The notes under the pieces were generated by a model. That model saw only the letters and a program-made list of their open reading frames with translations, was not told the origin of the DNA and made no database searches. From NCBI GenBank assembly GCA_037033365.1, contig JAZBLS010000001.1, positions 18,937 through 82,936 on the forward strand: a stretch of DNA of 64,000 nt, written 5' to 3'. The translations under genes and the position numbers were made by a program. Of this stretch, positions 1 through 64,000 are shown in pieces; position 1 is the stretch's first letter; every line of letters begins with the position of its first letter. This DNA comes from Actinomycetota bacterium. Lineage in GTDB: Bacteria; Actinomycetota; Actinomycetes; Actinomycetales; Microbacteriaceae.

Positions 1-2
1 TG

Positions 3-707
3 GTTGAGGCGGCGGTGCAGGACGGTCTCGCACCCAGCAGCACGTTCGCGGAGGCGACTCTCGGCGCCCCGGTGCCGAACCCCGCGAAGGTACTCTGCAT
101 CGGACTGAACTATAGCGACCACGTCGCCGAGACCGGTCGTGCGCTGCCCCAGTACCCGGACGTGTTCCCGAAGTTCGCGACCAGCCTGGTGGGGCCGCGC
201 GACGCCATCGGTGGACGCGACATCACGGATCAGCTCGATTTCGAAGGCGAGCTCGCCATCGTCATCGGACGGACGGCGAAGAACGTCGCCGAGGAGGATG
301 CGCTCGACTACATCGCCGGTGCGACCGTTCTCAACGACATCACCGCCCGCGACCTTCAGTACCGGGGCACGCAGTGGCTTATGGGCAAGGCCGTCGACGC
401 GAGCACGCCCAGCGGGCCGGCGCTCGTCACGCTCGACGAGGTGGGAGACCTCCAGGACCTCGACATCTCCACTCACGTGAACGGCGTGGAGATGCAGAGT
501 TCCAACACGAAGAACATGATCTTCCCGATTCGGACCATCGTCTCGTACCTCTCTCGCACTATAACGCTCGAGCCTGGCGACATCATCGCCACCGGGACGC
601 CCGAGGGCATCGGTGCTAAACGCACGCCGCCCGTGTGGCTCCAGTCCGGCGACGAGGTCACCGTCTCGTTGTCCCGCGTCGGTGTGCTCTCGAGCACCGT
701 CGGCTGA
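3..707 (+). CDS. Fumarylacetoacetate hydrolase family protein (5'-truncated by window edge)
   Basis: KVLCIGLNYSDH, DFEGELAIVIG, NDITARDLQ, GDIIATGTPEGIG are FAH-family motifs; frame is open back to the window start. Confidence 0.9.
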   Translation, partial: VEAAVQDGLAPSSTFAEATLGAPVPNPAKVLCIGLNYSDHVAETGRALPQYPDVFPKFATSLVGPRDAIGGRDITDQLDFEGELAIVIGRTAKNVAEEDALDYIAGATVLNDITARDLQYRGTQWLMGKAVDASTPSGPALVTLDEVGDLQDLDISTHVNGVEMQSSNTKNMIFPIRTIVSYLSRTITLEPGDIIATGTPEGIGAKRTPPVWLQSGDEVTVSLSRVGVLSSTVG

Positions 708-821
708 CACCCGCGAACGAGGTGTCCCAAAACGGGACGTTCATGTTCGCGTCTGAAACGTAGTTTCGAAGGACCACATCGGCGGCGCGTGCCCGAGCAG
801 CGCCCCAGGCAGGAGAACAGC

Positions 822-2351
822 ATGACCATCGACGATCAGGCCCGTTTCGCGGAGCGAATCGCCGCGCACCGGAAGTCCACCCCGGTCGTGGTGCCGCACT
901 ACGTGAACGGTAAGGAGTCCTTCGATGGACCCCTCATCGAGCGCGAAGACCCCAGCCGTCCGGGCATCATCGTGAGCGGTTGCCATGACGCCCCCGAGGC
1001 TCTCGTCCTCGAAGCGGTCGCGGCCAGTCGCGCCGCTCAGAAGCAGTGGGCGAAGGTCCCTCTCGTCCAGCGCATCGAGCATGTCCGCCGAGCCATCCCA
1101 CTCATCGAGTCTCGTATCGAGGACTGGGCTGTGCGCGTCGCAGTGGAGGTCGGTAAGCCTCACGCGGCGGCTCGGGCCGAGGGAGCAGAGGTCCTCGCCC
1201 TGCTCGAGCAGTACTCGGACTACGCCGAGGCGCCGGGTGCCTTCGAGGATGAGCGCACTGCCGACCCGAGTGGATTCGCGGGCGACGCCGTGCTGAAGCC
1301 CTACGGCGTCTTCGGTGCCATCACGCCTTTCAACTACCCCATCGTCCAGGCTGCAGGACCCGTCATCGCCGGGATCCTCGCCGGCAACGGGGTCGTCGTG
1401 AAGACATCTCACCACGGCCCGTGGTCGGGCAACGCGGTCGCGGAGTTCGTGCAGGCCATGGACCTGCCGACCGGACTCGTCAACGTCGTGCACGGTGCGG
1501 ACGACCCCGGTCGTGTGCTCGTGGCTTCCGAGATCGACGGCATCTGCTTCACGGGATCGGTCAGCGTGGGCCAGTCCATCGTGCGTGACTTCGCCAACGG
1601 GCCGTTTTCTCGTCCGGTCATCGCTGAGATGGGTGGCAAGAACCCCGTCATCGTCACCGACACTGCAGACCTCGAACTCGCGGCAGACGGCATCGTGTTC
1701 TCCGCGTTCGACCTGAGTGGACAGAAGTGCAGCGCGCTCTCGCGAGTCATCGTCACCCCGGGGGCGCACAGCCGACTCGCCGAGCTGGTCGCGGAGCGTG
1801 TCGCGAAGCTGCAGATGACCGACCCGTCACATCCGGATGCGTTCGGTGGTCCCGTCGTGACCCCCGAGGCCGTGGAGCGGCATGCACGGCTTCTCAACGA
1901 GGCGACGACGGCCGACTTCGCTGTGACGACCGGGATCACGGGTGACGAGGGGTATTTCGTTCCCGCCGTCGTCGTCGACGGCGTCCCGGTCGAGCACGAT
2001 CTCGCGACGGTCGAGCACTTCCTCCCGTTCCTGACGATCAGCGAGGTCGAGAGTTTCGACGCCGCTCTTGAGGCCGCGAACAACACCACGATGGGCCTCA
2101 CCGCCGGCATCTACACCGGAGACCGCACCGAGGCGGAGCAATTCCTGGACACCATCGAAGCCGGGTGCGTGAATGTCAACGTGCCCGGACACGCGACCAC
2201 TGGCTGGTGGCCGGGGCCTCAGACGTTCGGTGGCTGGAAGGCGAGCGGGACGACGGGCAAGCAGACTCTCGGTAAGTGGTACTTCCAGCTCTTCGCTCGC
2301 GAGCAGGCGCGTAAACTCCCGGTAGAGCTGGAATCCCTGCTGACGTACTGA
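822..2351 (+). CDS. NAD-dependent aldehyde dehydrogenase (P5C-dehydrogenase-like)
   Basis: ITPFNYP, FTGSVSVG, EMGGKNP, catalytic GQKCSA, FGGWKASG; AGGAG RBS at 811-815 before ATG 822. Confidence 0.9.
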   Translation: MTIDDQARFAERIAAHRKSTPVVVPHYVNGKESFDGPLIEREDPSRPGIIVSGCHDAPEALVLEAVAASRAAQKQWAKVPLVQRIEHVRRAIPLIESRIEDWAVRVAVEVGKPHAAARAEGAEVLALLEQYSDYAEAPGAFEDERTADPSGFAGDAVLKPYGVFGAITPFNYPIVQAAGPVIAGILAGNGVVVKTSHHGPWSGNAVAEFVQAMDLPTGLVNVVHGADDPGRVLVASEIDGICFTGSVSVGQSIVRDFANGPFSRPVIAEMGGKNPVIVTDTADLELAADGIVFSAFDLSGQKCSALSRVIVTPGAHSRLAELVAERVAKLQMTDPSHPDAFGGPVVTPEAVERHARLLNEATTADFAVTTGITGDEGYFVPAVVVDGVPVEHDLATVEHFLPFLTISEVESFDAALEAANNTTMGLTAGIYTGDRTEAEQFLDTIEAGCVNVNVPGHATTGWWPGPQTFGGWKASGTTGKQTLGKWYFQLFAREQARKLPVELESLLTY

Positions 2352-2377
2352 CGCATCAGCGACAAGGAGGTCGACGC

Positions 2378-4207
2378 GTGGCACCCAAAGAGTGGGCTTC
2401 GAGCATCACGCCGGCCGCCGCGAGCATCGGCCTCCTTTCCAACACGAAGATCCATTCCCTGCGGGAACGCTTTCTCAGCGACCCGCAGGGAACGGATCTC
2501 AGTGCACTGAGGCCGGTGATCGCCCGCTCCTGGCAGCGCAGTCTCTCCTGGAATGTGGTCTCGCAGCCCACAGCGTTGGCGTCCACGTCCGACAGCCGGA
2601 TCGATGAACAGCTGCTGCTCGCTGCCGAGCCGGTCCTCACCGAACTCGAACGCGTGTGCGTCGATGTCGGCGGATCGGTCGTGCTGACGGATGCCGACGG
2701 AACTCTCGCGATGATCCGTGGTCATGCGTCGGAGATGCGTCGCGCCGAGCAGCTCTTCCCGCTCGTCGGGGCGCGCATGGGGGAAGACCTCATCGGCACG
2801 AACTCCGATGGGACCGCCATCGAAGAGAACCACGCGGTTCAGGTGTGGGGTGCAGAGCACTTCAACGAGGCGCTTCAGGGAAGCTATTGCACCTCCGTCC
2901 CGATCCGTGACCCACTCCGCCGCTCCACTCGCGGCGTCATCGGGCTCATGCTCCCCGAGTCCATCGGTCGGGACATCTCTCCACGCTCGGTGCTGATGCT
3001 CGTCGAGGGCGCCGCGGCCGACATCTCCCGACGGCTCGCCGAGCGACTCGCTGCGCGCGAGCAGGCCCTGCTGTCGGAATACATGCGCGAGGTCAGGAAG
3101 CGCGGTGCAGATGCCGTCATCGCCATGGACGACCGCACCACTATCGCCAGCCGCAGCGCACTGAGCATGCTGGATCAGAGCGACTTCGCTGTTCTCGCAG
3201 CCCTCGCCCGCGAGGCCGAGCCCGGTCAGCAGGCCAAACACTCTCTCAGCGTTCGGAGCGGGCGGGAAGTGCAGCTGCACCTGCGTCCCATGGAAGGGAC
3301 CGAGTTCGGGACAGGCGGAGCCGCGGTGATGCGGATGCATGTCCCCGACGAGCCGAGGCGGTTGGAGGCCGCGCCCGCATCGCGGCCAGCGCGACGGTTC
3401 CCCGGTGTGGTGGGTGACAGCCCCGCCGTCCGCCGTGCTCTCGACGCGGCAACCACCGCGACGGCTCGGAAAGTGCCCGCCTACATCGTCGGCGAAAAGG
3501 GCACCGGCAAGCGTCTGCTTGCCGAGGCGATCGCCGGGTCACTGTCATCCGATACCTCGACCATCGTGTTCCCCGCGACAGCCACCGCCGTTCAGGTCCT
3601 TGACGACATCGACGCGACGCTCAGCCGTGGCGCGTCCATCGTGCTGCACCGGATCGACCGGGCAAGTCAGGATCTTCTCGAGGAACTCGCCGCTCTGCTC
3701 CAACTGCTCGACCAGCCACAGGTCGTCGTCACGGCAGGCGTCCTCAACGACGACGTCGCCTCGGTCGTCGCGGCGCTCAGAGGAATCGAGATCGTGCTCC
3801 CGCCGCTGCGGTCGCGCCGCGACGACGTGCCGGCGCTGGTGCGAGCGTTCCTCGACAGCGGAGGACACGATGACCTACGAATCTCGGACAAGCTCCGCGA
3901 TACCCTCGTCGCCGCTGACTGGCCGGGAAACGTCGATCAGCTCCGCTCGGTCGTCGACACCAGTGCCGCTCGCGCCGCAACGAGCGAGATCCGTCTCAGC
4001 GACCTCTCCGAGGTGCATCTGCGTTCTCTGCAGGTCAGTCGCCTCACACGACTCGAGGAAGCTGAACTCCACCAGATCCGAGAGGCGCTGATCGAGTCTG
4101 GAGGCAATCGGCTCAAGGCAGCGACGCTGTTGGGTATCGGTCGGTCCACCCTCTATCGCAAGCTCGAGGGCTACGCAGGGCGAGGATTCGACGTCGAGCT
4201 GGAGTGA
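2378..4207 (+). CDS. GAF + degenerate AAA+ + Fis-HTH transcriptional activator (AcoR/DhaR-like)
   Basis: IARSWQRS, GTNSDG/EHF GAF signature, GEKGTGK Walker A, WPGNVDQL, C-terminal GNRLKAATLLGIGRSTLYRKL. Confidence 0.88.
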   Translation: MAPKEWASSITPAAASIGLLSNTKIHSLRERFLSDPQGTDLSALRPVIARSWQRSLSWNVVSQPTALASTSDSRIDEQLLLAAEPVLTELERVCVDVGGSVVLTDADGTLAMIRGHASEMRRAEQLFPLVGARMGEDLIGTNSDGTAIEENHAVQVWGAEHFNEALQGSYCTSVPIRDPLRRSTRGVIGLMLPESIGRDISPRSVLMLVEGAAADISRRLAERLAAREQALLSEYMREVRKRGADAVIAMDDRTTIASRSALSMLDQSDFAVLAALAREAEPGQQAKHSLSVRSGREVQLHLRPMEGTEFGTGGAAVMRMHVPDEPRRLEAAPASRPARRFPGVVGDSPAVRRALDAATTATARKVPAYIVGEKGTGKRLLAEAIAGSLSSDTSTIVFPATATAVQVLDDIDATLSRGASIVLHRIDRASQDLLEELAALLQLLDQPQVVVTAGVLNDDVASVVAALRGIEIVLPPLRSRRDDVPALVRAFLDSGGHDDLRISDKLRDTLVAADWPGNVDQLRSVVDTSAARAATSEIRLSDLSEVHLRSLQVSRLTRLEEAELHQIREALIESGGNRLKAATLLGIGRSTLYRKLEGYAGRGFDVELE

Positions 4208-4374
4208 TTCGACTCCGCTATGGGTCAAGTTGGGACAGTTCGAAGAATCGCGTCTCACGAGTATTGGGCTAAGCCGTTGGAGAACCGCCTACATCCACAG
4301 TTCGCCCCCTGGATCTCCATACCCGGCAACCCGATTCCGCGCCACTCACTGGTGAGTGCGCCATTAAAAGGAGC

Positions 4375-5856
4375 ATGACGATGACGGATCACGTCAGTAC
4401 CACTGCACCACAGGACCACGTTCCGCCCACTGAGCCGCCGACGACGACCTCCACATACGCGCTGCGCGGCAGGATGGGTACTTTCGGTCTGCTCACCACT
4501 GTGCTGGCGTTCACTGCGCCCCTCGGTGTGGTCTTCGGATTCGTGTCTGTGAACATCTCATTCGGCATCGGCGTGCCCATCGCTTTCATCGCCGTCGCCA
4601 TCCTCATGGCTCTCTTCGCGCTCGGCTTCACCAGCATGTCGAAGGCTATCCCGCGTCCCGGTGCCTTCTACACCTACATCCGCGAGGGCCTCGGGCGGCC
4701 GCTCGGGCTCGGAGGGTCGTTCCTGGCCCTCGGAACCTACGGATTCAACATCACCTCATGCATCGTCGTGTCCGGCATCGCGGTGAACAACCTCGTCAGC
4801 GCATTCGTCGGCGACTCGGCGTTCCCGTGGTGGCTATGGAGCGCTGTGATGCTCGCCGCTGCCTGGATCCTGAGCTACTTCAACGTGGAGCTCTCCGCGA
4901 AGGTGCTCGCCACCGTCCTCGTGGTCGAGGTCATCGTCGTCACCGTCTTCGACGTCGTACTGATCGCGAACGGCGGCCCCGAGGGCCAGTCGTTCGAGCC
5001 CTGGAACCCGGCCAACCTCCTGACGCCGACGATCGGTGTGCTGCTTCTGTTCAGCATCGGTGTCTTCAACGGCTTCGAAGCGACCGCCATCTATCGTGAC
5101 GAAGTTCGCCAGCCCGAGAAGACCATCCCGCGTGCGACGTTCCTCGCCGTCGCGTTCCTCGGTGTGTTCTACGCGATCTCGGCTTACGCACTCATACTCT
5201 CGGTCGGCACCTCGAACGCTGTCGAGACGGCGCAGACGGATGCGCCGGGAATGATGCCGAACGCGCTGCTCATGTACTTCGGCATGTTCGCCAACCAGCT
5301 GATCTCGATCCTCCTGGTGACGAGCTTCTTTGCGTCGATGCTGTCGCTGCAGAACATCCTGTCGCGCTACACCCACTCGCTGGCAGTCGACGGGATCTTC
5401 CCGCGCGTGCTCGCCTCGGTGCACGAGAAGCACGGTTCACCGCACCGCTCCGCGGTCGCGGTGGGCGCGATCCTCGCGGTCGTCCTCATCGTCCTCGTTC
5501 TGTCGGGAGGCGACGAGAACGCTCTGTACGCGGCCGCCGGTGGTGTCGCGTTCTACGGGATGCTTCTTCTGTTGAGCCTCACCGCAATCGCCATCATCGT
5601 CTACTTCCGCCGGCACAAGGACGAGGGATCGGTGTGGCGCACTCTCATCGCTCCGGCAGTGGCGCTCATCGGAATCGGCTTCGCGTTGCTGACAGCGTCC
5701 TTCAACATGGAGCTTCTGGTCGTCGGCTCCCCGTTGCTCCTCGGCATCCTCCTCGCGATCCCCTATGCGGCAATCGTGATCGGAGTCGTCGTCGCACTCG
5801 TGCTTCGACGCCGGAACCGCGAAACCTACGAGCGGATCGGTCGAGCTATCGAGTAA
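4375..5856 (+). CDS. APC family amino acid/amine permease
   Basis: About 12 hydrophobic segments; GAFYTYIREGLG, FNGFEATAIYRDEVRQPEKTIPRA motifs. Confidence 0.88.
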   Translation: MTMTDHVSTTAPQDHVPPTEPPTTTSTYALRGRMGTFGLLTTVLAFTAPLGVVFGFVSVNISFGIGVPIAFIAVAILMALFALGFTSMSKAIPRPGAFYTYIREGLGRPLGLGGSFLALGTYGFNITSCIVVSGIAVNNLVSAFVGDSAFPWWLWSAVMLAAAWILSYFNVELSAKVLATVLVVEVIVVTVFDVVLIANGGPEGQSFEPWNPANLLTPTIGVLLLFSIGVFNGFEATAIYRDEVRQPEKTIPRATFLAVAFLGVFYAISAYALILSVGTSNAVETAQTDAPGMMPNALLMYFGMFANQLISILLVTSFFASMLSLQNILSRYTHSLAVDGIFPRVLASVHEKHGSPHRSAVAVGAILAVVLIVLVLSGGDENALYAAAGGVAFYGMLLLLSLTAIAIIVYFRRHKDEGSVWRTLIAPAVALIGIGFALLTASFNMELLVVGSPLLLGILLAIPYAAIVIGVVVALVLRRRNRETYERIGRAIE

Positions 5857-5870
5857 CGCCTCTGGGTGAC

Positions 5871-5908
5871 AAGCCGAGCTGCCCATCGGGGGATTGGCAG
5901 CTCGGCTT
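5871..5908 (+). terminator. Hairpin terminator after APC permease
   Basis: AAGCCGAGCTGCC / GGCAGCTCGGCTT 13-bp perfect stem. Confidence 0.7.
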
Positions 5909-6052
5909 TGTCGTACCCGAAAGACGGCGGGCATCAGCGCCCGTCGGCGATGCACCAAACCGGAACAGTTCCCGACCGACGGCCCCCGTAGCGTCGGAGA
6001 TAGACACGAGCCGTCCGGACAATCGACGTCCGGACCCCGAAGGAAGAGTCTC

Positions 6053-7024
6053 ATGACCATCTCACAGCAGCAGCCGATTCCCACCGAGGGGCGGTACATC
6101 CTCGTCGCTCCCCATCACTTCCCTGACCTGGACCGGGAGCACGCGCTCGCCGCAGAACTCGGTGTCGAGATCGTCGCCGCGCATGACGCAGAGCATTTCC
6201 GCGAGGCGCTGCCCGGCGCAGCGGTCGTGATGGTCACTCCCTACGTAAAACTCCTCGCAGACGACCTCGCGACAATCGAACGCCCCGCGGTCATCGTCAG
6301 GTACGGCATCGGCTACGACAACATCGACGTCGCTGCAGCGGTCGAAGCGGGGATCCCGGTCTCCATCGTTCCCGACTCGTCGTCGGAGGAGGTCGCCTCC
6401 CACGCCTTCGCCATGGGAGTGGCGCTCGTTCGACGACTCCCGGCAGGCGACAGTGCCATCCGTCGTAGCGAATGGGCCGGAACTATTGCATACGAGGCTC
6501 CGACGTTCGGCGACCTCACGGTCGGCGTCATCGGCTTCGGCAGGATCGGTCGCCATGTCGCGCGCCTGTATGAAGCAATAGGCGCCAAGGTTCGCGCCTA
6601 TGACCCGTTCATCGAAGTCGACGAGAGAGTCCGCGCCGAGCTTGACGAGGCGCTCACCTCGTCCGACATCATCACCCTTCACGTGCCGCTCAGCGACGAC
6701 ACGAAGAATCTGATCTCGCGTGATGTTCTCGTACGCGTCAAGCCGGGGGCTGTGATCGTCAACGTTTCGCGCGGTGGGCTTATCGACGAGGAGGCGCTTG
6801 CGGACGCGCTGCGCGAGGGCAAGATCAGTGGAGCGGGCCTGGACACGTTTTCGACGGAACCACTCGGCGCCACCAATCCGCTTCGAAATGCTCCGAACGC
6901 GCTGCTGACGCCGCACATCGCATGGCGTTCAAACCTGTCTGTAGGGGCATTGCAGGCCGGTGCGGTCGATCGGGCACGAATCGCGCTCACTGGTGGCTCG
7001 CTCGTCGATGTCGTGACGAAGTGA
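6053..7024 (+). CDS. D-isomer-specific 2-hydroxyacid dehydrogenase (CtBP/SerA-like)
   Basis: RYGIGYDNID, GVIGFGRIG, LHVPL, NVSRGGLIDE, TPHIAW. Confidence 0.9.
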   Translation: MTISQQQPIPTEGRYILVAPHHFPDLDREHALAAELGVEIVAAHDAEHFREALPGAAVVMVTPYVKLLADDLATIERPAVIVRYGIGYDNIDVAAAVEAGIPVSIVPDSSSEEVASHAFAMGVALVRRLPAGDSAIRRSEWAGTIAYEAPTFGDLTVGVIGFGRIGRHVARLYEAIGAKVRAYDPFIEVDERVRAELDEALTSSDIITLHVPLSDDTKNLISRDVLVRVKPGAVIVNVSRGGLIDEEALADALREGKISGAGLDTFSTEPLGATNPLRNAPNALLTPHIAWRSNLSVGALQAGAVDRARIALTGGSLVDVVTK

Positions 7025-7144
7025 TTCGTTCGGTGGCCCGGTAACGGCCATCTCTCCGTGGGCTCGGGACGTTTGCGCGTCTCGAGCCCGCTCTCTTTTG
7101 GGAGGTTCGCACGGAGCAAGCATTCCTTGTCTGCAAGGCGAGGG

Positions 7145-7173
7145 TTGACAGACGGAAATTCCCGGGATACCTT
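7145..7173 (+). promoter_or_regulatory. Housekeeping-sigma promoter of the transketolase/kinase operon
   Basis: TTGACA 7145-7150, 17-bp spacer, TACCTT 7168-7173; quasi-palindrome TGAATAGGTATGCA just downstream may be the SorC-type operator. Confidence 0.65.
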
Positions 7174-7212
7174 TTTTGAGCACATCCCGTCACTAATGAA
7201 TAGGTATGCAAG

Positions 7213-8091
7213 ATGATCGACAAAGACGTCACGCAGATCGGGCGCTGGAGCGAGTGGCGCGACCGCATCTCAGAAGCCGAAGGCACTGAACAGGACGCCC
7301 TCCTCCACGAGCGCGCGCAGTGGACACGCCGATCCACCCTCCAGATGATCGCGACGGCGCAGGCTGGCCATATCGGCGGCGACTTCTCGGTGACCGACAT
7401 CCTCACGGTGCTCTTCAATCACGTGCTGAAGATCGATCCGGCCAACCCTGAGTGGGCCGAGCGAGACCGCTTCATCCTCAGCAAGGGTCACTGCGCTGCG
7501 GCGTTGTACTCGACTCTCGCCTGGGCGGGGTTCTTCTCGCCGGACGAACTCACGACCTTCATGGCGCCTCTCTCGGCGCTCAACGGCCACCCCAACCGTC
7601 GCAAGGTGCCCGGGGTCGAGACCAACACCGGTCCTCTCGGGCACGGGCTTCCGGTCGGTGTGGGTGCGGCGATCGCTGCTCGTCTCGCACGAGGCCCGGA
7701 GCGTGTTTTCGTCGTCCTCGGCGATGGCGAGATGCAGGAGGGCAGCAACTGGGAGGCGCTGATGTCGGCCGCGCACTACCGGTTGGACAACCTTTTCATC
7801 ACAGTGGATCGGAACCGCCTGCAGCAGGGTGCGCGCACGGAGGACACGAACGGTCTCGACCCGCTTCCGGAAAGGCTCGACGCCTTCGGCTGGGAGGTGC
7901 GTGAGGTGGATGGACACGACTACGGCGCACTGATCTCGGCCTATCAGCCTTCCCGCACGGGCAAGCCCGTAGCCGTGGTCGCAAACACCACGAAGGGAAA
8001 GGGCGTGTCTTTCATCGAGGACCGCGTCGAGTGGCACCACAAGGTGCCGAACGCAGAGCAGGTCGAACTGGCATTGAAGGAGCTGTCATGA
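7213..8091 (+). CDS. Transketolase N-terminal (ThDP-binding) subunit, AptA-like
   Basis: GHIGGDFS, DRFILSKGH, NTGPLGHGL, GDGEMQEG..WE..N ThDP motif. Confidence 0.9.
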   Translation: MIDKDVTQIGRWSEWRDRISEAEGTEQDALLHERAQWTRRSTLQMIATAQAGHIGGDFSVTDILTVLFNHVLKIDPANPEWAERDRFILSKGHCAAALYSTLAWAGFFSPDELTTFMAPLSALNGHPNRRKVPGVETNTGPLGHGLPVGVGAAIAARLARGPERVFVVLGDGEMQEGSNWEALMSAAHYRLDNLFITVDRNRLQQGARTEDTNGLDPLPERLDAFGWEVREVDGHDYGALISAYQPSRTGKPVAVVANTTKGKGVSFIEDRVEWHHKVPNAEQVELALKELS

Positions 8092-9047
8092 GCGTCGATA
8101 CCCCCGCCGCCGGAATGTACGACAACCGCACGGCATTCGCCGAGGAGCTCATCGCCCTCGCTGAAACCGATGAGCGCATCGTTGCCGTCTGCAATGACTC
8201 CGTCGGTTCGAGCAACCTCACTGGATTCCGTGACCGCTTCCCCGACCGCCTGATCAATGTCGGGATTGCCGAGCAGAACATGGTCGGCGTCGGGGCCGGA
8301 CTCGCCGATCGGGGTCTGATCCCGTTTGTCTGCGCGGCTGGCCCCTTCCTCACCGGGCGGTCACTCGAGCAGATTAAGGCCGACATCGCGTACAGCGGTC
8401 ACAACGTGATCCTCTGCGGAATGAGCCCCGGCATGGCATATGGAGAGCTCGGACCGACACACCACTCGGTCGAGGACTTCTCCTGGTTGCGCGCGCTCCC
8501 CGGGCTCGACATCGTCGTGCCGGCAGACCGGGAGCAGACGCGGCGCGCTGTTCGCGACGCCGTAGGCGCGCCGAGACCCACCTACATCCGTGTCGGCCGG
8601 CACAAGGTGCCGGATGTCACGGCAACGGACACTCCGTGGGAGCGCGGACGCATGCAGACGCTTCGCGAGGGAGAGGATGTCACCCTGATCGCAACAGGAA
8701 CACTCGTGTCGCGCGCGCTCCAGGCAGCAGACCAGCTCGCTACCGAAGGCGTAGGAGCACGTGTGCTCAACGCATCCTGGCTGGCTCCCTTCGATGACGA
8801 GGCAGTTGCACGTGCGTCTGTCGAGACGCGGGGAATCGTCGTCGCCGAGGAGGCGAATGTAGCGGGCGGTCTGGGCGCTGCGGTTGCCTCCGTCGTGGCG
8901 CAGCTGCCGGCGAGTCGTGCGCGCGTAAAGCTTCTCGGACTTCGCGAGTTCGCTCCGACCGGCAGCACCGACTTCCTTCTCGACTACTTCGGACTCACGT
9001 CCGCCGGGTACGTCGAAGCGGCCCGCGAGGTGTTGAGCGGTGTCTGA
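8088..9047 (+). CDS. Transketolase C-terminal subunit, AptB-like
   Basis: NVGIAEQNMVG, GPTHHSVED, EEANVAGGLG; ATGA overlap with upstream subunit. Confidence 0.9.
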   Translation: MSVDTPAAGMYDNRTAFAEELIALAETDERIVAVCNDSVGSSNLTGFRDRFPDRLINVGIAEQNMVGVGAGLADRGLIPFVCAAGPFLTGRSLEQIKADIAYSGHNVILCGMSPGMAYGELGPTHHSVEDFSWLRALPGLDIVVPADREQTRRAVRDAVGAPRPTYIRVGRHKVPDVTATDTPWERGRMQTLREGEDVTLIATGTLVSRALQAADQLATEGVGARVLNASWLAPFDDEAVARASVETRGIVVAEEANVAGGLGAAVASVVAQLPASRARVKLLGLREFAPTGSTDFLLDYFGLTSAGYVEAAREVLSGV

Positions 9048-10506
9048 GAATGTCGTTGTCGGTCCCGTCACCATCGCAGTGGACCAGGGGACGAGTGCGA
9101 CCAAAGGACTTGCGGTGGACGAGCGAGGTGTCGTCGTCGCGCGAGCGACTGCGACGTTGTCGCAGTCGCATCCGCGGCCGGGGTGGGTCGAGCAGGACCC
9201 GACGGCGATCCTCGACAGTGTGCACACCGTGGTGCGGTCGTTGCTTCACGGCCTCGAGCGACCCGTCGCCGGCGTCGGGTTCAGCACCCAGCGCGAATCG
9301 GCGGTGGCGTGGGACCGTGAGACGGGACGGCCCCTCTCGCCCGTGCTCGGCTGGCAGGACCGAAGAACCGCAGATCGCGCCCTCGCTCTTGCGGTCGACG
9401 CCGAGAGGATCCGGCGCATAAGCGGGCTGCCGCTCGACCCGATGTTCTCGGCGCTGAAACTCTCGCGCATTCTCGATGACGTCGACCCGGATCGTACCCG
9501 CGCGAGATCCGGTCGGATCGCCATGGGGACCGTGGATTCGTGGTTGTTGTGGAGCCTCACTGCCGAGCATCGCATCGAGGTGGGGAACGCGAGCCGCACG
9601 CAATTGCTCGACCTCGCCACGGGCGAGTGGAGCGACGAGTTGCTCGAGATCTTCGACATCCCGAGGGCGTGCCTTCCCGAGCTGGTGACGTCGGATGCTC
9701 CGGCCAACGCGCCGGTGTTCGATCGAATTCCACTCCGCGGCGTGCTTGGTGATTCGCACGCAGCCCTTTACGGCCACGGAGTGCGAACGCCAGGACTGGT
9801 CAAGGTGACCTATGGAACCGGCTCGTCGGTGATGGGTCTGACAGATGCGATCGTCACCGGGCCGGGGCTTGTCGGAACCATTGCGTGGAGCACTGCGGCC
9901 GGCGGCATCGCCCGCGCCTTCGAAGGCAACATCCTGGCGACGGGTGCGACGGTGCAGTGGCTCGCGCAACTTCTTGGATCCACTCCCGATCAACTCGACA
10001 CGCTCGCGAGAACGGTCTCCGACACTGGCGGGACGGACATCGTTCCCGCGTTCGCCGGACTCGGGGCCCCATGGTGGGATGAGCAAGCTGTCGCGATCAT
10101 TGCCGGTCTGCAACTCGGCACATATCCCGCACACCTCGCGCGGGCCGCGTTCGAATCGATCGCGCTACAGATCGAGGACGTGCTGACCGCTGCCGAACAT
10201 GAAGTCGGCACTGCTCTGACAACGGTGCTCGCAGACGGCGGGCCGAGTCGCAATTCCTGGCTCATGCAGCTGCAGGCAGACCTCTCCGGGCGTATCGTCG
10301 CTCGCCACGACGGCGCCGATCTTTCCGCGCTCGGTGCGGGGCGGCTCGCGGCCGTCACCGCGGGACTCATCGACCACGATGCGCTCGCCAGCAGCGCCCA
10401 TACCGATTTCATCCCCGACCCGACGTTCGATTCCGCTGAGCGCCGCCGCCGCTGGGCAGCCGCGATCGAGCGGTCCCGTCGCACCTCAGATCACGCTCGA
10501 CGCTGA
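9040..10506 (+). CDS. FGGY carbohydrate kinase (glycerol kinase/AplK-like)
   Basis: AVDQGTSATK, STQRES, WQDRRT, NASRTQL, GDSHAAL, TYGTG, DGGPSRN. Confidence 0.9.
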   Translation: MSENVVVGPVTIAVDQGTSATKGLAVDERGVVVARATATLSQSHPRPGWVEQDPTAILDSVHTVVRSLLHGLERPVAGVGFSTQRESAVAWDRETGRPLSPVLGWQDRRTADRALALAVDAERIRRISGLPLDPMFSALKLSRILDDVDPDRTRARSGRIAMGTVDSWLLWSLTAEHRIEVGNASRTQLLDLATGEWSDELLEIFDIPRACLPELVTSDAPANAPVFDRIPLRGVLGDSHAALYGHGVRTPGLVKVTYGTGSSVMGLTDAIVTGPGLVGTIAWSTAAGGIARAFEGNILATGATVQWLAQLLGSTPDQLDTLARTVSDTGGTDIVPAFAGLGAPWWDEQAVAIIAGLQLGTYPAHLARAAFESIALQIEDVLTAAEHEVGTALTTVLADGGPSRNSWLMQLQADLSGRIVARHDGADLSALGAGRLAAVTAGLIDHDALASSAHTDFIPDPTFDSAERRRRWAAAIERSRRTSDHARR

Positions 10507-10530
10507 GCCGATCCCACCAAGGAGTTTTCT

Positions 10531-11340
10531 GTGTCAACGACGACCTCATCCCTCGCTCTGTACGACAAGCACTTCACCGACCGCACGGTCGTCGTCACCG
10601 GCGGCGCCAGCGGTATCGGCCTGGGCGTAGCCCGCGCCTTCGCTGCGGCCGGTGCGAGCGTCGCCATCGCAGACCTGAGCGCCGAAGTGCTCGCTGTCGC
10701 CGAGAACGCGCGCGCTGATGGGCTCGACATGACGGGCGTCCGTCTGGATGTCACCGACGAAGCCGCCGTCATCGACTTCTTCGCCGACCTCGCTCAGCGC
10801 TGGGATCACCTCGATGTCCTTGTCAACAACGCCGGCATCATCCGCATCAACGACCTCGGTGACACCTCGCTCGCCGATTTCAATGCCGTTCTCTCGGTCA
10901 ACACGACAGCGGCCTTCCTCGCTTCACGCGAGGCACTGCCTCTGCTTCGACAGCGAGGGGGTTCTATCCTCAACGCCGCTTCGGGGCAGGCGAGGCAGGG
11001 GTTCATCTTCACGCCCGCATACGCGGCCAGCAAATTCGGCATCGTCGGCATGAGCCAGTCGCTCGCGAAGGAACTCGCTCGCGACGGCATCCGAGTCAAT
11101 TGCTATTGCCCGGGCATCGTTCGTACGGAGATGTGGGAGTACAACGACCGGGAGTGGGGCTCCCGGCTTGGCGACTACAAGCCGGGAGAACTCATCCAGG
11201 AGTGGATCAACGGCATCCCGCTCGGTCGTCCTGCGGAGAGCGACGACGTCGCCGCGCTCGTGCTGTTCCTCGCATCGGATGCAGCACGCTACATCACCGG
11301 ACAAGCCGTCAATATCGACGGCGGCATGTTTATGAACTGA
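10531..11340 (+). CDS. SDR oxidoreductase (polyol/acetoin dehydrogenase-like)
   Basis: TGGASGIG, NNAG, YAASK, YCPGIVRTEMW, TGQAVNIDGG. Confidence 0.88.
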   Translation: MSTTTSSLALYDKHFTDRTVVVTGGASGIGLGVARAFAAAGASVAIADLSAEVLAVAENARADGLDMTGVRLDVTDEAAVIDFFADLAQRWDHLDVLVNNAGIIRINDLGDTSLADFNAVLSVNTTAAFLASREALPLLRQRGGSILNAASGQARQGFIFTPAYAASKFGIVGMSQSLAKELARDGIRVNCYCPGIVRTEMWEYNDREWGSRLGDYKPGELIQEWINGIPLGRPAESDDVAALVLFLASDAARYITGQAVNIDGGMFMN

Positions 11341-11368
11341 TCGACCCTCTCGAACCGACGGAGTTTCC

Positions 11369-12388
11369 ATGAGTACCCAACCTTCCACCCAGCCCACCGA
11401 AACGGCTCTGATCCGAGGCGCCGGTTCATCAGCGGCAGCGGCCCGCACCCCGCTCTCCCGCCTGCTCTCCGGATCCGGCGGCGCGTTGCTCGGCTTCATC
11501 CTTCTCTTCGCGATCTTCTCGCTCACAACACCCCGTTTTTTCTCGGTCAACAATCTGGTCAACGTCGTCGACCAGGTGACTGTGATCGGAGTGCTCGCGA
11601 TCGGCGCGACGGCCGTCATCATCACCGGAGGTATCGATCTGTCGGTCGGCTCGGTGCTCGCGCTGAGCACGATGGTGCTCGGCTGGCTCTCCCATGACGG
11701 AGGCGTTCCGATGTGGGTCGCGATGCTCGCGGCAGTCGCCGTCGGTGCACTCGCCGGACTCCTCAACGGCCTGGGGGTGTCAATCGCCGGTCTGCCCCCT
11801 TTCATCGCCACGCTGGCGATGATGTCGATCTGCCGCGGTTTGGCGAACCTCGTCACCGACGGCCAGCAGATCGTGGGATATCCCGAGTGGTTCTATTCCC
11901 TCGCCTCGACCCGCTACCTCGGATTCTTCTCCGTCACGGCGATCGTGTTCATCCTCCTGGCCGTTGTGGCGACCGTCGTCCTCAAGTACCGGCCAGCAGG
12001 CCGAAAGGTCTACGCGATCGGCGGAAGTGCCGAGGTCGCTCGTCTCGCGGGGATCAAGGTCCGGAGCGTCACGACGTGGGTCTACGTCGCAGCCGGAGCG
12101 CTCGCCGGAGTCGGAGCAATCATCCTCGCATCGCGTCTCGACTCCTCGCAGCCGAGCGCAGGAACAGGGTATGAGCTCGACGTCATCGCCGCAGTCGTCA
12201 TCGGCGGCGCCAGCCTCAGCGGCGGTTCGGGACGCATAGCAGGCACCGTCATCGGCGTTCTGATCATCGGGGTGCTGCGCAACGGGCTCAACCTCCTCGG
12301 TGTATCGCCGTTCCTTCAGCAGATCGTCATCGGACTCGTCATCGCCGGTGCCGTCATCGTCGACGTACTGCGTCGTCGTTCGCACTGA
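11369..12388 (+). CDS. Sugar ABC transporter permease (RbsC family)
   Basis: GGIDLSVG, GRKVYAIGGSAEVARLAGI, GYELDVIAAVVIGGASL. Confidence 0.92.
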   Translation: MSTQPSTQPTETALIRGAGSSAAAARTPLSRLLSGSGGALLGFILLFAIFSLTTPRFFSVNNLVNVVDQVTVIGVLAIGATAVIITGGIDLSVGSVLALSTMVLGWLSHDGGVPMWVAMLAAVAVGALAGLLNGLGVSIAGLPPFIATLAMMSICRGLANLVTDGQQIVGYPEWFYSLASTRYLGFFSVTAIVFILLAVVATVVLKYRPAGRKVYAIGGSAEVARLAGIKVRSVTTWVYVAAGALAGVGAIILASRLDSSQPSAGTGYELDVIAAVVIGGASLSGGSGRIAGTVIGVLIIGVLRNGLNLLGVSPFLQQIVIGLVIAGAVIVDVLRRRSH

Positions 12389-12435
12389 AACCCTTCCGTC
12401 CAGAGTCGGACGGATCCATCAGAAAGGGAAATCAT

Positions 12436-13401
12436 ATGTTCAAACTCCGCAAGGTGGCCGCGTTCTCCGCGATGGTCGCCGCCGCATCCATCGCCCTGTC
12501 GGGATGCGCCATCACGCAGGCCGCCAACGACGATGGCGGTGACGACGAGATCGTCATCGGTCTCGCCGTCGCAAACCAGCAGGCCGACTTCTTCAATCAG
12601 ATCCGACAGTCGGTTGAGGCCCGGGCTGAAGAGCTCGGCGATGTCAAGGTCATTGTTGCCGACGCCAAAGGCGACGCCGATACTCAGGTGAGTCAGATCC
12701 AGGACTTCCTCACGCAGGAAGTTGATGCGATCATCTACATCCCCGCCGGAGCGACGGCGGCCACCGTCCCTGGGCGCCGGGCGAAGGACGCCGGGATCCC
12801 GGTCGTCACCGTCGATCGTAACCCTGACGGAGAGCCCGGTGACACGTTCATCGCGACCGATTCTGTGGCTGCGGCCCGTGAGCTCGCGCAATGGGTGGGG
12901 GAGCAGACCGGCGGTACGGGGGCCGTGGGCGTCATCCAGGGCCAGATCGGCACGACCCCTGAGCTCGATCGGGATGAGGGCTTCAAGGAGGGGCTCGCCG
13001 ACTATCCCGACCTCGTCGAGGTGGCCCGTCAAGCGTCCGACCAGTGGGCGCAGGACGAGGGCTTCGACATCGCCACGGACATGCTCCAGGCGCACCCGGA
13101 AATCACGGTGTTCTTCGGTCGTGCGGATGCCCTGGCACTTGGTGCGGCAAGCGCTGCCCGAACCGCGGGACGTGATGACATTCTCATCGTGGGGTTTGAC
13201 GGTGATGTCGCCGGTCTCGAAGCCGTGCGGGACGGTGAACTGGATGCGACCGTCACGCAGCCCACGCAGGCGATGGGCGCCCTCGCGCTCGATTCGGCCA
13301 TCAAGCTGGCCAACGGTGAAGAGGTGCCGGCCGAGCAGCTCCAGGCCGGAGTGCTGACCACCGCGGACAACGTCGAACCGTTCATCGAGAAGCACCCGTG
13401 A
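12436..13401 (+). CDS. Sugar/polyol ABC transporter substrate-binding lipoprotein (RbsB family)
   Basis: Lipobox LSGC; AGIPVVTVDR, GFDG; periplasmic binding fold motifs. Confidence 0.9.
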   Translation: MFKLRKVAAFSAMVAAASIALSGCAITQAANDDGGDDEIVIGLAVANQQADFFNQIRQSVEARAEELGDVKVIVADAKGDADTQVSQIQDFLTQEVDAIIYIPAGATAATVPGRRAKDAGIPVVTVDRNPDGEPGDTFIATDSVAAARELAQWVGEQTGGTGAVGVIQGQIGTTPELDRDEGFKEGLADYPDLVEVARQASDQWAQDEGFDIATDMLQAHPEITVFFGRADALALGAASAARTAGRDDILIVGFDGDVAGLEAVRDGELDATVTQPTQAMGALALDSAIKLANGEEVPAEQLQAGVLTTADNVEPFIEKHP

Positions 13402-13405
13402 TCCG

Positions 13406-13436
13406 TCGGGGTCCGCGGTTCAGCCGCGGGCCCCGA
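13406..13436 (+). terminator. Intercistronic hairpin after SBP gene
   Basis: TCGGGGTCCGCGG / CCGCGGGCCCCGA stem (one G-U pair). Confidence 0.6.
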
Positions 13437-13476
13437 TGCCCCCACCCATCGAAGTCTTCTGTCCGAGGAGGTACAG

Positions 13477-14976
13477 ATGAATACCGAGAACACGCCCGGG
13501 CTGGTGGTGCGCGGCGCGCGCAAGGTCTACCCCGGCACAATCGCGCTGGACGGCGTCGACTTGGAGGTGCGACCGGGTGAGCTCGTCGCTCTGCTCGGTG
13601 AGAACGGCGCAGGCAAATCGACCCTCTCCACCATCATCTCCGGCGCCACGAGGGCGACCGAGGTCGAGATGACCTGGAACGGCGTTCCTTACGCTCCGGC
13701 TGACCCGCGGGAGGCGATCGCGATGGGGATCGGGCTCATCCACCAGGAGATGCGACTGCTGCCGGACCTCTCGGTGGCTGAGAATGTTGCGATCGGCCGC
13801 TGGCCGATGGCTCGCGGCGTGCTCGATTCGCGAACGATGCGCCGCCAGGCGATGAAGCAGCTGGACCGGCTGGGCTTCACCGGCCGTCCCGACCAGCTCG
13901 TCTCGGAGCTCAGCGTCGCCGGACAGCAGCAGGTCGAGATCGCGAAAGCGTTGATGCTCGATGCGAACCTACTCATCCTCGACGAGCCCACCGCAGCGCT
14001 CGGCGCGGCCGAGACCGATGCCCTCTTCGAAACTGTGCAGCAACTGAAGAAGGAGGGCATGAGCTTTATCTACGTCAGCCACCGCCTCAGCGAGATTCGC
14101 CGGATCGCTGATCGGATCGTCGTCCTGCGGGATGGCGCGAAGGTGGCGGAGCACGCCCGCGGAGATGTTGATCCGGAGCAACTCGTCAGAGAGATGGTGG
14201 GCAGATCCGTTGAGAGACTGTTCCCCGAGATCCCGGTGCCTGATGCCACAGCAGCGCCGGTGCTACAAGTCGAGGGCTTCACAAGTCGTCGTGGTGAGTT
14301 CACAGACGTCACATTCGACGTCAAGCCGGGAGAGATCTTCGGCATTGCCGGCATCGTCGGCGCAGGACGTACAGAGATCGTGCGCGCGGTGGCATCCGCC
14401 GATCCGCACGTCGACGGCTCGGTGCGAGTGGCTGGGAAGTCTGTACGGCGTCGGCATCCGTCTGATGCGATCGACGCCGGTATCGTGCTCATACCTGAGG
14501 ATCGCAAGCACCAGGGTTTGGTGCTCGAGCACTCGATCGCCGACAACGTTGCGTTGCCGAATCTTGCGATACTCGGGCGCGGCGGATGGATCGGCGCCAA
14601 AGCGGTGCAGGAGCTTGCAGCCACGGTGGGGCACAAACTCGGGGTGAAGGGGCGAGCGCAGGATCCCGCTTCCTCGATGTCGGGAGGCAACCAGCAAAAG
14701 GTGGTGATCGGAAAATGGCTGCAACGGGATCCGAAGGTCATCATCCTGGACGAGCCGACTCGCGGAATCGATGTGGGTGCCAGAGCCGCGATCTACGAAG
14801 TGATCGCCGACCTCGCGCGATCCGGCGCCGGCGTGGTCGTGGTCAGCTCGGACCTCGATGAGGTGCTCGGCCTCGCGCACCGAGTGATGGTCGTCGCGGA
14901 GGGCCACATTCGCGGCATCCTGCCGCGAGATGAAGCGACCCCCGAGCGGGTCATGGGTCTCGCCGCGGCACAGTGA
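13477..14976 (+). CDS. Sugar ABC transporter ATP-binding protein (two ABC domains)
   Basis: GENGAGKST, LDEPT twice, SGGNQQK. Confidence 0.93.
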   Translation: MNTENTPGLVVRGARKVYPGTIALDGVDLEVRPGELVALLGENGAGKSTLSTIISGATRATEVEMTWNGVPYAPADPREAIAMGIGLIHQEMRLLPDLSVAENVAIGRWPMARGVLDSRTMRRQAMKQLDRLGFTGRPDQLVSELSVAGQQQVEIAKALMLDANLLILDEPTAALGAAETDALFETVQQLKKEGMSFIYVSHRLSEIRRIADRIVVLRDGAKVAEHARGDVDPEQLVREMVGRSVERLFPEIPVPDATAAPVLQVEGFTSRRGEFTDVTFDVKPGEIFGIAGIVGAGRTEIVRAVASADPHVDGSVRVAGKSVRRRHPSDAIDAGIVLIPEDRKHQGLVLEHSIADNVALPNLAILGRGGWIGAKAVQELAATVGHKLGVKGRAQDPASSMSGGNQQKVVIGKWLQRDPKVIILDEPTRGIDVGARAAIYEVIADLARSGAGVVVVSSDLDEVLGLAHRVMVVAEGHIRGILPRDEATPERVMGLAAAQ

Positions 14977-15006
14977 CTGCGGCCTGAAAACAGAAGGAGA
15001 CAGCAT

Positions 15007-15774
15007 ATGAGTGTGGATTTCGCGCTGCGCGACCGAGTGGCGTTCGTCACCGGGGGAGCGAGCGGCATCGGCCGTGCGATCGCCGTGGGCATCGCGACTC
15101 AGGGCGGCGCAGTCGGACTCTTCGATCGACCAGGAGCCGCATTCGACGAATCGATCGCGGAGGTCGAGGCCGTCGGCGGGCGGGCACTGGTGCTTGAGGG
15201 CGATGTGACGGACAAGGCTTCGTTGGATGCCGCTGTCGATGCGCTCGAAGAAGCCTTCGGCGGGCTGACCCTTGCCGTCAACGCGGCGGGGATCGCGAAC
15301 GCAGCGCCGGCGGAGGAGATGAGCCTCGAGCAGTGGTCGACCCTCTACGATGTCGACGTGACCGGCGTGTTCCTCAGTTGTCAGGCTGAGGCGCAGGTCA
15401 TGCTCGCCGCGGGCCGGACAGGATCAATCGTCAACATCGCGTCGATGTCGGGGTCGATCGTGAATCGTGGTCTGCTGCAGGCTCACTACAATTCCGCCAA
15501 GGCCGCGGTCGTGCATCTGTCGAAATCGCTCGCCGTAGAGTGGGCCGAACGCGGAATCCGCGTCAACGCGCTCAGCCCCGGCTACACTGCGACTCCGATG
15601 AACACTCGTCCCGAGATGATCGACCGCATGCGGATGTTCGCCGAGCAGGTGCCGATGCAGCGCGTCGCCGAACCGCAGGAGATCGCGGGGCCGGCCGTAT
15701 TCCTGCTGTCGGACGCGGCCAGTTACGTCACCGGCATCGATCTGCTCGCAGACGGTGGGCATTGCGCCTGGTAG
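15007..15774 (+). CDS. SDR oxidoreductase (polyol dehydrogenase-like)
   Basis: TGGASGIG, NIASMSG..NRGLLQAHYNSAK, SPGYTATPM. Confidence 0.88.
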   Translation: MSVDFALRDRVAFVTGGASGIGRAIAVGIATQGGAVGLFDRPGAAFDESIAEVEAVGGRALVLEGDVTDKASLDAAVDALEEAFGGLTLAVNAAGIANAAPAEEMSLEQWSTLYDVDVTGVFLSCQAEAQVMLAAGRTGSIVNIASMSGSIVNRGLLQAHYNSAKAAVVHLSKSLAVEWAERGIRVNALSPGYTATPMNTRPEMIDRMRMFAEQVPMQRVAEPQEIAGPAVFLLSDAASYVTGIDLLADGGHCAW

Positions 15775-15815
15775 TCGATTCGGGGCGCCGACCGAGCGGC
15801 ATTACCCTGGGGACT

Positions 15816-16826
15816 ATGGCAGATCAGCCGCGAAAGGCGGGCAGCAGGCAGAGCGTGGAGCGCCTGCGCCTGCTGGCCAAGGTGGCGCGCATGTACTACG
15901 AGCAGGGAATAAGGCAGCCCCAGATCGCGGCGACTCTAGGTATGTCGCAGTCGCGGGTCTCTCGCTCTCTGAAGGAAGCGACAGCGCTGGGCATCGTCCG
16001 CACGATCGTGCTCCCCCCTCCTGGAGTGTACGGAGACGTCGAGGATCGGGTACGAGATCGCTTCGGTTTGCGCGACGTGGTCGTGGCGGATACCCCGGAC
16101 GACTCGGAAGCGTCGATTCTGCGCGCGCTAGGAGCAGCAGGAGCAGCGTATCTCGAGAGCACTCTGACAGGAGATGACCGCGTGGGAATCAGTTCCTGGT
16201 CGTCGACGCTTCTCGCCACCGCTGATGCGATGACTCCGAGCACGGCGCGCACCGCCGTCGAGGTCGTGCAGATCATCGGCGGCGTCGGAGACCCCAGCGT
16301 GCAGGTGAATGCGACCCGTCTCGCCGAACAGTTCGCGCGGGTCACAGGAGCGGCACCGCGGTTCCTTGCCGCGCCGGGAGTCGTGAGCAGCACGGCGCTG
16401 CGGGATGCTCTTCTGGAGGATGCGTTCATCGCTGAGCTTGCGCGATCGTGGTCGCGACTGTCCGTCGCGCTCGTCGGCATAGGGAGTGTGGAGCCCTCTC
16501 CGCTGCTCAGACAGTCGACGAATGCTCTCGGGGTGGACGATCTCGGGGAGCTTCGTGAACTCGGTGGAGTCGGTGACGTCTGCCTGCGGTTCTACGACAA
16601 GCGCGGCCGCTCGCTGCATTCGCACCTCGAAGATCGCATCGTCGGCATCTCTGAGGAACAACTGCGTGCCGTGCCGAGAGTGATCGGAATCGCCGGCGGT
16701 GCACGCAAGTTCTCCGCGATCCGTGGAGCCGTGCTCGGCGGATGGATCAACACCCTCATCACAGATCTCGACACGGCCAAGGCGCTTCTCGCCGACGGCG
16801 CAACCACACTCAAGGAGCAGTCATGA
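15816..16826 (+). CDS. SorC/DeoR family sugar-binding transcriptional regulator
   Basis: VARMYYEQGIRQPQIAATLGMSQSRVSRSL HTH, VGDVCLRFYD, AGGARKFSAIRGAVLGGWINTLITD. Confidence 0.9.
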   Translation: MADQPRKAGSRQSVERLRLLAKVARMYYEQGIRQPQIAATLGMSQSRVSRSLKEATALGIVRTIVLPPPGVYGDVEDRVRDRFGLRDVVVADTPDDSEASILRALGAAGAAYLESTLTGDDRVGISSWSSTLLATADAMTPSTARTAVEVVQIIGGVGDPSVQVNATRLAEQFARVTGAAPRFLAAPGVVSSTALRDALLEDAFIAELARSWSRLSVALVGIGSVEPSPLLRQSTNALGVDDLGELRELGGVGDVCLRFYDKRGRSLHSHLEDRIVGISEEQLRAVPRVIGIAGGARKFSAIRGAVLGGWINTLITDLDTAKALLADGATTLKEQS

Positions 16827-17266
16827 CTTCGACCCTCTCGATCGCATTCCTCAAAGCGGGCTGGCACGCCGACATCGTCGACCAGGCCCTTGCGGGCTTC
16901 ACCGCCGAAATGCAGGATTCTGGCCTACCGCACGAGATCACGGTGCTGGACGTACCGGGTGCCTTCGAACTCCCATTGCAGGCGAAGCGGGCAGCGTCGA
17001 CGGGACAGTATGGAGCTGTCGTCGCAGCTGCCCTGGTCGTTGACGGCGGTATCTACCGACATGACTTTGTCGCTCAGGCGGTGGTTGACGGTTTGATGCG
17101 CGTGCAACTCGACACGGACGTTCCCGTTTTCTCGGTAAGTCTCACGCCTCATAACTTCCAGGAGACTGCCGAGCACATCGGCTTCTTCTCGGAGCATTTC
17201 GTCAAGAAGGGGCGGGAAGCGGCCCGTGCCGTCCGAAGGATCGCCGCGCTGGACTCGGCGGTCTGA
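16823..17266 (+). CDS. ribH: 6,7-dimethyl-8-ribityllumazine synthase, type II (RibH2-like)
   Basis: WHADIVD, DVPGAFELPL, VDGGIYRHDFVA, TPHNFQET..H..FF..HF.KKG; ATGA overlap with regulator stop. Confidence 0.88.
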   Translation: MTSTLSIAFLKAGWHADIVDQALAGFTAEMQDSGLPHEITVLDVPGAFELPLQAKRAASTGQYGAVVAAALVVDGGIYRHDFVAQAVVDGLMRVQLDTDVPVFSVSLTPHNFQETAEHIGFFSEHFVKKGREAARAVRRIAALDSAV

Positions 17267-17311
17267 TCTGCACCGAGCCGGGGGACGACCACGACGGCCG
17301 TCCCCCGCACA

Positions 17312-18127
17312 TCAGTCGGAGAGCGATTCGATTCGCGCCCTGGCGCTCTCGAGAGAATCGATGATCCGCTGAGCGTGGTCGATCGCGAAACCCCAGGTGG
17401 TCCGGTGCGTGACGATGATGTACTCCCCGCGCAGGAGCCCGTCGATCCCCGCGCGGGCGACGTCGGCCGGATCCTGCGCGAGCGGCAGAATCGCTGCGGC
17501 GGCCTCAATAGAAGCCTCTGTCATCTCAATAATGCGTTCGGTAAGGATCCATCCGGGAGCGAAGAGCGACACCTGCACACCACTACCGGCGAAATCCCGG
17601 CGAGCGGTGTCGGTGAACGCCAACGTCGCGTATTTGCTCACCGTGTAGGCGCTGACGGCCATCACGTGTGGTGGGACTCCCAGGGAGTGCTCCGAGCCGA
17701 CATTGAGGATCGCGGCCTCCCCGCCGGACGCGGCTGTGGCTCGGAGCGCGGGCGCGAACGCGTGGATGCCGTTGAACACACCGGCTATGTTGACGTCGAA
17801 GACACGGTGGGCACTCGCCGGGTCGATCATGTCCAGGCCCCCGAGTCCGCCCTCGGCAGCCGCGTTGTTGATCACGAGGTTCACGCCACCATGAGTCCTC
17901 TCCACATGCCTCGCGAGTGCGGCGACCTCGGCGTACTCCGCGACATCGGTCCGCACCCACTCCGCCGTACCGCCGGCAGCACCGATCTCTCTGACCGTGG
18001 AGGACGCGTCGCTCTGAGAAGCGATCACGACCGTCGCTCCACGACGCGCGGCTTCCAGCGCTAACGCACGCCCGAGACCGACTCGACCACCCGTGACGAC
18101 CGCGACCGAACCGTTCAGATCAGTCAT
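17312..18127 (-). CDS. SDR oxidoreductase
   Basis: TGGRVGLG, NNAA, YTVSK. Confidence 0.85.
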   Translation of the reverse strand: MTDLNGSVAVVTGGRVGLGRALALEAARRGATVVIASQSDASSTVREIGAAGGTAEWVRTDVAEYAEVAALARHVERTHGGVNLVINNAAAEGGLGGLDMIDPASAHRVFDVNIAGVFNGIHAFAPALRATAASGGEAAILNVGSEHSLGVPPHVMAVSAYTVSKYATLAFTDTARRDFAGSGVQVSLFAPGWILTERIIEMTEASIEAAAAILPLAQDPADVARAGIDGLLRGEYIIVTHRTTWGFAIDHAQRIIDSLESARARIESLSD

Positions 18128-18140
18128 GAGCTCAGCGCCT

Positions 18141-18974
18141 TCACAAACCGAACGCGGTTCGAATGACGCGGTCGAACCCACGATCGGGGAGCAGCCATCG
18201 GAGTGCGAGCATCGGAGCGGCTCCGAAGCCGACGCGGTAGCGGGTGCGAGGTCGTCGCGTTCGAGCGATCTTTACGACCGTCTTGCCAATGAGCTCGGGA
18301 GCTGAAGTGTTGCGCGCGTTTGGCGCGGAACTCGCGGCGAGCGTACTCGCGACCTTGGCGGCCATCGTCGCGTACGCGCCGGCTGCCGAGGTCTGGGTGA
18401 GCGTCTCGGCGGCGATCGCTCCCCATTCGGTGCGGATGGAACCCGGTTCGATGACCACCGTGTGCACGCCGAATCGACTGGCCTCGATGCGCAGAGCGTC
18501 GCTGAGCGCCTCGACGGCGTACTTGCTGGCGTGATACCAACCGCCCAGCGGCGTGACGAGCTTGCCGCCCATGGAGCTGATGTTGATGATCGTGCCGGAC
18601 TTCTGCCGACGCATGTGCGGCAGCACCAGTTGAGTCAGACGCGCGAGCCCGAAGACATTCACGTCGAGCTGCTGGCGAGCCTCGCTCAGTGGCACGTCTT
18701 CGATCGATCCGTAGGAGCCGTAGCCGGCATTGTTCACTAGCAGGTCAATCCTCCCGGTGTCGCGGATGATCGTCTCCACGGCAGTGGTGAGTGATGCCTC
18801 GTCGGTGACGTCGAGCGCGATAGTTCTCACCCCATCACGCTCAAGGTCCTTCATCCGGTTCACGCGGCGCGCAGCGCCGTATACGATGAATCCCTCATTC
18901 TTCAAGCGAATCGCTGTGTCTGCCCCGATTCCGGAGGAGGCTCCGGTGACTAAGGCGACTCTCGTGGTGGCCAT
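18141..18974 (-). CDS. SDR oxidoreductase
   Basis: TGASSGIG, NNAGYGSYG, YHASK, EPGSIRTEW. Confidence 0.9.
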   Translation of the reverse strand: MATTRVALVTGASSGIGADTAIRLKNEGFIVYGAARRVNRMKDLERDGVRTIALDVTDEASLTTAVETIIRDTGRIDLLVNNAGYGSYGSIEDVPLSEARQQLDVNVFGLARLTQLVLPHMRRQKSGTIINISSMGGKLVTPLGGWYHASKYAVEALSDALRIEASRFGVHTVVIEPGSIRTEWGAIAAETLTQTSAAGAYATMAAKVASTLAASSAPNARNTSAPELIGKTVVKIARTRRPRTRYRVGFGAAPMLALRWLLPDRGFDRVIRTAFGL

Positions 18975-18997
18975 GATGATCCTCTTCTTCAACTCGC

Positions 18998-19810
18998 TCA
19001 GCGACGCTCAGCGAGTGCCGCGATCGGTGCAGTGGTCTGCCACATGGCGAGACGCTGCTCGTAGACGTGCTGGGCGATCCCCTGCGGTGTGGTTCCGAAG
19101 AACACCCGTGCGGGCGACGGAGACGCATCAACGACCGCGAGGATCGCGGCGCCGACGCCGGCCGGGTCGGCTCCACCGGCCGCCGCCGCGATCATCTGCT
19201 CGCGAATGGGCAGGTAAGATTCCTGGCTCTCAGCCCACACCGAGCTTGATCCAGCCCAGTCGGTGCCGTAAGAGCCGGGCTCGACGAGAGTGACGTCGAT
19301 CCCGAAGCCTGCGACCTCCTGAGCCAGCGACTCGGTGAAACCTTCAAGGGCCCACTTCGAGGCGTGGTATGCGCCCAGCAGAGGGAATGCGACGACACCG
19401 CCGATCGAAGAGATCTGGATGATATGGCCTCCGTGCTGTTCGCGCATGATCGGGAGAACCGCTTGGGTGACGTGGAACGGTCCGAACACGTTGACATCGA
19501 GCTGGCGCTGGAACTGCTCCGCGGTCACCTCTTCGATCGCGCCGAACAGCCCGTAGCCCGCGTTGTTGATGACGATGTCGATGCGGCCAAAACGTGCGTG
19601 CGCTGATGCGACGGCGTCGAACACCGCATCCCGGTCGGTCACATCCAAGGCGAGGGCGAGCACCGCGTCTCCGAACTGCGCGACGAGTGCGTCGAGAGTC
19701 GAGATGTCTCGTGCGGTGGCGGCGACTTTGTCGCCCCGCTCGAGAGCGGCACGGGTGAACTCCCTGCCGAATCCGCGGCCCGCTCCGGTGATGAACCATG
19801 TCTTGCTCAC
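18998..19810 (-). CDS. SDR oxidoreductase
   Basis: TWFITGAGRGFG, NNAGYG, YHASK, EPGSYGTDW; GTG start inferred. Confidence 0.88.
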   Translation of the reverse strand: MSKTWFITGAGRGFGREFTRAALERGDKVAATARDISTLDALVAQFGDAVLALALDVTDRDAVFDAVASAHARFGRIDIVINNAGYGLFGAIEEVTAEQFQRQLDVNVFGPFHVTQAVLPIMREQHGGHIIQISSIGGVVAFPLLGAYHASKWALEGFTESLAQEVAGFGIDVTLVEPGSYGTDWAGSSSVWAESQESYLPIREQMIAAAAGGADPAGVGAAILAVVDASPSPARVFFGTTPQGIAQHVYEQRLAMWQTTAPIAALAERR

Positions 19811-19871
19811 GTGCTGTCTCCTCTTGTCGTCAATGCGTCCAAGCGACGCAATGAACACATCATGCAACAAA

Positions 19872-19886
19872 TGACACCTGGTGTCA
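19872..19886. promoter_or_regulatory. Palindromic operator between divergent SDR and TetR
   Basis: TGACACC-T-GGTGTCA perfect inverted repeat. Confidence 0.65.
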
Positions 19887-19908
19887 ATAGTGTCCCACCT
19901 GTTACGCT

Positions 19909-20547
19909 ATGTTTATGATGACGGGCAACGAGCGCAAAGTCGGGCTGCGCGAGCGCACTCGACAAGCTGTAACTCGCGAGATCACCGAGACCGCCAACGC
20001 GCTCTTCATCGAGCGCGGGTACGAATCGACCACCATCGACGACATCGCCGAAGCGGTGGGCATGTCGCGCCGCAGTGTTTTTCGATACTTTTCGACCAAG
20101 GAGGACCTCGTCCTGGGAAAGCTCGCTTTTTCAGGTCAAGAGGTGGTCGAGCAGTTCCGCAACAGGCCCGCCGATGAGCCGGTGTGGGAATCGCTGAGAG
20201 AGGTGTTTCGCCTGATCGCCCCTGCCGTCGACAACCTCGACAAAGACGCCGTCGCCGCGCCGATGCAGCGGGTGATCTTCTCCACGCCATCCCTTCTCGC
20301 GGCCTATCTCGGTATGCAGCAGGGGCTGCAGGACGCCATTATGAACGAGATTCGAGATCGCGCTGCGCGGCGCGGTGCGCCATACCCGAAGTCGGATCCA
20401 TTCCCCCGCGCGGTCGCAGCTGCGGCATTCGGATGTTTAGTCGCCGCGCAACAGACGTGGCTGGAAGACGAGTACGACGAGACATTCGCGAAGGCGATCG
20501 ACGAAGCGATGGATGCAGTGGCGGCAGCGTCTGGGCGTGCGGGCTGA
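19909..20547 (+). CDS. TetR family regulator
   Basis: GYESTTIDDIAEAVGMSRRSVFRYFSTKEDL. Confidence 0.92.
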   Translation: MFMMTGNERKVGLRERTRQAVTREITETANALFIERGYESTTIDDIAEAVGMSRRSVFRYFSTKEDLVLGKLAFSGQEVVEQFRNRPADEPVWESLREVFRLIAPAVDNLDKDAVAAPMQRVIFSTPSLLAAYLGMQQGLQDAIMNEIRDRAARRGAPYPKSDPFPRAVAAAAFGCLVAAQQTWLEDEYDETFAKAIDEAMDAVAAASGRAG

Positions 20548-20616
20548 GGTTCGCCTTCACGCCCGCGTTCGTCGATCGTCCGCAGGATCTCGAACCGCAA
20601 GACGATCGGTCGCCGG

Positions 20617-21717
20617 TCACATGTCGATCTCGACCAGGCCGACGGACCGACAGAGTTCTTCGAGGCCTCGGGAGTCGAAGGCTTGAAGTGGTCCCAACAC
20701 TCCATAGTGTTCGACCGATCCTTCGGCCAATCGAAGCGCACCGGCGGCGATCAGTTCACCTGTGAGTGAATAGATGCTGGGGCCTTCCAGATGCGCGGAT
20801 GCGATGAGCTCTCCGCGCGCGTCGAAGGCCTCTGCGGTAGCGTGAGTGAGTGTCTTCGAGCGCTCGCTCGCGTCTGGTCCGCCTGGAGGGCCTGCCAGAG
20901 CCATGCCGAGTCGCTCGATGGCCCTCCTGCCTCCCGGTAGTCTTGCGGCCGCGCTGGCGATGCCGGATCCGGCTTGCGCGAGTCGCGCCAGATTCGGAAA
21001 CCACCCGTTGTATACCTCAACCGCTTGCAACTCCGGGAAATCGGCCGGGAGGAAGAGCGACTCCGTGCCGGCCGCTAGGAAGCCGTCTCGACGGCGATCG
21101 CGTACGCGGAAACGGTGAACGAGATGTGCTGCTCGCTCTTCGTGCAACGACCCGTTGCGGTAGACGCTGACTGGTCGCAGGATGCCGTCCATCAGCGTTG
21201 CGCGTGTGCCCTGACTCAGCCCGTTCCGCACTGATCCCGTGGCGAAGTACCCGATGCGGAGGGTTCGCGCCTCGTGGTTCGATGCAGTGACCGCTAGTGC
21301 GCCTGCCAGGGTGCCGGGAACGAAGTCGTACCCGAACGCCGGCAGTAGGGTCGAGCCGGCCCGGGAGGCGCCATCGTCGTGTTTCCGTTGAAGTTCGCGC
21401 ACGAATCCGATCTCACCCGTCGAGTCGATGTAGTGGGCACCGACCGATACTGCGGCGGCAGCCACCGGGTGCCCGTACTTCTCGAACGGGCCGACGGTTG
21501 ACACAAGCACTTCGCCCTTCTCGACGAGCGCGCGTAGCGAGTCGGTGTCGCCCGCGTCTGCGAGGCGATACTCAAGTCCACCGTGCTCCTCGGAGAGAGC
21601 GGTGATAGAGCGTTCGTTCCGGCCGGCGATTATGGGGCGATGGCCGCGCCGTGCGAGAGCGGCGACGACGAGTCGGCCCGTGTACCCCGTTGCTCCAATG
21701 ACGACGATCTTGCTCAT
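20617..21717 (-). CDS. Saccharopine dehydrogenase-like NAD(P)-binding oxidoreductase
   Basis: GATGYTG, STVGPF..YG, HYIDSTGE, GYDFVPG. Confidence 0.85.
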   Translation of the reverse strand: MSKIVVIGATGYTGRLVVAALARRGHRPIIAGRNERSITALSEEHGGLEYRLADAGDTDSLRALVEKGEVLVSTVGPFEKYGHPVAAAAVSVGAHYIDSTGEIGFVRELQRKHDDGASRAGSTLLPAFGYDFVPGTLAGALAVTASNHEARTLRIGYFATGSVRNGLSQGTRATLMDGILRPVSVYRNGSLHEERAAHLVHRFRVRDRRRDGFLAAGTESLFLPADFPELQAVEVYNGWFPNLARLAQAGSGIASAAARLPGGRRAIERLGMALAGPPGGPDASERSKTLTHATAEAFDARGELIASAHLEGPSIYSLTGELIAAGALRLAEGSVEHYGVLGPLQAFDSRGLEELCRSVGLVEIDM

Positions 21718-21776
21718 GAGTGCTGGATCCTGACTCTCAGACGATTGCTAGTTCTCAAGGAGAGACCTGGTCGATA

Positions 21777-21797
21777 TTTTAGAATAGCATTCTAAAA
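21777..21797. promoter_or_regulatory. Palindromic operator between divergent oxidoreductase and TetR
   Basis: TTTTAGAAT-AGC-ATTCTAAAA, 9-bp perfect arms in an AT-rich intergenic gap. Confidence 0.7.
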
Positions 21798-21814
21798 TTG
21801 GAAGTCCATCAAAG

Positions 21815-22468
21815 ATGGCATACCGTGGACGGATGGATGAACCGAGCCAGACTTCCCACACCGGCTACCGGCGGCGGGTGACGTCGACACGGCGCGCGAT
21901 CGTGCAGGCAGCGGGGGAACTCCTCCTTGAGCATGGCGAGGCCGGTGTCACGATCGAGGCCATCAGTTATCGTGCGGAGGTCGCGAAACAAACCATCTAC
22001 AACAGGGTTGGGAACAGAGCAGCGGTGCTTGCGGCGGTGGCGGAGGATGCCATTTCGGCCAATGAGCTCTATCTGAATGCTGCCTACGACACACCCGGGT
22101 CTGTATTCGAGAGAGCTCAGGCCGTCGCAGACGCGTACCTGCGCTTCGCGGTCGACCAGCCTCAGGCGTTTCGCCTGATCTCGTTCCCCCCGCCGGGCAA
22201 GGGTGCAGGCATGGATGTCGTCTCGTTCATCGAGATGCAGAATGCGAAGCTCGCGGAGCTCATCGATGAAGGTGTCCGTACCGGGGTGATCGCGACGGGT
22301 GTCAAACCCGGGGTAATTGCCATGGTGCTCTGGCGTTCGTGGGATGGCGTGATAAGCCTGCTGCACCGCCCCGACGACCTGCAGGCGTCGGAGGAGACCG
22401 TTCGCGGGCTGCTGCTGACTCTAAGTCAGGTGATTCAGTTCGGGCTCGGGTCGGGTGAAAGGCCGTGA
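21815..22468 (+). CDS. TetR family regulator
   Basis: VTIEAISYRAEVAKQTIYNRVGNR HTH. Confidence 0.85.
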   Translation: MAYRGRMDEPSQTSHTGYRRRVTSTRRAIVQAAGELLLEHGEAGVTIEAISYRAEVAKQTIYNRVGNRAAVLAAVAEDAISANELYLNAAYDTPGSVFERAQAVADAYLRFAVDQPQAFRLISFPPPGKGAGMDVVSFIEMQNAKLAELIDEGVRTGVIATGVKPGVIAMVLWRSWDGVISLLHRPDDLQASEETVRGLLLTLSQVIQFGLGSGERP

Positions 22469-22605
22469 CGCTGGAGGGCGCAGTCTGAAGGCTCTATCAC
22501 GACGACGTGCCTTCGGTCGGGTGCCGTGGGCCCCAGATTGCAGTTACTGCCAATGAGCCTCGAGCCATCACGGGCGACCGTCTAATGCCTCGCTCGGGAC
22601 CCGTC

Positions 22606-22832
22606 CTGCTCAAGCACCTCAGCCATTCCGTCGACGAGGGCGCACGCGTCGTGAAGATCTTCAGCGTCACCGGTCTGATGATGTGCTCGCGTTCGTGAAC
22701 CCCGACGGCAGTCTGGTCCTCGTCATGCACAACTCGCTCCCCGAGAGCGCGACCACGCATGTCGTCGCCGAAGGCCAGCATCTCGCTCCGGTGCTGCCGG
22801 GGGGCTCGTTCTGCACCCTCGTTTTCGGATGA
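22606..22832 (+). pseudogene. Frameshifted C-terminal remnant of a GH30 glycosyl hydrolase
   Basis: LLKHLSHSVDEGARVV in one frame, DVLAFVNPDGSLVLVMHN...LPGGSFCTLVF-stop in another; no N-terminal part present. Confidence 0.65.
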
Positions 22833-22965
22833 TCGCATCCGCGGCGAGGTGGTCACAGACCCGCACGCGGGGAGGGTGCAGATGGCACTGATCCCGCGGG
22901 AGCCGTTCACGGCTGCGCGGCGTCGGCGCGGTGCCGGCCGACCGACTTTCACCGCCCGAGGCGGC

Positions 22966-24042
22966 TCATCCGCGCGGACGCGGTGCGGGACCGGTCGATT
23001 CGCGGATCATGACCGTGACGGATGGGGGATCGGGTGCCGAATCCCGGTCCTCGGGCTCGGTGGTGACTCCGAGCTCGGTCAGCAACGTCTCCAGCACCTG
23101 ACGTCCCTGCGCGCGGAAGTCCAGACGCACCGTGGTGAGCGACGGTGTGAAGTAGGGCGACTCGGGCGTGTCGTCGACGCCGGTGACACTGACGTCGCGG
23201 GGGACGTCCAGGCCGAGACCGCGAAGGGCGTGGATCGCTCCGAGCGCCATCTGGTCATTGGCCGCGAGGATCGCCGTCGGCAGATCGTCCGCATCCATAT
23301 GCTGTACGAGCGCACTCGCGGATCGCGCCGACCAGTCGCCGTGGACGACGCCGAACGGGCGCAGCCCGTGTGCGCGGACGGCGGTGTCGAACGCCTGCAG
23401 TCGGTTTCGCGCGGCCGACCAGTCGGCCGGCCCCGCGATGTGCAGCATTCTGCGGTGGCCGAGATCGTGGAGGTGATCCACCAGGTCGTGGATCCCCCGG
23501 CTCGCGGTGTGCACGTGAGGAATGGTCGCGGGCTCGTCGTCCTCGGCCGCGAGCACGACAGGGACCCCGAAGTCGGTGCCCTCGAACACGGCGCGCGTGC
23601 TGTCGGTCGATGCGAAAGCGAGAATGCCGGCGAGGTCGTACTGCATGAGCAGACCCAGCGCGCGGTTGATGTCGGCACGGTCGCCCATGTCCAGGGCGAC
23701 GACATCGAGGAGGTATCCGGCGTCTCGTGCTGCGGCCGTCGCCCCCTGGATGATCATGCTCGGGCCGATCTGATGCGTCTCGTGGGTGAGCGCACCGATG
23801 CGGAGGGAACGCCCGGTGATGAGCGCCCGGGCGGAGAGGTTCGGCTTGTACTCGAGCGTCTCCAGTGCCTTCTCGATCTTCGCTTTCGTGCCGGGGCGCA
23901 TTCCCATGCCGCGCATGTATCGGCTCACCGACTGATGCGAAACGTCCGCCGCGCGTGCGACGTCATAGATCGTCGTGCTTCTGCGGGTGCCTGCGGGGGC
24001 GGTCGTGGAACCGCTCGGTTCTCCGTCGACTGTCATGGCCAC
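22966..24042 (-). CDS. LacI family regulator
   Basis: TIYDVARAADVSHQSVSR, YKPNLSARAL, NDQMALG, SVTGVDD, PSLTTV. Confidence 0.93.
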   Translation of the reverse strand: MAMTVDGEPSGSTTAPAGTRRSTTIYDVARAADVSHQSVSRYMRGMGMRPGTKAKIEKALETLEYKPNLSARALITGRSLRIGALTHETHQIGPSMIIQGATAAARDAGYLLDVVALDMGDRADINRALGLLMQYDLAGILAFASTDSTRAVFEGTDFGVPVVLAAEDDEPATIPHVHTASRGIHDLVDHLHDLGHRRMLHIAGPADWSAARNRLQAFDTAVRAHGLRPFGVVHGDWSARSASALVQHMDADDLPTAILAANDQMALGAIHALRGLGLDVPRDVSVTGVDDTPESPYFTPSLTTVRLDFRAQGRQVLETLLTELGVTTEPEDRDSAPDPPSVTVMIRESTGPAPRPRG

Positions 24043-24076
24043 CTCGCTCGCACCTCAGAAACACTAGTTGCAATCT

Positions 24077-24125
24077 GAACTGTTCTCGATAACAATAGCC
24101 GCACGAGGAACTGTTCTCGATAACA
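24077..24125. promoter_or_regulatory. Tandem LacI-type operators
   Basis: GAACTGTTCTCGATAACA at 24077-24094 and 24108-24125, core TGTTCTCGATAACA near-palindrome. Confidence 0.7.
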
Positions 24126-24157
24126 GTTTGAGCGTCGAACAATGGAGTACGAACCGG

Positions 24158-26254
24158 ATGTCTGCTGTGCCGCCCCTTCCGCCCGAGGTTCTCTTCGGGG
24201 TCGCCTACTACCCCGAATACCACCAGAGCGAGCGATACGTCGAAGATCTCGACCTCATGGTCGCTGCCGGCATCACCGTGATCCGCGTCGGCGAGTCCGT
24301 CTGGTCGACCTGGGAGCCCCGCAACGGAGTGTTCGACCTGGATTGGCTCGAACCCGTGCTCGACGCCGCGCATGACCGGGGGATCTCCGCCATCCTCGGC
24401 ACGCCCACCTACGCCGTGCCGCCGTGGCTGCAGGCGACCTATCCGGACATCGCCGGAGAGCGCCGCACGGGGGAGAAGATCGCGTGGGGGGCGCGGCAGG
24501 AGGTCGACTACTCGCACGCGGCCTTCCGGTTCCACGCCGAGCGGGTGATCCGCAAGATCATCGCACGTTACGCCGGTCACCCTGCGGTCATCGGCTATCA
24601 GGTCGACAACGAGCCCGGCCTCGAGCTTCTGCACAACCACGGGGTCTTCACGGGGTTCGTCCAGAGCCTCAAGGATCGTTTCGGCGACGTGGACACCCTC
24701 AACCGGGAGTGGGGCCTGACGTACTGGTCTCATCGCATCGGAGACTGGAGCGAACTCTGGCGCCCCGATGGCAACTCGTTCCCGCAGTACGACCTGGCCT
24801 GGCGGCGCTACCAGGCTGAGGTCACCAGCGAGTTCATCGCGTGGCAGGCCGAGATCGTGCGGGAGTACTCGAGCGACGACCAGTTCGTCACCACATGCTT
24901 GCAGTATCCGCGTCGCGGCCTCGATGACCGCCACCTCTTCGAGTCCCTCGACTACACCTCCGGCAACCCGTACTACGGATTCCAGAGGCATCTGGATGCC
25001 GGGGAGGATCTCGAGGCGCTCAACTACTGGACGACATCGGGCGTCGACGGCGTGTTCCGGCAGGCGGACCGTCTGTACTCCTCGAAGCAGGACCGGTTCC
25101 TGGTGACGGAGACGAACGCGCAGGCGATCGATGCCAGCGAGAACAATCACCCGCCGTATCCCGGACAGCTTCGTCAGGCCGCGTTCGCATTCATCTCCCG
25201 CGGCGCGGCGATGATCGAGTACTGGCACTGGCACACGCTGCCCTACGGCGCGGAGACGTATTGGGGAGGGGTGCTGCCGCACAGCCTGGTTCCCGGTCGC
25301 ATCTACCGCGAGGTTAGCGCCATCGGGGCGCAGCTGGCGTCCATCGGCGCCGATCTGCAGGGCTACGTCCCCGACGCCGACGCGGCGATCCTGTGGTCGA
25401 ATCCGAGCCGCTATGCGATGCAGTTCATGCCACCGTTCGCACGACAGGGCCTCGCCGACGATCAGGCCTACGAGCGTCTCTTCGACGCCTTCTACGGCAG
25501 CCTCGCCGCGGTCGGCGCGCAGACCCGCATCCTGCACGTCGAGCAGGCACTCGCACTCGGTGCGCAGGAGCTGGCGAGCCGATTCCCCGTGCTCATCGCC
25601 GCCGGCGTCTATATCACCACCGATGAGGACATCGCGCTCCTGCGAGAGTACGTCACGGCCGGAGGGCACCTCGTCCTCGGACCGCGCACGGCATACGCCG
25701 ACGAAGAGGCTCGCGCCCGAGTCGCCACGGCACCCGCCGGACTGGCCGACATCGCCGGAGTCTGGTATGAGGAGTACTCGAACCTCGATGCACCCGTCGC
25801 AGCGACCAGGGGCGGCGAAGACATCGGCGCCGGGAGGTTCTGGGCCGACGGACTCATCGCGACCGAGGCCGAGGTCGTCGCGGGTTACTCCGACAGGGGA
25901 CTCGAGCGCTTCGCCGCCGTCACCTCGCATCTTTCCGGCGCGGGGCGCGTGACCGTGGTGGGAACCGTACCCGATCGGGAGCTCGCGCGACGCATCGGCG
26001 AGACCGTCATCGGCACACCGCGCTCCCTCTTCCACGCGAAGCCCGACAGCGTCACGGCGGCGTCGGGCTCGACGGGCGAACATCGATTCTGGTTCGTCTT
26101 CAACTGGGGATGGGAGGCGCAGGAGGTCTTGCTCGCCGGTGACGCTGCGGATGCCGTGACAGGGGAGATGCTTCGCGCCGGGGACCCTCTGCCGCTCGAC
26201 GCGTGGGACGTGCGCGTGCTCCGCGTCTCCACGAGGACGGAGACGGAGAAGTGA
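24158..26254 (+). CDS. Beta-galactosidase-like, GH42 family
   Basis: FGVAYYPEY, RVGESVWSTWEP, ILGTPTYAVPPW, YQVDNEP, TETNA, YWHW; start codon inferred. Confidence 0.88.
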   Translation: MSAVPPLPPEVLFGVAYYPEYHQSERYVEDLDLMVAAGITVIRVGESVWSTWEPRNGVFDLDWLEPVLDAAHDRGISAILGTPTYAVPPWLQATYPDIAGERRTGEKIAWGARQEVDYSHAAFRFHAERVIRKIIARYAGHPAVIGYQVDNEPGLELLHNHGVFTGFVQSLKDRFGDVDTLNREWGLTYWSHRIGDWSELWRPDGNSFPQYDLAWRRYQAEVTSEFIAWQAEIVREYSSDDQFVTTCLQYPRRGLDDRHLFESLDYTSGNPYYGFQRHLDAGEDLEALNYWTTSGVDGVFRQADRLYSSKQDRFLVTETNAQAIDASENNHPPYPGQLRQAAFAFISRGAAMIEYWHWHTLPYGAETYWGGVLPHSLVPGRIYREVSAIGAQLASIGADLQGYVPDADAAILWSNPSRYAMQFMPPFARQGLADDQAYERLFDAFYGSLAAVGAQTRILHVEQALALGAQELASRFPVLIAAGVYITTDEDIALLREYVTAGGHLVLGPRTAYADEEARARVATAPAGLADIAGVWYEEYSNLDAPVAATRGGEDIGAGRFWADGLIATEAEVVAGYSDRGLERFAAVTSHLSGAGRVTVVGTVPDRELARRIGETVIGTPRSLFHAKPDSVTAASGSTGEHRFWFVFNWGWEAQEVLLAGDAADAVTGEMLRAGDPLPLDAWDVRVLRVSTRTETEK

Positions 26255-27150
26255 TGTCGGACGTGATCCCGAAGTCGCGGGTGAAGAGGCGCGACTGGCG
26301 AGGGTGGCAGTTCACCGGGCCGTTCGCCGTGGTGTTCGTGCTGGTGTTCATCGCACCGCTCGCATACGCCCTGTATCTCAGCCTCTTCCAGAACCGCCTC
26401 ATCGGCGGCGACACCTTCGTCGGTGTCGACAACTACGTCGTCGTGCTCACCGACTCGAAGTTCTGGGACGGTTTCACCCGGGTGGTGCTGTTCCTGCTGA
26501 TCCAGGTCCCGATCATGCTGTTCCTCGCGCTCACCGCCGCGCTCGCGATCGACAGCGCCCGCCTGTACGCCCGGGGCCTGTTCCGAATGGTGGTGTTCCT
26601 GCCCTATGCGGTTCCGGCCGTGGTGGCCGTGCTCATCTGGGGCTTCATGTACGGCGACAACTTCGGTCTGACGGCGAACATCAACGAGCTCCTGGGGGCG
26701 GACATCCTCCGCCCGTTCGCCCCGGAGTGGGTTCTCGCCTCGATCGGCAACATCGTCACGTGGCAGTTCATCGGATACAACATGCTGATCTTCTATTCGG
26801 CACTCAAGACGATCCCCGCCGACCTGTACGAGGCTGCCGAGATCGACGGAGCCCGAGGGTGGCAGGTCATCAAGGCCATCAAGCTGCCGGCGGCCCGCGG
26901 CGCCATGGTCATCGCGACGATCTTCTCGATCATCGGCAGCTTCCAGCTGTTCAACGAGCCGAACATCCTCCGACCTCTCGCCAACAACGTCATCACGACC
27001 TACTTCACGCCGAACATGTACGCCTTCAATCTGTCCTTCGCCGGACAGCAGTACAACTACGCGGCAACGGTCGCCATCGTGATGGGCGTCATCACCGCAG
27101 CCATCGCCTACGTCGTCCAGCTCCGCGGGACAAGGAAGGAAGAGCGATGA
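26254..27150 (+). CDS. Carbohydrate ABC transporter permease
   Basis: IPADLYEAAEIDGA EAA motif, SIIGSFQLF. Confidence 0.92.
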   Translation: MSDVIPKSRVKRRDWRGWQFTGPFAVVFVLVFIAPLAYALYLSLFQNRLIGGDTFVGVDNYVVVLTDSKFWDGFTRVVLFLLIQVPIMLFLALTAALAIDSARLYARGLFRMVVFLPYAVPAVVAVLIWGFMYGDNFGLTANINELLGADILRPFAPEWVLASIGNIVTWQFIGYNMLIFYSALKTIPADLYEAAEIDGARGWQVIKAIKLPAARGAMVIATIFSIIGSFQLFNEPNILRPLANNVITTYFTPNMYAFNLSFAGQQYNYAATVAIVMGVITAAIAYVVQLRGTRKEER

Positions 27151-28046
27151 CCACTGCGCTCCGCACCGTCAACCCTCGTGCCCGGAAGAGCTTCTCGGTC
27201 GCACGCCCCCGCCGATCCATCGTGCTGACCCTCGTGATGCTGATCTTCCTCGCCTACGCGTTGACACCGCTCGCCTGGCTGCTGATCAACGCGAGCAAGA
27301 CCCAGGCCGACCTGTTCAGCTCCTTCGGGCTCGCGTTCGGGGACTCCTTCGCGCTCTGGGACAACATCGTCGCGACCCTCGCGTACAACGACGGGATCTT
27401 CCTGCGCTGGTTCGGGAACACACTCCTCTACGTCGTCGTGGGGGCCGGGGGAGCGACGCTGCTGGCGACGCTCGCCGGCTACGGGCTCGCGAAGTACACG
27501 TTCCCGGGTCGCAAGGCCTACTTCGCCGTGGTCATCGGCGCCGTGGCGGTACCGGGTACCGCGCTCGCCGTTCCCACGTTCCTGCTGTTCAGTCAGGTGG
27601 GTCTGACGAACACCCCGTGGGCCATCATCATCCCGTCCCTCATCAGCCCCTTCGGGCTGTATCTGATCTGGGTGTACACGCTCGAGTCCGTGCCGACGGA
27701 GTTGTTGGAAGCCGCCCGCCTCGACGGTGCGGGGGAGCTGCGCACCTTCTTCACCATCTCCATCCGCCTCCTGGCGCCGGGAATCGTGACCGTGGCGCTC
27801 TTCGCGATCGTGGCGACGTGGAACAACTACTTCCTCCCGCTCATCATGCTCAGCGATCCCGCCTGGTACCCGCTCACGGTGGGCCTCAACCAGTGGAGCT
27901 CGCAGGCATCCGGTGTCGCCGCCGAGCCCATCTACAACCTGGTCATCACCGGGTCGCTCCTCACCATCGTGCCCATCGTCGCGATCTTCCTCTTCCTCCA
28001 ACGCTTCTGGCAGTCCGGCCTGAGCGCGGGAAGCGTCAAGCAATGA
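27147..28046 (+). CDS. Carbohydrate ABC transporter permease
   Basis: VPTELLEAARLDGAGE, WNNYFLPL. Confidence 0.92.
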   Translation: MTTALRTVNPRARKSFSVARPRRSIVLTLVMLIFLAYALTPLAWLLINASKTQADLFSSFGLAFGDSFALWDNIVATLAYNDGIFLRWFGNTLLYVVVGAGGATLLATLAGYGLAKYTFPGRKAYFAVVIGAVAVPGTALAVPTFLLFSQVGLTNTPWAIIIPSLISPFGLYLIWVYTLESVPTELLEAARLDGAGELRTFFTISIRLLAPGIVTVALFAIVATWNNYFLPLIMLSDPAWYPLTVGLNQWSSQASGVAAEPIYNLVITGSLLTIVPIVAIFLFLQRFWQSGLSAGSVKQ

Positions 28047-28095
28047 CCTCCTCCTACCGACCAACGCACCACACAATGAAGTGAAAGGAATCACC

Positions 28096-29439
28096 ATGTC
28101 CCCGTCACCTACGCATCGCCCGAGGCGTATCGTCACAGCCCTCGCGTTCGCCAGCATCGCCGCCATCGCCCTTGCCGGGTGTTCGACAGGAAGCGCCGGA
28201 GGAAGCGGCGGGAGCGACTCCGACCTGGACGCCGCGCTCGAGAAGGGCGGTGAGCTCACCTACTGGACGTGGACTCCATCCGGAGAGGCGCAGGCCGACG
28301 CGTTCATGAAGGAGTACCCGAACGTGAAGGTCAAGGTCGTCAACGCGGGGACTGCGACGGATGAGTACACCAAACTCCAGAACGCGATCAGCGCCGGATC
28401 CGGCGCACCGGACGTCGCTCAGATCGAGTACTACGCCCTTCAGCAGTTCGCCCTCTCCGACAGCCTGCTCGACCTCAGCCCGTACGGTTTCGAGGACCTG
28501 AAGGAGGACTACACAGCCTCGACGTGGGGTGCGGTCAACCTCAACGAGGGCATCTACGGGCTGCCGCAGGACTCGGGCCCCATGGTCTTGCTGTACAACC
28601 AGGAGATCTTCGACGAGTTCGGACTCGAGGTCCCCACGACGTGGGACGAGTACATCGCCGCCGCTAAGAAGCTGCACGAGGCTGACCCCACGAAGTACAT
28701 CACCAACGATGCCGGCGATCCCGGCTATGCGCAGCCGCTGATCTGGCAGGCGGGCGGTCGTCCGTTCCAGACCGACGGCACGAACGTGACCATCGATCTT
28801 CAGGATGAGGGAACGAAGCTCTGGGCGGACACCTGGAACCAGCTGCTCGAACCGGACCTCCTCGCCCCGATCGGCACTTGGACCGACGACTGGTGGAAGG
28901 GCCTCGGCAACGGCAGCATCGCCACGATCGTCACGGGTGCCTGGATGCCCGGCATCCTCGAGGGATCCCTCCCGGAGGGCGCGGGCCAGTGGCGGGTCGC
29001 CCCGCTGCCCAGCTACGACGGGTCCCCGGTCACGGCGGAGAACGGCGGAAGCGCTCAGTCGGTGATCAAGCAGACCAAGAACCCCGCGCTCGCCGCCGCG
29101 TTCCTGAAGTGGCTGAACAACTCGGACAGCAGCATCGACGTCTTCCTCGGCGAAGGGGGCTTCCCCTCTACCACCGCTCAGCTCAACGACGACGAGTTCC
29201 TGAGCGCGGCGCCGGAGTACTTCGGTGGACAGGAGATCAACAAGGTACTGGTCGACGCCTCGGAGAACGTCGCCGAGGGGTGGCAGTACCTGCCGTTCCA
29301 GGTCTACGCGAACAGCGTCTTCGCTGACACCGTCGGCCAGTCCTATGTAGCGAAGAGCGACATCACACCAGGGCTCGATGCCTGGCAGCAGAACCTCGTC
29401 GAGTACGGCGACTCCCAGGGCTTCACTGTCAACAAGTGA
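28096..29439 (+). CDS. Carbohydrate ABC transporter substrate-binding lipoprotein
   Basis: Lipobox LAGC, GAPDVAQIEY, GLPQDSGPM, ENGGS. Confidence 0.9.
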   Translation: MSPSPTHRPRRIVTALAFASIAAIALAGCSTGSAGGSGGSDSDLDAALEKGGELTYWTWTPSGEAQADAFMKEYPNVKVKVVNAGTATDEYTKLQNAISAGSGAPDVAQIEYYALQQFALSDSLLDLSPYGFEDLKEDYTASTWGAVNLNEGIYGLPQDSGPMVLLYNQEIFDEFGLEVPTTWDEYIAAAKKLHEADPTKYITNDAGDPGYAQPLIWQAGGRPFQTDGTNVTIDLQDEGTKLWADTWNQLLEPDLLAPIGTWTDDWWKGLGNGSIATIVTGAWMPGILEGSLPEGAGQWRVAPLPSYDGSPVTAENGGSAQSVIKQTKNPALAAAFLKWLNNSDSSIDVFLGEGGFPSTTAQLNDDEFLSAAPEYFGGQEINKVLVDASENVAEGWQYLPFQVYANSVFADTVGQSYVAKSDITPGLDAWQQNLVEYGDSQGFTVNK

Positions 29440-29444
29440 CCCCG

Positions 29445-29477
29445 CGGCGGGGGCGAGCTGTCAGCCCGCCCCCGCCG
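29445..29477 (+). terminator. Hairpin after SBP gene
   Basis: CGGCGGGGGCG / CGCCCCCGCCG 11-bp stem. Confidence 0.6.
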
Positions 29478-29539
29478 GATCCCCACCACTCCTGTACCAC
29501 CACCACTCCTCACCACCACACCCCTGAAGGAGGGGCTCC

Positions 29540-32257
29540 ATGCTGTCTTCAAAGAGGAAGAACAAGCTGCTGGCACGCACACTCGGCGTCGCGGCGGCCA
29601 CGACGATGCTGGTCGCCGGATCCGTCGTCAGCGCCCAGGCGTACGATCCGTCCCCCGATGTGCTGTATGAACTCGGTTCGCAGGCGTGCCTGAAGGGCAC
29701 AGGCAATTGCGTGATCTATCCGAAGTCGACGCAGTTGCCCAGCGGGCGCCTGCTCGTCGCGTTCGAGAAGTCCACGATCGGCGCCTCCGGCACTGCCGAC
29801 GGGCAGACCGTCCCCGTCATGAAGAGTGATGATTACGGACTGACCTGGCAGCCGCTCGCCGATGTGGCCGCCCCCGCTCACGTCAGCGATGACCCGGCAG
29901 TGGCGCCGTACATCAGCAACTGGACGAACCCGTATCTGTACGTGCTGCCGGAGGATGTCGGGGAGCTCCGGGCCGGGACGGTTCTGCTCGCCACCGTCGT
30001 ATCGGGCGAGGACGAGTACTTCGTGGAGCGCAAGGCGGCGGATCCGAACTGGATCCCCAGCAACGACGGCGATCGTCGCGATCTCGCTCTCGCTCTGTAC
30101 TCGAGCACGGATGACGGTGCGACCTGGAGCTTCGAGAACATCATCGCGAAGGGCGGGTGGCAGGGAGGCAGTGCGGGCAACATCGGCAAGGCGATCGCCT
30201 CGGCCAACACCCATGCGCAAGTAGATCCCCTCTGGGAACCGCATCTCGACGTGCACGACGGCGAGTTGGTCGCGTACTTCTCCGACGAGAACGACTACAC
30301 GGGCTTCGATCAGCAGACCGGCGCCCCCGTTCTCGATCCTGAGAACGACACTGCGGAGGACGCTCACAATCAGATCCTCGTGCACCGCACCTGGAACGGT
30401 GTGTCCGAGGCGTGGAGTGAGAGCGTCGTGGACATCGCCGGGCTGAAGAGTGACATGGGCGGTGGCAAGAGCATCATCGGCGGTGGTCGCCCCGGGATGA
30501 CGACGATCGCCAAGACCACCGATGACAAGTGGCTCATGACCTTCGAGTACTTCGGCGGGGGATCCAACGTGCGCTACAAGATCAGCGACGACCCGCTGGA
30601 CTTCCATTCCGACGGCGATGCGGAAGGGCTGGAGATCACTCAGCTCCCCGCCGCCTCCGGGTCTCGGTCGCTCGCTCGAGGTGGAAGTCCTGTCGTGACA
30701 ACCCTGCCCGATGGGCGTATCGCTTACAACGCAGCGGGGAGCGGGAACGTCTGGATCAACCAGAGCGGTCGCAGCGACGGGGCCTGGACCGAGCTGCAGA
30801 CCACGGTCGGTTCCGGATACAGCCGCACGATGCAGTACGTCGAGGGCACCGGGCGCATGATCCTCTTCCAGGGGGCATGGGGCGGGGCGAGTGCGGGGTC
30901 GGTCGTCCGGCACGCGGAGGTGGACTTCGGGCAGAGCGACGGGGCGTACTACCAGCTCGTGAACAAGGGCACCGGTCAGGTCCTCGGAACCGGGGGGCGT
31001 CAGAACGACGCCAACATCGGGAACAGCGACCGTCCCGACGTGCGCACAGAAGCCGCGAAAGCCGGGGACGCCACTCAGCAATGGCACCTCGCCGTCAAAA
31101 CCGACGGCAACGTGACTCTGCTCAACCGCTCCGGAGGTCGCGCCGCAGCGATCTGGACCGGGAACGCCACGGTCGGCCAGCGCCTCGGGCAGTGGGTGGA
31201 CGAAGGATCCACGGGACTGTGGAAGGTCATCGAGCAGGCGGACGCCACCGTGCGGTTCCAGTCGGTGAAGAACCCGGCGGTGTACCTCACGGCCACAGCG
31301 GACGGCACTGTATCCCTGCAGAATGCCCGCAACGACGGCTCGCAGGACTGGCGACGCGCCATCGACGCACCGACGAGCGCCACCCTCACGCCCGACCAGC
31401 GGAGCGCGGCGCTCGTCGGCCTCGACGGGGTGGAGGCCGGCTCATCCGTGACGCTGAACGCCACGTCTCGGACGCCTGCGGGAGTCGAGCGCAACGCGGG
31501 GGCCATCGGATCCGCGTTCCTCATCGTCGGAGACGGCGCCCCTCAGGACCTCGGGAAGGTCTCGTTCGACGCCGCGGCCACCGCCTCCGTCACCCTGCCG
31601 GGGGGTCTGGACGCCGGTGCCCGCGTGCGGATCGCCGTGCTGTTTGATGGCGCGCCGACACTGTGGGATGAAGCGACGGTGACAGCTCCCGCCGTCGACA
31701 CCACCCGGCCGGTGACGACCCTCGTGTCGCCCACCGCGTCCGGTCCCTTCCAGACCCTCAGCGTGTCGGTGTCAGCGACAGACGAGGGAGGGCTCCGGCG
31801 GATCGTGGCGAACATCTATCGCGACGGCGCACTGGTCAAGAGCACGCAGAGCGCAGCGGGCGGGGCGACGAGTGCCACTCACAACGCGACCGTGACGCTG
31901 CCCGACGGGGACTACGTCGTGAAGTACAACGCCCAGGATCTTGCGGGCAACATCTCGCAGACGCGGACGGCTGCGGTGACGATCGACGCGACGAAGCCCG
32001 CTGCAACCGTCAAGGAGGGTGCAGCGTTCACCGTCGGCGGGCCGACCGCATACGACAAGGTCAGCTTCAAGCTCCATGACGCGGGGAAGATCGACAAAGC
32101 CGTCATCAACGGAGTGGTGAAGGATCTGACCGACAACGCGTGGTCGGATCTGAACAACCTCGCTCCCGGCGTCTTCGGTGCCGTGCGAGGCCAGAACACC
32201 CTCGTCGTCTACGACGTCGCCGGGAACAGCAGCACGCAGGTGTTCACCCTGCGTTGA
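29540..32257 (+). CDS. Secreted modular glycosidase: GH93-like/sialidase-fold beta-propeller + ricin-type lectin + Ig-like domains
   Basis: Signal peptide ending AQA; SDDYGLTW and STDDGATW Asp-boxes; PYLYVLPE..G...AGTVLL, WEPHL, RPGM, FEY as in GH93; YYQLVN..TG and QQW ricin repeats. Confidence 0.75.
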   Translation: MLSSKRKNKLLARTLGVAAATTMLVAGSVVSAQAYDPSPDVLYELGSQACLKGTGNCVIYPKSTQLPSGRLLVAFEKSTIGASGTADGQTVPVMKSDDYGLTWQPLADVAAPAHVSDDPAVAPYISNWTNPYLYVLPEDVGELRAGTVLLATVVSGEDEYFVERKAADPNWIPSNDGDRRDLALALYSSTDDGATWSFENIIAKGGWQGGSAGNIGKAIASANTHAQVDPLWEPHLDVHDGELVAYFSDENDYTGFDQQTGAPVLDPENDTAEDAHNQILVHRTWNGVSEAWSESVVDIAGLKSDMGGGKSIIGGGRPGMTTIAKTTDDKWLMTFEYFGGGSNVRYKISDDPLDFHSDGDAEGLEITQLPAASGSRSLARGGSPVVTTLPDGRIAYNAAGSGNVWINQSGRSDGAWTELQTTVGSGYSRTMQYVEGTGRMILFQGAWGGASAGSVVRHAEVDFGQSDGAYYQLVNKGTGQVLGTGGRQNDANIGNSDRPDVRTEAAKAGDATQQWHLAVKTDGNVTLLNRSGGRAAAIWTGNATVGQRLGQWVDEGSTGLWKVIEQADATVRFQSVKNPAVYLTATADGTVSLQNARNDGSQDWRRAIDAPTSATLTPDQRSAALVGLDGVEAGSSVTLNATSRTPAGVERNAGAIGSAFLIVGDGAPQDLGKVSFDAAATASVTLPGGLDAGARVRIAVLFDGAPTLWDEATVTAPAVDTTRPVTTLVSPTASGPFQTLSVSVSATDEGGLRRIVANIYRDGALVKSTQSAAGGATSATHNATVTLPDGDYVVKYNAQDLAGNISQTRTAAVTIDATKPAATVKEGAAFTVGGPTAYDKVSFKLHDAGKIDKAVINGVVKDLTDNAWSDLNNLAPGVFGAVRGQNTLVVYDVAGNSSTQVFTLR

Positions 32258-32262
32258 TACGC

Positions 32263-32294
32263 ATTCGGGCAGGTGCCCGCGCCCCTGCCCGAAT
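32263..32294 (+). terminator. Hairpin terminator ending the arabinan/galactan locus
   Basis: ATTCGGGCAGG / CCTGCCCGAAT 11-bp stem. Confidence 0.65.
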
Positions 32295-32793
32295 CCGGAT
32301 CAAAGGGACGAGAGGCTGGCCGACGGTCGGCAGGTCCGCACTGCCTCCGGCCGCGCCGATGGCGCTGGTGATCTGCTTGTGTAGCGAAGCCGTCAGAGCC
32401 CCTGCGGTGACGCTGGAGCAGCTCCACGAGAGGGCTTGGAGCAACTCCAGGCTGCGATGTGGGTCGAGGAGAGAGAAAAGCGCAGAACTCTCGCCGTGCG
32501 TGACACCCTTCGGATAGTCCGGATAAGTGTTCTTATCGTGCCCAACGGGCCAGACGTTGAAGTGAGATGGGGCTGAGTTGGTGATCGGTGTTTGAGCAGT
32601 GCTCGAGCGGGATCGCAGGGGTTCCGGCGTCTGCAAAGTAGTGAGCCTGTCCGGTGACCTCGTCGCCGGTGGGCGGTGTCTCACGCTCCGGCGATCTGTC
32701 CCCCGAACGGTCTACAGACGAGTTTGAGGTGGGTACGTAGCGTGGAAGACGGTGGAGCGTCCACCATGAGATAAGACGCGAAGGAGCATCATC

Positions 32794-33468
32794 TTGAAAC
32801 TGAGGTCCGCCGTCATCGGCGTCGTTTCAGCTCTCACCCTGGCGTTGATCGCCTCGCCGGCACACGCATCCGAACCGGAGGTGGTCGCGAATCCCGCGGT
32901 CGCGGTGCAGGCTCCGTCCGGTGGCGAGGTCGCCCCGGACGGATACGAGATCACCGCTGAGGATGAGGCACAGCTGACGGCACTGGTCGCAGGGACAGAC
33001 GGGGACGCGCAGGTCTTCGACGCCGACGCTGCCCGTGATGCCGGTGCGTCGGAGCAAAGCGTCAGTGACTACGCCGCGGTGCTGGTCGGCGCTGGCTGGA
33101 CGATCTCGGGTCAGGCGCCGACTCCGAACCAGGCCTCGGACGCCGAGCTCAACCGAGCGGGAGCAGCGGTCGCTGCGTGCAAGGGCCAAGACGGATACAC
33201 CGGGTTCCACGGGATCTTCTGGCAGTGGGCGCTGAACTCCTGCAATACCGACGTGCTCATCACGCTCGCCGGCGCGGGCCCCGCATCGGTCACTGCCATC
33301 GGAGGCATGCTCGCCGCCGCCGGAGTTCCGCCAGGGGCGATCATCGCTGCGTCCGGAGCGATCATGGCGCTTGGGCTTATCCCGCTTATCGCGTGCAAGA
33401 ACGCGAGTGCAAACAACGCCATCTACGTCAACATCTTCCCCACCGGGGCCGGATGCTGGGGGCAGTGA
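32794..33468 (+). CDS. Secreted hypothetical protein, bacteriocin-precursor-like (signal peptide, acidic pro-region, 4-Cys hydrophobic C-domain)
   Basis: AAGGAG RBS, TTG start, signal ending AHA, Gly/Ala-rich hydrophobic helices, ends CWGQ; function inferred. Confidence 0.7.
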   Translation: MKLRSAVIGVVSALTLALIASPAHASEPEVVANPAVAVQAPSGGEVAPDGYEITAEDEAQLTALVAGTDGDAQVFDADAARDAGASEQSVSDYAAVLVGAGWTISGQAPTPNQASDAELNRAGAAVAACKGQDGYTGFHGIFWQWALNSCNTDVLITLAGAGPASVTAIGGMLAAAGVPPGAIIAASGAIMALGLIPLIACKNASANNAIYVNIFPTGAGCWGQ

Positions 33469-33470
33469 GC

Positions 33471-33701
33471 ATGTCACTTCGCGTGAACCTCGAGACGCCC
33501 GCTACCAGAGCACCCACGATTGCAGTACTGATCAGCTGCGCTCTGGCGATTGCTCTCGTCGTGACTCTGCTGATCTCGCTGCCCGCGATATCCGTTGGTG
33601 CAGCCGGTGACCTCTTGGGGTGGCTGCTGCCTCTCCTGGTTGCCGCGATCGTCGCTATCGTCATCTCCTCGGTGATCCTCACACGGAGAGCGAACCACTA
33701 A
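33471..33701 (+). CDS. Small two-TM membrane protein (candidate immunity protein)
   Basis: ATG 2 bp after upstream stop; 76 aa with two long hydrophobic stretches and basic C-tail. Confidence 0.65.
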   Translation: MSLRVNLETPATRAPTIAVLISCALAIALVVTLLISLPAISVGAAGDLLGWLLPLLVAAIVAIVISSVILTRRANH

Positions 33702-33719
33702 ACGCGCAGACGCGTGGTC

Positions 33720-33758
33720 GAACAGCCGTTCAGGGCGGATAGCTCTGGGCGGCTGTTC
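33720..33758. terminator. Hairpin terminator between convergent genes
   Basis: GAACAGCCGTTCAG / CTGGGCGGCTGTTC stem with two G-U pairs. Confidence 0.65.
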
Positions 33759-33855
33759 GCTGCTCGGATGGTCAGCGGGGTGATGCTAGGGCTGAACGCC
33801 GGTGACCCCGCGGGCAGGGCGTCTACTTCGTCGTAGGCACCGGCTCCTCGAGGGG

Positions 33856-33996
33856 TCAGGTGATCTCGCCAGCCTTCAGTGCGCGCTTGATCTCCTTCAG
33901 CGATCGCCAGGGGCGACCCTTCAGCTGGTCGTCCTGCAAGATGGCCATCGCTCGGATGTGCCGGGCGGTCTTCTTGTCGATCGTGGGCTCGCTCAT
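33856..33996 (-). CDS. Small hypothetical protein (46 aa)
   Basis: MSEPTIDKKTARHIRAMAILQDD...; protein-like composition, co-oriented downstream of PIN gene. Confidence 0.45.
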   Translation of the reverse strand: MSEPTIDKKTARHIRAMAILQDDQLKGRPWRSLKEIKRALKAGEIT

Positions 33997-34072
33997 GGGT
34001 ATGGTCTCTCTGGGTACGCGAAGAGCCGCCCAGCGCGATGCGCGCGGACGGCTCTTTCGGGATGGTGGTGGG

Positions 34073-34789
34073 CTAGAGCTGGCGGTCGTCGCTCTGAGGT
34101 TCGTCGGAGTCACCGAATCCGAAGCGGTCGACGGTGACGCCCCGCAGCTCGGGGAAGCGGTCCAGGCGTGTGGTCGCGCGGGACTCCGCAGCGGGACGCG
34201 GGGTGGCTGAGGGCGGTGTAGTCGATGAAGGTGTCGGAGCAGGAGCGCGCTGAGGCATCGGCGCGACGACGGGCGCCGCGGTGGATGAGCGCATCATGTG
34301 CGAGACGAACTGGCGCGGCTTGACGATGAGGCGGCCGTTCCACGCCGGGCCGAGGTCGGTCAGATGGTGATCCGAGGAGACGATGACGTCGGCGTCGACG
34401 GCGGGGTCTTTCGCGAGGGCGAGGATGTGGTTGTCCTCGTGGTCTCCGATGCCGTGGTCGCGGACGATCGGGTCGACGATCCCGCCGCCGGTGAGCTGAC
34501 AGGTCTCGACGATGAACTCGAGGAACTTCTGCCGGGTCTGATCGCTCTGGCCGTTCTCGTGCATGACCCGATTCACGTTCCGGAGAATGTGCGGGGACGC
34601 GAAGAGCGCGTAGCGATCGTCGAACGCGAGAGCGAGCGTGTCGGCAGCCGGCGAAGGGGAGGGGATGTCCGCCTCGGTGGGAAGCAGGATGCGACCCTCG
34701 GCGCGACCGATGTAGTCGAGGTAGACGTTGACGTCGAGGACGACGGGGATCTTGCGGGGTCCCGCTGCTGTGCGGGTGCTGTCGCTCAC
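34073..34789 (-). CDS. PIN-domain protein (putative toxin, PIN_3-like) with Pro/Ala-rich C-terminal extension
   Basis: VVLDVNVYLD, DHEDNHILALA, IVSSDHHL acidic PIN catalytic motifs. Confidence 0.8.
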   Translation of the reverse strand: MSDSTRTAAGPRKIPVVLDVNVYLDYIGRAEGRILLPTEADIPSPSPAADTLALAFDDRYALFASPHILRNVNRVMHENGQSDQTRQKFLEFIVETCQLTGGGIVDPIVRDHGIGDHEDNHILALAKDPAVDADVIVSSDHHLTDLGPAWNGRLIVKPRQFVSHMMRSSTAAPVVAPMPQRAPAPTPSSTTPPSATPRPAAESRATTRLDRFPELRGVTVDRFGFGDSDEPQSDDRQL

Positions 34790-35052
34790 GGCACCCGGAG
34801 GTCCTGGATGAGCGCGAGCGTCTCCTCGGTCGTGAAGACCTTGCCGCCACGCTCTGCGAGGGCTTCACCGTGGAGGGTCTCGACGCCGGCGCGGATGTCC
34901 TGGAGACGCTTCAGCCGCAGGCGCTCCTTGAACTCGGTCATGGCGACGCGCAGGAACTCGCTGCGGTTGCCGCCGCCGAACTCCGCGGAGAGCTCGTCGA
35001 GCAGGGGGACGTCGGCCTCTTCGAGGGCGAAGCTGATGGGTCGAGCGGCCAT
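34786..35052 (-). CDS. Ribbon-helix-helix (CopG-like) putative antitoxin
   Basis: ISFAL..DVPLLDELS....NRSEFLRVAM RHH pattern; 4-bp overlap with PIN gene. Confidence 0.75.
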   Translation of the reverse strand: MAARPISFALEEADVPLLDELSAEFGGGNRSEFLRVAMTEFKERLRLKRLQDIRAGVETLHGEALAERGGKVFTTEETLALIQDLRVP

Positions 35053-35204
35053 GGCGGGCCTCCTCACGCGTTAGTAATTGATTATTAAGGGTACTGCGCA
35101 CTTCACCCGAGGGCAATGGTGGAGCGCGATCAGGTGGGGTCTCCTACCAGCCGCCCGCGAGCGCCTCGGCGGGACGGTACTCGTAGCGTTCTTCTCCGCG
35201 TCCT

Positions 35205-35471
35205 TCACCGTGACGATGATCTTGTCCCGGACCACGATGACCGGGCGGGCCCAGGCCGCGGAGTGGGGGATTGGGGCAACATTCCGCTTTGCCCGCCCTG
35301 TGCAGCGTCGAGTCGCACCGAGTCGATCTCCGCCTTGAGCGCGGCATGGTCGTCGTTCCGAAACATCACGGTGATGTCCTCGCTCTTTCGGTAGACGCCC
35401 ACGACGGCACGCCATTGATTCTCGAGCACGATGAAGTCGTCGTCGAAGAGATCTTGGGCGCGCACGTTCAC
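35205..35471 (-). CDS. Small hypothetical protein, possibly frameshifted
   Basis: N-terminal about 55 aa look globular (beta-rich), the tail looks like read-through. Confidence 0.35.
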   Translation of the reverse strand: MNVRAQDLFDDDFIVLENQWRAVVGVYRKSEDITVMFRNDDHAALKAEIDSVRLDAAQGGQSGMLPQSPTPRPGPARSSWSGTRSSSR

Positions 35472-35563
35472 CGTGGTGATTGCCGGTCGGACGGCGCGAT
35501 GTCGGGTCGAGGTCTTGGGGTCTCGATTCGTTGGTAATGGACGAGGGGCCAGTGCCGGCGTCG

Positions 35564-35803
35564 CTATCGGCTGGCGCGCATGCGGGCGGTGCCTGGGGAG
35601 ACACCGAGAGCCTCGCCGACCTCATTCCAGGAGGGTCTGCTCTGCGGGGAGGTCATCAGCTGAGAGACACATTGGCCGATGAGCTCGTCGATGCCCTCTC
35701 GCGCCAGAGCGAGAGCACGAAGCTCGTGGAGGGCAGCAGGGTCTGTGGGTGAGATGCATCGCAGCTCAGCGATCGCAGTGCTCAGGGCGGCGGCGTCGTA
35801 CAC
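35564..35803 (-). CDS. Small HTH-containing protein
   Basis: SWNEVGEALGVSPGTARMR C-terminal HTH. Confidence 0.6.
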   Translation of the reverse strand: MYDAAALSTAIAELRCISPTDPAALHELRALALAREGIDELIGQCVSQLMTSPQSRPSWNEVGEALGVSPGTARMRASR

Positions 35804-35853
35804 GAGGGCTCCTTGATCGACGTGAGCGCACAGAATGTGCGCTTTAGAAGCGA

Positions 35854-36306
35854 TGTACCGTATTTGCTTCCCAAAACGGGTACACGGGTACGCAAGAGAA
35901 ACCGCAGTTCAGGGGACGGAAAAAGCGCGATGCACACGAGCGGTGCGTACCGTACTTGAGTACGCGAAAATTGAGATACGGTACGCAGGGATGGGCCTCT
36001 CCGCCTGTGTTTCCAAGGATCTAAGAGGGAAGAAGGGAGACTTGTACCCGATGTACCACCGATTTCGAGAAACTCCACACATGCGCGCATGCGCACGCAC
36101 ACGCATACAGTTCCTTCGAAAATCTGGTACATACGGTACGCGGTGGGTAAGGTCCCGGTGAGCGGGTAATTCGGATCGCGATGGCCTGGTACGCAAACGG
36201 GTACGCAATCCTCGCTGCGCGTGAAGCGAGGGAGCCAAAAAGCACTTCTTATCTGGCATTTTTATGGCTTCGGTCTGGCATGCGGTGCGTACCCGATCGG
36301 CGGTAC
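35854..36306. repeat. GTAC-rich iteron-like array A (origin-like)
   Basis: 15 GTAC in about 450 bp; TGTACC pair (36043, 36052) facing GGTAC pair (36126, 36135); several GGTACGC(A) copies in both orientations. Confidence 0.7.
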
Positions 36307-36538
36307 AAGTGTCTGACGTGTCGCCCGAAGACCGCTGTCGAGTAACGATCTGCTGGCGCGTCTCCCCTGCCACCCGGGGGTAGTGGGGTTGGTCTCGCCG
36401 ACGTCATAGTGCGGAGTCGGCGCTCCTGTCAGTACGCGCCGGACGAGGTCGGGATCTGAGGCGTCGGGGGTGATGGCCAGCAGCCACTGGCTATTCGTTC
36501 ATCGCAGGCGCCTGGTTGCCCTTGTCGGCCGTAGCCGC

Positions 36539-37174
36539 TTACTCGCCCTCGGAAGCCTCGCTCTCCTCGATCAAGTTGACCACGGGTGCTGCGTCCAGAC
36601 CGATGGCGAGCCACGTGTGCGGACTGATGGGCTCGCCGTGGATCGTGAGTCCTGCTTCGTGTGTAGCCATGAAGACATAGGTTCGCTGTGGCTCCCAGGC
36701 GGGCGGGATCGCGGCGACCACATCATGTAACCCTGGCAGGAGGCCAGTTCTTTCGTCGAACTGCCAGGTCGGATACCTGCGAAAGCGGCCGATCTTGAAG
36801 AAGTGCAGCTGTTTGTTCTGAGCGAGTCGTCTCACTTGTCGGAGTCCGACGTCCAAGAAGTATGCTGTTTCGTCGTCGCTAAATGAGTCGATGATGGCTT
36901 CAACTTGGGCGCGGTACTCTGGGCGCATTCTTCCGGCAGGATGAGCCGGACTCGCTTCGAAAAGAACGTCCGCACCTTTTTCGGAGATGAAGCCGGCGAT
37001 CGTAAGCACGAGCGACTTGACCAACTTCCAGTCGCGACCGTGCGCTGCCGCAGTGCCGATCAGACGCTCGAGAGCAGCCTTCGTTGATTCGACCTCAGTG
37101 GGTGTCTTGGAGCTGTCTTCGACGGGATTATCGCGCGTCGTCGGCGCGTCCACGGTTCCGTCAGTCGATGTCAT
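36539..37174 (-). CDS. Rv2175c/MbcA-Xre-like DNA-binding protein
   Basis: HTH-like ETAYFLDVGLRQVRRL, YPTWQF, C-terminal SPHTWLAIG..A.PVVNLI. Confidence 0.65.
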   Translation of the reverse strand: MTSTDGTVDAPTTRDNPVEDSSKTPTEVESTKAALERLIGTAAAHGRDWKLVKSLVLTIAGFISEKGADVLFEASPAHPAGRMRPEYRAQVEAIIDSFSDDETAYFLDVGLRQVRRLAQNKQLHFFKIGRFRRYPTWQFDERTGLLPGLHDVVAAIPPAWEPQRTYVFMATHEAGLTIHGEPISPHTWLAIGLDAAPVVNLIEESEASEGE

Positions 37175-37997
37175 GTTGGTAACCCTCCAGCAGGATCGCG
37201 ACGTGCAACGGATCGCACCCTTGAGACAGCCATCTCGTAGGCGTTTGGCTTTGACGATTGATCTTCAGGTGCCAGGTGGGTGTTGTGAAAAAGCGGTGTA
37301 TCCGCGGCAGCGTCCAATCGGAAGGCATCGAAGACACGATCAGGTTGATGCCGTTGACGACCGATTTGCCTTCTTCTGTTGAAAACTGCCACATCGGATA
37401 GCGCATCTCGTTCGGAGAGAGCGCGACGGCGTGCAGGAATCCGGCGCGCGTGACGCGGTCGAGATAACGGCGAGACGTGCGCAGGCGGATGACGGCTTGC
37501 TCTGGAGTCAGCGACGCCTTCATCGCAGCGCGCTTTGTTGTGTCGCTGTCCGCGGCCGCGGGTTCGCCGGCCATCGCGCCGATGCGCTCGTCTCGTGCCA
37601 CGAGCGCGAGCACGCGCCTGCCTGCTTGGAGGCTTTTGGGGACGCCTACTTCGTCACGGACATATCCGAGTCGACGCCATACAACGATCACCGCCCTCCA
37701 GAAGCGATGCCGCGCCAGATCCAAGTCCTTTCGCCCCCAGTCTTCGGCTAAGCGCGAAGGGAGGCCATCGGTGTCGGGGAAGAGATGCCTGAAGACATCA
37801 CGAACCGTTGGTCCCTCGTTGTAGCGACGGCGATGATGAACTATGTACAAGCCGGCCGCCAATCCCCACTGCGCCGCTGACCGGCCGGTCGTGAGCTCCG
37901 TGAAGAGGGCGCGCCATGCCAATGGGGCCGGGCGTCTCGCGGATGTCCACCAGTTTTCAGGACTCAAGTACCCAGAGTTCGCCATGGCAGTGGCCAT
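37161..37997 (-). CDS. Rv2175c/MbcA-Xre-like DNA-binding protein with extra N-terminal winged-helix-like domain
   Basis: GPTVRDVF (LexA-DBD-like), YPMWQF, FFTTP...TPTRWLSQG.DP.HV.ILL. Confidence 0.65.
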   Translation of the reverse strand: MATAMANSGYLSPENWWTSARRPAPLAWRALFTELTTGRSAAQWGLAAGLYIVHHRRRYNEGPTVRDVFRHLFPDTDGLPSRLAEDWGRKDLDLARHRFWRAVIVVWRRLGYVRDEVGVPKSLQAGRRVLALVARDERIGAMAGEPAAADSDTTKRAAMKASLTPEQAVIRLRTSRRYLDRVTRAGFLHAVALSPNEMRYPMWQFSTEEGKSVVNGINLIVSSMPSDWTLPRIHRFFTTPTWHLKINRQSQTPTRWLSQGCDPLHVAILLEGYQHDID

Positions 37998-38112
37998 CCT
38001 CTCGCTCGTCTACGGTCAACCCGGTCGGGCTTTCGATCGCCTCAGCGCTAGGTTCGCAAGCGGTCGCCCTATGGGTAGGCGCTCGCGAGACGCTGTCGGC
38101 TTCGAATCAGAA

Positions 38113-38135
38113 TATGGCTTACCAGTAAGCCCATA
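38113..38135. promoter_or_regulatory. Palindrome between divergent regulators
   Basis: GGCTTAC-CA-GTAAGCC with bulged TAT(G)/CATA extension. Confidence 0.5.
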
Positions 38136-38166
38136 CAAGGAAGCCATTCTGGCGACGCTTGTAACC

Positions 38167-38451
38167 GTGACAGGGCGACCGGGCGAGGCAGACGCCGAGT
38201 GGCGTGAGTTCGTCCTGCAGCTCTCGGTTCATCTCAGGCGCCTACGGCACGACGCTGGCCTCAGCCAAGAGGAAGTCGCCCATCGAGCTGGACTGAGCCG
38301 ATTCATCTATCGCCAGTACGAGAGCGGTGAATCGCGCCGCGGAACGGCCGCGAACCCCGCGCTGCGGTCGATCCTCTCGATCGCGCAGGTGCTTCAGGTG
38401 CCTATCGAAGAACTTCTGCCTAAGTCGATTCCGGACCTTCGTAGTCGTTGA
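38167..38451 (+). CDS. XRE family HTH regulator
   Basis: LRRLRHDAGLSQEEVAHRAGLSRFIYRQYESG..NP.L.SI..IAQVL. Confidence 0.85.
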   Translation: MTGRPGEADAEWREFVLQLSVHLRRLRHDAGLSQEEVAHRAGLSRFIYRQYESGESRRGTAANPALRSILSIAQVLQVPIEELLPKSIPDLRSR

Positions 38452-39562
38452 CCCGTCGCGCGGGTAATCTTCTGCGGTGCTGCTCAGCCCCTGAGGCTGT
38501 CCCGAGAGTCTGACCGAGACCGTGCTTCACTTCCTGAAGCCCTGGTTTCCCCCAGTAGTGCCCCGCGATCACTGCCAGGAGCGCCATCTCAAGAGCAGCA
38601 AGCTCGTCGCTTCGGAACGGCCTCGGGGCGGCCTCGGCGTGGTCACGAGAAGTCCTGATCAGGGCCAGCATAAGACCAGGAATCTTGCGTCTTAGTTGCG
38701 GCGACGTCAGCGTGTCCGTTGACGGCCTCCGTGCGGCCTCCAATTGCTCCCCTGCGGGGCCCCTGGTGGCCGCCGAGCTGTGTTTCGGTCGAGCGGCATC
38801 GGATGTGCATGCCATAGCTTGCTGTCGCGTGGTTCGATCCTGGATCGAGCCCAGAGGGGATGCCGTGAGGCGCACCCGCGCCGCAGAGCGATTGCCCAGG
38901 GCAACCACCTCCGGGCGGTTGCGTCGGGAGGAAGAACGCGCATCGAGCCAGAGCCAACCGCAGCGCTTCTTCGCTTCGCTCGAGGCGTATCCCCCCGGTG
39001 CCACTGGGTTCCAAACCGTGGTCCCACGCCACCCCCGACTTTCCGGGGAAAATGTATCGCCTCGTCCCCATGACCCCCTGTGGGTCCTTCGGATTCGGTC
39101 ATGGGGACATGGATGATGTCCCCAAGCTTTTTCCCTGATAAAACAACAAAAATGATCCCGATGCCTCGCGAAAGCTCGGCTTCGGGTCCGAAAGGAGTAA
39201 AGAGCATAAGGGGAGGTGGCCCCGGGCTGTGTTTCCCACCTCGCTGCGCTCGCCCGAAAACTTGCCCGGTGGTCGGCGTAGCCGACGCCTCCTCGGTCGA
39301 GGGTTCGACTCTTGCTCCGCTCGGTCTCCTGCCCTCCCTCGCCGACTTCGCTGCGCTTCGTCGGCCCTCACTTCGCAGCTACCGCTGCTCGCCTGAGGAC
39401 GCCCCACTGGGGCCTCCACAGGTTGCTACCGGAGGAGCCCGGGCTACGCTGCGCTTGCTGGCCACCTCCGATGGGAATGTGGTGAGAGGTCGATCGGGGA
39501 TCACTTTGCGAACGCCCCCAACTTTCGCCTCGAATCGGCAGCAGTTTTGTGGTGCACCAGTA

Positions 39563-39931
39563 GACCGTGTACCTTCACGCACCTGGAGGTCACCAGGTAC
39601 GCGGGGCGGCGGAGAAAGCCCGGGCCAGAGCGCAAAGCTGGAAATTAGCGTCGGATTCATCGAAATCAGCAATTTCGGCCCTGATCAGGATTTTTCAAAG
39701 ATGTACCTGCTGTACCTGCCGCTACGAACAAACCTATATACGAGAGCAGCATGTAGGTGCTCGGTTGGCGTGGGTGGGAGAGGGGTCAGCCTCCTTCTCT
39801 CTTACTAGATTGTCCAGGTACACCAGGTACAGGCCTTAGCAGGCCGTCCGAGAGCTGGGAGATCACGCGGACTTCGATGTAACTGGAGGTGTGCCTGGAC
39901 CCCTCGATTCGGCAGTTACACACCAGGTACA
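39563..39931. repeat. Convergent octamer iteron array B (origin-like)
   Basis: TGTACCTG at 39702 and 39711 facing CAGGTACA at 39815, 39824, 39924; CAGGTACG at 39594; TATATA in core. Confidence 0.72.
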
Positions 39932-40150
39932 CCGGCTCACTCTCCCGACCTTCGAGCGCGGCTACACCCCAGCCGGGAAATTGGGCGCTCGCCGCAGATA
40001 TATCCGACGTGCTGTGTACAGTCGTGAGCAAGCCTGAATGACACTAAAAGGGCAGGGCCACCGAGGGTCCGACCATTTGGATACGCCAAGCAACCGCTAA
40101 CGGGTTCGGCTACGAGGTCCTCTTGGAAGTTTGACTTCCAAGGGAGATCC

Positions 40151-40372
40151 ATGCCTCTTTTCACCCCCGCGAGCACTAGTCTGCTGGACTCGCTGATCAC
40201 GCCGGCAACACTCGCCGCTCGCCTCGGCACGAAAAGTCTGAGCGAATGGCGCATCACCGGCCGTGGTCCGAAGTTCATCCGCATCGGCCGCAGCCCGCGC
40301 TACCGGCCTGAGGCCGTCGACGAGTGGTTGCTCGCGCAGGAGCACGCGAGCACCTCCGAGGAAGCTGCCTGA
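40151..40372 (+). CDS. xis: Excisionase / AlpA-MerR-like HTH protein
   Basis: LITPATLAARLG...WRITGRGPKFIRIGRSPRYRPEAVDEWL; TGATG overlap with integrase. Confidence 0.85.
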   Translation: MPLFTPASTSLLDSLITPATLAARLGTKSLSEWRITGRGPKFIRIGRSPRYRPEAVDEWLLAQEHASTSEEAA

Positions 40373-41511
40373 TGGGTAGCGCGTACTCGTACGACACGAA
40401 GAACGGCAAGCGCTGGGAAGCGCGTTATCGCAAGCCCGACGGCAAGACCGCGCGTAAGGGTGGCTTTGCGCGCAAGCGGGATGCTGAGGCATACATCACC
40501 TCGGTGGAGTCGGCGAAGCTTCAAGGCGCGTACATCGCACCGGGGGAGTCTCGAGTCACCGTCGGAGAACTGGGTACTTCCTGGCTGACCGCCCACGCGA
40601 TCGCTGTCAAGCCGTCCACCTTCCATAGCGACGAGAGTGCGTGGCGGGTCCACGTCGAGCCGGCCTGGGGGCGACGCCGTGTCGGCACGATCCGGCACAC
40701 GGAGGTCGCGGCGTGGATTGCCGAGTTGAGTTCTGAGCGCTCCGCGACCACCGTGAAGCGGTGCCATGGCGTTCTCGCATCGATCCTTGACGGGGCCGTG
40801 CGCGATCGCCGGCTTCAGTCGAATCCCGCACGCGAGGTGAAGACCCCGCGCAAGGTCCGGAAGCAGAGGGCCTACCTCACGCACCAGCAGGTTGAACGAA
40901 TCGCAACGGCATCTCATTATCCGGATCTCGTGCGGTTCCTCGCCTACACGGGGCTTCGGTGGGGCGAGGCGACGGGCCTCACAGTAGCGAACGTGGATGT
41001 ATCGCGGCGCCGACTGAACATTTCGTCGAACGCCGTCATCGTGAACGGACATGTGATCGTCGGTACGCCGAAGACGCACGAGCGGCGCACCGTCGTCTAT
41101 CCGGCCTTTCTCGATGCTGCGATGATTCATGCGATCACGCTCAAGCGTCCGGATGAGCTGGTCTTCCCTGCCGATACCGGTGGCTACCTCCGGCCGGGCA
41201 ACTCCGTGTCCGGATGGTTCGCTGGAGCGTGCAAGCGCGCCCGACTCGCGGATGCCTCCGATGTTGCCGAGGCCAGGGCTCGGGGCGAGGGGATTCGGGC
41301 GGTTATGCCGCGCGTGACGCCGCACGATCTGCGGCACACTGCTGCATCGCTCGCGATCAGCGCCGGTGCCAACGTCAAGGCGGTTCAGCGCATGCTTGGG
41401 CATGCGAGCGCGGCGATGACGCTCGACACGTACGCAGACCTATTCGATGACGATCTTGACGATGTCGCCGCGGCGCTGGAGGCATCGCGCACGATTGCGC
41501 TTGGACGGTAG
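40372..41511 (+). CDS. int: Tyrosine recombinase / integrase
   Basis: N-terminal arm-binding WEARYR..GGF..K..A; catalytic TGLRWGE, K (PKT), HDLRH, GH, TLDTYADL. Confidence 0.95.
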   Translation: MGSAYSYDTKNGKRWEARYRKPDGKTARKGGFARKRDAEAYITSVESAKLQGAYIAPGESRVTVGELGTSWLTAHAIAVKPSTFHSDESAWRVHVEPAWGRRRVGTIRHTEVAAWIAELSSERSATTVKRCHGVLASILDGAVRDRRLQSNPAREVKTPRKVRKQRAYLTHQQVERIATASHYPDLVRFLAYTGLRWGEATGLTVANVDVSRRRLNISSNAVIVNGHVIVGTPKTHERRTVVYPAFLDAAMIHAITLKRPDELVFPADTGGYLRPGNSVSGWFAGACKRARLADASDVAEARARGEGIRAVMPRVTPHDLRHTAASLAISAGANVKAVQRMLGHASAAMTLDTYADLFDDDLDDVAAALEASRTIALGR

Positions 41512-41764
41512 CCGGAAGTCGGCCACTTCTGTTCCGGGTTAGTCGGTCAAGCCGTTCAGGGAACGAGAAAGGGGCGAACTGTGTACCGCAGCGACATGCA
41601 ATGACTTCCGATGAATCATCGGCGCTGAGATCCAGACACTTCGCTCGGCGGCGCCCGGCGACACAGATGAACGATGCTAGATCGAATCGCCCAGGTCGAA
41701 CATGCACAGGTGGGCATGAGACGGGCTTTGCCCCCCTCGTCGACGATTCTGCAATGATCGGGGC

Positions 41765-43345
41765 ATGAGCCCAGCGATCTATCCCGGCATCCGATTTCCT
41801 GACCGTGCCGAAGCTTTGGAGGATTTCGAGGGATACCGCGTATTCCTCGAGCCCTGGAATCCAATTGCTGATGCTCTGCGCCCCCGGTGGGAAGCGGCCG
41901 CGCTCCGAGGTTCCTCGCACATCTTCGCGATCCACGGGCCGCAGGGCGCCGGGAAGACGCTACTCACCAGGAAGCTTGCGGGGGACTTCGAAACTACGAA
42001 GCTCGATCCGCATGGGCTTGAGCCTGATGCAAGCAACTTTTGGCACCGTGTCTCTGGAGGAAGCGCGCTTGAAGCGGGCACCATCCGTCATGCCACCGCC
42101 ATGACCGATTTCTTGACCATTCCAAACGTCAAGACCTGGCAGGGCGAAGTGGTGAGCTTCATCTCCGGACAGCGAGCGAACGCGCGTGTTCTGCTTGCGG
42201 ATAACGCAGAGCGCACCTATTTCCGGCAGGGCCTCGTCGAGATGACTGACATGGAGTACCTCTCTGCGGAGGGCCAGCCCGGGCTGAACCGCCTGGCAGC
42301 ACAACGTCTTGTCGACCAGCTGCGGACCTCGATGCGAGGAACACTTCTTGTCCTTCTAAGCAACTCAGCGGAATTCCTCAATGGTCTGCAGGATGAGGTG
42401 GAGCAGCAGCATGCCGGTTTGATGTCAGTCACTAACCTCGAGCTTCCTGGGCCACGTGACAAAGAGACGGTCATCCGGGTCAATACGAACCGGCTGAATG
42501 AGGCGTCGTACTGGGCGGCGATCGACCAAGGAACGATCGCTGATCGCGTGGCACTCAAGAGCGCGCTCAGCGGTGACACCACTTTCCCAGATTCCTTCCG
42601 CGCGGTCGACAGCGCGTCACGCAACCGAACCGGCCGCCCGGCGCTCCGAAACGTTATCTCGCTTCTAGTTCTTACGAATACTGAGGATGCGGCCGTCGAC
42701 CTATCGAGTATCGGCGCAGTGAAGCGCACCGAGGTGGATGATGCATGGCTGCGCGTTCAGGTCTTTGAGGAAGGGTGGGCTCCTCGAGAGATCGGCGATA
42801 GAGAGGCCGGACTTCTTGAGTCAGAGTGGTCGCTTCGTATCGCCGTTCTGGCACGTCCATTCGTGAGCGCACTTCTCGCAGGGCGAGAGGATCCGGCTCA
42901 GCGTGCGCAAGTCGCCGCGCTCTTGGATGAGCTGAAAACCTATCAAGGGCCAGGAACCCAGGCCTCTACGCGCGCAAACTACACGGAGCGGCTGCACAAA
43001 CACGTCGTTGAATGGATCGAACCGGACTACGACCTCGCCTCCTTCTGGGCAGCTGGTCAACACCGCTCCACCCAATACGAACCGGCGCTCGTTCAGGTGC
43101 TCCCGGGATACAACACATCCGCTAGCGGATTCCTTTCCTACCGACCCGACTTCGTGGTTAACGATTTCACGCCCTGCGCCGTGTCCGATGCCCCGGACGA
43201 GACTAACGACGCTATCCGCGCGGCTATCAGGCGGAGCGCGCACGTGTTCGAGTTCACGGCTATCGCGACAGGCGACCCGAGTCTCATGAAGTCTTACCTC
43301 GCGAGCAAGTTGCCCAACTATGTTCAGGTGACACAGGAACAGTAG
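41765..43345 (+). CDS. P-loop ATPase fused to C-terminal PD-(D/E)xK-like domain (candidate defence protein)
   Basis: GPQGAGKT Walker A, VLLADNAE Walker B-like, C-terminal YRPDFVV...VFEFTA. Confidence 0.7.
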   Translation: MSPAIYPGIRFPDRAEALEDFEGYRVFLEPWNPIADALRPRWEAAALRGSSHIFAIHGPQGAGKTLLTRKLAGDFETTKLDPHGLEPDASNFWHRVSGGSALEAGTIRHATAMTDFLTIPNVKTWQGEVVSFISGQRANARVLLADNAERTYFRQGLVEMTDMEYLSAEGQPGLNRLAAQRLVDQLRTSMRGTLLVLLSNSAEFLNGLQDEVEQQHAGLMSVTNLELPGPRDKETVIRVNTNRLNEASYWAAIDQGTIADRVALKSALSGDTTFPDSFRAVDSASRNRTGRPALRNVISLLVLTNTEDAAVDLSSIGAVKRTEVDDAWLRVQVFEEGWAPREIGDREAGLLESEWSLRIAVLARPFVSALLAGREDPAQRAQVAALLDELKTYQGPGTQASTRANYTERLHKHVVEWIEPDYDLASFWAAGQHRSTQYEPALVQVLPGYNTSASGFLSYRPDFVVNDFTPCAVSDAPDETNDAIRAAIRRSAHVFEFTAIATGDPSLMKSYLASKLPNYVQVTQEQ

Positions 43346-43740
43346 GGACTCGCCACAACTCGGGTAGCGCCCGAAGAGAGAGCACCGAGAACTCCGCGAT
43401 GTGCGTTGGTCGGGGAGCTACCAGCTCGACAACCAGCAAAGCGGGGTGTTCCGACTGCCGAACATCGGCCACACTGATGCACACTTCGTCACCCTCATAG
43501 TCACTTTTCAGGCGAACCTGAACGGCTCTACCTGCTCGGCAATACTCCTGTCGACGGAAGCGCTGACGCGCTTTTTCGTGACGAGCCGACGAAGCCGGGG
43601 GTGATCAAGTAGATGCTTCTCACAGATGACCCATGGCGCGTGCATGGTCGAGCCTGCTCGGATGGGCAGAGGAGTACCGCTATACGGGACTACAGCTGCG
43701 CTGATCGGTACCTACTGCTGCAGTCCGGCCTCGTGGGCGG

Positions 43741-44199
43741 TCAGCGACTATCGTCGCCACCGCGGCGGCCCGCCGATCCCCATCCGCGAGCAGCGACGAC
43801 TACGTCGCCGCGGTGCGTGCGCCGCTCCACGAGCGGCGGCTCGGGGGCGTTCATAACCTCTCCGAGCGTTCGGAGAGGAATGTGATCGTCGTCGAGGGTT
43901 GCGAGTTCGTGCACGTCGTCATCGAGGGCATGTAGGAGTCTCACGTCGGCGCGATGGTGAGCCTGGAGCGTGTCCTTCAAGACGATGACGGTCATTTCGC
44001 GGGCTTCGCAATATTCGCTTGTGCAGTACAGCTCGAGGCGGCCGGTGTCACTCGCGATGTCACCGTAGGAGCGCTTGACGCTCTTGTTGCCGCAGAAATA
44101 GCAGTCCAAGTAGCCGGGGCCTTCCTGCCCCTGCTCGGGTCGGTGTGCGCCCTCGCGGCGCGCCCAGGGTGCTTCGTCAGGTCCCCAACCGGTAGTCAT
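43741..44199 (-). CDS. Hypothetical protein with putative zinc ribbon
   Basis: CYFC...YCTSEYC cysteine pairs. Confidence 0.6.
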   Translation of the reverse strand: MTTGWGPDEAPWARREGAHRPEQGQEGPGYLDCYFCGNKSVKRSYGDIASDTGRLELYCTSEYCEAREMTVIVLKDTLQAHHRADVRLLHALDDDVHELATLDDDHIPLRTLGEVMNAPEPPLVERRTHRGDVVVAARGWGSAGRRGGDDSR

Positions 44200-44286
44200 G
44201 TCGTCCCCTTCGCTCGGCGTTCTCATGATCGTCTCATGACCAGCACGGCCACAAGCTCCACGGCGCGTAGTCCGCCACCGAACCGG

Positions 44287-45267
44287 CTAACCCGGCGGCT
44301 CCAGAAGGTCGACGACGTCCCGAAGACTGGGTGTAACTAATGTGTCGTAGAGCCCCGGCACCTTCGCGGTGTTGAGCAGCCCGGACCAAAACTTCTCGGT
44401 CACCACGACGTCGCAGTATGGCACGGCTACCGCCAGCGCGGTGACGTCGTTCAGGTCGTTACCCTCCCACCGCTTCTGTGGGTTCGCTTGCCGGAGATGA
44501 CGCAGCTTCATGTCGACCTGGCGTGAGGGCATGTGCGCGATGAGCCGTGTGACGTTACGCGCGTCGACGAGGTCCTCCGGTGGTACACCCAACTCTTGGG
44601 CCGCTTCGATCGCGGGCTCAAGGATGTCTTGCATTGCCGTCGCCGCCATGATGTTGGGGAGCTTGGCCTTACCCAGCTTGTGCACCCAACCGGCGATTCG
44701 GTTCTGTTCGGTGACGAACTGAGAGTCGTAGTTCAGCATGTCCTGGAAGACCAGGCGTGTGCTCTCCGGGTACCCCGCGGGGGCGAGGCCGCCGAGAATC
44801 ATCTCTTCCCACTTCGGCACCGCAACCTCATACAACTGTCGCTTCTGCTCCTCTGACAGGTTGGTCCCGTCTACTTCGTCCGGTATGGGGTAGCGGAGGG
44901 AGGGTAGGGCATGCGCGTGCGCCGCAGTTTCGCCAAAAAGCTGCAACTCGGGGAGACGCACGTTCAGGTCGAAGACCTCGATGATCGCCCTTCGGATCTC
45001 CCACGGAACGATGACGTGCGGTGGGGCGATGCGATCCATGCCGGCGAGCCGCATCATCGTCTTGGCGAGGTCGACCCGTCGTCGCCGCTCCTGAGTCTTG
45101 CCTGTCTCGATGTAGTGCGCGACGCTGAGAGGGAAGGACGCGCGACCGTCATCAGCGGCCCTCTTGAACGCCTCGAGCGAGTCGACGTGCTGAGCTCCCT
45201 GAGGGTGCCCGGTTTCGGCGCGCGCCAGATCTATCCACTTCATCTGGTCGAGGTAGATCGTCATCAT
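44287..45267 (-). CDS. PIN-like domain protein (about 326 aa)
   Basis: IYLDQMKW N-terminal Asp, HYIET, NDLNDVTALAVAVPYCDVVVTEK. Confidence 0.7.
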   Translation of the reverse strand: MMTIYLDQMKWIDLARAETGHPQGAQHVDSLEAFKRAADDGRASFPLSVAHYIETGKTQERRRRVDLAKTMMRLAGMDRIAPPHVIVPWEIRRAIIEVFDLNVRLPELQLFGETAAHAHALPSLRYPIPDEVDGTNLSEEQKRQLYEVAVPKWEEMILGGLAPAGYPESTRLVFQDMLNYDSQFVTEQNRIAGWVHKLGKAKLPNIMAATAMQDILEPAIEAAQELGVPPEDLVDARNVTRLIAHMPSRQVDMKLRHLRQANPQKRWEGNDLNDVTALAVAVPYCDVVVTEKFWSGLLNTAKVPGLYDTLVTPSLRDVVDLLEPPG

Positions 45268-45842
45268 CACGACACTCAGTCTGCCTGCACAACCTGCTTG
45301 CAGAGCGAAGCACCCGTCGAGCCGCGGGCGGTGCGACCATGAACCCTCGCCACATACATTGCGCCGTGACTCGTGTGAGTGGCCGATTCGCGCGAACCCG
45401 ATCCCGGAGTTCAACCCGTTCTTGGGTAGATCACTCGCCGTCCTCCCATGTGCCCGGATCGGTGCAACCTGAGAGTCGACCCGACAATCGTCCACGCCGC
45501 CGCGGCGCCACAGTGGCCTTCCAGGGCGGACGCGTCTAGATTATCGCGGCTGAGGGTCTACTTCGCTGCGATGAGCTCCACACTGCTTCGCTGCGGCACG
45601 AGGCCTCCGGGGAACAACTCGTCGATGGCCGGGGTGGGACTGGTTCATGCTTCCACGCGCTGCCTACGACTGACTACTTCCGGAATGGCTCATCATGGGC
45701 ATACCCCGCGGTAGCGCTATGCGGTAACGCAGCAGTAACGGAATGCATGCGGGAGCACGGGAGCTGGCGTGAGTAGATGTGAGTGACTTCCCTACATTTC
45801 CGATGGTTCGTGAGAAGGTGACAAGGCCGCGGGGTCGCGAGA

Positions 45843-45869
45843 TGGGTTCAAATCCCACCGTCACCGCCA
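45843..45869 (+). tRNA. 3' fragment of tRNA-Ser (CGA-type acceptor stem); att core, not an intact gene
   Basis: TGGGTTCAAATCCCACCGTCACCGCCA = T-arm + acceptor 3' strand + G discriminator + CCA; no matching 5' half upstream. Confidence 0.8.
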
Positions 45870-45871
45870 CC

Positions 45872-45919
45872 ACGAAGGCCCCGACTCCCGTCGATATGAC
45901 TGGGATGCGGGGCCTTCGT
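45872..45919 (+). terminator. Hairpin downstream of tRNA fragment
   Basis: ACGAAGGCCCCG / CGGGGCCTTCGT 12-bp perfect stem. Confidence 0.75.
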
Positions 45920-46029
45920 CATGTCCGACGTCGGGCGAGCGGTAACGCAGAAGTAACGATCGATCGCTATCAACTCCCTCGGCGGCCGCCCCGCTGAAGA
46001 CGTCCTCTCCGTGGTGAAGTCATGCCGGA

Positions 46030-46890
46030 TCATCGCAGATGCCGGTTCAGCACCTCGGCGCTCTTTCGGAAGCTCGAGATCGGGGATCCGTCGATCCAGT
46101 TGCGGTGCGTCTCGAGGATCACGGCGGCGGTGCCGACCGCCTTCGCCTGCGCGATGAACGCCGGGATGTCGATGTTCCCAAGCCCTAGCTCCACGGCATC
46201 GGGCCTGTCGATGGGCGTCAAGGAGGAGCCGGTGCGGCGTGTGCCCCGGTCGGTGAGGTGCACGAGCTGCACTCGCTCCCCGAGGCCGCGCATGAGGGCG
46301 ATGGCGTCAACTCCCGCGGCCGTCGGCCAGTAGCAGTCGAACTCGAAGTTGACTACGGCGGGATCCGTCTCGTCGACAATCAGCGAGTACGCGGTACGGC
46401 CGGATTCGAGGCGCCGGAACTCGACGTTGTGGTTGTGATAGAGCAAAGAGACCCCGCCATTTGCGAGCGTGCGCCCGGCAGCGTTCAGCCGGCGGACGAG
46501 ATCGCGAACCCGCGCCTCATCGGTGTAGTCGAACCGGTGCATTCCGGTGATCACGACGCGCGACGTGTCGAAGGTCGCCGCTCGGGCGATCACGGCGTCG
46601 GGCTCGCGCTCGATCGTGCCGAGGTCTTCATGCAGGCCGACGACTTTCAGCGCGGAGTCACGGATGAGCCCGGGCCAATCCAGCCGTCCGCCGCGACCGA
46701 CCGGCATGCCGGATGCCCTCGTCAGCGCCCGAACGAACAGTGGCGTGGGTCTGGTCATGAAGCCGTTGAGCTCGATGCCCTCGAACCCGGCCTGCACCAG
46801 AGCCTCGAGCGTCTCGTGTGCCTGCTGTTCGGTCGACAGCACTGTGCCGATCTGGATCTGCTGGATCGCGCGGAGCGGACGCCCGCTCAT
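46030..46890 (-). CDS. Sugar phosphate isomerase/epimerase family (TIM barrel)
   Basis: GFEGIEL, LLYHNHNVEF, FEFDCYW, HLTD, ELGLGNID, ILET. Confidence 0.85.
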   Translation of the reverse strand: MSGRPLRAIQQIQIGTVLSTEQQAHETLEALVQAGFEGIELNGFMTRPTPLFVRALTRASGMPVGRGGRLDWPGLIRDSALKVVGLHEDLGTIEREPDAVIARAATFDTSRVVITGMHRFDYTDEARVRDLVRRLNAAGRTLANGGVSLLYHNHNVEFRRLESGRTAYSLIVDETDPAVVNFEFDCYWPTAAGVDAIALMRGLGERVQLVHLTDRGTRRTGSSLTPIDRPDAVELGLGNIDIPAFIAQAKAVGTAAVILETHRNWIDGSPISSFRKSAEVLNRHLR

Positions 46891-47522
46891 TCGACTGCTC
46901 CCTCTCGTGCCGCGGCCGGAGGCTGGGCTGCCACCAGCTTCATGAAGGTGGTGAGCAGGCCGAGGGCGTCGCGAGAAGGATCGAGCAGCGCCTGGATGCG
47001 CAGACCGTCGACCATGGCCAGAACGAGCGTCACCTTCTCGTCGGCTGTGAGCAGCTCGCTGTCGCTCGTGGGGAGAGGGCCGTCGGTGAAGCGCGACCGC
47101 ATGCGCTCGCGGCGACCGAGGAAGAAATCGTGCGCGGGGTGCTCGGGGTTCGTCGCGGCCACGGTGAGGGCCAGCCAGTTGCGCTGGAAATCGGAGTGCG
47201 AGAACTCGTCGGCGAGCACCGCGCTCAGGATCTGCTCGCCCGGGATGTTCGCCGTCATGATCCGCGCAGCGAGGTGCTCCTCGTGCTGCTCCCGCTGCGC
47301 GAGCGCTGCGGGGAGCAGCTCCTCCTTGCCGGCGAAGTGGCGCAGGAGTGCAGCGTGTGTCATGCCGGCGCGGGAGGCGATGTCGCGCAGCGACGCGCGC
47401 TCGTAGCCGTGCTCGGCGAAACTCGCGAGGGCCGCTTCGACGATCTGAGCTCGCCGCGCGGGGGTGGTCGCGCTCTGCCCTCGACGGCGGGGGGCGCGCG
47501 CGGCGGTCAACGGTGACGTCAT
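46887..47522 (-). CDS. TetR family regulator
   Basis: GYERASLRDIASRAGMTHAALLRHFAGKEEL. Confidence 0.9.
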   Translation of the reverse strand: MTSPLTAARAPRRRGQSATTPARRAQIVEAALASFAEHGYERASLRDIASRAGMTHAALLRHFAGKEELLPAALAQREQHEEHLAARIMTANIPGEQILSAVLADEFSHSDFQRNWLALTVAATNPEHPAHDFFLGRRERMRSRFTDGPLPTSDSELLTADEKVTLVLAMVDGLRIQALLDPSRDALGLLTTFMKLVAAQPPAAAREGAVE

Positions 47523-47549
47523 GCATTCACCCTCTCACTTTTGCCTTCT

Positions 47550-47566
47550 GTAACCAAAGTGGTTAC
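47550..47566. promoter_or_regulatory. TetR-type palindromic operator
   Basis: GTAACCA-AAG-TGGTTAC between divergent TetR and MFS. Confidence 0.65.
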
Positions 47567-47664
47567 TATCGCTCAGGATCGCAATCGGTTGCCAAACAGA
47601 TTTCGACCATCGCACGGCTGCCCAGTGGAGGGTGCCGGGATCACTGAACGATGAAGGAGTCCAG

Positions 47665-49017
47665 GTGACCAAGAGTGAATTCGACCGCAGCGACACGATC
47701 GACTCGATCGCCGCGGCGCAGCCCGTCGCCGGGAACACCCCGGACGACACTCCTCTCGAGGGAGTCGCTGTCGGCTCCGAGCCGACCGCCAAGGTGAGCG
47801 GCGGCTACATCTTCTGGCTGATGCTGGCCAACTTCGGCGCCTCCATCGCGATGATGGTGCCGTTGGCCTACGGCCTCGCACTGCGCATCACGGAGCTCGC
47901 CCCGGGACATGAAGAGGTGCTCGGCTACGTCACGGGTACCGCTCAGCTGATCTTCCTCGTGCTCAGCCCGATGATCGGCATCTGGAGCGACCGCACCCGT
48001 TCTCGCTTCGGCCGTCGCACGCCGTTCCTCTTCCTCGGGGCGGCCCTGGGGCTCGTGGGCGCCGTCATCATCGGCTTCGCCCCGAATCTGCTGCTCGTCG
48101 GCGCGGGCTGGGTCGTCGCGATGACCGGCTGGTCGACGGCCGGCGCGGCCATCCAGACGCTGCAGGCCGACAAGCTGCCCGAGGAACAGCGCGGCAAGGT
48201 CTCGGCGCTCACCGGTCTCATGACGCAGATCGCTCCCGTGCTCGGCATCGGCATCGCCTACGCCGTGTCGAATAGCACGTTCCTCGTCTTCTTCGTGCCC
48301 GCCGTGATCGGCGTCGTGTTCCTCGTGCTCCTGCCCACCTTCAAGAAGGAGGGCAGCTCGAAGGACCTGGTCGTCGACTCCTCGGTGACGCTCAAGAAGG
48401 TCATCTCCGGCTACGGCTTCAACGCCCGCAAGTACCCGGACTTCGCCTGGAACTGGGTCGGCCGCATGGTCTTCTTCATCGGCCTCTACTTCAACACGAC
48501 TTTCGGCACGTTCTTCTACGCGCAGCGGCTCGAACTGCCGGTGCGCGAGGTCGCCGGCGTGGTCGCCACGGTCGGCATGCTCGGAGTCGTGGCCGCGGCC
48601 GGTGGCGCGCTGCTCGGCGGATTCCTCTCCGACAAGCTCAAGCGACGTCGTCTGTTCGTCCTCATCGCGGCATTCATCTTCATCGGCGGCGCGTTCGCCG
48701 AAGCCTTCGCCTGGTCGCTGCCGCAGCTCATCATCGGGGCCGTGCTCATGCAGCTCGCGATCGCGGTCTTCGCCACGGTCGACCAGGCCATCGTCTACGC
48801 GATCATCCCCGACCGGGCCGAGTCCGGTCGCTATATGGCCGTGGTCGCGTTCGCCCAGAAGATCCCGAGTGCGATCGCCCCGCTGATCGCGCCGCTCATC
48901 ATCACGATCGGTGCGGTCGGCGCGGAGAAGAACTACACGCTGCTGTACCTGATCGGCGCGGCGTTCGCTCTCGTCGGCGGCCTCATCATCATGTTCAAGG
49001 TCAAGGGAGTGCGTTGA
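47665..49017 (+). CDS. MFS transporter (sugar/glycoside)
   Basis: GIWSDRTRSRFGRRTPF, GFLSDKLKRRR; about 12 TM; AAGGAG RBS before GTG. Confidence 0.9.
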   Translation: MTKSEFDRSDTIDSIAAAQPVAGNTPDDTPLEGVAVGSEPTAKVSGGYIFWLMLANFGASIAMMVPLAYGLALRITELAPGHEEVLGYVTGTAQLIFLVLSPMIGIWSDRTRSRFGRRTPFLFLGAALGLVGAVIIGFAPNLLLVGAGWVVAMTGWSTAGAAIQTLQADKLPEEQRGKVSALTGLMTQIAPVLGIGIAYAVSNSTFLVFFVPAVIGVVFLVLLPTFKKEGSSKDLVVDSSVTLKKVISGYGFNARKYPDFAWNWVGRMVFFIGLYFNTTFGTFFYAQRLELPVREVAGVVATVGMLGVVAAAGGALLGGFLSDKLKRRRLFVLIAAFIFIGGAFAEAFAWSLPQLIIGAVLMQLAIAVFATVDQAIVYAIIPDRAESGRYMAVVAFAQKIPSAIAPLIAPLIITIGAVGAEKNYTLLYLIGAAFALVGGLIIMFKVKGVR

Positions 49018-49018
49018 G

Positions 49019-51718
49019 ATGACCGGTGCATCGAACTCGGCATCTGCGCCTTCGGCGCCCCACGACCTGCGAATCGACAGCGGCGGTGACGCCTTCATCG
49101 TCTCGGAGGCCGCACCGCGGCTGTCGTTCACGGTTCCGGTCTCGGTCGAAGAGCCGACCGGGTTCGAGGTCGAGGCGACGATCGACGGCGAGCCGCAGGC
49201 GCGTGCCCACCTGACGGCCGGTTCGCACCTGTTCGTCGAATGGCCGTGGACCCCGCTGTCCAGCGGCCGGCGTGTGCAGTGGCGGGTTCGAGCGGTCACC
49301 GGCCACACATCATCCGAGTGGTCGGAGTGGGCATCGTTCGAGAGTGGCCTGCTCGATGCGGACTGGTCGGCCGCGTGGATCAGCCCGGTCGAGCACGGTG
49401 ACCCCGGATACGGTGCGCGGGGCGCGCACACGATGCAGCGTCGGTTCGACGCGGTGGATGTCGTCTCGGCGCGGCTCTACTCGACGGCGCTCGGAGTGTA
49501 CGAGGCGCGCCTCAACGGGCATCGTGTCGGTACGGCGGAGCTGTCGCCGGGATCGACGTCGTACGACCGCACGCTCTATGCGCAGGCTGCTGACGTCACG
49601 CACCTGCTGACCGACGGCGCGAACTCGCTCGAGATCGAGCTCTCCGACGGCTGGTATCGCGGACAGGTCGGCGCCTTCCGCCTGCCCGCCGGCTGGGGGA
49701 CCACCCCGGGAGCGCGTGCCGAGCTGCACCTCGAGCTGTCGGACGGGCGTCGCGACGTCATCCGCACCGACGGCGACTGGACGAGCACCGAGTCCGCCGT
49801 GACCCGCGCCGATCTCATGGACGGTCAGACCACCGACTTCCGACTCGCCCTCCGTGCGCCGGAGCCCGTCATCGTCGGAGCAGTGAACGGGCCCGCGATC
49901 TCGTGGTCTCCCGCGCCGCCGATCCGGGTCGTCGAGACGCGTGACGTCGCGCACGCCTCGCGCACCGCCGACGACACCTGGGTGCTCGACTTCGGTCAGA
50001 ACGCCTCGGGCTGGCTGCGTCTGACCGACCTCGGTCCCGCCGGAACCCGGACTGTCATCGACTACGGCGAGTACGTGACCCCCGGCGGCGATCTCAGCAC
50101 CGCGCATCTCGACTCGACCAAACCGGGCGAGCCCGACGTCGTGTTCGTGCAGCACGATGAGGTGGTGTCGGCCGGGGGTGATGAGACATTCGAGCCGCGA
50201 CACACCGTGCACGGTTTCCAGTACGCGCGCGTGACCCGCGTGGGCGGACCCTTCGACCCTGCGACCGCGCAGATGCGTGTCGTGCAGACCGACCTGCGCC
50301 GCACGGCATCCTTCGAGTCGAGCGATGCCGATCTCAACCGCCTGCACGAGATCGCCGACTGGAGTTTCCGCGGCAACGCGGTCGATGTGCCGACGGACTG
50401 CCCGACGCGCGAGCGCCTGGCCTGGACGGGTGACTATCAGGTGTTCGCTCCCACCGCCGCCCGCCTCTACGACGTGCTCGGGTTCACGCGCAAATGGCTG
50501 CAGTCGGTGCGCGACGATCAGCTCGACGACGGTCGGGTCGCGAACTTCTCGCCGGATGGCCGTCGCATCAAGCACAAGCTCGACGACCAGTTCGCGATGA
50601 TGACGGGCTCGTCGGGCTGGGGCGACGCGATCACGTTCGTGCCCTGGGAGATGTACACCGCATACGGGGATGCCCGCGTTCTGGACGAGAACTGGGACGC
50701 GATGGTGCGCTGGGTCGAGTGGGTTCTCGGCGCTGCACGCGCGAACCGGCATCACTCCCGCGTCGAGCGCTCGGCCGACCCGCTGCCGCACGAGGAGTAT
50801 CTGTGGGACGGCACGTTCCACTGGGGCGAGTGGACCGAGCCCGTCGCCAAGGCGGAGGACGGATCCCGCTTGGATCCGATCAAGACGAATCCCATGGCCT
50901 GGTTCATGGCCGACAAGGGAGAGGTGGGTACCGCCTACCTCTACCGCTCCACCCGGATCCTCGCTGACGCCGCCACCGTGCTGGATCGGCCGGAGGAGGC
51001 CGCGAAGTACACGACGATCGCCGATCGCGTGCTCGATGCGTGGCGCACCGAGTTCGTCACGGATGAGGGCAGGACGGCTCAGGACACACAAGCCGCCTAT
51101 GTGCGCGCTCTCTCGTTCGGCCTGATGCCCGAGCCGCTTCGTCCCGCGGCTGCTCGTCGGCTCGTCGAGCTCATTCACGGCGCGGGCACGCACCTCGGGA
51201 CCGGGTTCCTCTCGACGGGGGATCTGCTTCCCGTGCTCGCAGACATGGGTCATGCCGGCGTCGCCTACGAGCTGCTCTTCCAGCGCAGCGCTCCGTCGTG
51301 GATGTACATGATCGATAGGGGTGCGACGACCATCTGGGAGGACTGGGAGGGCATCGACGACGACGGTGCCGCGCATGAGTCGCTGAACCACTACAGCAAG
51401 GGTGCGGTGATCCGCTTCCTGCACACGCACACCCTCGGGCTGCGTCAGGACGCGGACTCGGTCGCCTGGGAGTCGTTCACGATCGCACCGGTGCCCGGCG
51501 GCGGGCTCGAATGGGCGAAGGGGCATCTCGACACCCCGCAGGGGCGGATCCGTGTCGAGTGGCGGATCGTCGGCGGTCGGATGCAGCTCGACGCCGATGT
51601 TCCGGCCGGAAGCCGTGCCACGGTGGTGTTCCCTGATGGGACGACGCACGATGTCGGGCCGGGAACGTTCACCGGCGTCGGCGGGCTGAGCGTCGGCGCG
51701 TTGAGCGCCGCGAACTGA
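49019..51718 (+). CDS. Alpha-L-rhamnosidase, GH78
   Basis: ARLYSTALGVYE, LDFGQNASGW, HTVHGFQY, VPTDCPTRERLAWTGD, GATTIWEDW, SLNHY. Confidence 0.92.
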   Translation: MTGASNSASAPSAPHDLRIDSGGDAFIVSEAAPRLSFTVPVSVEEPTGFEVEATIDGEPQARAHLTAGSHLFVEWPWTPLSSGRRVQWRVRAVTGHTSSEWSEWASFESGLLDADWSAAWISPVEHGDPGYGARGAHTMQRRFDAVDVVSARLYSTALGVYEARLNGHRVGTAELSPGSTSYDRTLYAQAADVTHLLTDGANSLEIELSDGWYRGQVGAFRLPAGWGTTPGARAELHLELSDGRRDVIRTDGDWTSTESAVTRADLMDGQTTDFRLALRAPEPVIVGAVNGPAISWSPAPPIRVVETRDVAHASRTADDTWVLDFGQNASGWLRLTDLGPAGTRTVIDYGEYVTPGGDLSTAHLDSTKPGEPDVVFVQHDEVVSAGGDETFEPRHTVHGFQYARVTRVGGPFDPATAQMRVVQTDLRRTASFESSDADLNRLHEIADWSFRGNAVDVPTDCPTRERLAWTGDYQVFAPTAARLYDVLGFTRKWLQSVRDDQLDDGRVANFSPDGRRIKHKLDDQFAMMTGSSGWGDAITFVPWEMYTAYGDARVLDENWDAMVRWVEWVLGAARANRHHSRVERSADPLPHEEYLWDGTFHWGEWTEPVAKAEDGSRLDPIKTNPMAWFMADKGEVGTAYLYRSTRILADAATVLDRPEEAAKYTTIADRVLDAWRTEFVTDEGRTAQDTQAAYVRALSFGLMPEPLRPAAARRLVELIHGAGTHLGTGFLSTGDLLPVLADMGHAGVAYELLFQRSAPSWMYMIDRGATTIWEDWEGIDDDGAAHESLNHYSKGAVIRFLHTHTLGLRQDADSVAWESFTIAPVPGGGLEWAKGHLDTPQGRIRVEWRIVGGRMQLDADVPAGSRATVVFPDGTTHDVGPGTFTGVGGLSVGALSAAN

Positions 51719-51747
51719 GCGATGGCGGACGGGCGTCGGGCCTCGGC

Positions 51748-52209
51748 TCAGCGCTCGTCCGCCACCGCCGCGTGCAATTCTCGGTTGATGGCGCGCAGGC
51801 CTGTCGCGAGCGCCTCCAGCTCGTCGACCGTGAGCCCGTCGAGGATGTCGGCTCCCATCTCGGGGCGTGCCGCCATGATCTTGCCGATGACATCGCGCCC
51901 GAGCGGCGTGGGCACCAGGCGTCGCACGCGCTGGTCGACGGCATCCGTCAGGCGTTCGACGAGGCCCTGCTCGACGAGCCTCTCCACGAGCTTCGACATC
52001 GTCGCAAGAGACACGTCGAACGACGAGGCGAGATCGCTGGTGGTGCTGCGGTCGGACACGACGATCTGCGTGAGCACCTTGAGCTGCTGGATGGTCAGCT
52101 GCGTGCTCAGCAGGGAGCCGATCATGCGGGGGAGCGAGCGCACCGAGACCGCCAGGGTCAGCGCGTCGATGTTCTCCAGCGCCTCCGCGCGTCTCCGATC
52201 TTCGCTCAC
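51748..52209 (-). CDS. MarR family regulator
   Basis: LTIQQLKVL, SLATMSKLVERLVEQGLVER..D..DQR. Confidence 0.88.
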   Translation of the reverse strand: MSEDRRRAEALENIDALTLAVSVRSLPRMIGSLLSTQLTIQQLKVLTQIVVSDRSTTSDLASSFDVSLATMSKLVERLVEQGLVERLTDAVDQRVRRLVPTPLGRDVIGKIMAARPEMGADILDGLTVDELEALATGLRAINRELHAAVADER

Positions 52210-52371
52210 CTCAGTACCGTAACGCTCATATCGGATTCCCAGGAACAATTACTTAGCCGCAAGCTAACCTTTTTCCAAGGAACCGATCCGGGGTCGTATC
52301 GGTCGCAGGATCACGTCGTCCCCAGTTCGCGTCGACCTGCGCTCGTGCCCCGGCGACAGGAGGACGGAACC

Positions 52372-54216
52372 ATGACGGTCCACGCACACGACACTGAAGA
52401 GCAGCTCAGTCATCTGCAGGCATTGAGGGAGAAGTACGCGCGGGAGCGGGAGCGGCGCGTCCGTCCCGACGGAGCGGGGCAGTACCGATCCGCTCTCGGC
52501 GAGTACGGCTACTACGCCAAAGACCCTTACACGCCGCGGGTCGATCGCGAGCCGCTGCGAGACCGGGTGGACGCACTCGTGATCGGCGCCGGCTTCGGCG
52601 GGCTGCTCACCGGCGCGGGCCTGCGTGATGCAGGAGTCGACTCGGTGCGCCTCATGGACGAGGCGGGTGACGTGGGCGGCACCTGGTACTGGAATCGATA
52701 CCCCGGCATCCACTGCGACATCGAGTCGTACGTGTACATGCCGCTCCTCGAGGAGACCGGGTATATCCCGAGCACGCGCTATGCGCCGGGCGAGGAGATC
52801 CGCCAGCACGCGGTGCGCATCGCGGAGCACTACGACCTCTATCGCGACTTCGTCGGGCACACTCGAGCGACGGGTCTCACATGGGACGAGGAGGCGACCG
52901 AGTGGGTCATCGAGACCGACCGTGGCGATGTGTTCCGGGCTCGGTACGTGATCACGTCGTCGGGCACTCTGACCCAGCCCAAGCTTCCCGGCATCCCCGG
53001 CATCGAGCGCTTCACCGGTCATACGTTCCACACCAGCCGTTGGGACTACGCCTACACCGGCGGTTCGGCTGACGGCGGCATGACGAAGCTCGCCGACAGA
53101 CGCGTCGCGGTGGTCGGAACCGGGGCCACGGGGCTGCAGGTCATCCCGCACCTGGCCGAGCATGCGCAGGAGCTGTTGGTCTTCCAGCGCACGCCGTCGA
53201 CCGTCGACGTGCGTGACAACCGTCCGACCGACCCGGAATGGGCGGCGAGCCTCGCGCCCGGATGGCAGCGCGAGCGGATGGACAACTTCCTCGAGGTGCT
53301 GGCGGGCGAGCCGGTCGAGTCGCTGGTGCAGGACGGCTGGACCACGACGCACCGGCTGCAGCGCAGCATCCTGTCGGGTAGCGTCGACGCATCGGTCTCC
53401 GAGGAGGATGGGCTGCTGCAGGAGGAGCTCGACGATGCGGCCAAGATGGATGCTCTCCGCGGTCGAGTGGAGGACATCGTGGAGGACCCCGCGACGGCGG
53501 CGGCACTGAAGCCCTGGTATCGCTACATGTGTAAGCGACCCGGGTTCAGCGACCTCTATCTGCAGTCGTTCAACCGCCCGAACGTGACCCTCGTCGACAC
53601 CGCCGACGCCCACGGCATCACGGCGCTCACCGAGACGTCGATCGTGGTCGGCGACACGGAGTACGAGGTCGACTGCATCATCTTCGCCACGGGGTTCGAC
53701 GTGGGAGTGTCGGGGGTGGTCTCGGGAACCCTGCCCGTCGTCGGCCGGGGCGGGCGTGCACTTCTCGAGGCGTGGGGCTACGGCCCGCGCACGCTGCACG
53801 GCTTCACGACGCATGGATTCCCGAATCTGTTCCAGCTCGGCCCGATGCAGAACGCCAACTCCGTCAACTTCGTGCACATCCTGCAGGAGCAGGCGGCGCA
53901 CATCACCGCCGTGATCGCGCGGGCGCAGCAGGTCGGCGCTCGCCGCATCGAGCCGACCGCCGAGGCGGAGGACGCCTGGTGCCGCACGGTCGTGGAGACG
54001 GCCAGGGATGTCTCCGACTTCCAGGCCCAGTGCACGCCGGGGTACTACAACGGCGAGGGGTCGCGGTCGATCGGCGGGCTGACGTTCTCGCCGGGGCCGG
54101 TCGTCTTCCACCGACTCCTGCGCGAGTGGCGGCAGGGTGACATGGCGGATCTGCTGGTCGTGTCCGACGCCGACGAGCGCGTGCGCGAGTCGGCCGAGAT
54201 CGGAGTCTCGGCGTGA
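52372..54216 (+). CDS. Type I Baeyer-Villiger monooxygenase
   Basis: GAGFGG, GGTWYWNRYPG.HCD, fingerprint FTGHTFHTSRWD, GTGATG, CKRP, ATGF; AGGAGG RBS. Confidence 0.9.
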   Translation: MTVHAHDTEEQLSHLQALREKYARERERRVRPDGAGQYRSALGEYGYYAKDPYTPRVDREPLRDRVDALVIGAGFGGLLTGAGLRDAGVDSVRLMDEAGDVGGTWYWNRYPGIHCDIESYVYMPLLEETGYIPSTRYAPGEEIRQHAVRIAEHYDLYRDFVGHTRATGLTWDEEATEWVIETDRGDVFRARYVITSSGTLTQPKLPGIPGIERFTGHTFHTSRWDYAYTGGSADGGMTKLADRRVAVVGTGATGLQVIPHLAEHAQELLVFQRTPSTVDVRDNRPTDPEWAASLAPGWQRERMDNFLEVLAGEPVESLVQDGWTTTHRLQRSILSGSVDASVSEEDGLLQEELDDAAKMDALRGRVEDIVEDPATAAALKPWYRYMCKRPGFSDLYLQSFNRPNVTLVDTADAHGITALTETSIVVGDTEYEVDCIIFATGFDVGVSGVVSGTLPVVGRGGRALLEAWGYGPRTLHGFTTHGFPNLFQLGPMQNANSVNFVHILQEQAAHITAVIARAQQVGARRIEPTAEAEDAWCRTVVETARDVSDFQAQCTPGYYNGEGSRSIGGLTFSPGPVVFHRLLREWRQGDMADLLVVSDADERVRESAEIGVSA

Positions 54217-55229
54217 AGGTGGGGCTGGCGACCGCGGCGAGCGTGGTCGGGGTGGCGGCTCTGCTGGTCGGATGCTCGCCGGCTGCGCCGGATCCGCTGT
54301 CGACGGATGCTGCGTCGGAGGGCGTGCCGGCGGACCAGGTGTCCGAGGAGCTGCTGCAAGTGACCGAGCCGCACGAGCTCACCGGAGGGACACTGCTCGA
54401 AGGGCCGACCTTCCATGACGACGGATCGCTGTTCCTGGTCGACGTCATGGCGCCGGCCGGTGCGGCCAAGGTGCTGCGCGTCGATGTGGAGGAGCGCACC
54501 GTCGATCAGGTCTTCACTGACGAGACGAGCGCATTCACGTCGGCGCAGTTCCACCCGAGCGACGGGCGGCTCTATCTCACGGACTTCCTCGGCGGCGGCG
54601 TCACCAGCATCACGGCGGAGGGTGAGGATCCGCGCTCGCACTTCTCGGGCGACGTCGACGGGGTGGCGATGCTGCCGGACGACATCGCGTTCCATCCCGA
54701 CGGCACGATGTTCGTGACCGACACCCGGGGGATGGACGGGCCGGGGTGGGAGACGCCGGGACGCGTGGTGAGGATCGATGCGGACGGGAACGCGAGTGTT
54801 CTCGCCGCCGAGCTGCCCTCGCCGAACGGGATCGTGTTCGACGAAGAGGATGCGGGGCTGTGGGTGGCCCAGTACAACGCGAACCGCATCGACTACTTCG
54901 CGCTCGATGAGGACCGTACGCGCGTCGTGTCGGCGTACCCCGCGATCCACGTGGACGGCGGGATCGGGCGTATCGACTCGACCGCGGTCGACGCCGAGGG
55001 CAACATCTACCAGGCGTTCCACGAGAAGGCCGAGATCGTGGTGTTCGCGAAGACCGGAGAGCAGATCGGCACCATCCGGGTGCCCGGCGAAGGGCTCGAG
55101 TCTGCCACGAACGTCGCGATCGCACCGGGCACCACCGACGGGTACCTGGTCGTCAGCGGCCCTGCGGGCGGATTCGTGCACACGTTCGAGGCGTACGGGG
55201 AGGGCATCCGCCAGTCGAACGGCGGGTGA
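54213..55229 (+). CDS. SMP-30/gluconolactonase (Drp35-like) lipoprotein
   Basis: Lipobox LVGC, LEGPTF, PDDIAFHPDG, PNGIVF, DSTAVDAEGNIY, ATNVA. Confidence 0.85.
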   Translation: MKVGLATAASVVGVAALLVGCSPAAPDPLSTDAASEGVPADQVSEELLQVTEPHELTGGTLLEGPTFHDDGSLFLVDVMAPAGAAKVLRVDVEERTVDQVFTDETSAFTSAQFHPSDGRLYLTDFLGGGVTSITAEGEDPRSHFSGDVDGVAMLPDDIAFHPDGTMFVTDTRGMDGPGWETPGRVVRIDADGNASVLAAELPSPNGIVFDEEDAGLWVAQYNANRIDYFALDEDRTRVVSAYPAIHVDGGIGRIDSTAVDAEGNIYQAFHEKAEIVVFAKTGEQIGTIRVPGEGLESATNVAIAPGTTDGYLVVSGPAGGFVHTFEAYGEGIRQSNGG

Positions 55230-55344
55230 GGCGCGTCGGCGAGGTCGCGGCCGAAAGGAGGACCGGCCGTGACCTCCCTTGAGAGCTCGGGCTCCGCTCG
55301 ACTACCATTGTGAAAATACAAGTTGACTCAGAATTGGAGCACCG

Positions 55345-56565
55345 ATGCCCACGTTCCCGAAGGACTTCCTCTGGGGTGCCGCCAGCGCGCCGCACCAGGT
55401 CGAAGGCAACAACGTCAACAGCGACTTCTGGATGCAGGAGCCGTACATGACCGGAGCCGATCGGAGCGGCGATGCGCTCGACAGCTACAACCGCTATCCG
55501 GAGGACATCGCCCTCGTTGCGGACTCAGGCCTCGACACCTACCGGTTCGGGATCGAGTGGGCCCGCATCGAGCCGGCTCCCGGTCAGTTCTCGACGGTGC
55601 AGCTCGCTCACTATCGGCGGATGATCGACACCGCACTGGCTGCCGGTGTGCGTCCCTTCGTCACGCTGCATCACTTCACCTCGCCCCGCTGGTTCGCCGA
55701 GGAGGGCGGATGGCGCTCGCCGCAGGCCATCGACAGGTTCCGCGCCTACGTGGAGGTCGCGGCGACGATCCTGGACGGCGTGGAGTGGGTCTGCACGATC
55801 AACGAGCCCAACATGCTCGCGATCATGGTCGGTGAGGCCGAGGCCGCTCTGGATCCGGACTCCGACGTCGCGTGGCTCAGTCCGACTCTCGAGGCGGACA
55901 CCCCGCGTCCGGTCAAGCCCGCGCCGTCCGAGGAGATCGGACGACGCCTCATCGAGGCGCACCATGCGGCGCGGGAGATCCTGCGCGAGCGCACCGACGC
56001 GAAGATCGGGTGGTCGATCGCCAACCGCGCCTTCGAGACGCGCCCCGGTGCGGAGGAGGTGCGGCGTCGCCTCGAATACGTCTGGGAGGACCTCTATCTC
56101 GAGGCCGCGGAGGATGACGACTTCATCGGAGTCCAGGCCTACTCCGCCCAATGGGTCGGTCCCGACGGCATCGAGCCGCACCCGGTGCACCCCGACAACA
56201 CGCTGGTGCGCACGGCCTACCGTCCCGATGCGCTCGGGATCGCCGTCCGCCACACGGCCGACGTGCTGCCGCGGGTGCCCGTGGTCGTCACCGAGAACGG
56301 CATCGCGACGTCGGATGACGGCCGCAGGATCGCGTACACGGATGCCGCTCTGCGGTCGCTCGCCGAGGCGATGCGAGACGGGGTCGACGTTCGCGGCTAC
56401 ATCCACTGGAGCCTGCTCGACAACTACGAGTGGGGCCACTGGGATCCGACGTTCGGTCTCGTCGCGGTGGATCGGAAGACCTTCGAGCGGCAGCCCAAGC
56501 CCAGCCTGGCCTGGCTCGGCGACCTCGCGCGCCGTAGTCGTGCAGGAGACGGCGACGAGGAGTGA
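55345..56565 (+). CDS. Beta-glucosidase, GH1
   Basis: FLWGAASAPHQVEG, YRFGIEWARIEP, TINEP, VTENG, DNYEW. Confidence 0.93.
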   Translation: MPTFPKDFLWGAASAPHQVEGNNVNSDFWMQEPYMTGADRSGDALDSYNRYPEDIALVADSGLDTYRFGIEWARIEPAPGQFSTVQLAHYRRMIDTALAAGVRPFVTLHHFTSPRWFAEEGGWRSPQAIDRFRAYVEVAATILDGVEWVCTINEPNMLAIMVGEAEAALDPDSDVAWLSPTLEADTPRPVKPAPSEEIGRRLIEAHHAAREILRERTDAKIGWSIANRAFETRPGAEEVRRRLEYVWEDLYLEAAEDDDFIGVQAYSAQWVGPDGIEPHPVHPDNTLVRTAYRPDALGIAVRHTADVLPRVPVVVTENGIATSDDGRRIAYTDAALRSLAEAMRDGVDVRGYIHWSLLDNYEWGHWDPTFGLVAVDRKTFERQPKPSLAWLGDLARRSRAGDGDEE

Positions 56566-56567
56566 GA

Positions 56568-56599
56568 CTGAGGGGCCCGCTCGGAAGCGGGCCCCTCAG
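56568..56599. terminator. Bidirectional hairpin terminator
   Basis: CTGAGGGGCCCGCT / AGCGGGCCCCTCAG 14-bp perfect stem between convergent genes. Confidence 0.75.
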
Positions 56600-57183
56600 T
56601 CCAGGGCGTCGGCCCCGAGCAGTGCGCCGATGTGCGCCTCGATCCGGGCCCTGATGTCGAACGCAGGGCCCTGCATCCACTGCAGCTGCAGCCCTTCCCA
56701 GGCTGCCAGAAGGAGGTGTGCGGCGGCGTCTGCGTCGACTGTCGCGGCGACTCGACCCGCCTCTTGCAGACGGCGGATGTCGGTAGCCACGACCGCGGTC
56801 GAGCGCGCCCACCGGGCCTGGAAGAACTCGTTGGCCGGGTGTTCCGGATCGGCGGCGGCTCCGGCGAGCTCGTTGTAGAGCCGCGCGTAATTCGTGCGCT
56901 GTACTCCGGCTTCGGCGCGCGCGCCCATATCGGCGACGGCACCGGCCTCGGAGCCTCGCGCGCGGATGTTCTCCTCGTCGTGCTGCGCGAGCGCCGCGAT
57001 GAACAGCGCCTCCTTGGTGGGGAAGTGGTAGAACACCGTCGCTTCGCTGGTCTCGGCGAGCTCCGCGATGTCCGACACCGACACGTTGCGGTGGCCGTGC
57101 CTGCGCACGAGGTCGAGGGCGGCTTTGCTGAGTGCCTGCCGCCGTTGGTCCGACTTCGCGTACGGACCTCTCTTCTGGGCCAT
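56596..57183 (-). CDS. TetR family regulator
   Basis: MAQKRGPYAKS..RR, VSVSDIAELAETSEATVFYHFPTKEAL. Confidence 0.9.
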   Translation of the reverse strand: MAQKRGPYAKSDQRRQALSKAALDLVRRHGHRNVSVSDIAELAETSEATVFYHFPTKEALFIAALAQHDEENIRARGSEAGAVADMGARAEAGVQRTNYARLYNELAGAAADPEHPANEFFQARWARSTAVVATDIRRLQEAGRVAATVDADAAAHLLLAAWEGLQLQWMQGPAFDIRARIEAHIGALLGADALD

Positions 57184-57252
57184 CCGGGTCCTTCCGATCG
57201 CTCTTGAGTGGGGCGCTCTGACAATGTTATGCTCATCGCGCCAAAGTAATAG

Positions 57253-57272
57253 TCGACTCAGAATTGAGTCGA
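57253..57272. promoter_or_regulatory. TetR-type palindromic operator
   Basis: TCGACTCA-GAAT-TGAGTCGA; core GACTCAGAATTG recurs upstream of GH1 gene at 55325. Confidence 0.7.
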
Positions 57273-57279
57273 GGGAAAG

Positions 57280-59457
57280 GTGAAGATGCCTGAGTCGACA
57301 GTCGATCGTCGCCGCCTCGTGCGGCGGCACAATCCTGTGCTGACGGCAGCTCATCCGACCGCAGCCCTGACCATCGGCAATGGTGACATCGCCATGACCG
57401 TCGACATCACGGGCCTGCAGACCTTCCCCGATTTCCATGAACTCGTGCCCGATCCGCACCGGGTCGCCGTCACGGGCGTCGACGGCCTCCCCGAGCAGCG
57501 CGTGCGCGTCTTCGACGCCGATGACTTCCAGATCCCGCTGTGTACGCAGTCCACCTGGGCGTGGTACCGCACCCGCACCGACCGCGCATTCGACCGTGAC
57601 GAGGTCGTCACGCGGTATGACACCGCCCGAGGATCGGTGCCGTACCTCGATCGCATGGGCCTGCAGCGCGCGGGCGACCCGATCGGTGAGGAGTTCGTCG
57701 CCGGAGCCTGGTTCCACTACAACCCGAGGCGTGCGCACCTCGGACGGCTGACGCTCACACCGCCGGCAGGCGAGGCTGAACACATCGAGGTCACCGCCGT
57801 GCACAGCCCGCGCACCGAGCTCGATCTGTGGACGGGTCGTGTCGATGCGCGCTACACGCTCGACGGCGAGACGGTCACCGTGACGACTGTCGCTCACCCG
57901 GACCGTGACGCCTTCGCCGTGAGGGTCGAGTCCGGTCTGCTTCTGCGCGGGTGGGGGGTCGCATGGGTCTTCGACGACCAGCCGGACGACCTCGCCGCGT
58001 TCGAGCTGCCGCTCGCCGTGTCGACCGACTGGACCCGCCACAGCGCCGCCCGATGGTCGGCTCGTCGGCAGCTGGAGGGGGCCTCGTACGACGTGGAGAT
58101 CGCGACGAGCGGCGTGCTCGACGCTCGAGGGGCGGATGCCGTCGCTGCCACGACAGTCGCCGATGAGGGCGCGCTCGAGGTCGTGGTGATCCCGCGCCCG
58201 AGCGGCGCTCCGGATGATTCGACGCACCTGTCGTTCCGGGATGTCGTGGGCGCAGCGGAGGCCTGGTGGGAGGGGTTCTGGTCGCACGGAACCGCTGTCT
58301 CGTTCGAGGGCAGCGACGACGAGCGCGCGGAGGAGCTCGAGCGCCGCATCGTGCTCTCGCAGTACCTCGCTGCGGTGAACAGTGCGGGATCGACCCCGCC
58401 GGCCGAGACGGGACTCACCTACAACACCTGGACCGGCAAGTTCCACCTCGAGATGCACTGGTGGCACGCCGCGCACTTCGCGCTCTGGGGGCGTGGCGAT
58501 CTTCTCGAGCGCAGCCTGGGCTGGTACCACTCGGCGCTTCCCGCAGCGCGGGCGACCGCGCAGTGGCAGGGCTATCGCGGCGCACGCTGGCAGAAGCAGA
58601 GCGACCCGAGCGGCGTGGAATCGCCGAGCAACATCGGCGTGTTCCTCGTGTGGCAGCAGCCCCACATCATCCACATGCTGGAGCTTCTGCGCAGAGAGGG
58701 CAGAGACGACGCGTTCCTGCGCGAGCACTATCCGCTCGTCGAGGCCACCGCGGAGTTCATGGCGGACTTCGTCGAGGAGCGCGATGGCGCGTTCGTGCTG
58801 CCGCCGCCGATCATCCCGGCGCAGGAGAGCTACCTCGCGGATCGCCGGTCGAACACGAATCCGACCTTCGAACTCGCGTACTGGTCGTGGGCGCTCGAGG
58901 TCGCGAACGACTGGCGATCGCTGCTCGGACTCGGTCAGGAGCGGCGATGGGAGCGAGTCGCCCGCAACATGGCACCGCTCCCGCGTCTCGCCGATGGGAC
59001 GTATGCCGCGCTGAGCACGCCCCCCTACCTCGTGCGCAAAGATCACCCGTCGATGCTGATGGCGCTCGGATGGCTCCCGCCGACCGACGCCGTCGATCCC
59101 GACATCATGCGCTCGACGCTCGAGACCGTCTGGGCGCGGTGGGATCTGCAGTCGAGCTGGGGGTGGGACTACCCGGTGATGGCCATGACTGCGGCATCAC
59201 TCGGAGACCTCGGCCTCGCGTTCGACGCCCTGCTGCTGCCGTCGCCCAAGAACCAGTTCCTCCCGAACGGCCACATGCCGCAGATCCCGGGCTTCCTGTC
59301 GCTGTACCTCCCGGCCAACGGAGGGCTGCTCGCCGCGATCGCCCACATCGTCGCGGCGATCGAATCCGGGGCGGCAGAGCCGCACGGGTGGCGCGTGACC
59401 TATGACGCGCCCACGGCATCCGCCTCGAAGCCTCGCGCCGCCTCCGGCGTCGCCTGA
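57280..59457 (+). CDS. Six-hairpin glycoside hydrolase-like protein (GH65/GH95-like, family unresolved)
   Basis: LVRRHNP, GNGDIAMTVDITGLQT, ETGLTYNTWTGKFHLEMHWW, WGWDYP, PNGH..Q, YLPANGGLL. Confidence 0.65.
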   Translation: MKMPESTVDRRRLVRRHNPVLTAAHPTAALTIGNGDIAMTVDITGLQTFPDFHELVPDPHRVAVTGVDGLPEQRVRVFDADDFQIPLCTQSTWAWYRTRTDRAFDRDEVVTRYDTARGSVPYLDRMGLQRAGDPIGEEFVAGAWFHYNPRRAHLGRLTLTPPAGEAEHIEVTAVHSPRTELDLWTGRVDARYTLDGETVTVTTVAHPDRDAFAVRVESGLLLRGWGVAWVFDDQPDDLAAFELPLAVSTDWTRHSAARWSARRQLEGASYDVEIATSGVLDARGADAVAATTVADEGALEVVVIPRPSGAPDDSTHLSFRDVVGAAEAWWEGFWSHGTAVSFEGSDDERAEELERRIVLSQYLAAVNSAGSTPPAETGLTYNTWTGKFHLEMHWWHAAHFALWGRGDLLERSLGWYHSALPAARATAQWQGYRGARWQKQSDPSGVESPSNIGVFLVWQQPHIIHMLELLRREGRDDAFLREHYPLVEATAEFMADFVEERDGAFVLPPPIIPAQESYLADRRSNTNPTFELAYWSWALEVANDWRSLLGLGQERRWERVARNMAPLPRLADGTYAALSTPPYLVRKDHPSMLMALGWLPPTDAVDPDIMRSTLETVWARWDLQSSWGWDYPVMAMTAASLGDLGLAFDALLLPSPKNQFLPNGHMPQIPGFLSLYLPANGGLLAAIAHIVAAIESGAAEPHGWRVTYDAPTASASKPRAASGVA

Positions 59458-59592
59458 CCCCTGCGACCCCCCGAGAGAGAGGATGATTCCCTGTAAGGCA
59501 ACCGGTTGACGGTCTGCTGATCAGCGTCTGCACCACGACCGCACCACCCAGCTATCGAACCGCGCGGCGGTTCGTCGTTCGAAGGATTTTCA

Positions 59593-60909
59593 ATGATGAG
59601 GACCACACGCACCACCCCGCACGCGGGCCGCACGCGGCGGCTGGCCGTCGTCGCCGGCGGATTCGTCGTCACGGCCGCGATCACTCTCTCGGGATGCTCG
59701 TCGCCCGAGCCTGCGGAGCCGTCCGCGGGTGCCGAAGACGTCACCCTGACGTTCATGAACCAGTCCCGGGGCCAGGAGGCCGCGCTCACGCAGCTCGCGG
59801 AGCAGTACGAGGAGGAGACGGGCGTCACCGTGACCATCGACTCTCCCGGACCCGCCGACTACCTGCCGAAGCTGCAGGCGAAGGCCCAGTCGAACTCGAT
59901 GCCCGACATCTACTCGTCCTTCCAGGCCACCGACATGGCTCCGTTCTACAAAGCCGGGTGGGCGATGGATCTCACCGACGAGCTCGAGGGGGAGTGGAGC
60001 GAGGACTTCAGTCCCGCGATCATCGAGATGTCGACCTTCGAGAAGGACAACAACCTCGATGTTCCCGAGGGGATCTACACGGTCCACTGGGAGACCCAGA
60101 CCTACGGCTTCCTGCTGAACCCGGGACTGACCGGCGTCACCCTGGAGGATGCACCCGAGACGACCGAGGATCTCATCGACGCGCTCGCCGCATCCGACGG
60201 GGGCAGCTTCTCGGTCGCCGCATCGCTGACGCCGCAGTTCCTGCAGGCGATCGCCTCCAACTGGCTGACGGACGACGAGATCGCCGCGACCTTCAACGGG
60301 GAGGAGAGCTGGGAACAGGATGCCTGGCGCGAGGCCTTCCAGGTGCTGGTCGACATGAAGGACGCCGGCGTGATCGCCAACGACGCGCTCGTCGGCGGCC
60401 AGGACGACAACCCCAACGTGGAGTCGTCGTTCTTCACCCAGGCGATGGGCTCGATCTTCGATGCGTCGCCGGGTGTGTCGGTGGGGCTGCGCACGAACCC
60501 GGAGTTCGAGGACTACTTCTCGGTCGGGATCCCGGCCGTCGACGGCGGCACGGAGGATCCTCGCTCACCCGGAGTCCCCGGAAAGGGCGCGGTCATCAAC
60601 CCCAAGGGCGAGCACCCGGACGAGGCTCTCGCGTTCGTGAAGTGGCTGACCGAGCCCGAGCAGCAGGCCGTGTTCGCCGAGGTCGGACGCATCCTGCCCA
60701 CCAACCCCGAGCTGCTCTCGAGCGGAGACGTGCCGGAGCAGCTCGCGGGCTTCGCCTCGGGAGTCGAGACCCTGCAGGTCATGTCCGCGACGTTCGCGAC
60801 CGACGTACGCACGGCGATCGTCGCCGAAGCCCAGCGCGTCGTGCTCGGAGAGGCGACCATCGACGAGGCTCTGGCCAACATCCAGGCCGCTCAAGACCGA
60901 GTGTCATGA
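59593..60909 (+). CDS. Carbohydrate ABC transporter substrate-binding lipoprotein
   Basis: Lipobox LSGC, MPDIY, ALAFVKWLT. Confidence 0.88.
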   Translation: MMRTTRTTPHAGRTRRLAVVAGGFVVTAAITLSGCSSPEPAEPSAGAEDVTLTFMNQSRGQEAALTQLAEQYEEETGVTVTIDSPGPADYLPKLQAKAQSNSMPDIYSSFQATDMAPFYKAGWAMDLTDELEGEWSEDFSPAIIEMSTFEKDNNLDVPEGIYTVHWETQTYGFLLNPGLTGVTLEDAPETTEDLIDALAASDGGSFSVAASLTPQFLQAIASNWLTDDEIAATFNGEESWEQDAWREAFQVLVDMKDAGVIANDALVGGQDDNPNVESSFFTQAMGSIFDASPGVSVGLRTNPEFEDYFSVGIPAVDGGTEDPRSPGVPGKGAVINPKGEHPDEALAFVKWLTEPEQQAVFAEVGRILPTNPELLSSGDVPEQLAGFASGVETLQVMSATFATDVRTAIVAEAQRVVLGEATIDEALANIQAAQDRVS

Positions 60910-61841
60910 CGTCGACCACTCTGTCGCTTCCTGCGCGGCGCCCCGACCGGGCGCCGCGCAGGAAGCACTCGCTTCGGGCCAACCTGCTGGGCTGGTTCTT
61001 CCTCGCGCCTGCCATCGCGCTCATCGGCATCTTCACGATCGTGCCGTTCGGGCAGGCGATCCTGCTCAGCTTCCAGACTTGGGACGGAGTGAGCCCGGAC
61101 ACTCCGTGGGTGGGGCTGGCGAACTACGAGTTCATCGCGAGCGATCCGGTCTTCTGGGCGTCCATGAGGAACGTGCTCTTCTTCGGAGTCGTCGGGTTCT
61201 TCGTCGGCAACGGCATCGCGCTCGGCATGGCGCTGGCCGTCAATCGCGTCACCCGGGGCAAGACGTTCTTCCGCACCGTGTTCTACCTCCCGGGAGTCCT
61301 CTCTGTCGTCGTCGTCGGCCTGCTGTTCTCGTTCATCCTCGCCCCCGGATCGGGTGTGCTGAACCGCGTGCTCGAGCTGGTGGGCCTCGGGGCCTTGCAG
61401 CAGAACTGGCTCGGGGATCCGTCTGTCGCGCTCCCCGCCGTGGCTGCCGTGTTCGTCTGGTTCCACTGGGGTTTCGGATTCCTGCTCTTCCTCGCGGGGC
61501 TGCAGGATGTGCCGAAAGAGCTGTACGAGGCAGCCGAGCTCGACGGCGCGAGCCCGTGGACGCAGTTCCGCTACATCACCTGGCCGCATCTCGCGCCGGT
61601 CACCTCGATCGTGAGCCTGCTCACGCTGCTGGCCGCGCTGCAGATCTTCGGCACCGTGCAGGTGCTCACAAACGGCGGACCGGGGTATCACACGATGGTG
61701 CCGACGCTCGCGATCTTCAACGAGGCGTTCGTCAACTGGCGCTACGGGAGCGCCGCGGCCATGTCCGTCGTGTTCGGAGGAGCGCTCGTGCTGCTCTCCG
61801 TCCTGCAACTCGCCATCACCGGGCGGAGGTCCCGCGCATGA
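60906..61841 (+). CDS. Carbohydrate ABC transporter permease
   Basis: VPKELYEAAELDGAS EAA motif. Confidence 0.92.
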   Translation: MTSTTLSLPARRPDRAPRRKHSLRANLLGWFFLAPAIALIGIFTIVPFGQAILLSFQTWDGVSPDTPWVGLANYEFIASDPVFWASMRNVLFFGVVGFFVGNGIALGMALAVNRVTRGKTFFRTVFYLPGVLSVVVVGLLFSFILAPGSGVLNRVLELVGLGALQQNWLGDPSVALPAVAAVFVWFHWGFGFLLFLAGLQDVPKELYEAAELDGASPWTQFRYITWPHLAPVTSIVSLLTLLAALQIFGTVQVLTNGGPGYHTMVPTLAIFNEAFVNWRYGSAAAMSVVFGGALVLLSVLQLAITGRRSRA

Positions 61842-62728
61842 CGCTCATCACCCGGCCGCCGGTCGACGAGGCTCCGTCCCCTGTGCAGGTCGCACGCCGA
61901 CCTCGTCGTCGGCTTCGCGCCGACAAGGTGGGGCTCTACGGGTTGCTCATCGTCGCTGCGCTCACCGCGCTGCTGCCCCTGCTGTGGATGCTCTCCGGGT
62001 CGCTCCAGAGCCTCACCGAGTTGCTGTCGAACGACAGCTTCCTGCCGGCGGACCCGCAATGGCAGAACTACGTCACCGCGTGGGTACAGGGCGATCTCGG
62101 CACCTACCTGCGCAACAGCGTGATCTACACGGGGTGCGCGGTCGCCGGCATCCTGCTCGTCTCGAGCCTCGCGGGCTATGCGCTCGCTCGGTTGGACTTC
62201 GCGGGCAAGGGGGTGTTCACCGTCATCATCCTGGCCGTGATGATCATCCCGGCTCCGGCGATGTTCCTCGCGCAGTACAAGCTGCTCATCTCGCTCGGGC
62301 TGACGAACAATCCGGTCGGCTACGTCCTGATCCTGATCACCTCGGGCATCCCGATGTCCACCCTCATCATGCGCAGCTTCTTCGTCAGTCAGCCCCGCGA
62401 TCTCGAGGAGGCCGCTGCGCTCGATGGGGCCGGTCCGCTGCGCATCTTCTGGAGCGTGATCCTGCCGTTGGCCAAGCCCGGCCTCGCCGCGGTGGCCGTG
62501 ATCCAGGGACTCGGCGCCTGGAACGAGTACCTCATGGCGCTCGTGCTGTTCGACGACAACGCCCTGATGCCGATTCAGCGGGGCCTGACGGCGTTCACGT
62601 CGGCCGAGACCCCGCAGCAGCAGATCCTGCTCGCGGCGACGACGATCTCGATCGTGCCGGTCGTCATCTTCTATCTGATGGCACAGCGGCACATCGTGAA
62701 GGGGATCGGAGCGGGCGCGATCAAGTGA
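61838..62728 (+). CDS. Carbohydrate ABC transporter permease
   Basis: PRDLEEAAALDGAG, WNEYLMAL. Confidence 0.92.
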   Translation: MTLITRPPVDEAPSPVQVARRPRRRLRADKVGLYGLLIVAALTALLPLLWMLSGSLQSLTELLSNDSFLPADPQWQNYVTAWVQGDLGTYLRNSVIYTGCAVAGILLVSSLAGYALARLDFAGKGVFTVIILAVMIIPAPAMFLAQYKLLISLGLTNNPVGYVLILITSGIPMSTLIMRSFFVSQPRDLEEAAALDGAGPLRIFWSVILPLAKPGLAAVAVIQGLGAWNEYLMALVLFDDNALMPIQRGLTAFTSAETPQQQILLAATTISIVPVVIFYLMAQRHIVKGIGAGAIK

Positions 62729-62769
62729 CGACGAGCGCGGGCCGTGGGATCTCTCCGCCGGCCCGTGCT

Positions 62770-63804
62770 TCAGCTCCTCGGGGCCGCGGTGGACTCCCGC
62801 ACGACGAGCTCGAGCGGGAGCACCACCTTCGAGGGGATGCGGTTCTGCGCGGGGTCGATGACCGTCGTCATCGCTCGCGTGCCGATCTCCCGCAGCGGTG
62901 AGTGCAGGGTGGTGAGCGCGGGAACCGCAAGCTCCGCGCTGAAGATGTCGTCGAAGCCGATCACACTGAGCTCCTCGGGCAGCCGCAGCCCCTCGGTCCG
63001 CGCCGCGCGGAGCAGGCCGTGGGCGACCAGGTCGTTGTATGCCAGGGCGGCGGTCACGCCGCTCGCGCGCACGCGGCGGAGTGCGGCGGCACCCGCATCG
63101 ACAGTCGGCGCCTCGACCGTGATCTCGACCACGGACAGGTCGCGCGAGATGGCGAGGTCGAGAGTGAGATCCCAGCGAGCCCGATTGATCTGAGCTCCGC
63201 CGAGCCCGAGATAGGCGACGGATCTGTGGCCGAGGTCGCGGAGGTGGTCCATCGCCGCGGACAGCCCCATCGCCAGATCCGGGATGACGCTGGGGAGCGT
63301 CGACGCGGCGTGATTCGCCGCGACGACCGGCTTCACCTCGGAGAGGGCCGCGAGCACCTCGTCGTCGAGGCGCGAGGCGACGACGAGCAGTCCGTCGACC
63401 GACGGCTGGAGGCTCTCGATGGTCTCGCGCTCGATGTCCGCGGAACCCTCGGTCTCGGAGATGACGAGAGTGAACCCGTGCGCCCGAGCGATCTGCTCTG
63501 CGCCACGGATCAGGTCGAAATGCACCGGGTTGGTGATGTCGGGCAGAACGATCGCGTACGTCCCTGATCTGCCGGTGGGCAGTGCCCGCGCCATGGGGTT
63601 CACGCGGTAGCCCAGTTCATCCGCGGCGGCGCGGATCCGCTGCTCCGTGGCGGAGTTCGTGCGACCGGGCTTGTTGAGCGCACGGGACACGGTCGACGGA
63701 TTGAGTCCGACCTTCTGAGCGATGTCGTAGATCGTGGGGCGGCGCACGGCACGGGCATCGTGCGCAGCATCCGCGTGCGATCCGTTCGTCTCGTCTGCGG
63801 GCAT
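62770..63804 (-). CDS. LacI family regulator
   Basis: TIYDIAQKVGLNPSTVSRAL, YRVNPMARAL, YNDLVAHG, SVIGFDD, PALTT. Confidence 0.93.
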   Translation of the reverse strand: MPADETNGSHADAAHDARAVRRPTIYDIAQKVGLNPSTVSRALNKPGRTNSATEQRIRAAADELGYRVNPMARALPTGRSGTYAIVLPDITNPVHFDLIRGAEQIARAHGFTLVISETEGSADIERETIESLQPSVDGLLVVASRLDDEVLAALSEVKPVVAANHAASTLPSVIPDLAMGLSAAMDHLRDLGHRSVAYLGLGGAQINRARWDLTLDLAISRDLSVVEITVEAPTVDAGAAALRRVRASGVTAALAYNDLVAHGLLRAARTEGLRLPEELSVIGFDDIFSAELAVPALTTLHSPLREIGTRAMTTVIDPAQNRIPSKVVLPLELVVRESTAAPRS

Positions 63805-63885
63805 CGAGTGCTCTCCTTCTTCGCAACCCGGGCATCCGGTTCCCCTGATCGTACGGGAGGGAGAGAGAACCTCCCGGTTTCCGCA

Positions 63886-63903
63886 TTGGCAACCGCTTGC
63901 CAA
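63886..63903. promoter_or_regulatory. LacI-type operator
   Basis: TTGGCAA-CCGC-TTGCCAA; related sites at 47581 and 59497. Confidence 0.7.
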
Positions 63904-63967
63904 AATATCAGAACCGTGGTTGTCTAGCGGGGACGTCAGGGCGGACGCCCCGGAGAGGATTCGTACG

Positions 63968-64000
63968 ATGCTTCGACCCCAGTGGTCCCCGACCCGCGAG
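63968..64000 (+). CDS. N-terminus of probable beta-glucuronidase (GH2), truncated by window end
   Basis: GGAGAGG RBS then MLRPQWSPTRE, resembling the UidA N-terminus MLRPVETPTRE; only 11 codons visible. Confidence 0.55.
   Translation, partial: MLRPQWSPTRE

What the first reader, a model, noticed from the sequence alone, without database searches (positions are those of the whole stretch)
7213..16826. Apiose-type transketolase/kinase operon with two SDRs in place of the isomerase
Seen: split transketolase, FGGY kinase, two SDRs, RbsABC-type transporter, SorC regulator; no sugar isomerase gene in the operon. Known: the non-oxidative D-apiose pathway uses isomerase ApsI, kinase AplK and split transketolase AptAB, which these genes resemble by motif recall. 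Inference: a variant entering the branched ketose by oxidoreduction (aldose to polyol to ketose) or from a branched polyol such as apiitol.
Basis: partly seen in the sequence, partly recalled or inferred. Interest (0 to 1): 0.55.

Follow-up and report, generated by a model that had tools for sequence, protein, structure and literature searches.

The report
Apiose-type operon using two dehydrogenases
A Microbacterium-like bacterium carries a ten-gene operon that most likely breaks down the branched plant sugar D-apiose, with two dehydrogenases in place of the usual isomerase; the same arrangement was reported in E. coli ST131 in 2026, so this is a real but not a new kind of pathway.

Summary

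- The operon matches the E. coli SE15 D-apiose cluster gene for gene. That cluster also lacks apsI and carries two SDRs (J Bacteriol 2026, PMC13001218; those strains grow on apiose).
- Identities are AptA 45%, AptB 37%, AplK 41%, and the SDRs 48% and 59%. All are reciprocal best hits.
- The kinase carries the residues that separate all 61 cluster-linked kinases from glycerol kinases.
- Across 55 related loci the transketolase/kinase core comes with either the SDR pair or an isomerase (FucI-like or TIM-barrel). Only one locus has both.
- Neither isomerase type is found in this 92%-complete genome.

What differs:
- The binding protein is not the known apiose-binding type.
- DUF2291 is absent.
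- A lumazine-synthase paralogue is added.

The chemistry (apiose to apiitol to apulose) and the true substrate remain untested.

Verdict: a new member of a known, still uncharacterised variant. This scan has already met the E. coli island, and one similar two-SDR locus, on other DNA.

The parts
7058..7091 (+). Intrinsic terminator of the upstream 2-hydroxyacid dehydrogenase gene. It marks the 5' boundary of the unit.
   Evidence: A 15-pair stem followed by a T run.
7145..7212 (+). Putative promoter and leader. It holds a -35-like TTGACA at 7145-7150 and an imperfect inverted repeat at 7167-7175 / 7199-7207 that may be an operator.
   Evidence: Read from the sequence and from the repeat finder. 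Consensus-level evidence only; not tested.
7213..8091 (+). AptA-like transketolase N-terminal (ThDP-binding) subunit, 292 aa.
   Evidence: PF00456 at E 1e-44. It is 45% identical to E. coli SE15 AptA and a reciprocal best hit. His26/66/100/261, Asp155 and Asn185 equivalents are kept.
8088..9047 (+). AptB-like transketolase C-terminal (pyrimidine-binding) subunit, 319 aa, with an ATGA overlap with aptA.
   Evidence: PF02779 and PF02780. It is 37% identical to E. coli AptB. The start is read. The column aligned with TktA Asp469 is Leu, as in all cluster-linked transketolases.
9040..10506 (+). AplK-like FGGY kinase, a glycerol-kinase-derived putative apulose kinase, 488 aa.
   Evidence: PF00370 and PF02782. 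It scores 408 bits on the GlpK model, below the 590-bit cut-off. It is 41% identical to E. coli AplK. Signature residues are K22, M135, S239, S263, N297 and S429.
10531..11340 (+). SDR1, the 'SDRb' type, orthologue of E. coli ECSF_RS02675. A candidate apiose 1-reductase or C2 oxidoreductase.
   Evidence: PF13561 and PF00106. It is 48% identical to RS02675 and a reciprocal best hit (255 bits against 132 for the next hit). It sits in a 17-member clade with SH-aLRT 100 seen only in these clusters. The nearest solved structures are butanediol and acetoin reductases.
11369..12388 (+). CUT2 (Rbs-type) ABC permease.
   Evidence: PF02653. It is 77% identical to the Arthrobacter crusticola locus L004.
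12436..13401 (+). Lipoprotein solute-binding protein of a type different from the 5IBQ-like binding protein of the E. coli cluster.
   Evidence: PF13407 and lipobox LSGC. It scores 112 bits to 5IBQ, against 165 bits to a ribose-binding protein. The E. coli cluster's binding protein scores 270 bits to 5IBQ. The two binding proteins are 30% identical.
13477..14976 (+). ABC transporter ATPase with two ATP-binding domains.
   Evidence: PF00005 matched twice.
15007..15774 (+). SDR2, the 'SDRa' type, orthologue of E. coli ECSF_RS02670. A candidate apiitol (polyol) 2-dehydrogenase, probably using NAD.
   Evidence: NCBIfam equivalog NF004774 at 389 bits, above the 360-bit cut-off; E. coli RS02670 scores 506 on the same model. 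It is 59% identical to RS02670 and a reciprocal best hit. The nearest solved structures are galactitol, sorbitol and mannitol dehydrogenases. An Asp ends strand beta-2 (sequence VGLFDR).
15817..16826 (+). SorC/DeoR-family sugar-phosphate-responsive regulator.
   Evidence: PF04198. It is 38% identical to the E. coli cluster regulator. The start is read.
16823..17266 (+). RibH2-type 6,7-dimethyl-8-ribityllumazine-synthase paralogue, translationally coupled to the regulator gene. Its role in the operon is unknown.
   Evidence: PF00885, and NF009084 at 222 bits against a 160-bit cut-off. ATGA overlap with the regulator's stop. A second, 32%-identical copy lies elsewhere in the genome. Homologues sit next to AplK-clade kinases in L055 and L008.
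17280..17306 (.). G+C-rich hairpin between the operon's end and the convergent gene at 17312-18181.
   Evidence: GGGGGACG ... CGTCCCCC, read.

Best explanation
This is a SorC-regulated catabolic operon of the transketolase-type D-apiose pathway, in the variant that lacks an apiose isomerase.

Proposed route:
1. The ABC transporter imports D-apiose, and possibly D-apiitol.
2. Two different SDR oxidoreductases together perform the net aldose-to-ketose conversion. One most likely reduces C1 of apiose to give apiitol. The other, best guess SDR2 (a polyol-dehydrogenase-like, NAD-type enzyme), oxidises C2 of apiitol to give apulose.
3. The glycerol-kinase-derived FGGY kinase phosphorylates apulose.
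4. The split transketolase transfers the C1-C2 unit of apulose 4-phosphate to glyceraldehyde 3-phosphate, giving xylulose 5-phosphate and dihydroxyacetone phosphate.

Shown here:
- gene content and operon structure;
- one-to-one orthology with the E. coli ST131 apiose cluster;
- the kinase's membership of the AplK-type clade;
- replacement of the isomerase by the SDR pair across lineages.

Inferred, not shown:
- the substrate;
- the apiitol intermediate;
- which SDR does which step;
- the role of the RibH2-like gene.
For: 1. Pfam and NCBIfam identify all the parts.

2. The published comparator is close. PMC13001218 describes the E. coli SE15 cluster ECSF_RS02670-02715 as an apiose cluster without apsI and with two putative oxidoreductases. 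Strains carrying it grow on D-apiose and K-12 does not.

3. The window genes match that cluster one to one: AptA 45%, AptB 37%, AplK 41%, SDR1 to RS02675 48%, SDR2 to RS02670 59%, SorC 38%. All are reciprocal best hits in both whole genomes.

4. SDR2 and RS02670 both pass the NCBIfam equivalog NF004774. SDR1 lies in a clade (SH-aLRT 100) found only in these clusters.

5. In the kinase tree a glycerol-kinase clade separates from all cluster-linked kinases (SH-aLRT 97). Columns that are Tyr, Gln and Phe in all 22 GlpK-like rows (by my recollection GlpK Tyr135, Gln246 and Phe270) are Met/Leu, Ser and Ser in 57-61 of 61 cluster-linked kinases, the window's included.

6. Among 55 loci with the transketolase/kinase core, 15 carry SDRs, 36 carry a FucI-like or TIM-barrel isomerase, one carries both and five carry neither. 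The entry module switches at least three times within the kinase tree.

7. The genome holds no FucI-like homologue and only a 26%-identical TIM-barrel hit. It has a separate canonical transketolase and a separate glycerol kinase.

8. The reversible NADH-linked reduction of D-apiose to D-apiitol is a recorded reaction, KEGG R03577 (PMC1686944).
Against: - Pairwise identity to the E. coli enzymes is modest. E. coli AplK scores 323 bits on the window kinase, against 303 bits on the genome's own glycerol kinase.
- No actinobacterial cluster of this family has, to my knowledge, been tested.
- The enzymes characterised by Carter et al. 2018 could not be retrieved for comparison.
- The binding protein is not of the 5IBQ type that accompanies the isomerase clusters and the E. 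coli cluster. The imported molecule could therefore differ.
- The cassette of kinase, SDR1 and this transporter also occurs without a transketolase and without SDR2, next to an acetoin-dehydrogenase-like E1/E2 complex (L005 and L006).
- SDR2's clade also holds members from polyol loci that have no transketolase (L101 and L102).
- The E. coli evidence is correlative growth, not knockouts or enzymology.
- The genome is 92% complete, so absence of an isomerase is not absolute.
Confidence: 0.65

Rival explanations
1. The physiological substrate is a polyol, D-apiitol or another small or branched sugar alcohol, rather than apiose. The distinct binding protein imports the polyol. One SDR oxidises it to the ketose that the kinase and transketolase then use. 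The second SDR handles a second polyol or a stereoisomer.
For: - This binding-protein type accompanies the SDRs in every non-enteric locus and never accompanies an isomerase.
- It is no closer to the 5IBQ type than to ribose-binding proteins.
- SDR2's closest solved relatives are polyol 2-dehydrogenases. Members of its clade sit in polyol-type loci with GlpD-like dehydrogenases and other FGGY kinases.
- L005 and L006 carry only SDR1 with the same transporter.
Against: - A polyol needs only one dehydrogenase, yet the two SDR families are paired in 11 complete loci across four phyla.
- The same SDR pair in E. coli goes with a 5IBQ-type binding protein and with growth on the aldose apiose.
- Free apiitol is not known to me as an abundant natural compound (my own knowledge).
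Confidence: 0.17
2. The operon degrades a different small ketose precursor, for example a tetritol or tetrulose, or a 1-deoxy-tetrulose related to 3,4-dihydroxy-2-butanone. The RibH2-like protein takes part by binding or converting the 4-carbon ketose phosphate.
For: - A RibH2-type lumazine-synthase paralogue is translationally coupled to the operon. The normal substrate of that family is a 4-carbon ketose phosphate.
- Homologues lie next to AplK-clade kinases in L055 and L008.
- L008 pairs such a kinase with a GlpD-like dehydrogenase, as in erythritol loci.
- SDR1 resembles butanediol and acetoin reductases. In L005 and L006 it sits beside an acetoin-dehydrogenase-like complex.
Against: - The RibH2-like gene is missing from the closest full homologue (L004) and from 52 of 55 core loci, so it is accessory.
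- Cleaving erythrulose 4-phosphate with a transketolase would release glycolaldehyde phosphate, which has no obvious metabolic fate (inference).
- One-to-one orthology with a cluster tied to growth on apiose favours apiose.
Confidence: 0.1
3. Face-value annotation: a ribose or pentose ABC importer grouped with a housekeeping transketolase, a glycerol kinase and two unrelated FabG-like reductases, with no dedicated pathway.
For: Public names for the closest homologues are 'glycerol kinase', 'FGGY family carbohydrate kinase', 'transketolase' and 'SDR family oxidoreductase'.
Against: - The genome has its own canonical full-length transketolase (C24) and a GlpK-clade kinase (C79).
- The operon's kinase lacks the residues at 135 and 263 that are Tyr and Phe in every GlpK-like kinase in the comparison.
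- The transketolase lacks the Asp469 equivalent.
- The gene set is syntenic across phyla.
Confidence: 0.03

Closest known systems
D-apiose degradation cluster of E. coli ST131/STc14 and E. fergusonii (reference SE15, ECSF_RS02670-02715; J Bacteriol 2026, PMC13001218)
   Same: - Split transketolase (AptA, AptB), FGGY kinase (AplK), SorC regulator, CUT2 ABC transporter and two SDR genes, with no apsI.
- Both SDRs, the transketolase subunits, the kinase and the regulator are reciprocal best hits.
- SDR2 and RS02670 share the NCBIfam equivalog NF004774.
   Different: - Identity is only 37-59%.
- The window's binding protein is of another type (30% identical; 112 bits to 5IBQ against 270 bits for the E. 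coli one).
- There is no DUF2291 gene.
- All genes lie in one co-directional operon.
- An extra RibH2-like gene is present.
- The host is an actinobacterium.
- AptB falls under the 40% identity threshold of that paper's own screen (AptB at 40% or more was required), so the screen would have missed this cluster.
Canonical transketolase route for D-apiose: ApsI, AplK, AptA/AptB (Carter et al. 2018, Nat Chem Biol; MetaCyc PWY-8089, as cited in PMC13001218 and PMC13753588)
   Same: The same lower pathway is inferred: a kinase on the ketose apulose, then a split transketolase yielding DHAP and xylulose 5-phosphate. The kinase and transketolase families are shared with isomerase-bearing clusters.
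   Different: There is no isomerase. Neither the FucI-like gene that fills the apsI position in enterobacterial clusters nor the TIM-barrel gene of actinobacterial clusters is in the operon or the genome. I could not compare directly with the enzymes that were assayed.
TIM-barrel (PF01261) version of the same core in Microbacteriaceae and other Actinomycetota (for example Microbacterium sp. STN6, L007)
   Same: The transketolase subunits are 67-79% identical, the kinase 55-59% and the SorC regulator 55-62%. The backbone order is the same: transketolase N subunit, C subunit, kinase..., SorC.
   Different: Between kinase and regulator those loci carry a xylose-isomerase-like TIM-barrel gene, with or without a 5IBQ-type transporter. 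The window carries the cassette SDR1, permease, binding protein, ATPase, SDR2 instead.
Apiose 1-reductase reaction (D-apiose + NADH = D-apiitol + NAD+; KEGG R03577. By my own knowledge this is EC 1.1.1.114, described in apiose-grown Aerobacter/Klebsiella in 1970, with no gene assigned)
   Same: It is the first half of the proposed two-step bypass. Enterobacterial relatives of Klebsiella (Raoultella, L045) carry the two-SDR cluster.
   Different: No sequence is attached to that activity, so there is nothing to compare. The link is an inference.
Xylose reductase / xylitol dehydrogenase route of fungi
   Same: The same logic: an aldose is converted to its 2-ketose through the polyol by two nicotinamide-dependent oxidoreductases, then phosphorylated.
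   Different: The protein families differ (aldo-keto reductase and MDR in fungi, two classical SDRs here), as do the substrate and the organisms. This is an analogy of mechanism only.

Membership tests
Transketolase-type D-apiose pathway (AplK + AptAB core) | Adjacent genes for a split transketolase (N subunit PF00456; C subunit PF02779 and PF02780) with the ThDP, Mg and catalytic His residues intact. | tested here: met
   The equivalents of His26, His66, His100, Asp155, Asn185, His261, Glu411 and His473 are kept. Asp469 is replaced by Leu, as in all 64 cluster-linked transketolases that were aligned, the window and E. coli included.
Transketolase-type D-apiose pathway (AplK + AptAB core) | An FGGY kinase of the AplK clade, distinct from glycerol kinase. 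| tested here: met
   It lies outside the GlpK clade (SH-aLRT 97). It shares K22, M135, S239, S263, N297 and S429 with 47-61 of the 61 cluster-linked kinases. It is 41% identical to E. coli AplK.
Transketolase-type D-apiose pathway (AplK + AptAB core) | A D-apiose isomerase (ApsI) supplying apulose. | tested here: not met
   No FucI-like hit and only a 26%-identical TIM-barrel hit in the 92%-complete genome. None in the operon.
Transketolase-type D-apiose pathway (AplK + AptAB core) | A solute-binding protein of the apiose-binding type (5IBQ/4RY0-like). | tested here: not met
   The window's binding protein scores 112 bits to 5IBQ and ranks below ribose-binding proteins. The E. coli cluster's binding protein scores 270 bits. 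That 5IBQ holds apiose is from my memory and was not checked here.
Transketolase-type D-apiose pathway (AplK + AptAB core) | Enzyme activities on apulose and apulose 4-phosphate, and growth on D-apiose. | not testable with these tools
   This needs enzymology or culture. The genome is a metagenome-assembled one (278 contigs).
Two-SDR (isomerase-free) variant of the apiose cluster, E. coli ST131 type | An orthologue of ECSF_RS02670 (NCBIfam NF004774). | tested here: met
   SDR2 is 59% identical and scores 389 bits against a 360-bit cut-off. It is a reciprocal best hit and falls in the same clade.
Two-SDR (isomerase-free) variant of the apiose cluster, E. coli ST131 type | An orthologue of ECSF_RS02675. 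| tested here: met
   SDR1 is 48% identical and a reciprocal best hit. It falls in a clade with SH-aLRT 100 found only in these clusters.
Two-SDR (isomerase-free) variant of the apiose cluster, E. coli ST131 type | The same transporter set: a 5IBQ-type binding protein plus DUF2291. | tested here: not met
   The binding proteins are 30% identical, there is no DUF2291, and the ATPase is not a reciprocal best hit.

The most novel reading that the evidence does not exclude
The cassette found here and in other Actinomycetota and Alphaproteobacteria (AplK-clade kinase, SDR1 and a new binding-protein type) may serve a substrate other than apiose, such as a branched or deoxy tetrulose or its polyol. 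In that reading the RibH2-type lumazine-synthase paralogue, which recurs beside such kinases, has been recruited from riboflavin synthesis to bind or transform the 4-carbon-backbone ketose phosphate.
Probability: 0.12. Interest if true: 0.7.

Novelty: new member of a known kind. Interest (0 to 1): 0.38.

Why it matters
D-apiose is a signature sugar of plant cell-wall pectin (rhamnogalacturonan II and apiogalacturonan). How bacteria consume it bears on plant-litter turnover and gut ecology.

The isomerase-free route is known only as a hypothesis from E. coli ST131. This operon shows that the same SDR pair is a conserved, horizontally mobile module spanning Actinomycetota, Alpha-, Beta- and Gammaproteobacteria. 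It alternates with two unrelated isomerases on the same transketolase/kinase core.

That gives clear candidates for the gene or genes behind the apiose reductase activity recorded as KEGG R03577, which by my recollection has no assigned gene, and for an undescribed apiitol 2-dehydrogenase. It also gives soluble, non-pathogen orthologues to assay. The practical gain is better annotation: public databases call these genes glycerol kinase, transketolase and FabG-like reductases.

Tried and rejected
- Carter et al. 2018 (PMC6435334) is not held. I could not read which protein family ApsI belongs to, nor compare with the assayed enzymes. I therefore tested both candidate isomerase families.
The contexts of the closest kinase homologues (62-75% identity; P0002-P0013, among them Microbacterium sp. 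SA39) were not examined.
- The search for homologous proteins returned only generic names, with no 'apulose kinase' label.
- NCBIfam has no model named for AplK, AptAB or ApsI.
- A search for SDR1 orthologues in 400 sampled Actinomycetota found none besides the window. SDR2 orthologues in 300 Microbacteriaceae were found in four genomes and were not linked to a transketolase in the three whose flanks were examined (G090, G222, G285; G110 sat on a 981-base contig).
- The transketolase active-site comparison lacked an outgroup of ordinary split transketolases. It shows that the cluster-linked enzymes are homogeneous, but not what they are specific for.
- I judged the upstream 2-hydroxyacid dehydrogenase (5894-7024) and amino-acid permease (4375-5856) to be outside the unit. 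A terminator separates them and they are not conserved in related loci.
- Cofactor motifs do not assign the two steps. Both window SDRs have an NAD-type Asp, and E. coli RS02675 does not.
- I did not attempt a comparison of binding-site residues in the binding protein, because I had no verified ligand contacts for 5IBQ.

Full report
**What is there**

The window is about 65% G+C. It lies on contig C1 of a 3.4-Mb, 278-contig, 92%-complete assembly. The closest named homologues come from Microbacterium and other Microbacteriaceae.

Between a strong terminator at 7058-7091 and a G+C-rich hairpin at 17280-17306 lie ten co-directional genes. The gaps between them are 75 nt or less, and three pairs overlap:

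| Gene | Coordinates | Note |
|---|---|---|
| Transketolase N subunit | 7213-8091 | |
| Transketolase C subunit | 8088-9047 | ATGA overlap with the gene before |
| FGGY kinase | 9040-10506 | |
| SDR1 | 10531-11340 | |
| ABC permease | 11369-12388 | |
| Lipoprotein binding protein | 12436-13401 | |
| ABC ATPase | 13477-14976 | |
| SDR2 | 15007-15774 | |
| SorC regulator | 15817-16826 | |
| RibH2-type lumazine-synthase paralogue | 16823-17266 | ATGA overlap with the gene before |

Pfam and NCBIfam confirm each assignment. Its end coordinate misses the tenth gene, and two starts (8031 and 15540) were too far upstream.

**Comparison with the published E. coli cluster**

A full-text search found one relevant paper, J Bacteriol 2026 (PMC13001218). 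It describes a D-apiose cluster in E. coli ST131/STc14 and E. fergusonii (reference SE15, ECSF_RS02670-02715).
- The authors name aplK, aptA and aptB in it.
- Carriers grow on D-apiose and K-12 does not.

I fetched that region (L001). It holds two SDRs, a permease, an ATPase, DUF2291, a binding protein, an FGGY kinase, a SorC regulator, and the transketolase N and C subunits.

BLASTP pairs the window genes with it one to one:

| Window gene | E. coli partner | Identity |
|---|---|---|
| Transketolase N subunit | AptA | 45% |
| Transketolase C subunit | AptB | 37% |
| FGGY kinase | AplK | 41% |
| SDR1 | RS02675 | 48% |
| SDR2 | RS02670 | 59% |
| SorC regulator | cluster regulator | 38% |
| Permease | cluster permease | 37% |
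| Binding protein | cluster binding protein | 30% |

The two SDRs, both transketolase subunits, the kinase and the regulator are reciprocal best hits between the two whole genomes. For the SDRs the margin is wide: 302 bits against 129 for the next hit, and 255 against 132. For the kinase it is narrow: 323 bits against 303 for the genome's own glycerol kinase.

**Is the kinase really of the AplK type?**

A scan of about 185,000 species genomes, using an alignment of the two kinases, returned 80 loci. In a tree of those kinases, 22 rows without a neighbouring transketolase (the window genome's second FGGY gene on C79 among them) form a glycerol-kinase clade. That clade is separated from all cluster-linked kinases with SH-aLRT 97.

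Column-by-column comparison gives a signature. Where all 22 GlpK-like rows have Tyr, Gln and Phe, the cluster-linked kinases have Met/Leu (57 of 61), Ser (61 of 61) and Ser (61 of 61). By my own knowledge of E. coli GlpK, those three positions are Tyr135, Gln246 and Phe270, and the Tyr and Phe clamp glycerol. There are also K22, N297 and S429. The window kinase and E. coli AplK carry all of these. This fits an enlarged pocket for a bulkier, branched substrate.

**The transketolase**

The genome has a separate canonical full-length transketolase on C24. Aligned to E. coli TktA, the operon's split enzyme keeps the cofactor ligands and catalytic histidines. It has Leu at the column aligned with Asp469 and Ser at the column aligned with His461. 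So do the other cluster-linked transketolases outside the Enterobacterales, whatever their entry module. The enterobacterial set, E. coli AptAB included, has the same Leu but Asn and Gly at the columns aligned with His461 and Arg520.

Without ordinary split transketolases as an outgroup, this shows one family. It does not show specificity.

**Do the SDRs replace the isomerase?**

I classified the loci by tblastn and Pfam. The transketolase/kinase core comes with one of three entry modules:

| Entry module | Where it is found |
|---|---|
| The SDR pair | The window; Arthrobacter crusticola (L004), which has the same nine genes (tblastn found no RibH2-like gene in that locus) in nearly the same order (SDR2 after the SorC gene); Streptomyces; Spirillospora; Labrys; Inquilinus; several alphaproteobacterial MAGs; a deltaproteobacterial MAG; Raoultella; E. 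coli |
| A 472-aa isomerase with a fucose-isomerase C-terminal domain (PF02952) | Enterobacterales, where it sits between aptB and aplK; Bacteroidota; a Bryobacteraceae MAG |
| A xylose-isomerase-like TIM barrel (PF01261) | Most Actinomycetota |

Of 55 core loci, 15 carry SDRs, 36 carry an isomerase, one carries both and five carry neither. The five are mostly truncated contigs. Fisher's test gives p = 4e-8, not corrected for relatedness.

On the kinase tree the module switches at least three times across well-supported branches. The window groups with both an SDR-type locus (L004) and a TIM-type locus (L007). The E. coli/Raoultella SDR type is nested among enterobacterial FucI types.

In 300 sampled Microbacteriaceae, 11 other genomes matched the transketolase query. 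Ten of them carry a close core (transketolase N subunit 68-75% by that search). The TIM-barrel gene was found in all nine whose flanks extended beyond the kinase. The window looks like that backbone with the segment between kinase and regulator exchanged for SDR1, permease, binding protein, ATPase and SDR2.

The window's own genome has no FucI-like homologue and only a 26%-identical TIM-barrel hit. This is the pattern expected if the SDR pair does the isomerase's job.

**The two SDRs**

Both have intact classical SDR motifs and an Asp at the end of strand beta-2, which usually means NAD.

SDR2:
- It passes the NCBIfam equivalog NF004774, as does E. coli RS02670.
- Its nearest solved relatives are galactitol, sorbitol and mannitol dehydrogenases.
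- Its clade also contains members from polyol-type loci with GlpD-like dehydrogenases.
- I therefore favour it as the polyol (apiitol) 2-dehydrogenase.

SDR1:
- It belongs to a clade seen only in these clusters (SH-aLRT 100).
- It resembles butanediol and acetoin reductases.
- By elimination it would be the apiose reductase, but this assignment is weak.

The order could also be oxidation at C2 first and reduction at C1 second. An NADH-linked interconversion of apiose and apiitol is on record as KEGG R03577. From memory, it was described in 1970 in apiose-grown Aerobacter and has no gene assigned.

**What does not fit neatly**

- *Binding protein.* The window's binding protein is not the type found in the E. 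coli and isomerase clusters. The E. coli protein scores 270 bits to PDB 5IBQ/4RY0, which I recall as an apiose complex. The window's scores 112 bits and is closer to ribose-binding proteins. Outside the enterics this binding-protein type always accompanies the SDRs. That may reflect cassette inheritance or a different imported molecule such as apiitol.
- *Loci without a transketolase.* In Streptosporangium amethystogenes and Herbiconiux moechotypicola, the kinase, SDR1 and this transporter occur with neither transketolase nor SDR2, beside an acetoin-dehydrogenase-like E1-alpha/E1-beta/E2 set.
- *An erythritol-like locus.* In Pseudarthrobacter enclensis an AplK-clade kinase sits with a GlpD-like dehydrogenase and a RibH2-like gene.
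- *The RibH2-like gene.* It recurs in Paracidovorax wautersii just upstream of the transketolase. It is absent from most loci, so I treat it as accessory and unexplained.

**Distribution**

The variant is rare in its phylum. There was no SDR1 orthologue in 400 sampled Actinomycetota, and no core or SDR2 in the four same-genus genomes. The operon is accessory and probably acquired horizontally.

**Verdict**

The variant has already been published for E. coli as a hypothesis, and this scan has met that E. coli island and another two-SDR locus before.

I rate this a new member of a known kind. It has three local peculiarities: a different binding protein, no DUF2291, and an added RibH2-like gene. 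The biochemistry of both SDRs remains open and directly testable.

Noticed in passing
window 16823-17266: A RibH2-type lumazine-synthase paralogue (NF009084, 222 bits) overlaps the SorC stop by ATGA and is the last gene of the sugar operon. The genome has another, 32%-identical copy on C122. Homologues (53-60% identical) sit beside AplK-clade kinases in L055 (Paracidovorax wautersii, just upstream of the transketolase) and L008 (Pseudarthrobacter enclensis).
   Followed up: partly
L007:11442-12518, and L009, L012, L015, L019, L021, L024-L031, L033-L035, L037, L039-L043, L058, L104-L111: A xylose-isomerase-like TIM-barrel gene (PF01261) is the commonest partner of the AptAB/AplK-like core in Actinomycetota. 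It is a third entry module, not homologous to the others and mutually exclusive with both the FucI-like isomerase and the SDR pair. I found no description of it in the papers I could read.
   Followed up: partly
L005:17015-20644 and L006:3354-6251: In Streptosporangium amethystogenes and Herbiconiux moechotypicola, the AplK-like kinase, SDR1 orthologue, same-type ABC transporter and SorC regulator are joined to an acetoin-dehydrogenase-like set instead of a transketolase: E1-alpha, E1-beta and an E2 catalytic domain in both loci, plus a lipoate-ligase-like gene seen in L005. This may be an oxidative ThDP cleavage in place of the transketolase.
   Followed up: partly
L008:301-15512: An AplK-clade kinase (56% identical to the window's) lies in an erythritol-like locus with an ABC transporter, a SorC regulator, a GlpD-like FAD dehydrogenase, a RibH2-like gene and an inserted transposase. 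Kinases of this clade are therefore not confined to transketolase pathways.
   Followed up: no
L074:8549-9965 (Leclercia adecarboxylata NCTC13032): The FucI-like isomerase of this apiose-type cluster matches in two pieces (residues 1-236 and 237-472) in different frames. That suggests a frameshifted gene.
   Followed up: no
window 17312-20547: Three tandem SDR genes on the minus strand (17312-18181, 18141-18992, 18998-19870) lie next to a divergent TetR regulator (19909-20547). They are only distantly related to the operon's SDRs (long branches).
   Followed up: no
window 789-4207: An aldehyde dehydrogenase (789-2351) is followed by a 609-aa regulator with weak sigma-54-activator-type AAA+ matches and a Fis-type HTH (2378-4207). 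The host appears to be an actinobacterium, a group that (from memory) lacks sigma-54.
   Followed up: no

What the first reader, a model, noticed from the sequence alone, without database searches (positions are those of the whole stretch)
16823..17266. Type II lumazine synthase (RibH2-like) translationally coupled to a sugar-catabolic operon
Seen: the gene overlaps the SorC regulator stop (ATGA) and no other rib gene or FMN riboswitch is nearby. Known: the motifs match the type II (Brucella RibH2-like) class, normally tied to flavin control. Inference: it is induced by the operon's sugar, either to drain or use a 4-carbon/pentulose phosphate, to boost flavin supply, or as a neofunctionalised protein or cage.
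Basis: partly seen in the sequence, partly recalled or inferred. Interest (0 to 1): 0.55.

Follow-up and report, generated by a model that had tools for sequence, protein, structure and literature searches.

The report
Sugar-operon-embedded second lumazine synthase (RibH2)
A second, Brucella-type riboflavin-pathway enzyme (lumazine synthase RibH2) has lost its usual FMN riboswitch and is the last gene of a sugar-catabolic operon. The same odd pairing recurs in several unrelated bacteria, next to apiose-type and erythritol operons, so it looks like an undescribed link between these sugar pathways and vitamin B2 synthesis rather than chance.

Summary
Gene 16823-17266 (+) encodes a 147-aa type II lumazine synthase. 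It scores 222 bits on NCBIfam NF009084 (cut-off 160) and is about 60% identical to the solved M. loti and Brucella RibH2 structures. All family-invariant residues are kept. Its ATG overlaps the SorC stop codon (ATGA), and an AAGGAG ribosome-binding site lies 5 nt upstream. No riboswitch or rib gene is nearby. The genome's canonical operon (FMN riboswitch, ribD, ribE, ribBA, ribH) lies on another contig.

The linkage is not unique to this strain. Among RibH2 relatives, 10 loci sit beside the same split-transketolase/FGGY/SDR/ABC/SorC cluster, in at least five gene arrangements (Microbacterium, a second actinobacterial family, Rhizobiaceae, Stappiaceae, Paracoccaceae). Twelve more sit in or beside a Brucella-like erythritol (ery) locus, most between eryC and eryD. 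The alphaproteobacterial copies keep their own FMN riboswitch. The actinobacterial and gammaproteobacterial copies have lost it.

The usual state is still an isolated, riboswitch-controlled gene (35 of 39 random alphaproteobacterial loci), and most apiose-type clusters lack RibH2.

Best reading: a genuine auxiliary lumazine synthase that is induced by the sugar. I infer, without proof, that it protects riboflavin synthesis from the pathway's DHBP-like ketotetrose 4-phosphates. No sequence evidence supports neofunctionalisation. Other first-stage notes of this scan recorded RibH2 copies elsewhere, but none in sugar operons.

The parts
16823..17266 (+). ribH2-like gene: a 147-aa type II lumazine synthase
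   Evidence: Pfam PF00885 at 1.2e-34. NF009084 at 222 bits against a cut-off of 160. Matches PDB 2OBX at 1e-49 and 1T13 at 3e-48. All residues invariant across the 88-sequence alignment are present.
16823..16826 (+). ATGA start/stop overlap with the SorC gene (translational coupling)
   Evidence: Read directly from the sequence. The same 4-nt overlap occurs in Microbacterium sp. SA39 (L038). G010 (L024) has a 30-nt gap instead.
16812..16817 (+). Shine-Dalgarno AAGGAG, 5 nt before the ATG
   Evidence: GGAG-type sites stand at the same place in all operon-embedded relatives examined.
15840..16826 (+). SorC/DeoR-type sugar-phosphate-sensing regulator (start codon uncertain, 15762-15840)
   Evidence: Pfam Sugar-bind at 1.6e-60 plus an HTH domain. 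Resembles NCBIfam DeoR(Bac) and LsrR models below their cut-offs.
7213..15774 (+). Catabolic and transport genes of the same co-directional block. They are split transketolase (7213-8091, 8088-9047), FGGY kinase (9040-10506), SDR (10531-11340), ABC permease, binding protein and ATPase (11369-14976), and SDR (15007-15774).
   Evidence: The whole block, with ribH2 at its end, is conserved in L024 and L038.
17277..17308 (.). GC-rich hairpin between ribH2 and the convergent SDR gene (17312-18181, minus strand). It is the likely end of the operon transcript.
   Evidence: Minimum free energy -27.5 kcal/mol, z = -2.7 against shuffles. It has no T-tract, so the consensus terminator scan does not call it.

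Best explanation
The gene encodes a catalytically competent type II lumazine synthase, an auxiliary isozyme to the riboswitch-controlled RibH of the canonical rib operon. In this lineage it has lost the FMN riboswitch that normally governs ribH2. It is now the last, translationally coupled cistron of a SorC-regulated operon for an apiose-like branched sugar or polyol (uptake, SDR oxidation/reduction, FGGY phosphorylation, split-transketolase cleavage). It is therefore made when the sugar is being catabolised rather than when FMN is low. The recurrent linkage of ribH2 to this cluster and to erythritol loci points to selection. The proposed reason is inferred and not shown. Both pathways pass through ketotetrose 4-phosphates (apulose 4-P, erythrulose 4-P/3-tetrulose 4-P). 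These are hydroxylated look-alikes of 3,4-dihydroxy-2-butanone 4-phosphate (DHBP), one of the two substrates of lumazine synthase. Extra, or less sensitive, lumazine synthase would keep riboflavin synthesis going while these analogues are abundant. My separate confidences are: genuine lumazine synthase about 0.9; co-expressed with the operon about 0.8; linkage selected rather than chance about 0.8; the DHBP-analogue rationale about 0.35.
For: Family identity and intact residues are shown. W14 aligns with Brucella Trp22, and the W22A mutant fails to complement (PMC2828483). M. smegmatis RibH2 is a working alternate lumazine synthase (PMC12240317). For coupling: the ATGA overlap, the ribosome-binding site, no promoter-like site in 15000-17600, the only terminator-like match a weak hairpin inside ribH2 at the rate shuffles give, and no riboswitch. 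For recurrence: the same operon plus ribH2 occurs in G010 and Microbacterium SA39. In G337, from another actinobacterial family, ribH2 is co-directional with an apiosidase-like hydrolase and divergent from isomerase-TktN-TktC-FGGY-SorC. Alphaproteobacterial loci L043, L074, L087, L090, L104, L105 and L169 show at least four further arrangements. On the RibH2 tree these loci are scattered, and well-supported branches force at least 3 origins among the riboswitch-bearing ones plus 2 among the riboswitch-less ones. In every sampled genome that has both a >=56%-identical TktN and a RibH2 (G000, G010, G337, G482, G439), the two lie within 10 kb, where the chance expectation is about 0.3-0.6% per genome. 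In the actinobacterial sample, co-occurrence gives Fisher p = 0.014. A parallel case is ribH2 in or beside a Brucella-like ery locus in 12 loci from Enterobacterales, Oceanospirillales and Roseobacteraceae, most of them between eryC and eryD. The structural analogy of the intermediates to DHBP rests on textbook chemistry, not on a tool result.
Against: Most apiose-type clusters lack RibH2: 16 of 18 TktN-positive genomes in the actinobacterial sample. So it is an accessory, not a pathway enzyme. In a random alphaproteobacterial sample only 1 of 39 RibH2 loci is sugar-linked. No data show that apulose-4-P or erythrulose-4-P bind, inhibit or are turned over by any lumazine synthase, and literature searches found nothing. 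The operon's substrate has not been identified experimentally. Riboswitch-less RibH2 copies elsewhere sit next to flavoenzymes, which favours a simpler flavin-demand story. Related loci are not independent, so the counts overstate significance.
Confidence: 0.4

Rival explanations
1. Flavin-demand model. RibH2 is a portable booster of lumazine synthase capacity that gets wired into regulons whose enzymes need extra FMN or FAD. Here it simply raises riboflavin output during growth on the sugar.
For: Riboswitch-less RibH2 copies often lie next to flavoenzymes. An FMN-dependent luciferase-like monooxygenase sits directly upstream in 6 Micrococcaceae loci, the closest relatives of the window's protein. 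FAD-dependent DAO-family oxidases flank L037 and L055. A FAD_binding_4 gene flanks L025, Pyr_redox_2 flanks L032/L033, and FMN_bind_2 flanks the L096 group. In ery loci the FAD-dependent EryB lies two genes upstream.
Against: The window's operon and its alphaproteobacterial counterparts contain no recognisable flavoenzyme; the SDRs, kinase, transketolase and transporter are not flavoproteins. The model therefore does not explain why the apiose-type cluster in particular is a recurrent partner.
Confidence: 0.25
2. Hitch-hiking. ribH2 and the sugar clusters are both mobile accessory genes that end up in the same flexible genome regions. The overlap with SorC arose by deletion and has no adaptive meaning.
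For: The RibH2 subfamily is patchy and horizontally mobile. It occurs in 3 of 25 Microbacterium species genomes, counting this one, and in 6 of 401 class genomes, and some copies are on plasmids (L061, L066). Its contexts are very diverse.
Against: Adjacency to one rare cluster type appears in at least five arrangements and several tree positions, and to a second tetrose-type locus as well. Adjacency holds in all five sampled genomes that carry both. The tight operonic spacing and ribosome-binding sites are conserved.
Confidence: 0.15
3. Neofunctionalisation. The protein no longer makes (only) dimethyl-ribityllumazine. It instead binds or converts a ketotetrose or pentulose phosphate of the pathway, makes a modified lumazine, or acts as a scaffold or ligand carrier for SorC.
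For: Brucella RibH2 has a very low kcat (0.006 s-1), and a 'new function' has been proposed for decameric lumazine synthases (PMC2828483). The pathway intermediates resemble DHBP.
Against: Every residue invariant across the 88 aligned subfamily sequences is kept. No alignment column separates sugar-linked copies from riboswitch-controlled ones. Genetics in Brucella and M. smegmatis show that RibH2 supports riboflavin synthesis.
Confidence: 0.1

Closest known systems
Type II (decameric) lumazine synthase RibH2 of Brucella spp. and Mesorhizobium loti (PDB 1T13/1DI0/1XN1, 2OBX)
   Same: About 60% identical over residues 4-142. The hit is above the cut-off of the type II NCBIfam model. The Trp equivalent to Brucella Trp22 and all invariant motifs are present. 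It is a second copy beside a type I RibH in the rib operon.
   Different: The described RibH2 genes are isolated ORFs preceded by an FMN (RFN) riboswitch (PMC2828483; 35 of 39 loci). This one has no riboswitch and overlaps the stop codon of a sugar-operon regulator. Its quaternary structure and activity are untested.
M. smegmatis RibH2 (MSMEG_6598), an alternate lumazine synthase
   Same: It is an actinobacterial type II paralogue that backs up RibH1. Genetics show it makes DMRL (PMC12240317).
   Different: The abhydrolase-RibH2 context of the two f64 genomes (L032/L033, beside a mycobacterial-type MTHFR gene; probably, but not shown to be, the M. smegmatis arrangement) is not a sugar operon, and these copies branch apart from the window's protein.
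Transketolase route of D-apiose catabolism (Carter et al. 2018, as summarised in PMC13753588)
   Same: The operon has a split transketolase plus an FGGY kinase, an ABC transporter and a SorC regulator. The G337 relative adds an apiosidase-like hydrolase and a xylose-isomerase-like TIM barrel.
   Different: No lumazine synthase is part of the described pathway, and I found no paper linking the two. The window has two SDRs rather than an isomerase, and the substrate is unproven.
Brucella/Rhizobium erythritol locus (eryABCD, eryR-tpiA2-rpiB, ABC transporter)
   Same: Relatives of this RibH2 lie inside loci that match the Brucella ery locus gene for gene. These loci are also SorC (EryD)-regulated and have an FGGY kinase.
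   Different: The published ery loci contain no ribH2. The window's operon is of the transketolase type, not the ery type.

Membership tests
Type II lumazine synthase (RibH2) | DMRL_synthase fold and domain | tested here: met
   PF00885 at 1.2e-34, covering profile positions 2-137 of 139.
Type II lumazine synthase (RibH2) | Scores above the curated cut-off of the type II model and below that of the type I model | tested here: met
   NF009084 at 222.4 bits against a cut-off of 160. TIGR00114 at 73.4 bits against 84.6.
Type II lumazine synthase (RibH2) | Close sequence similarity to structurally defined type II enzymes | tested here: met
   2OBX at 9.8e-50 and 1T13 at 2.8e-48. Type I structures score 1e-15 or weaker.
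Type II lumazine synthase (RibH2) | Active-site Trp (Brucella W22; the W22A mutant fails to complement) and the family-invariant motifs | tested here: met
   W14-H15, PGAFE 45-49, DGGIYRHDFV 74-83, S104, LTPH 107-110, H125-F126, K129-G130 and E132 are all present. The W22A result is from PMC2828483.
Type II lumazine synthase (RibH2) | Decameric (dimer of pentamers) assembly | not tested
   No oligomer modelling was run. It is inferred only from about 60% identity to decameric structures.
Type II lumazine synthase (RibH2) | Lumazine synthase activity (5-amino-6-ribitylaminouracil plus DHBP gives DMRL) | not testable with these tools
   This needs an enzyme assay or complementation.
Canonical ribH2 locus (isolated ORF under an FMN riboswitch) | RFN/FMN riboswitch directly upstream | tested here: not met
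   No Rfam hit in 4000-19000. The 4-nt overlap with sorC leaves no leader. The riboswitch is present in 51 of the 88 subfamily loci and in 35 of 39 random alphaproteobacterial loci.
D-apiose transketolase-route gene cluster | Split transketolase plus FGGY ketose kinase in one operon with a transporter | tested here: met
D-apiose transketolase-route gene cluster | Apiose isomerase, and demonstrated apiose/apulose specificity | tested here: inconclusive
   The window has no isomerase and has two SDRs instead. An isomerase-like TIM barrel and an apiosidase-like hydrolase occur in the G337 relative. No comparison with characterised AptAB/AplK sequences was possible.

The most novel reading that the evidence does not exclude
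RibH2-type lumazine synthases are the cell's answer to metabolic cross-talk between tetrose/branched-pentose catabolism and riboflavin synthesis. Erythrulose-4-P, 3-tetrulose-4-P and apulose-4-P would act as DHBP mimics that poison or mis-feed the housekeeping RibH1. RibH2 would be an analogue-tolerant (or analogue-consuming) isozyme that travels with these catabolic islands. That would give a long-sought rationale for the enigmatic second lumazine synthase, including in Brucella, where erythritol use and RibH2 have each been separately tied to virulence.
Probability: 0.2. Interest if true: 0.75.

Novelty: new variant of a known kind. Interest (0 to 1): 0.5.

Why it matters
RibH2 has puzzled the riboflavin field for some time. 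It is a second, structurally odd, low-activity lumazine synthase described as an isolated, riboswitch-controlled gene. This analysis shows that one mobile RibH2 subfamily has repeatedly become attached to two catabolic gene clusters. It sits inside or beside them, with or without its riboswitch. Both clusters generate DHBP-like ketotetrose phosphates. That gives a concrete, cheap hypothesis to test: metabolite interference with riboflavin synthesis, or substrate-induced flavin supply. It also flags an unannotated accessory gene of apiose-type and erythritol operons. If the linkage is only hitch-hiking, the finding reduces to an ordinary paralogue in an unusual place.

Tried and rejected
1. I looked for residues that set sugar-linked RibH2 apart from riboswitch-controlled copies. 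None exists; the best column differs by only 0.35 in frequency. I therefore dropped neofunctionalisation as the lead reading.
2. Gly13, in place of the Arg seen in Brucella and M. loti before the active-site Trp, looked suspicious. That column is freely variable (R/N/G/S/A/Q) across the subfamily.
3. I tested whether Micrococcaceae neighbours were F420 (CofG/H) genes sharing the pyrimidine substrate. The radical-SAM neighbour is BioB, so I rejected this.
4. Literature searches linking lumazine synthase with apiose, erythritol catabolism or erythrulose found nothing relevant. The Brucella erythritol transcriptome paper does not mention riboflavin genes. The Carter 2018 apiose paper is not held.
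5. The consensus promoter/terminator scan gave no promoter-like site in 15000-17600. Its only terminator-like hit is a weak internal hairpin at the rate expected by chance.
6. The careful maximum-likelihood tree did not finish in the time allowed. I used the quick IQ-TREE result, and with only 149 columns many forks are unresolved.
7. My simple gene caller missed ribH2 in 15 loci and some ery genes (for example in L048). I rebuilt those contexts from tblastn coordinates.

Full report
**Observation**

The ORF at 16823-17266 (+) encodes 147 residues.
- It matches Pfam DMRL_synthase at 1.2e-34.
- It scores 222 bits on NCBIfam NF009084/PRK12419, the model for type II lumazine synthases (cut-off 160). 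It falls below the cut-off of the type I model TIGR00114.
- Its best solved relatives are M. loti RibH2 (2OBX, 1e-49) and Brucella RibH2 (1T13/1DI0, about 3e-48). Type I structures score 1e-15 or weaker.
- The ATG at 16823 overlaps the TGA of the upstream SorC-family regulator gene (ATGA), and AAGGAG lies 5 nt upstream.
- Upstream, all on the + strand with short gaps, lie a split transketolase, an FGGY kinase, an SDR, a ribose-type ABC transporter, a second SDR and the SorC regulator.
- Downstream, a GC-rich hairpin (-27.5 kcal/mol, z = -2.7) separates the gene from a convergent SDR gene.
- Rfam finds no riboswitch in 4000-19000, even at E<=1.
- The genome's single FMN riboswitch heads a canonical ribD-ribE-ribBA-ribH operon on contig C122.

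**Is the protein intact?**

I aligned 88 subfamily members. These are the window's protein, 80 loci from GTDB genomes and 7 loci from relatives.
- The window's protein keeps every invariant position: W14-H15, PGAFE, DGGIYRHDFV, S104, LTPH, H125-F126, K129-G130 and E132. It departs from the consensus only at three non-invariant sites.
- W14 aligns with Brucella Trp22, and the W22A mutant fails to complement (PMC2828483).
- Type II enzymes sustain riboflavin synthesis in Brucella and in M. smegmatis.
- No alignment column separates sugar-linked copies from the others.

The protein is therefore most simply a working lumazine synthase.

**Does the linkage recur?**

*Within the genus.* Only 2 of 24 other species genomes carry a RibH2.
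- G010 has the same ten-gene operon with ribH2 last.
- G008 has an FMN-riboswitch-controlled copy elsewhere in its genome.
- Microbacterium sp. SA39 also has the full operon, with the same ATGA overlap.

*Across the class Actinomycetes.* A type II enzyme was found in only 6 of 401 sampled genomes.
- One of these, G337, belongs to a different family.
- There ribH2 is co-directional with an apiosidase-like glycoside hydrolase.
- It is divergent from a cluster of xylose-isomerase-like TIM barrel, TktN, TktC, FGGY and SorC.

*Among the 80 closest loci from GTDB genomes* (59-78% identity; Actinomycetota, Alpha- and Gammaproteobacteria), two kinds of sugar context stand out.
- **Type A** is the window's own cluster. 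It lies beside ribH2 in L038, L043, L074, L087, L090, L104 and L105.
- **Type B** has 12 loci, each matching the Brucella erythritol locus gene for gene. The genes are FGGY (eryA), GlpD-like DAO (eryB), TIM barrel (eryC), SorC (eryD), DeoR, TIM and RpiB, plus a DUF2291-ABC transporter. In most of the 12 loci ribH2 is inserted between eryC and eryD.

**Riboswitch state**

Nearly all alphaproteobacterial copies keep an FMN riboswitch immediately upstream. This includes the copies beside type A and type B clusters (nhmmer; Rfam). The Microbacterium, G337 and gammaproteobacterial operon-embedded copies lack it. The association is therefore older than the loss of the riboswitch. The window represents the end state, in which control has passed to the sugar operon.

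**How strong is the association?**
- On the RibH2 tree, type A adjacency is scattered. Well-supported branches force at least 3 origins among riboswitch-bearing copies and 2 among riboswitch-less ones. Type B needs 2 plus 4 changes (this is a quick tree with few columns).
- The gene arrangements differ. ribH2 can follow sorC, be convergent on the SDR-sorC arm, follow the transporter arm, be convergent on the kinase, or be divergent from the isomerase.
- In the actinobacterial sample, 18 of 401 genomes have a TktN orthologue (13 at 56% identity or more). Only G000 and G337 also have RibH2, and in both it is adjacent. Fisher p = 0.014, with the caveat that related genomes are not independent.
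- In an alphaproteobacterial sample of 401 genomes, 40 have RibH2. Three have a TktN at 56% identity or more: G439 (the chosen centre), G467 and G482. G482 has ribH2 2.5 kb from TktN, and G467 has no RibH2.
- In all five sampled genomes that hold both, the two are neighbours. The chance expectation is about 0.3-0.6% per genome.
- Even so, the linkage is a minority state. Of 39 random alphaproteobacterial RibH2 loci, 35 have the riboswitch, 1 is type A and none is type B. Most type A clusters also lack RibH2.

RibH2 is therefore an accessory to the cluster, not a pathway enzyme.

**Mechanism**

*Shown:* the gene's identity, its coupling to the operon, the absence of a riboswitch and the recurrence of the linkage.

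*Inferred:* why the linkage exists. Two readings remain open.

1. **DHBP-analogue interference.** By textbook chemistry, the transketolase route of apiose and the erythritol route both pass through ketotetrose 4-phosphates.
   - Apulose-4-P is HOCH2-CO-C(OH)(CH2OH)-CH2OP, and erythrulose-4-P is HOCH2-CO-CHOH-CH2OP.
   - They differ from DHBP (CH3-CO-CHOH-CH2OP), one of lumazine synthase's two substrates, only by added hydroxyl or hydroxymethyl groups.
   - A co-inherited or co-induced second synthase would buffer riboflavin synthesis against such analogues.
   - This is the only idea that covers both cluster types.

2. **Flavin demand.** Other riboswitch-less copies sit beside flavoenzymes. 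These include FMN-dependent luciferase-like monooxygenases in the Micrococcaceae, which are the window protein's nearest relatives. They also include DAO oxidases and FAD_binding_4, Pyr_redox_2 and FMN_bind_2 proteins. EryB is FAD-dependent. However, the window's operon has no flavoenzyme.

I rank the readings as follows: interference about 0.35-0.4, flavin demand about 0.25, hitch-hiking about 0.15 and neofunctionalisation about 0.1.

**Comparison with what is known**

[quoted passage not shown] I found no paper that places a lumazine synthase in apiose or erythritol operons. As a protein, this is a new member of a known family. The riboswitch-less, operon-embedded wiring and the recurrent partnership with two tetrose-type catabolic loci amount to a new variant of its genomic and regulatory context.

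Earlier first-stage notes of this scan recorded:
- the apiose-like operon on this window (e1-5225256);
- RibH2 copies beside DUF1348 (e1-1949821);
- RibH2 under FMN riboswitches (e1-2315891);
- RibH2 in a sulfur-starvation regulon (e1-5272583).

None of them noted the sugar-operon recurrence.

**Verdict**

The feature is real and the linkage is not chance. The enzyme itself is ordinary, and the physiological reason for the linkage is untested. Interest is moderate (0.5).

Noticed in passing
L050:9795-9927, L073:9793-9931, L049 (Roseobacteraceae erythritol loci): A complete FMN riboswitch sits inside the ery operon, between eryC and ribH2. The repressor gene eryD (SorC) lies directly downstream of ribH2, so FMN level may modulate expression of the erythritol repressor.
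   Followed up: partly
L035:3885-6156 (G337, another actinobacterial family): ribH2 is followed about 60 nt downstream on the same strand by a 580-aa Apiosidase-like (PF13204)/DUF5060/DUF5605 glycoside hydrolase. It is divergent from a cluster of xylose-isomerase-like TIM barrel, TktN, TktC, FGGY and SorC. This is the strongest hint that the cluster family acts on apiose-containing glycans.
   Followed up: partly
L044, L065, L070, L078, L088, L101 (Micrococcaceae): There is a conserved gene pair: a putative FMN-dependent luciferase-like monooxygenase directly upstream of a riboswitch-less ribH2. The wider surroundings vary (BioB, siderophore synthetase, MFS efflux).
   Followed up: partly
L055:8326-8446: In Pantoea borealis/eucrina-type loci a TPP riboswitch heads a DAO-family (ThiO-like) gene. 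That gene lies two genes from a riboswitch-less ribH2.
   Followed up: no
L045-L061 (Pantoea): ribH2 is followed by a DUF1348/NTF2-like gene in seven Pantoea loci, and in six of them (not the plasmid locus L061) it is preceded by a phage antirepressor-like (ANT/KilAC) gene. Earlier first-stage notes of this scan recorded the same DUF1348 pairing on other genomes.
   Followed up: no
window 17312-19870 (-): Three tandem SDR genes lie on the minus strand, convergent on ribH2, and are followed by TetR-like regulator genes (19909-20547, 21815-22468). They were not examined.
   Followed up: no
window 5894-7024 (+): A D-isomer 2-hydroxyacid dehydrogenase gene lies just upstream of the transketolase genes. 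Whether it belongs to the operon could not be judged, because the related loci were cut at this point.
   Followed up: no

Follow-up and report, generated by a model that had tools for sequence, protein, structure and literature searches.

Do the two genes at positions 32794-33758 of the 64,000-nucleotide stretch of Microbacteriaceae DNA analysed here (the window) encode a secreted toxin together with the protein that protects its producer? A preliminary description had read them as a new Sec-exported bacteriocin of the pre-pro type, a small membrane immunity protein encoded 2 bp later and a closing hairpin, carried together as island cargo. The two genes are designated A and B below.

Genes A and B and their flanking signals

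Gene A (32794-33468, plus strand, stop included) is an open reading frame for a predicted secreted four-cysteine protein of 224 aa, and its start codon is a TTG located 7 nt past the Shine-Dalgarno sequence GAAGGAG (32780-32786). The N-terminus of the product, MKLRSAVIGVVSALTLALIASPAHA|SE, follows a Sec-type pattern in which two basic residues precede a 17-residue hydrophobic core and the tripeptide A-H-A, as judged by a pattern check and not by a dedicated predictor. The resulting Sec-type signal peptide comprises residues 1-26 (32794-32871, plus strand) with cleavage predicted after AHA, and carries neither a twin-arginine motif nor a lipobox. In an alignment of 36 homologues, P22 and A25 each reach 90% conservation or more and the signal-peptidase site is nearly invariant, and the same pattern check recognized signal-peptide-like N-termini in 34-35 of the 36, so that the Sec signal peptide proposed earlier is well borne out. 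Comparison with L009, the closest metagenomic relative with good flanks (79% protein identity), gave a dN/dS of 0.15 for A (dS ~0.9) and of 0.09 for B (dS ~1.6), indicating purifying selection on both genes.

Residues 27-128 (32872-33177, plus strand), taken in the preliminary description for an acidic pro-region of about 100 aa, contain 17 acidic and 2 basic residues, and the N-region is acidic in most family members (median charge -8.5). The acidity was thus confirmed by a net charge of -15, but the region does not look like a loose pro-region, as it is largely a conserved and confidently folded domain. AlphaFold leaves residues 27-50 disordered, whereas residues ~51-128 form a conserved small alpha/beta domain with the motif FDxxxAxxxGASxxxxxDYA...GW, in which F75, A80, G84 and G101 are conserved; the mean pLDDT is 84-95 over residues 51-110, ~66 over residues 111-120 and 83 over residues 121-130. 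No conserved cleavage site between the N-region and the C-domain was seen in the 36-member alignment, leaving pre-pro processing of A, and with it the 'pre-pro peptide' model, unsupported. The natural short variant P0058/L035 lacks the N-domain and consists of a signal peptide, 17 residues and the C-domain, which indicates that the N-domain is dispensable in this one natural variant.

The C-domain (residues 129-224; 33178-33465, plus strand) ends in CWGQ and holds four cysteines, Cys129 (CKG), Cys150 (NSC), Cys201 (IAC) and Cys221 (GCWGQ-stop), placed around Gly/Ala-rich hydrophobic helices exactly as had been claimed. All four are invariant in the 36 homologues; together with Gly131, Ser149 and the terminal Gln224 they make up the seven invariant positions of the family, and Trp222, Asn148 and Gln144 are nearly invariant. 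With a dN/dS of 0.08 against L009, compared with 0.20 for the signal peptide and N-region (residues 1-128), the C-domain is the most constrained part of A.

Between Cys150 and Cys201 lies an Ala/Gly-rich hairpin (residues 151-200; 33244-33393, plus strand) composed of 27% Ala, 17% Gly and 31% Val/Leu/Ile, with helices of 23 and 20 residues. The spacing of the two cysteines is 50 residues in the window and always 49-54 residues in the family. The insertion energies of the two helices are +4.3 and +0.2 to +0.5 kcal/mol in the window, with family medians of +2.6 and +0.8 kcal/mol, and in P0025, P0027 and P0039 both helices lie at or below 0 kcal/mol. The inter-helix turn is essentially devoid of positive charge, and the net charge of the C-domain is neutral, not cationic. 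By these calculated values the hairpin is marginally hydrophobic for membrane insertion, unlike the predicted true transmembrane helices of B. Loose small-xxx-small spacing is common in the family; an extended GxxxGxxxG pattern occurs in only 4 of the 36 members, and a glycine-zipper toxin (Cdz-like or TelE-like) was rejected as a model for A on this account.

AlphaFold2, run on A with its alignment, returned a model that is confident over residues 51-224 (pTM 0.58; mean pLDDT of the full model 78.5, with the first 50, disordered residues counted in). After the alpha/beta N-domain come two beta-hairpins, at residues 134-147 and 210-223, with four short helices (149-204) between them. Cys150 and Cys201 lie on either side of the foot of the helical hairpin; the four cysteines presumably pair in disulfides. 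The model of the C-domain-only variant P0058 shows the same topology as full A (pTM 0.64), which suggests that the C-domain is an autonomous module. Foldseek found no match below E = 0.4 either for the full model against PDB and BFVD or for the C-domain-only model against PDB, and gave no likeness to hydrolases; a profile search of PDB sequences with A yielded spurious low-complexity matches only. The predicted fold is new, with no counterpart in PDB or among viral (BFVD) models.

The 76-aa protein with two transmembrane helices said to follow 2 bp after A was found at 33471-33701 (gene B, plus strand), its ATG lying 2 nt past the TGA of A; B could also start in frame at 33453, inside the end of A. 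Both helices of B are strongly hydrophobic (19-residue Hessa-scale sums of -4.4 and -2.2 kcal/mol) and are predicted to be true transmembrane helices. B has a basic N-end and a basic C-tail, is predicted to lie N-in and C-in, and has almost no extracytoplasmic surface. Its sequences can be aligned within sub-groups only, and a search with B alone returned four relatives. Searches of PHROGs, PADLOC, Pfam and NCBIfam with B and several of its homologues gave nothing significant.

Upstream of A, a conserved leader/promoter region occupies 32695-32793 (plus strand). Its first box (32698-32720, TGTCCCCCGAACGGTCTACAGAC) is separated by a 12-nt variable spacer from a second box comprising a TACGTA palindrome (32734-32739), an inverted repeat GGTGGA-GCG-TCCACC (32751-32765), a two-codon mini-ORF ATG AGA TAA (32766-32774) and the Shine-Dalgarno sequence mentioned above, all on the plus strand. 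The last ~62 nt of the leader show 1 mismatch between the window and L009 (about 98% identity) and are nearly as conserved in L038 and L039, whereas the coding DNA of the window and L009 is only ~78% identical at a dS of ~0.9. As no Rfam family was matched and covariation analysis found no compensatory pairs, the leader is more likely a promoter with an operator than an RNA element. The strong hairpin reported downstream of B was also confirmed, as an 18-bp, GC-rich structure without a U-tract at 33719-33759 (plus strand). Its folding energy is -45.1 kcal/mol (z = -5.2), none of 200 shuffled sequences folded as well, and strong hairpins of unrelated sequence occupy the same place after B in L009, L039, L041 and L003; it is likely the terminator that closes the A-B unit.

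Distribution, linkage and mobility of the pair

No Pfam or NCBIfam family was found for A at E <= 0.1 or for its 36 homologues at E <= 0.05, and A had no match in PHROGs or PADLOC. Neither A nor any of the 36 members matched, above threshold, a bacteriocin family already in Pfam or NCBIfam, such as lactococcin 972 or Bacteriocin_IIc. A word-indexed search of 5.8 billion proteins retrieved 8 relatives, and an exhaustive HMMER search of 1.84 billion cluster representatives retrieved 57 clusters of the same architecture, each of 114-283 aa with the exception of two short fragments; fusion of the A domain to polymorphic-toxin delivery modules was not seen in any of the 57. The sole name attached to any member was 'hypothetical protein [Microbacterium maritypicum]'. 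The A profile was present in one of 401 genomes sampled across the class, and a scan of 185,579 species genomes yielded three loci; among 101 relatives it was found intact in the window's own genome, with two partial matches besides. Such rarity points to an accessory element. A divergent sister type of A-B is present in the same-genus genome L013, and no relevant description of a Microbacterium-type equivalent of the pair came up in a search of the literature. With profile, PHROGs, PADLOC and fold searches all without a match, the earlier view of the pair as undescribed is upheld, and as far as these searches reach, A-B is an undescribed two-gene family bearing no detectable relation to a known toxin or immunity protein.

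Homologues of A lacking the small downstream gene had been named as the observation that would speak against the pair. In order to count the linkage, loci of A were gathered from genomes, metagenomes and assemblies, and every distinct locus was considered in which A is intact and the sequence continues far enough beyond it (n = 18). An ORF of 65-90 aa encoding two transmembrane helices directly follows A in 18 of these 18 loci, so that the objection fails and the pair is not refuted. The ORFs start -26 to +23 nt from the stop of A, some of them having been missed by the gene caller, and their products have a pair of hydrophobic helices with a short polar loop and end in a basic C-tail. The linkage holds down to ~25% identity of A, and the same neighbour test was positive for none of 77 control genes of high GC3 from the window and the long loci. 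A and the small gene thus constitute a linked two-gene unit, as had been proposed.

One metagenomic genotype has lost A, and two genomes carry a decayed A, with B still open. In L041 and L042, to which the search with B led, ~669 nt corresponding to window positions 32766-33434 are cleanly deleted, which removes the ribosome-binding site of A, its start codon and ~214 of its 224 codons. The leader (window 32695-32765) is thereby joined to the last 33 nt of A, which together with an intact B correspond to window positions 33435-33691, and the dN/dS of B on this branch is ~0.18. The two contigs are identical and hence represent one genotype, present in at least two assemblies. In L015 (Rathayibacter toxicus DSM 7488), B is open beside an A that has a frameshift and no signal peptide; Asp residues occur in each helix of this B, which may be decaying too. 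In L012, a same-genus genome, A is 5'-truncated and frameshifted and B is intact. An intact A without B was found at none of the loci examined. That B outlives A and A never outlives B is the pattern expected of a toxin-immunity pair; it would be surprising in an obligate structural complex.

The window resembles L009 at the DNA level from position 32694 to position 33680 and no further. Elsewhere the unit has unrelated neighbours, often IS elements; they include lepA/hrcA with an rve transposase, arginine-biosynthesis-like genes, IS21 elements and type IV pilus genes, and in several genomes A-B lies between housekeeping genes. Neither a recurrent exporter, protease, regulator or kinase nor endolysin, capsid or other phage genes were found beside A-B at the loci examined. 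On these comparative grounds, leader, A, B and hairpin together are regarded as a mobile cassette.

A whole-genome search located an intact tRNA-Ser(CGA) on contig C1, at C1:3278-3368. Its last 25 nt are repeated exactly at C1:11981-12005 and C1:64781-64805 (window 45845-45869), two copies that share a similar flank of ~55 nt. A tyrosine integrase gene adjoins the tRNA (C1:4225-5232, minus strand), and a second integrase, 53% identical to it, is encoded at window positions 40324-41508. The cassette (C1:51730-52637) lies between the second and third tRNA-Ser repeats, which are 52.8 kb apart. The GC content between them is 0.63-0.67, with ~0.61-0.63 over C1:54-64 kb (window ~35-45 kb); beyond the downstream end of the array it amounts to 0.67-0.69, and over the first 2 kb of the contig to 0.73. 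A low-GC integrase element of ~12 kb, of which the cassette may be a part or a close neighbour, begins just after the cassette terminator; the direct repeat 33760-33788/43654-43682 is a candidate att pair with a 12-nt exact core, a length within chance for 15 kb. No empty site was found, the 3' end of the upstream gene matching dispersed Ig-like domain repeats in same-genus genomes and not an orthologous locus. In a broad sense the cassette can be called island cargo, as had been suggested, since it is located inside a tRNA-Ser-bounded island array with integrases.

Likeness to known toxins and the competing readings

The Sec-dependent unmodified bacteriocins of class IId include enterocin P, hiracin JM79, divergicin A and propionicin T1. 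Like A, they carry a Sec signal peptide in place of a double-glycine leader (review PMC5756557). As in A-B, no dedicated transporter is required and the cassette is small and mobile. Directly after their structural gene comes a small immunity gene that is co-transcribed with it, a feature that A-B matches by position only; the lack of an exporter, protease or regulator of its own is what would be expected of a Sec-dependent bacteriocin. However, class IId mature peptides measure 40-70 aa and are mostly cationic, whereas mature A would have ~198 aa unless processed, two domains and a neutral C-domain. That class has a small (<10 kDa) mature peptide; the ~96-aa C-domain of A is an autonomous module that stands alone in P0058. 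Many class IId immunity proteins are soluble, whereas B is a membrane protein with two transmembrane helices. No sequence or Pfam relation between class IId bacteriocins and A was detected.

The PAMP precursor of Propionibacterium jensenii and propionicin SM1 are actinobacterial, with a 27-aa signal peptide and a precursor of ~200 aa, and the active part of PAMP is its C-terminal ~64 aa, released outside the cell (PMC5756557). Compared by description alone, PAMP resembles A in precursor layout, but A has no conserved cleavage site, and no named homologue was among the matches of the A searches. To our knowledge, PAMP has no known immunity partner.

Pore-forming colicins (A, E1, Ia and N) share with A a hydrophobic, Ala/Gly-rich helical hairpin buried in a water-soluble fold and an additional N-terminal domain. 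With the pair they share a small immunity protein of the integral-membrane kind, proposed to intercept the hairpin in the bilayer. The colicin domain, however, is a ten-helix bundle of ~200 aa without disulfides, as opposed to the four-cysteine C-domain of A; colicins are not exported by Sec, and their immunity proteins have 3-4 transmembrane helices in contrast to the two of B. A was rejected as a colicin channel domain, as neither A nor any of the 36 members matched the colicin Pfam family and Foldseek gave no match in PDB below E = 1 for either model. A variable N-terminal domain joined to a small, helical, membrane-inserting C-domain also characterizes the CDI ionophore toxins, which are paired with polymorphic CdiI (PMC11630599), and the same two-domain logic is seen in the Cdz glycine-zipper bacteriocins with their small transmembrane CdzI (PMC5380434). 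Both, as A-B would, encode directly beside the toxin a small membrane immunity protein that diverges fast. Their delivery in Gram-negatives by CdiA/CdiB or a type I system is without equivalent in A-B, and they fold as bundles of five helices or as amyloid-like glycine zippers, whereas the fold of A is defined by predicted disulfides.

The reading that we favour, with a probability slightly better than even, is that A-B encodes a Sec-exported membrane-inserting toxin and its membrane immunity protein; export of A, disulfide formation, membrane insertion, killing and protection by B are all inferred. Sec would export A, the signal peptide being cut after Ala26, and the four invariant cysteines would form two disulfides outside the cell, bracing the 50-residue hairpin between the two beta-hairpins. 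The marginally hydrophobic hairpin would leave the translocon, as the +4.3 kcal/mol of its first segment and the uncharged turn suggest, and would stay buried in a soluble fold, while the acidic N-domain would keep A soluble or bind a receptor. At a neighbouring sensitive Actinobacterium the hairpin would insert into the membrane, as in alpha-helical pore formers, and dissipate the membrane potential of the target. B would be translationally coupled to A, reside N-in and C-in in the producer membrane and neutralise the hairpin of A within the bilayer.

The strict A-B linkage, the B-only allele, the decayed A genes with an open B and the cassette behaviour favour this toxin-immunity reading, as do the signal peptide found throughout the family, the invariant and presumably extracytoplasmic cysteines, the marginal hairpin and the apparently autonomous C-domain. 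Against it stands that there is no sequence or fold similarity to a known toxin or immunity protein, and that the domain of A did not turn up fused to polymorphic-toxin delivery modules. Many toxin domains diversify, and the C-domain of A is neutral and, at a dN/dS of 0.08, the most conserved part of the protein. The B-only allele, moreover, is a single genotype, and the B of L015 may be decaying.

In the main rival explanation, which we consider rather unlikely, A and B would be a non-toxic membrane pair with an envelope function such as sensing, adhesion or maintenance, the helices of A acting, once the signal peptide is cut off, as a stop-transfer and re-insertion hairpin, with A placed N-out and C-out in a four-helix complex with B. 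Segments of 23 and 20 residues suit transmembrane helices, all four cysteines would be extracytoplasmic in this anchored topology, and both the strong purifying selection on the C-domain and the stop-start coupling of the two genes, which suits a stoichiometric complex, speak for it. Sec export could indeed leave A anchored in the producer membrane, given that the second hairpin helix is borderline insertable and that in the few members named above both helices are at or below 0 kcal/mol. In most members, however, the first helix has an energy far too high for insertion (median +2.6 kcal/mol, +4.3 kcal/mol in the window), the turn between the helices is essentially without positive charge, and AlphaFold splits the segment into four short helices within a compact fold. 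A very patchy, mobile distribution tied to IS elements and islands is also at odds with such a pair, and it would be strange for an obligate partner of A to be retained with its promoter, as B is, once A had been cleanly lost.

That the pair is a membrane module of a mobile element, in which B would be an exclusion protein or resemble a class II holin and A would be a secreted accessory factor for lysis, release or superinfection exclusion rather than for killing competitors, has in our estimate a slim chance. The layout of B (two transmembrane helices, N-in and C-in, basic tail) fits a class II holin, one B homologue resembles actinobacterial Holin-X below threshold (E 0.036; 14.6 bits vs a cut-off of 28.4), and A-B lies inside an integrase-bearing island array. 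But no holin family was reached at threshold, PHROGs and PADLOC gave no match, neither endolysin nor capsid or other phage genes accompany the pair at the loci examined, and B was rejected as a holin on its context; A, furthermore, has no hydrolase-like fold, and in several genomes the pair lies between housekeeping genes. That A is the precursor of a secreted signal or pro-peptide and B its membrane receptor or processing partner, in the manner of a quorum or pheromone system, we regard as highly improbable. A secreted precursor with a variable N-terminal stretch encoded next to a small membrane protein would suit such a system; however, no kinase, regulator or protease is linked to the pair at any examined locus, the conserved part of A is a hydrophobic, putatively disulfide-bonded domain of ~96 residues and not a short peptide, and B offers almost no extracytoplasmic surface to a ligand.

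Significance of the A-B family

The concept of a secreted toxin with its immunity protein is already known; the A-B family and its fold are new. If the main rival holds, A-B would be a new small membrane complex with no role assigned to it, a result of more modest interest. For a wider proposal we put the chances a little below even: A-B would found an unrecognised superfamily of Sec-secreted 'mini-colicins' of Actinobacteria, with a disulfide-stapled alpha-hairpin as the minimal membrane-permeabilising domain. In this picture an acidic chaperone or receptor-binding domain would carry the hairpin, a two-transmembrane immunity protein would counter it, and the natural B-only allele would be an immunity-only 'cheater'.

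High-GC Gram-positive bacteria have few protein bacteriocins, and these are poorly understood. If the toxin reading is true, A-B would provide a scaffold for membrane activity that is new, along with an immunity principle to match it, in a cassette that needs no exporter or maturation genes and is therefore easy to test in a laboratory host, and the immunity-only allele would represent a natural instance of toxin loss with retention of immunity among soil or environmental Actinobacteria.

Upstream region and leader of the cassette

The gene preceding the cassette (gene A for the secreted four-Cys protein, gene B for the two-TM protein) encodes a secreted protein of 905 amino acids on the plus strand (window 29540-32257) with a ricin-B lectin domain and further, sub-threshold matches to BNR/Asp-box and Ig-like domains; DNA of its Ig-like region was found at many sites in genomes of the same genus. 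This gene is the last of a cluster comprising a GH42 beta-galactosidase and ABC sugar-uptake genes. The 536 nt separating it from the cassette hold a GC-rich terminator hairpin (32263-32294) and a minus-strand ORF of 146 amino acids (32244-32684), which contains protein-like stretches (WPVGHDKNTYPDYPKGVTHGE), gave no match in a Pfam search and is possibly a remnant gene left behind by rearrangement.

Gene A itself is preceded by a non-coding leader (window 32695-32793), with equivalents in the metagenomic locus L009 (780-880), in L038 and L039 and in the A-deleted allele L041. Conservation of the leader is much higher than that of the coding DNA, with a single mismatch over ∼62 nt as against a dS of ∼0.9. 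The leader carries a TACGTA palindrome, an inverted repeat (GGTGGA-GCG-TCCACC) and, a short way 5' of the ribosome-binding site, a two-codon mini-ORF (ATG AGA TAA). An Rfam search of the leader returned no match and no covariation was found in it; it probably represents a promoter with an operator to which a regulator would bind.

Island array and region downstream of the cassette

An intact tRNA-Ser(CGA) gene is located upstream of the window (contig C1:3278-3368), and two exact copies of its 3' 25 nt lie downstream, at C1:11981-12005 and C1:64781-64805 (window 45845-45869). These repeats delimit a tandem island array with segments of 8.6 and 52.8 kb. Two tyrosine integrases (C1:4225-5232, minus strand; window 40324-41508, plus strand) share 53% identity and, oddly, are oppositely oriented relative to the att-like repeats.

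An imperfect direct repeat of 29 nt with an exact core of 12 nt (CTGCTCGGATGG) is present at window 33760-33788, beginning 1 base past the terminator hairpin of the cassette, and again 9.9 kb away at 43654-43682; it could mark the left boundary of the low-GC integrase element or have arisen by chance. Directly downstream of the cassette is a minus-strand VapBC-like pair (34073-35067), in which a ribbon-helix-helix antitoxin-like gene (34786-35067) overlaps by 4 nt a PIN-domain gene (34073-34789) whose 238-amino-acid product has an unusually long C-terminal extension.

Distant and sister gene pairs

The contig (JGI 3300047160) of P0010, a distant gene A homologue, carries an A and B pair directly 3' of PilM/T2SSE/T2SSF type IV pilus-like genes. 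As this link was absent from every other A and B locus examined, the adjacency is probably a coincidence.

A divergent sister of gene A was detected in L013, a locus of the same-genus genome G008 (ORF at about 1482-2235), and is directly followed by a 65-amino-acid two-TM gene (ORF at 2232). The sister ORF has a signal peptide and the N-domain motif of the gene A family, but its C-terminal hydrophobic segment, which contains four Cys and ends in ...FSCQ, is unlike that of gene A. These features point to a broader superfamily in which C-domains can be exchanged.
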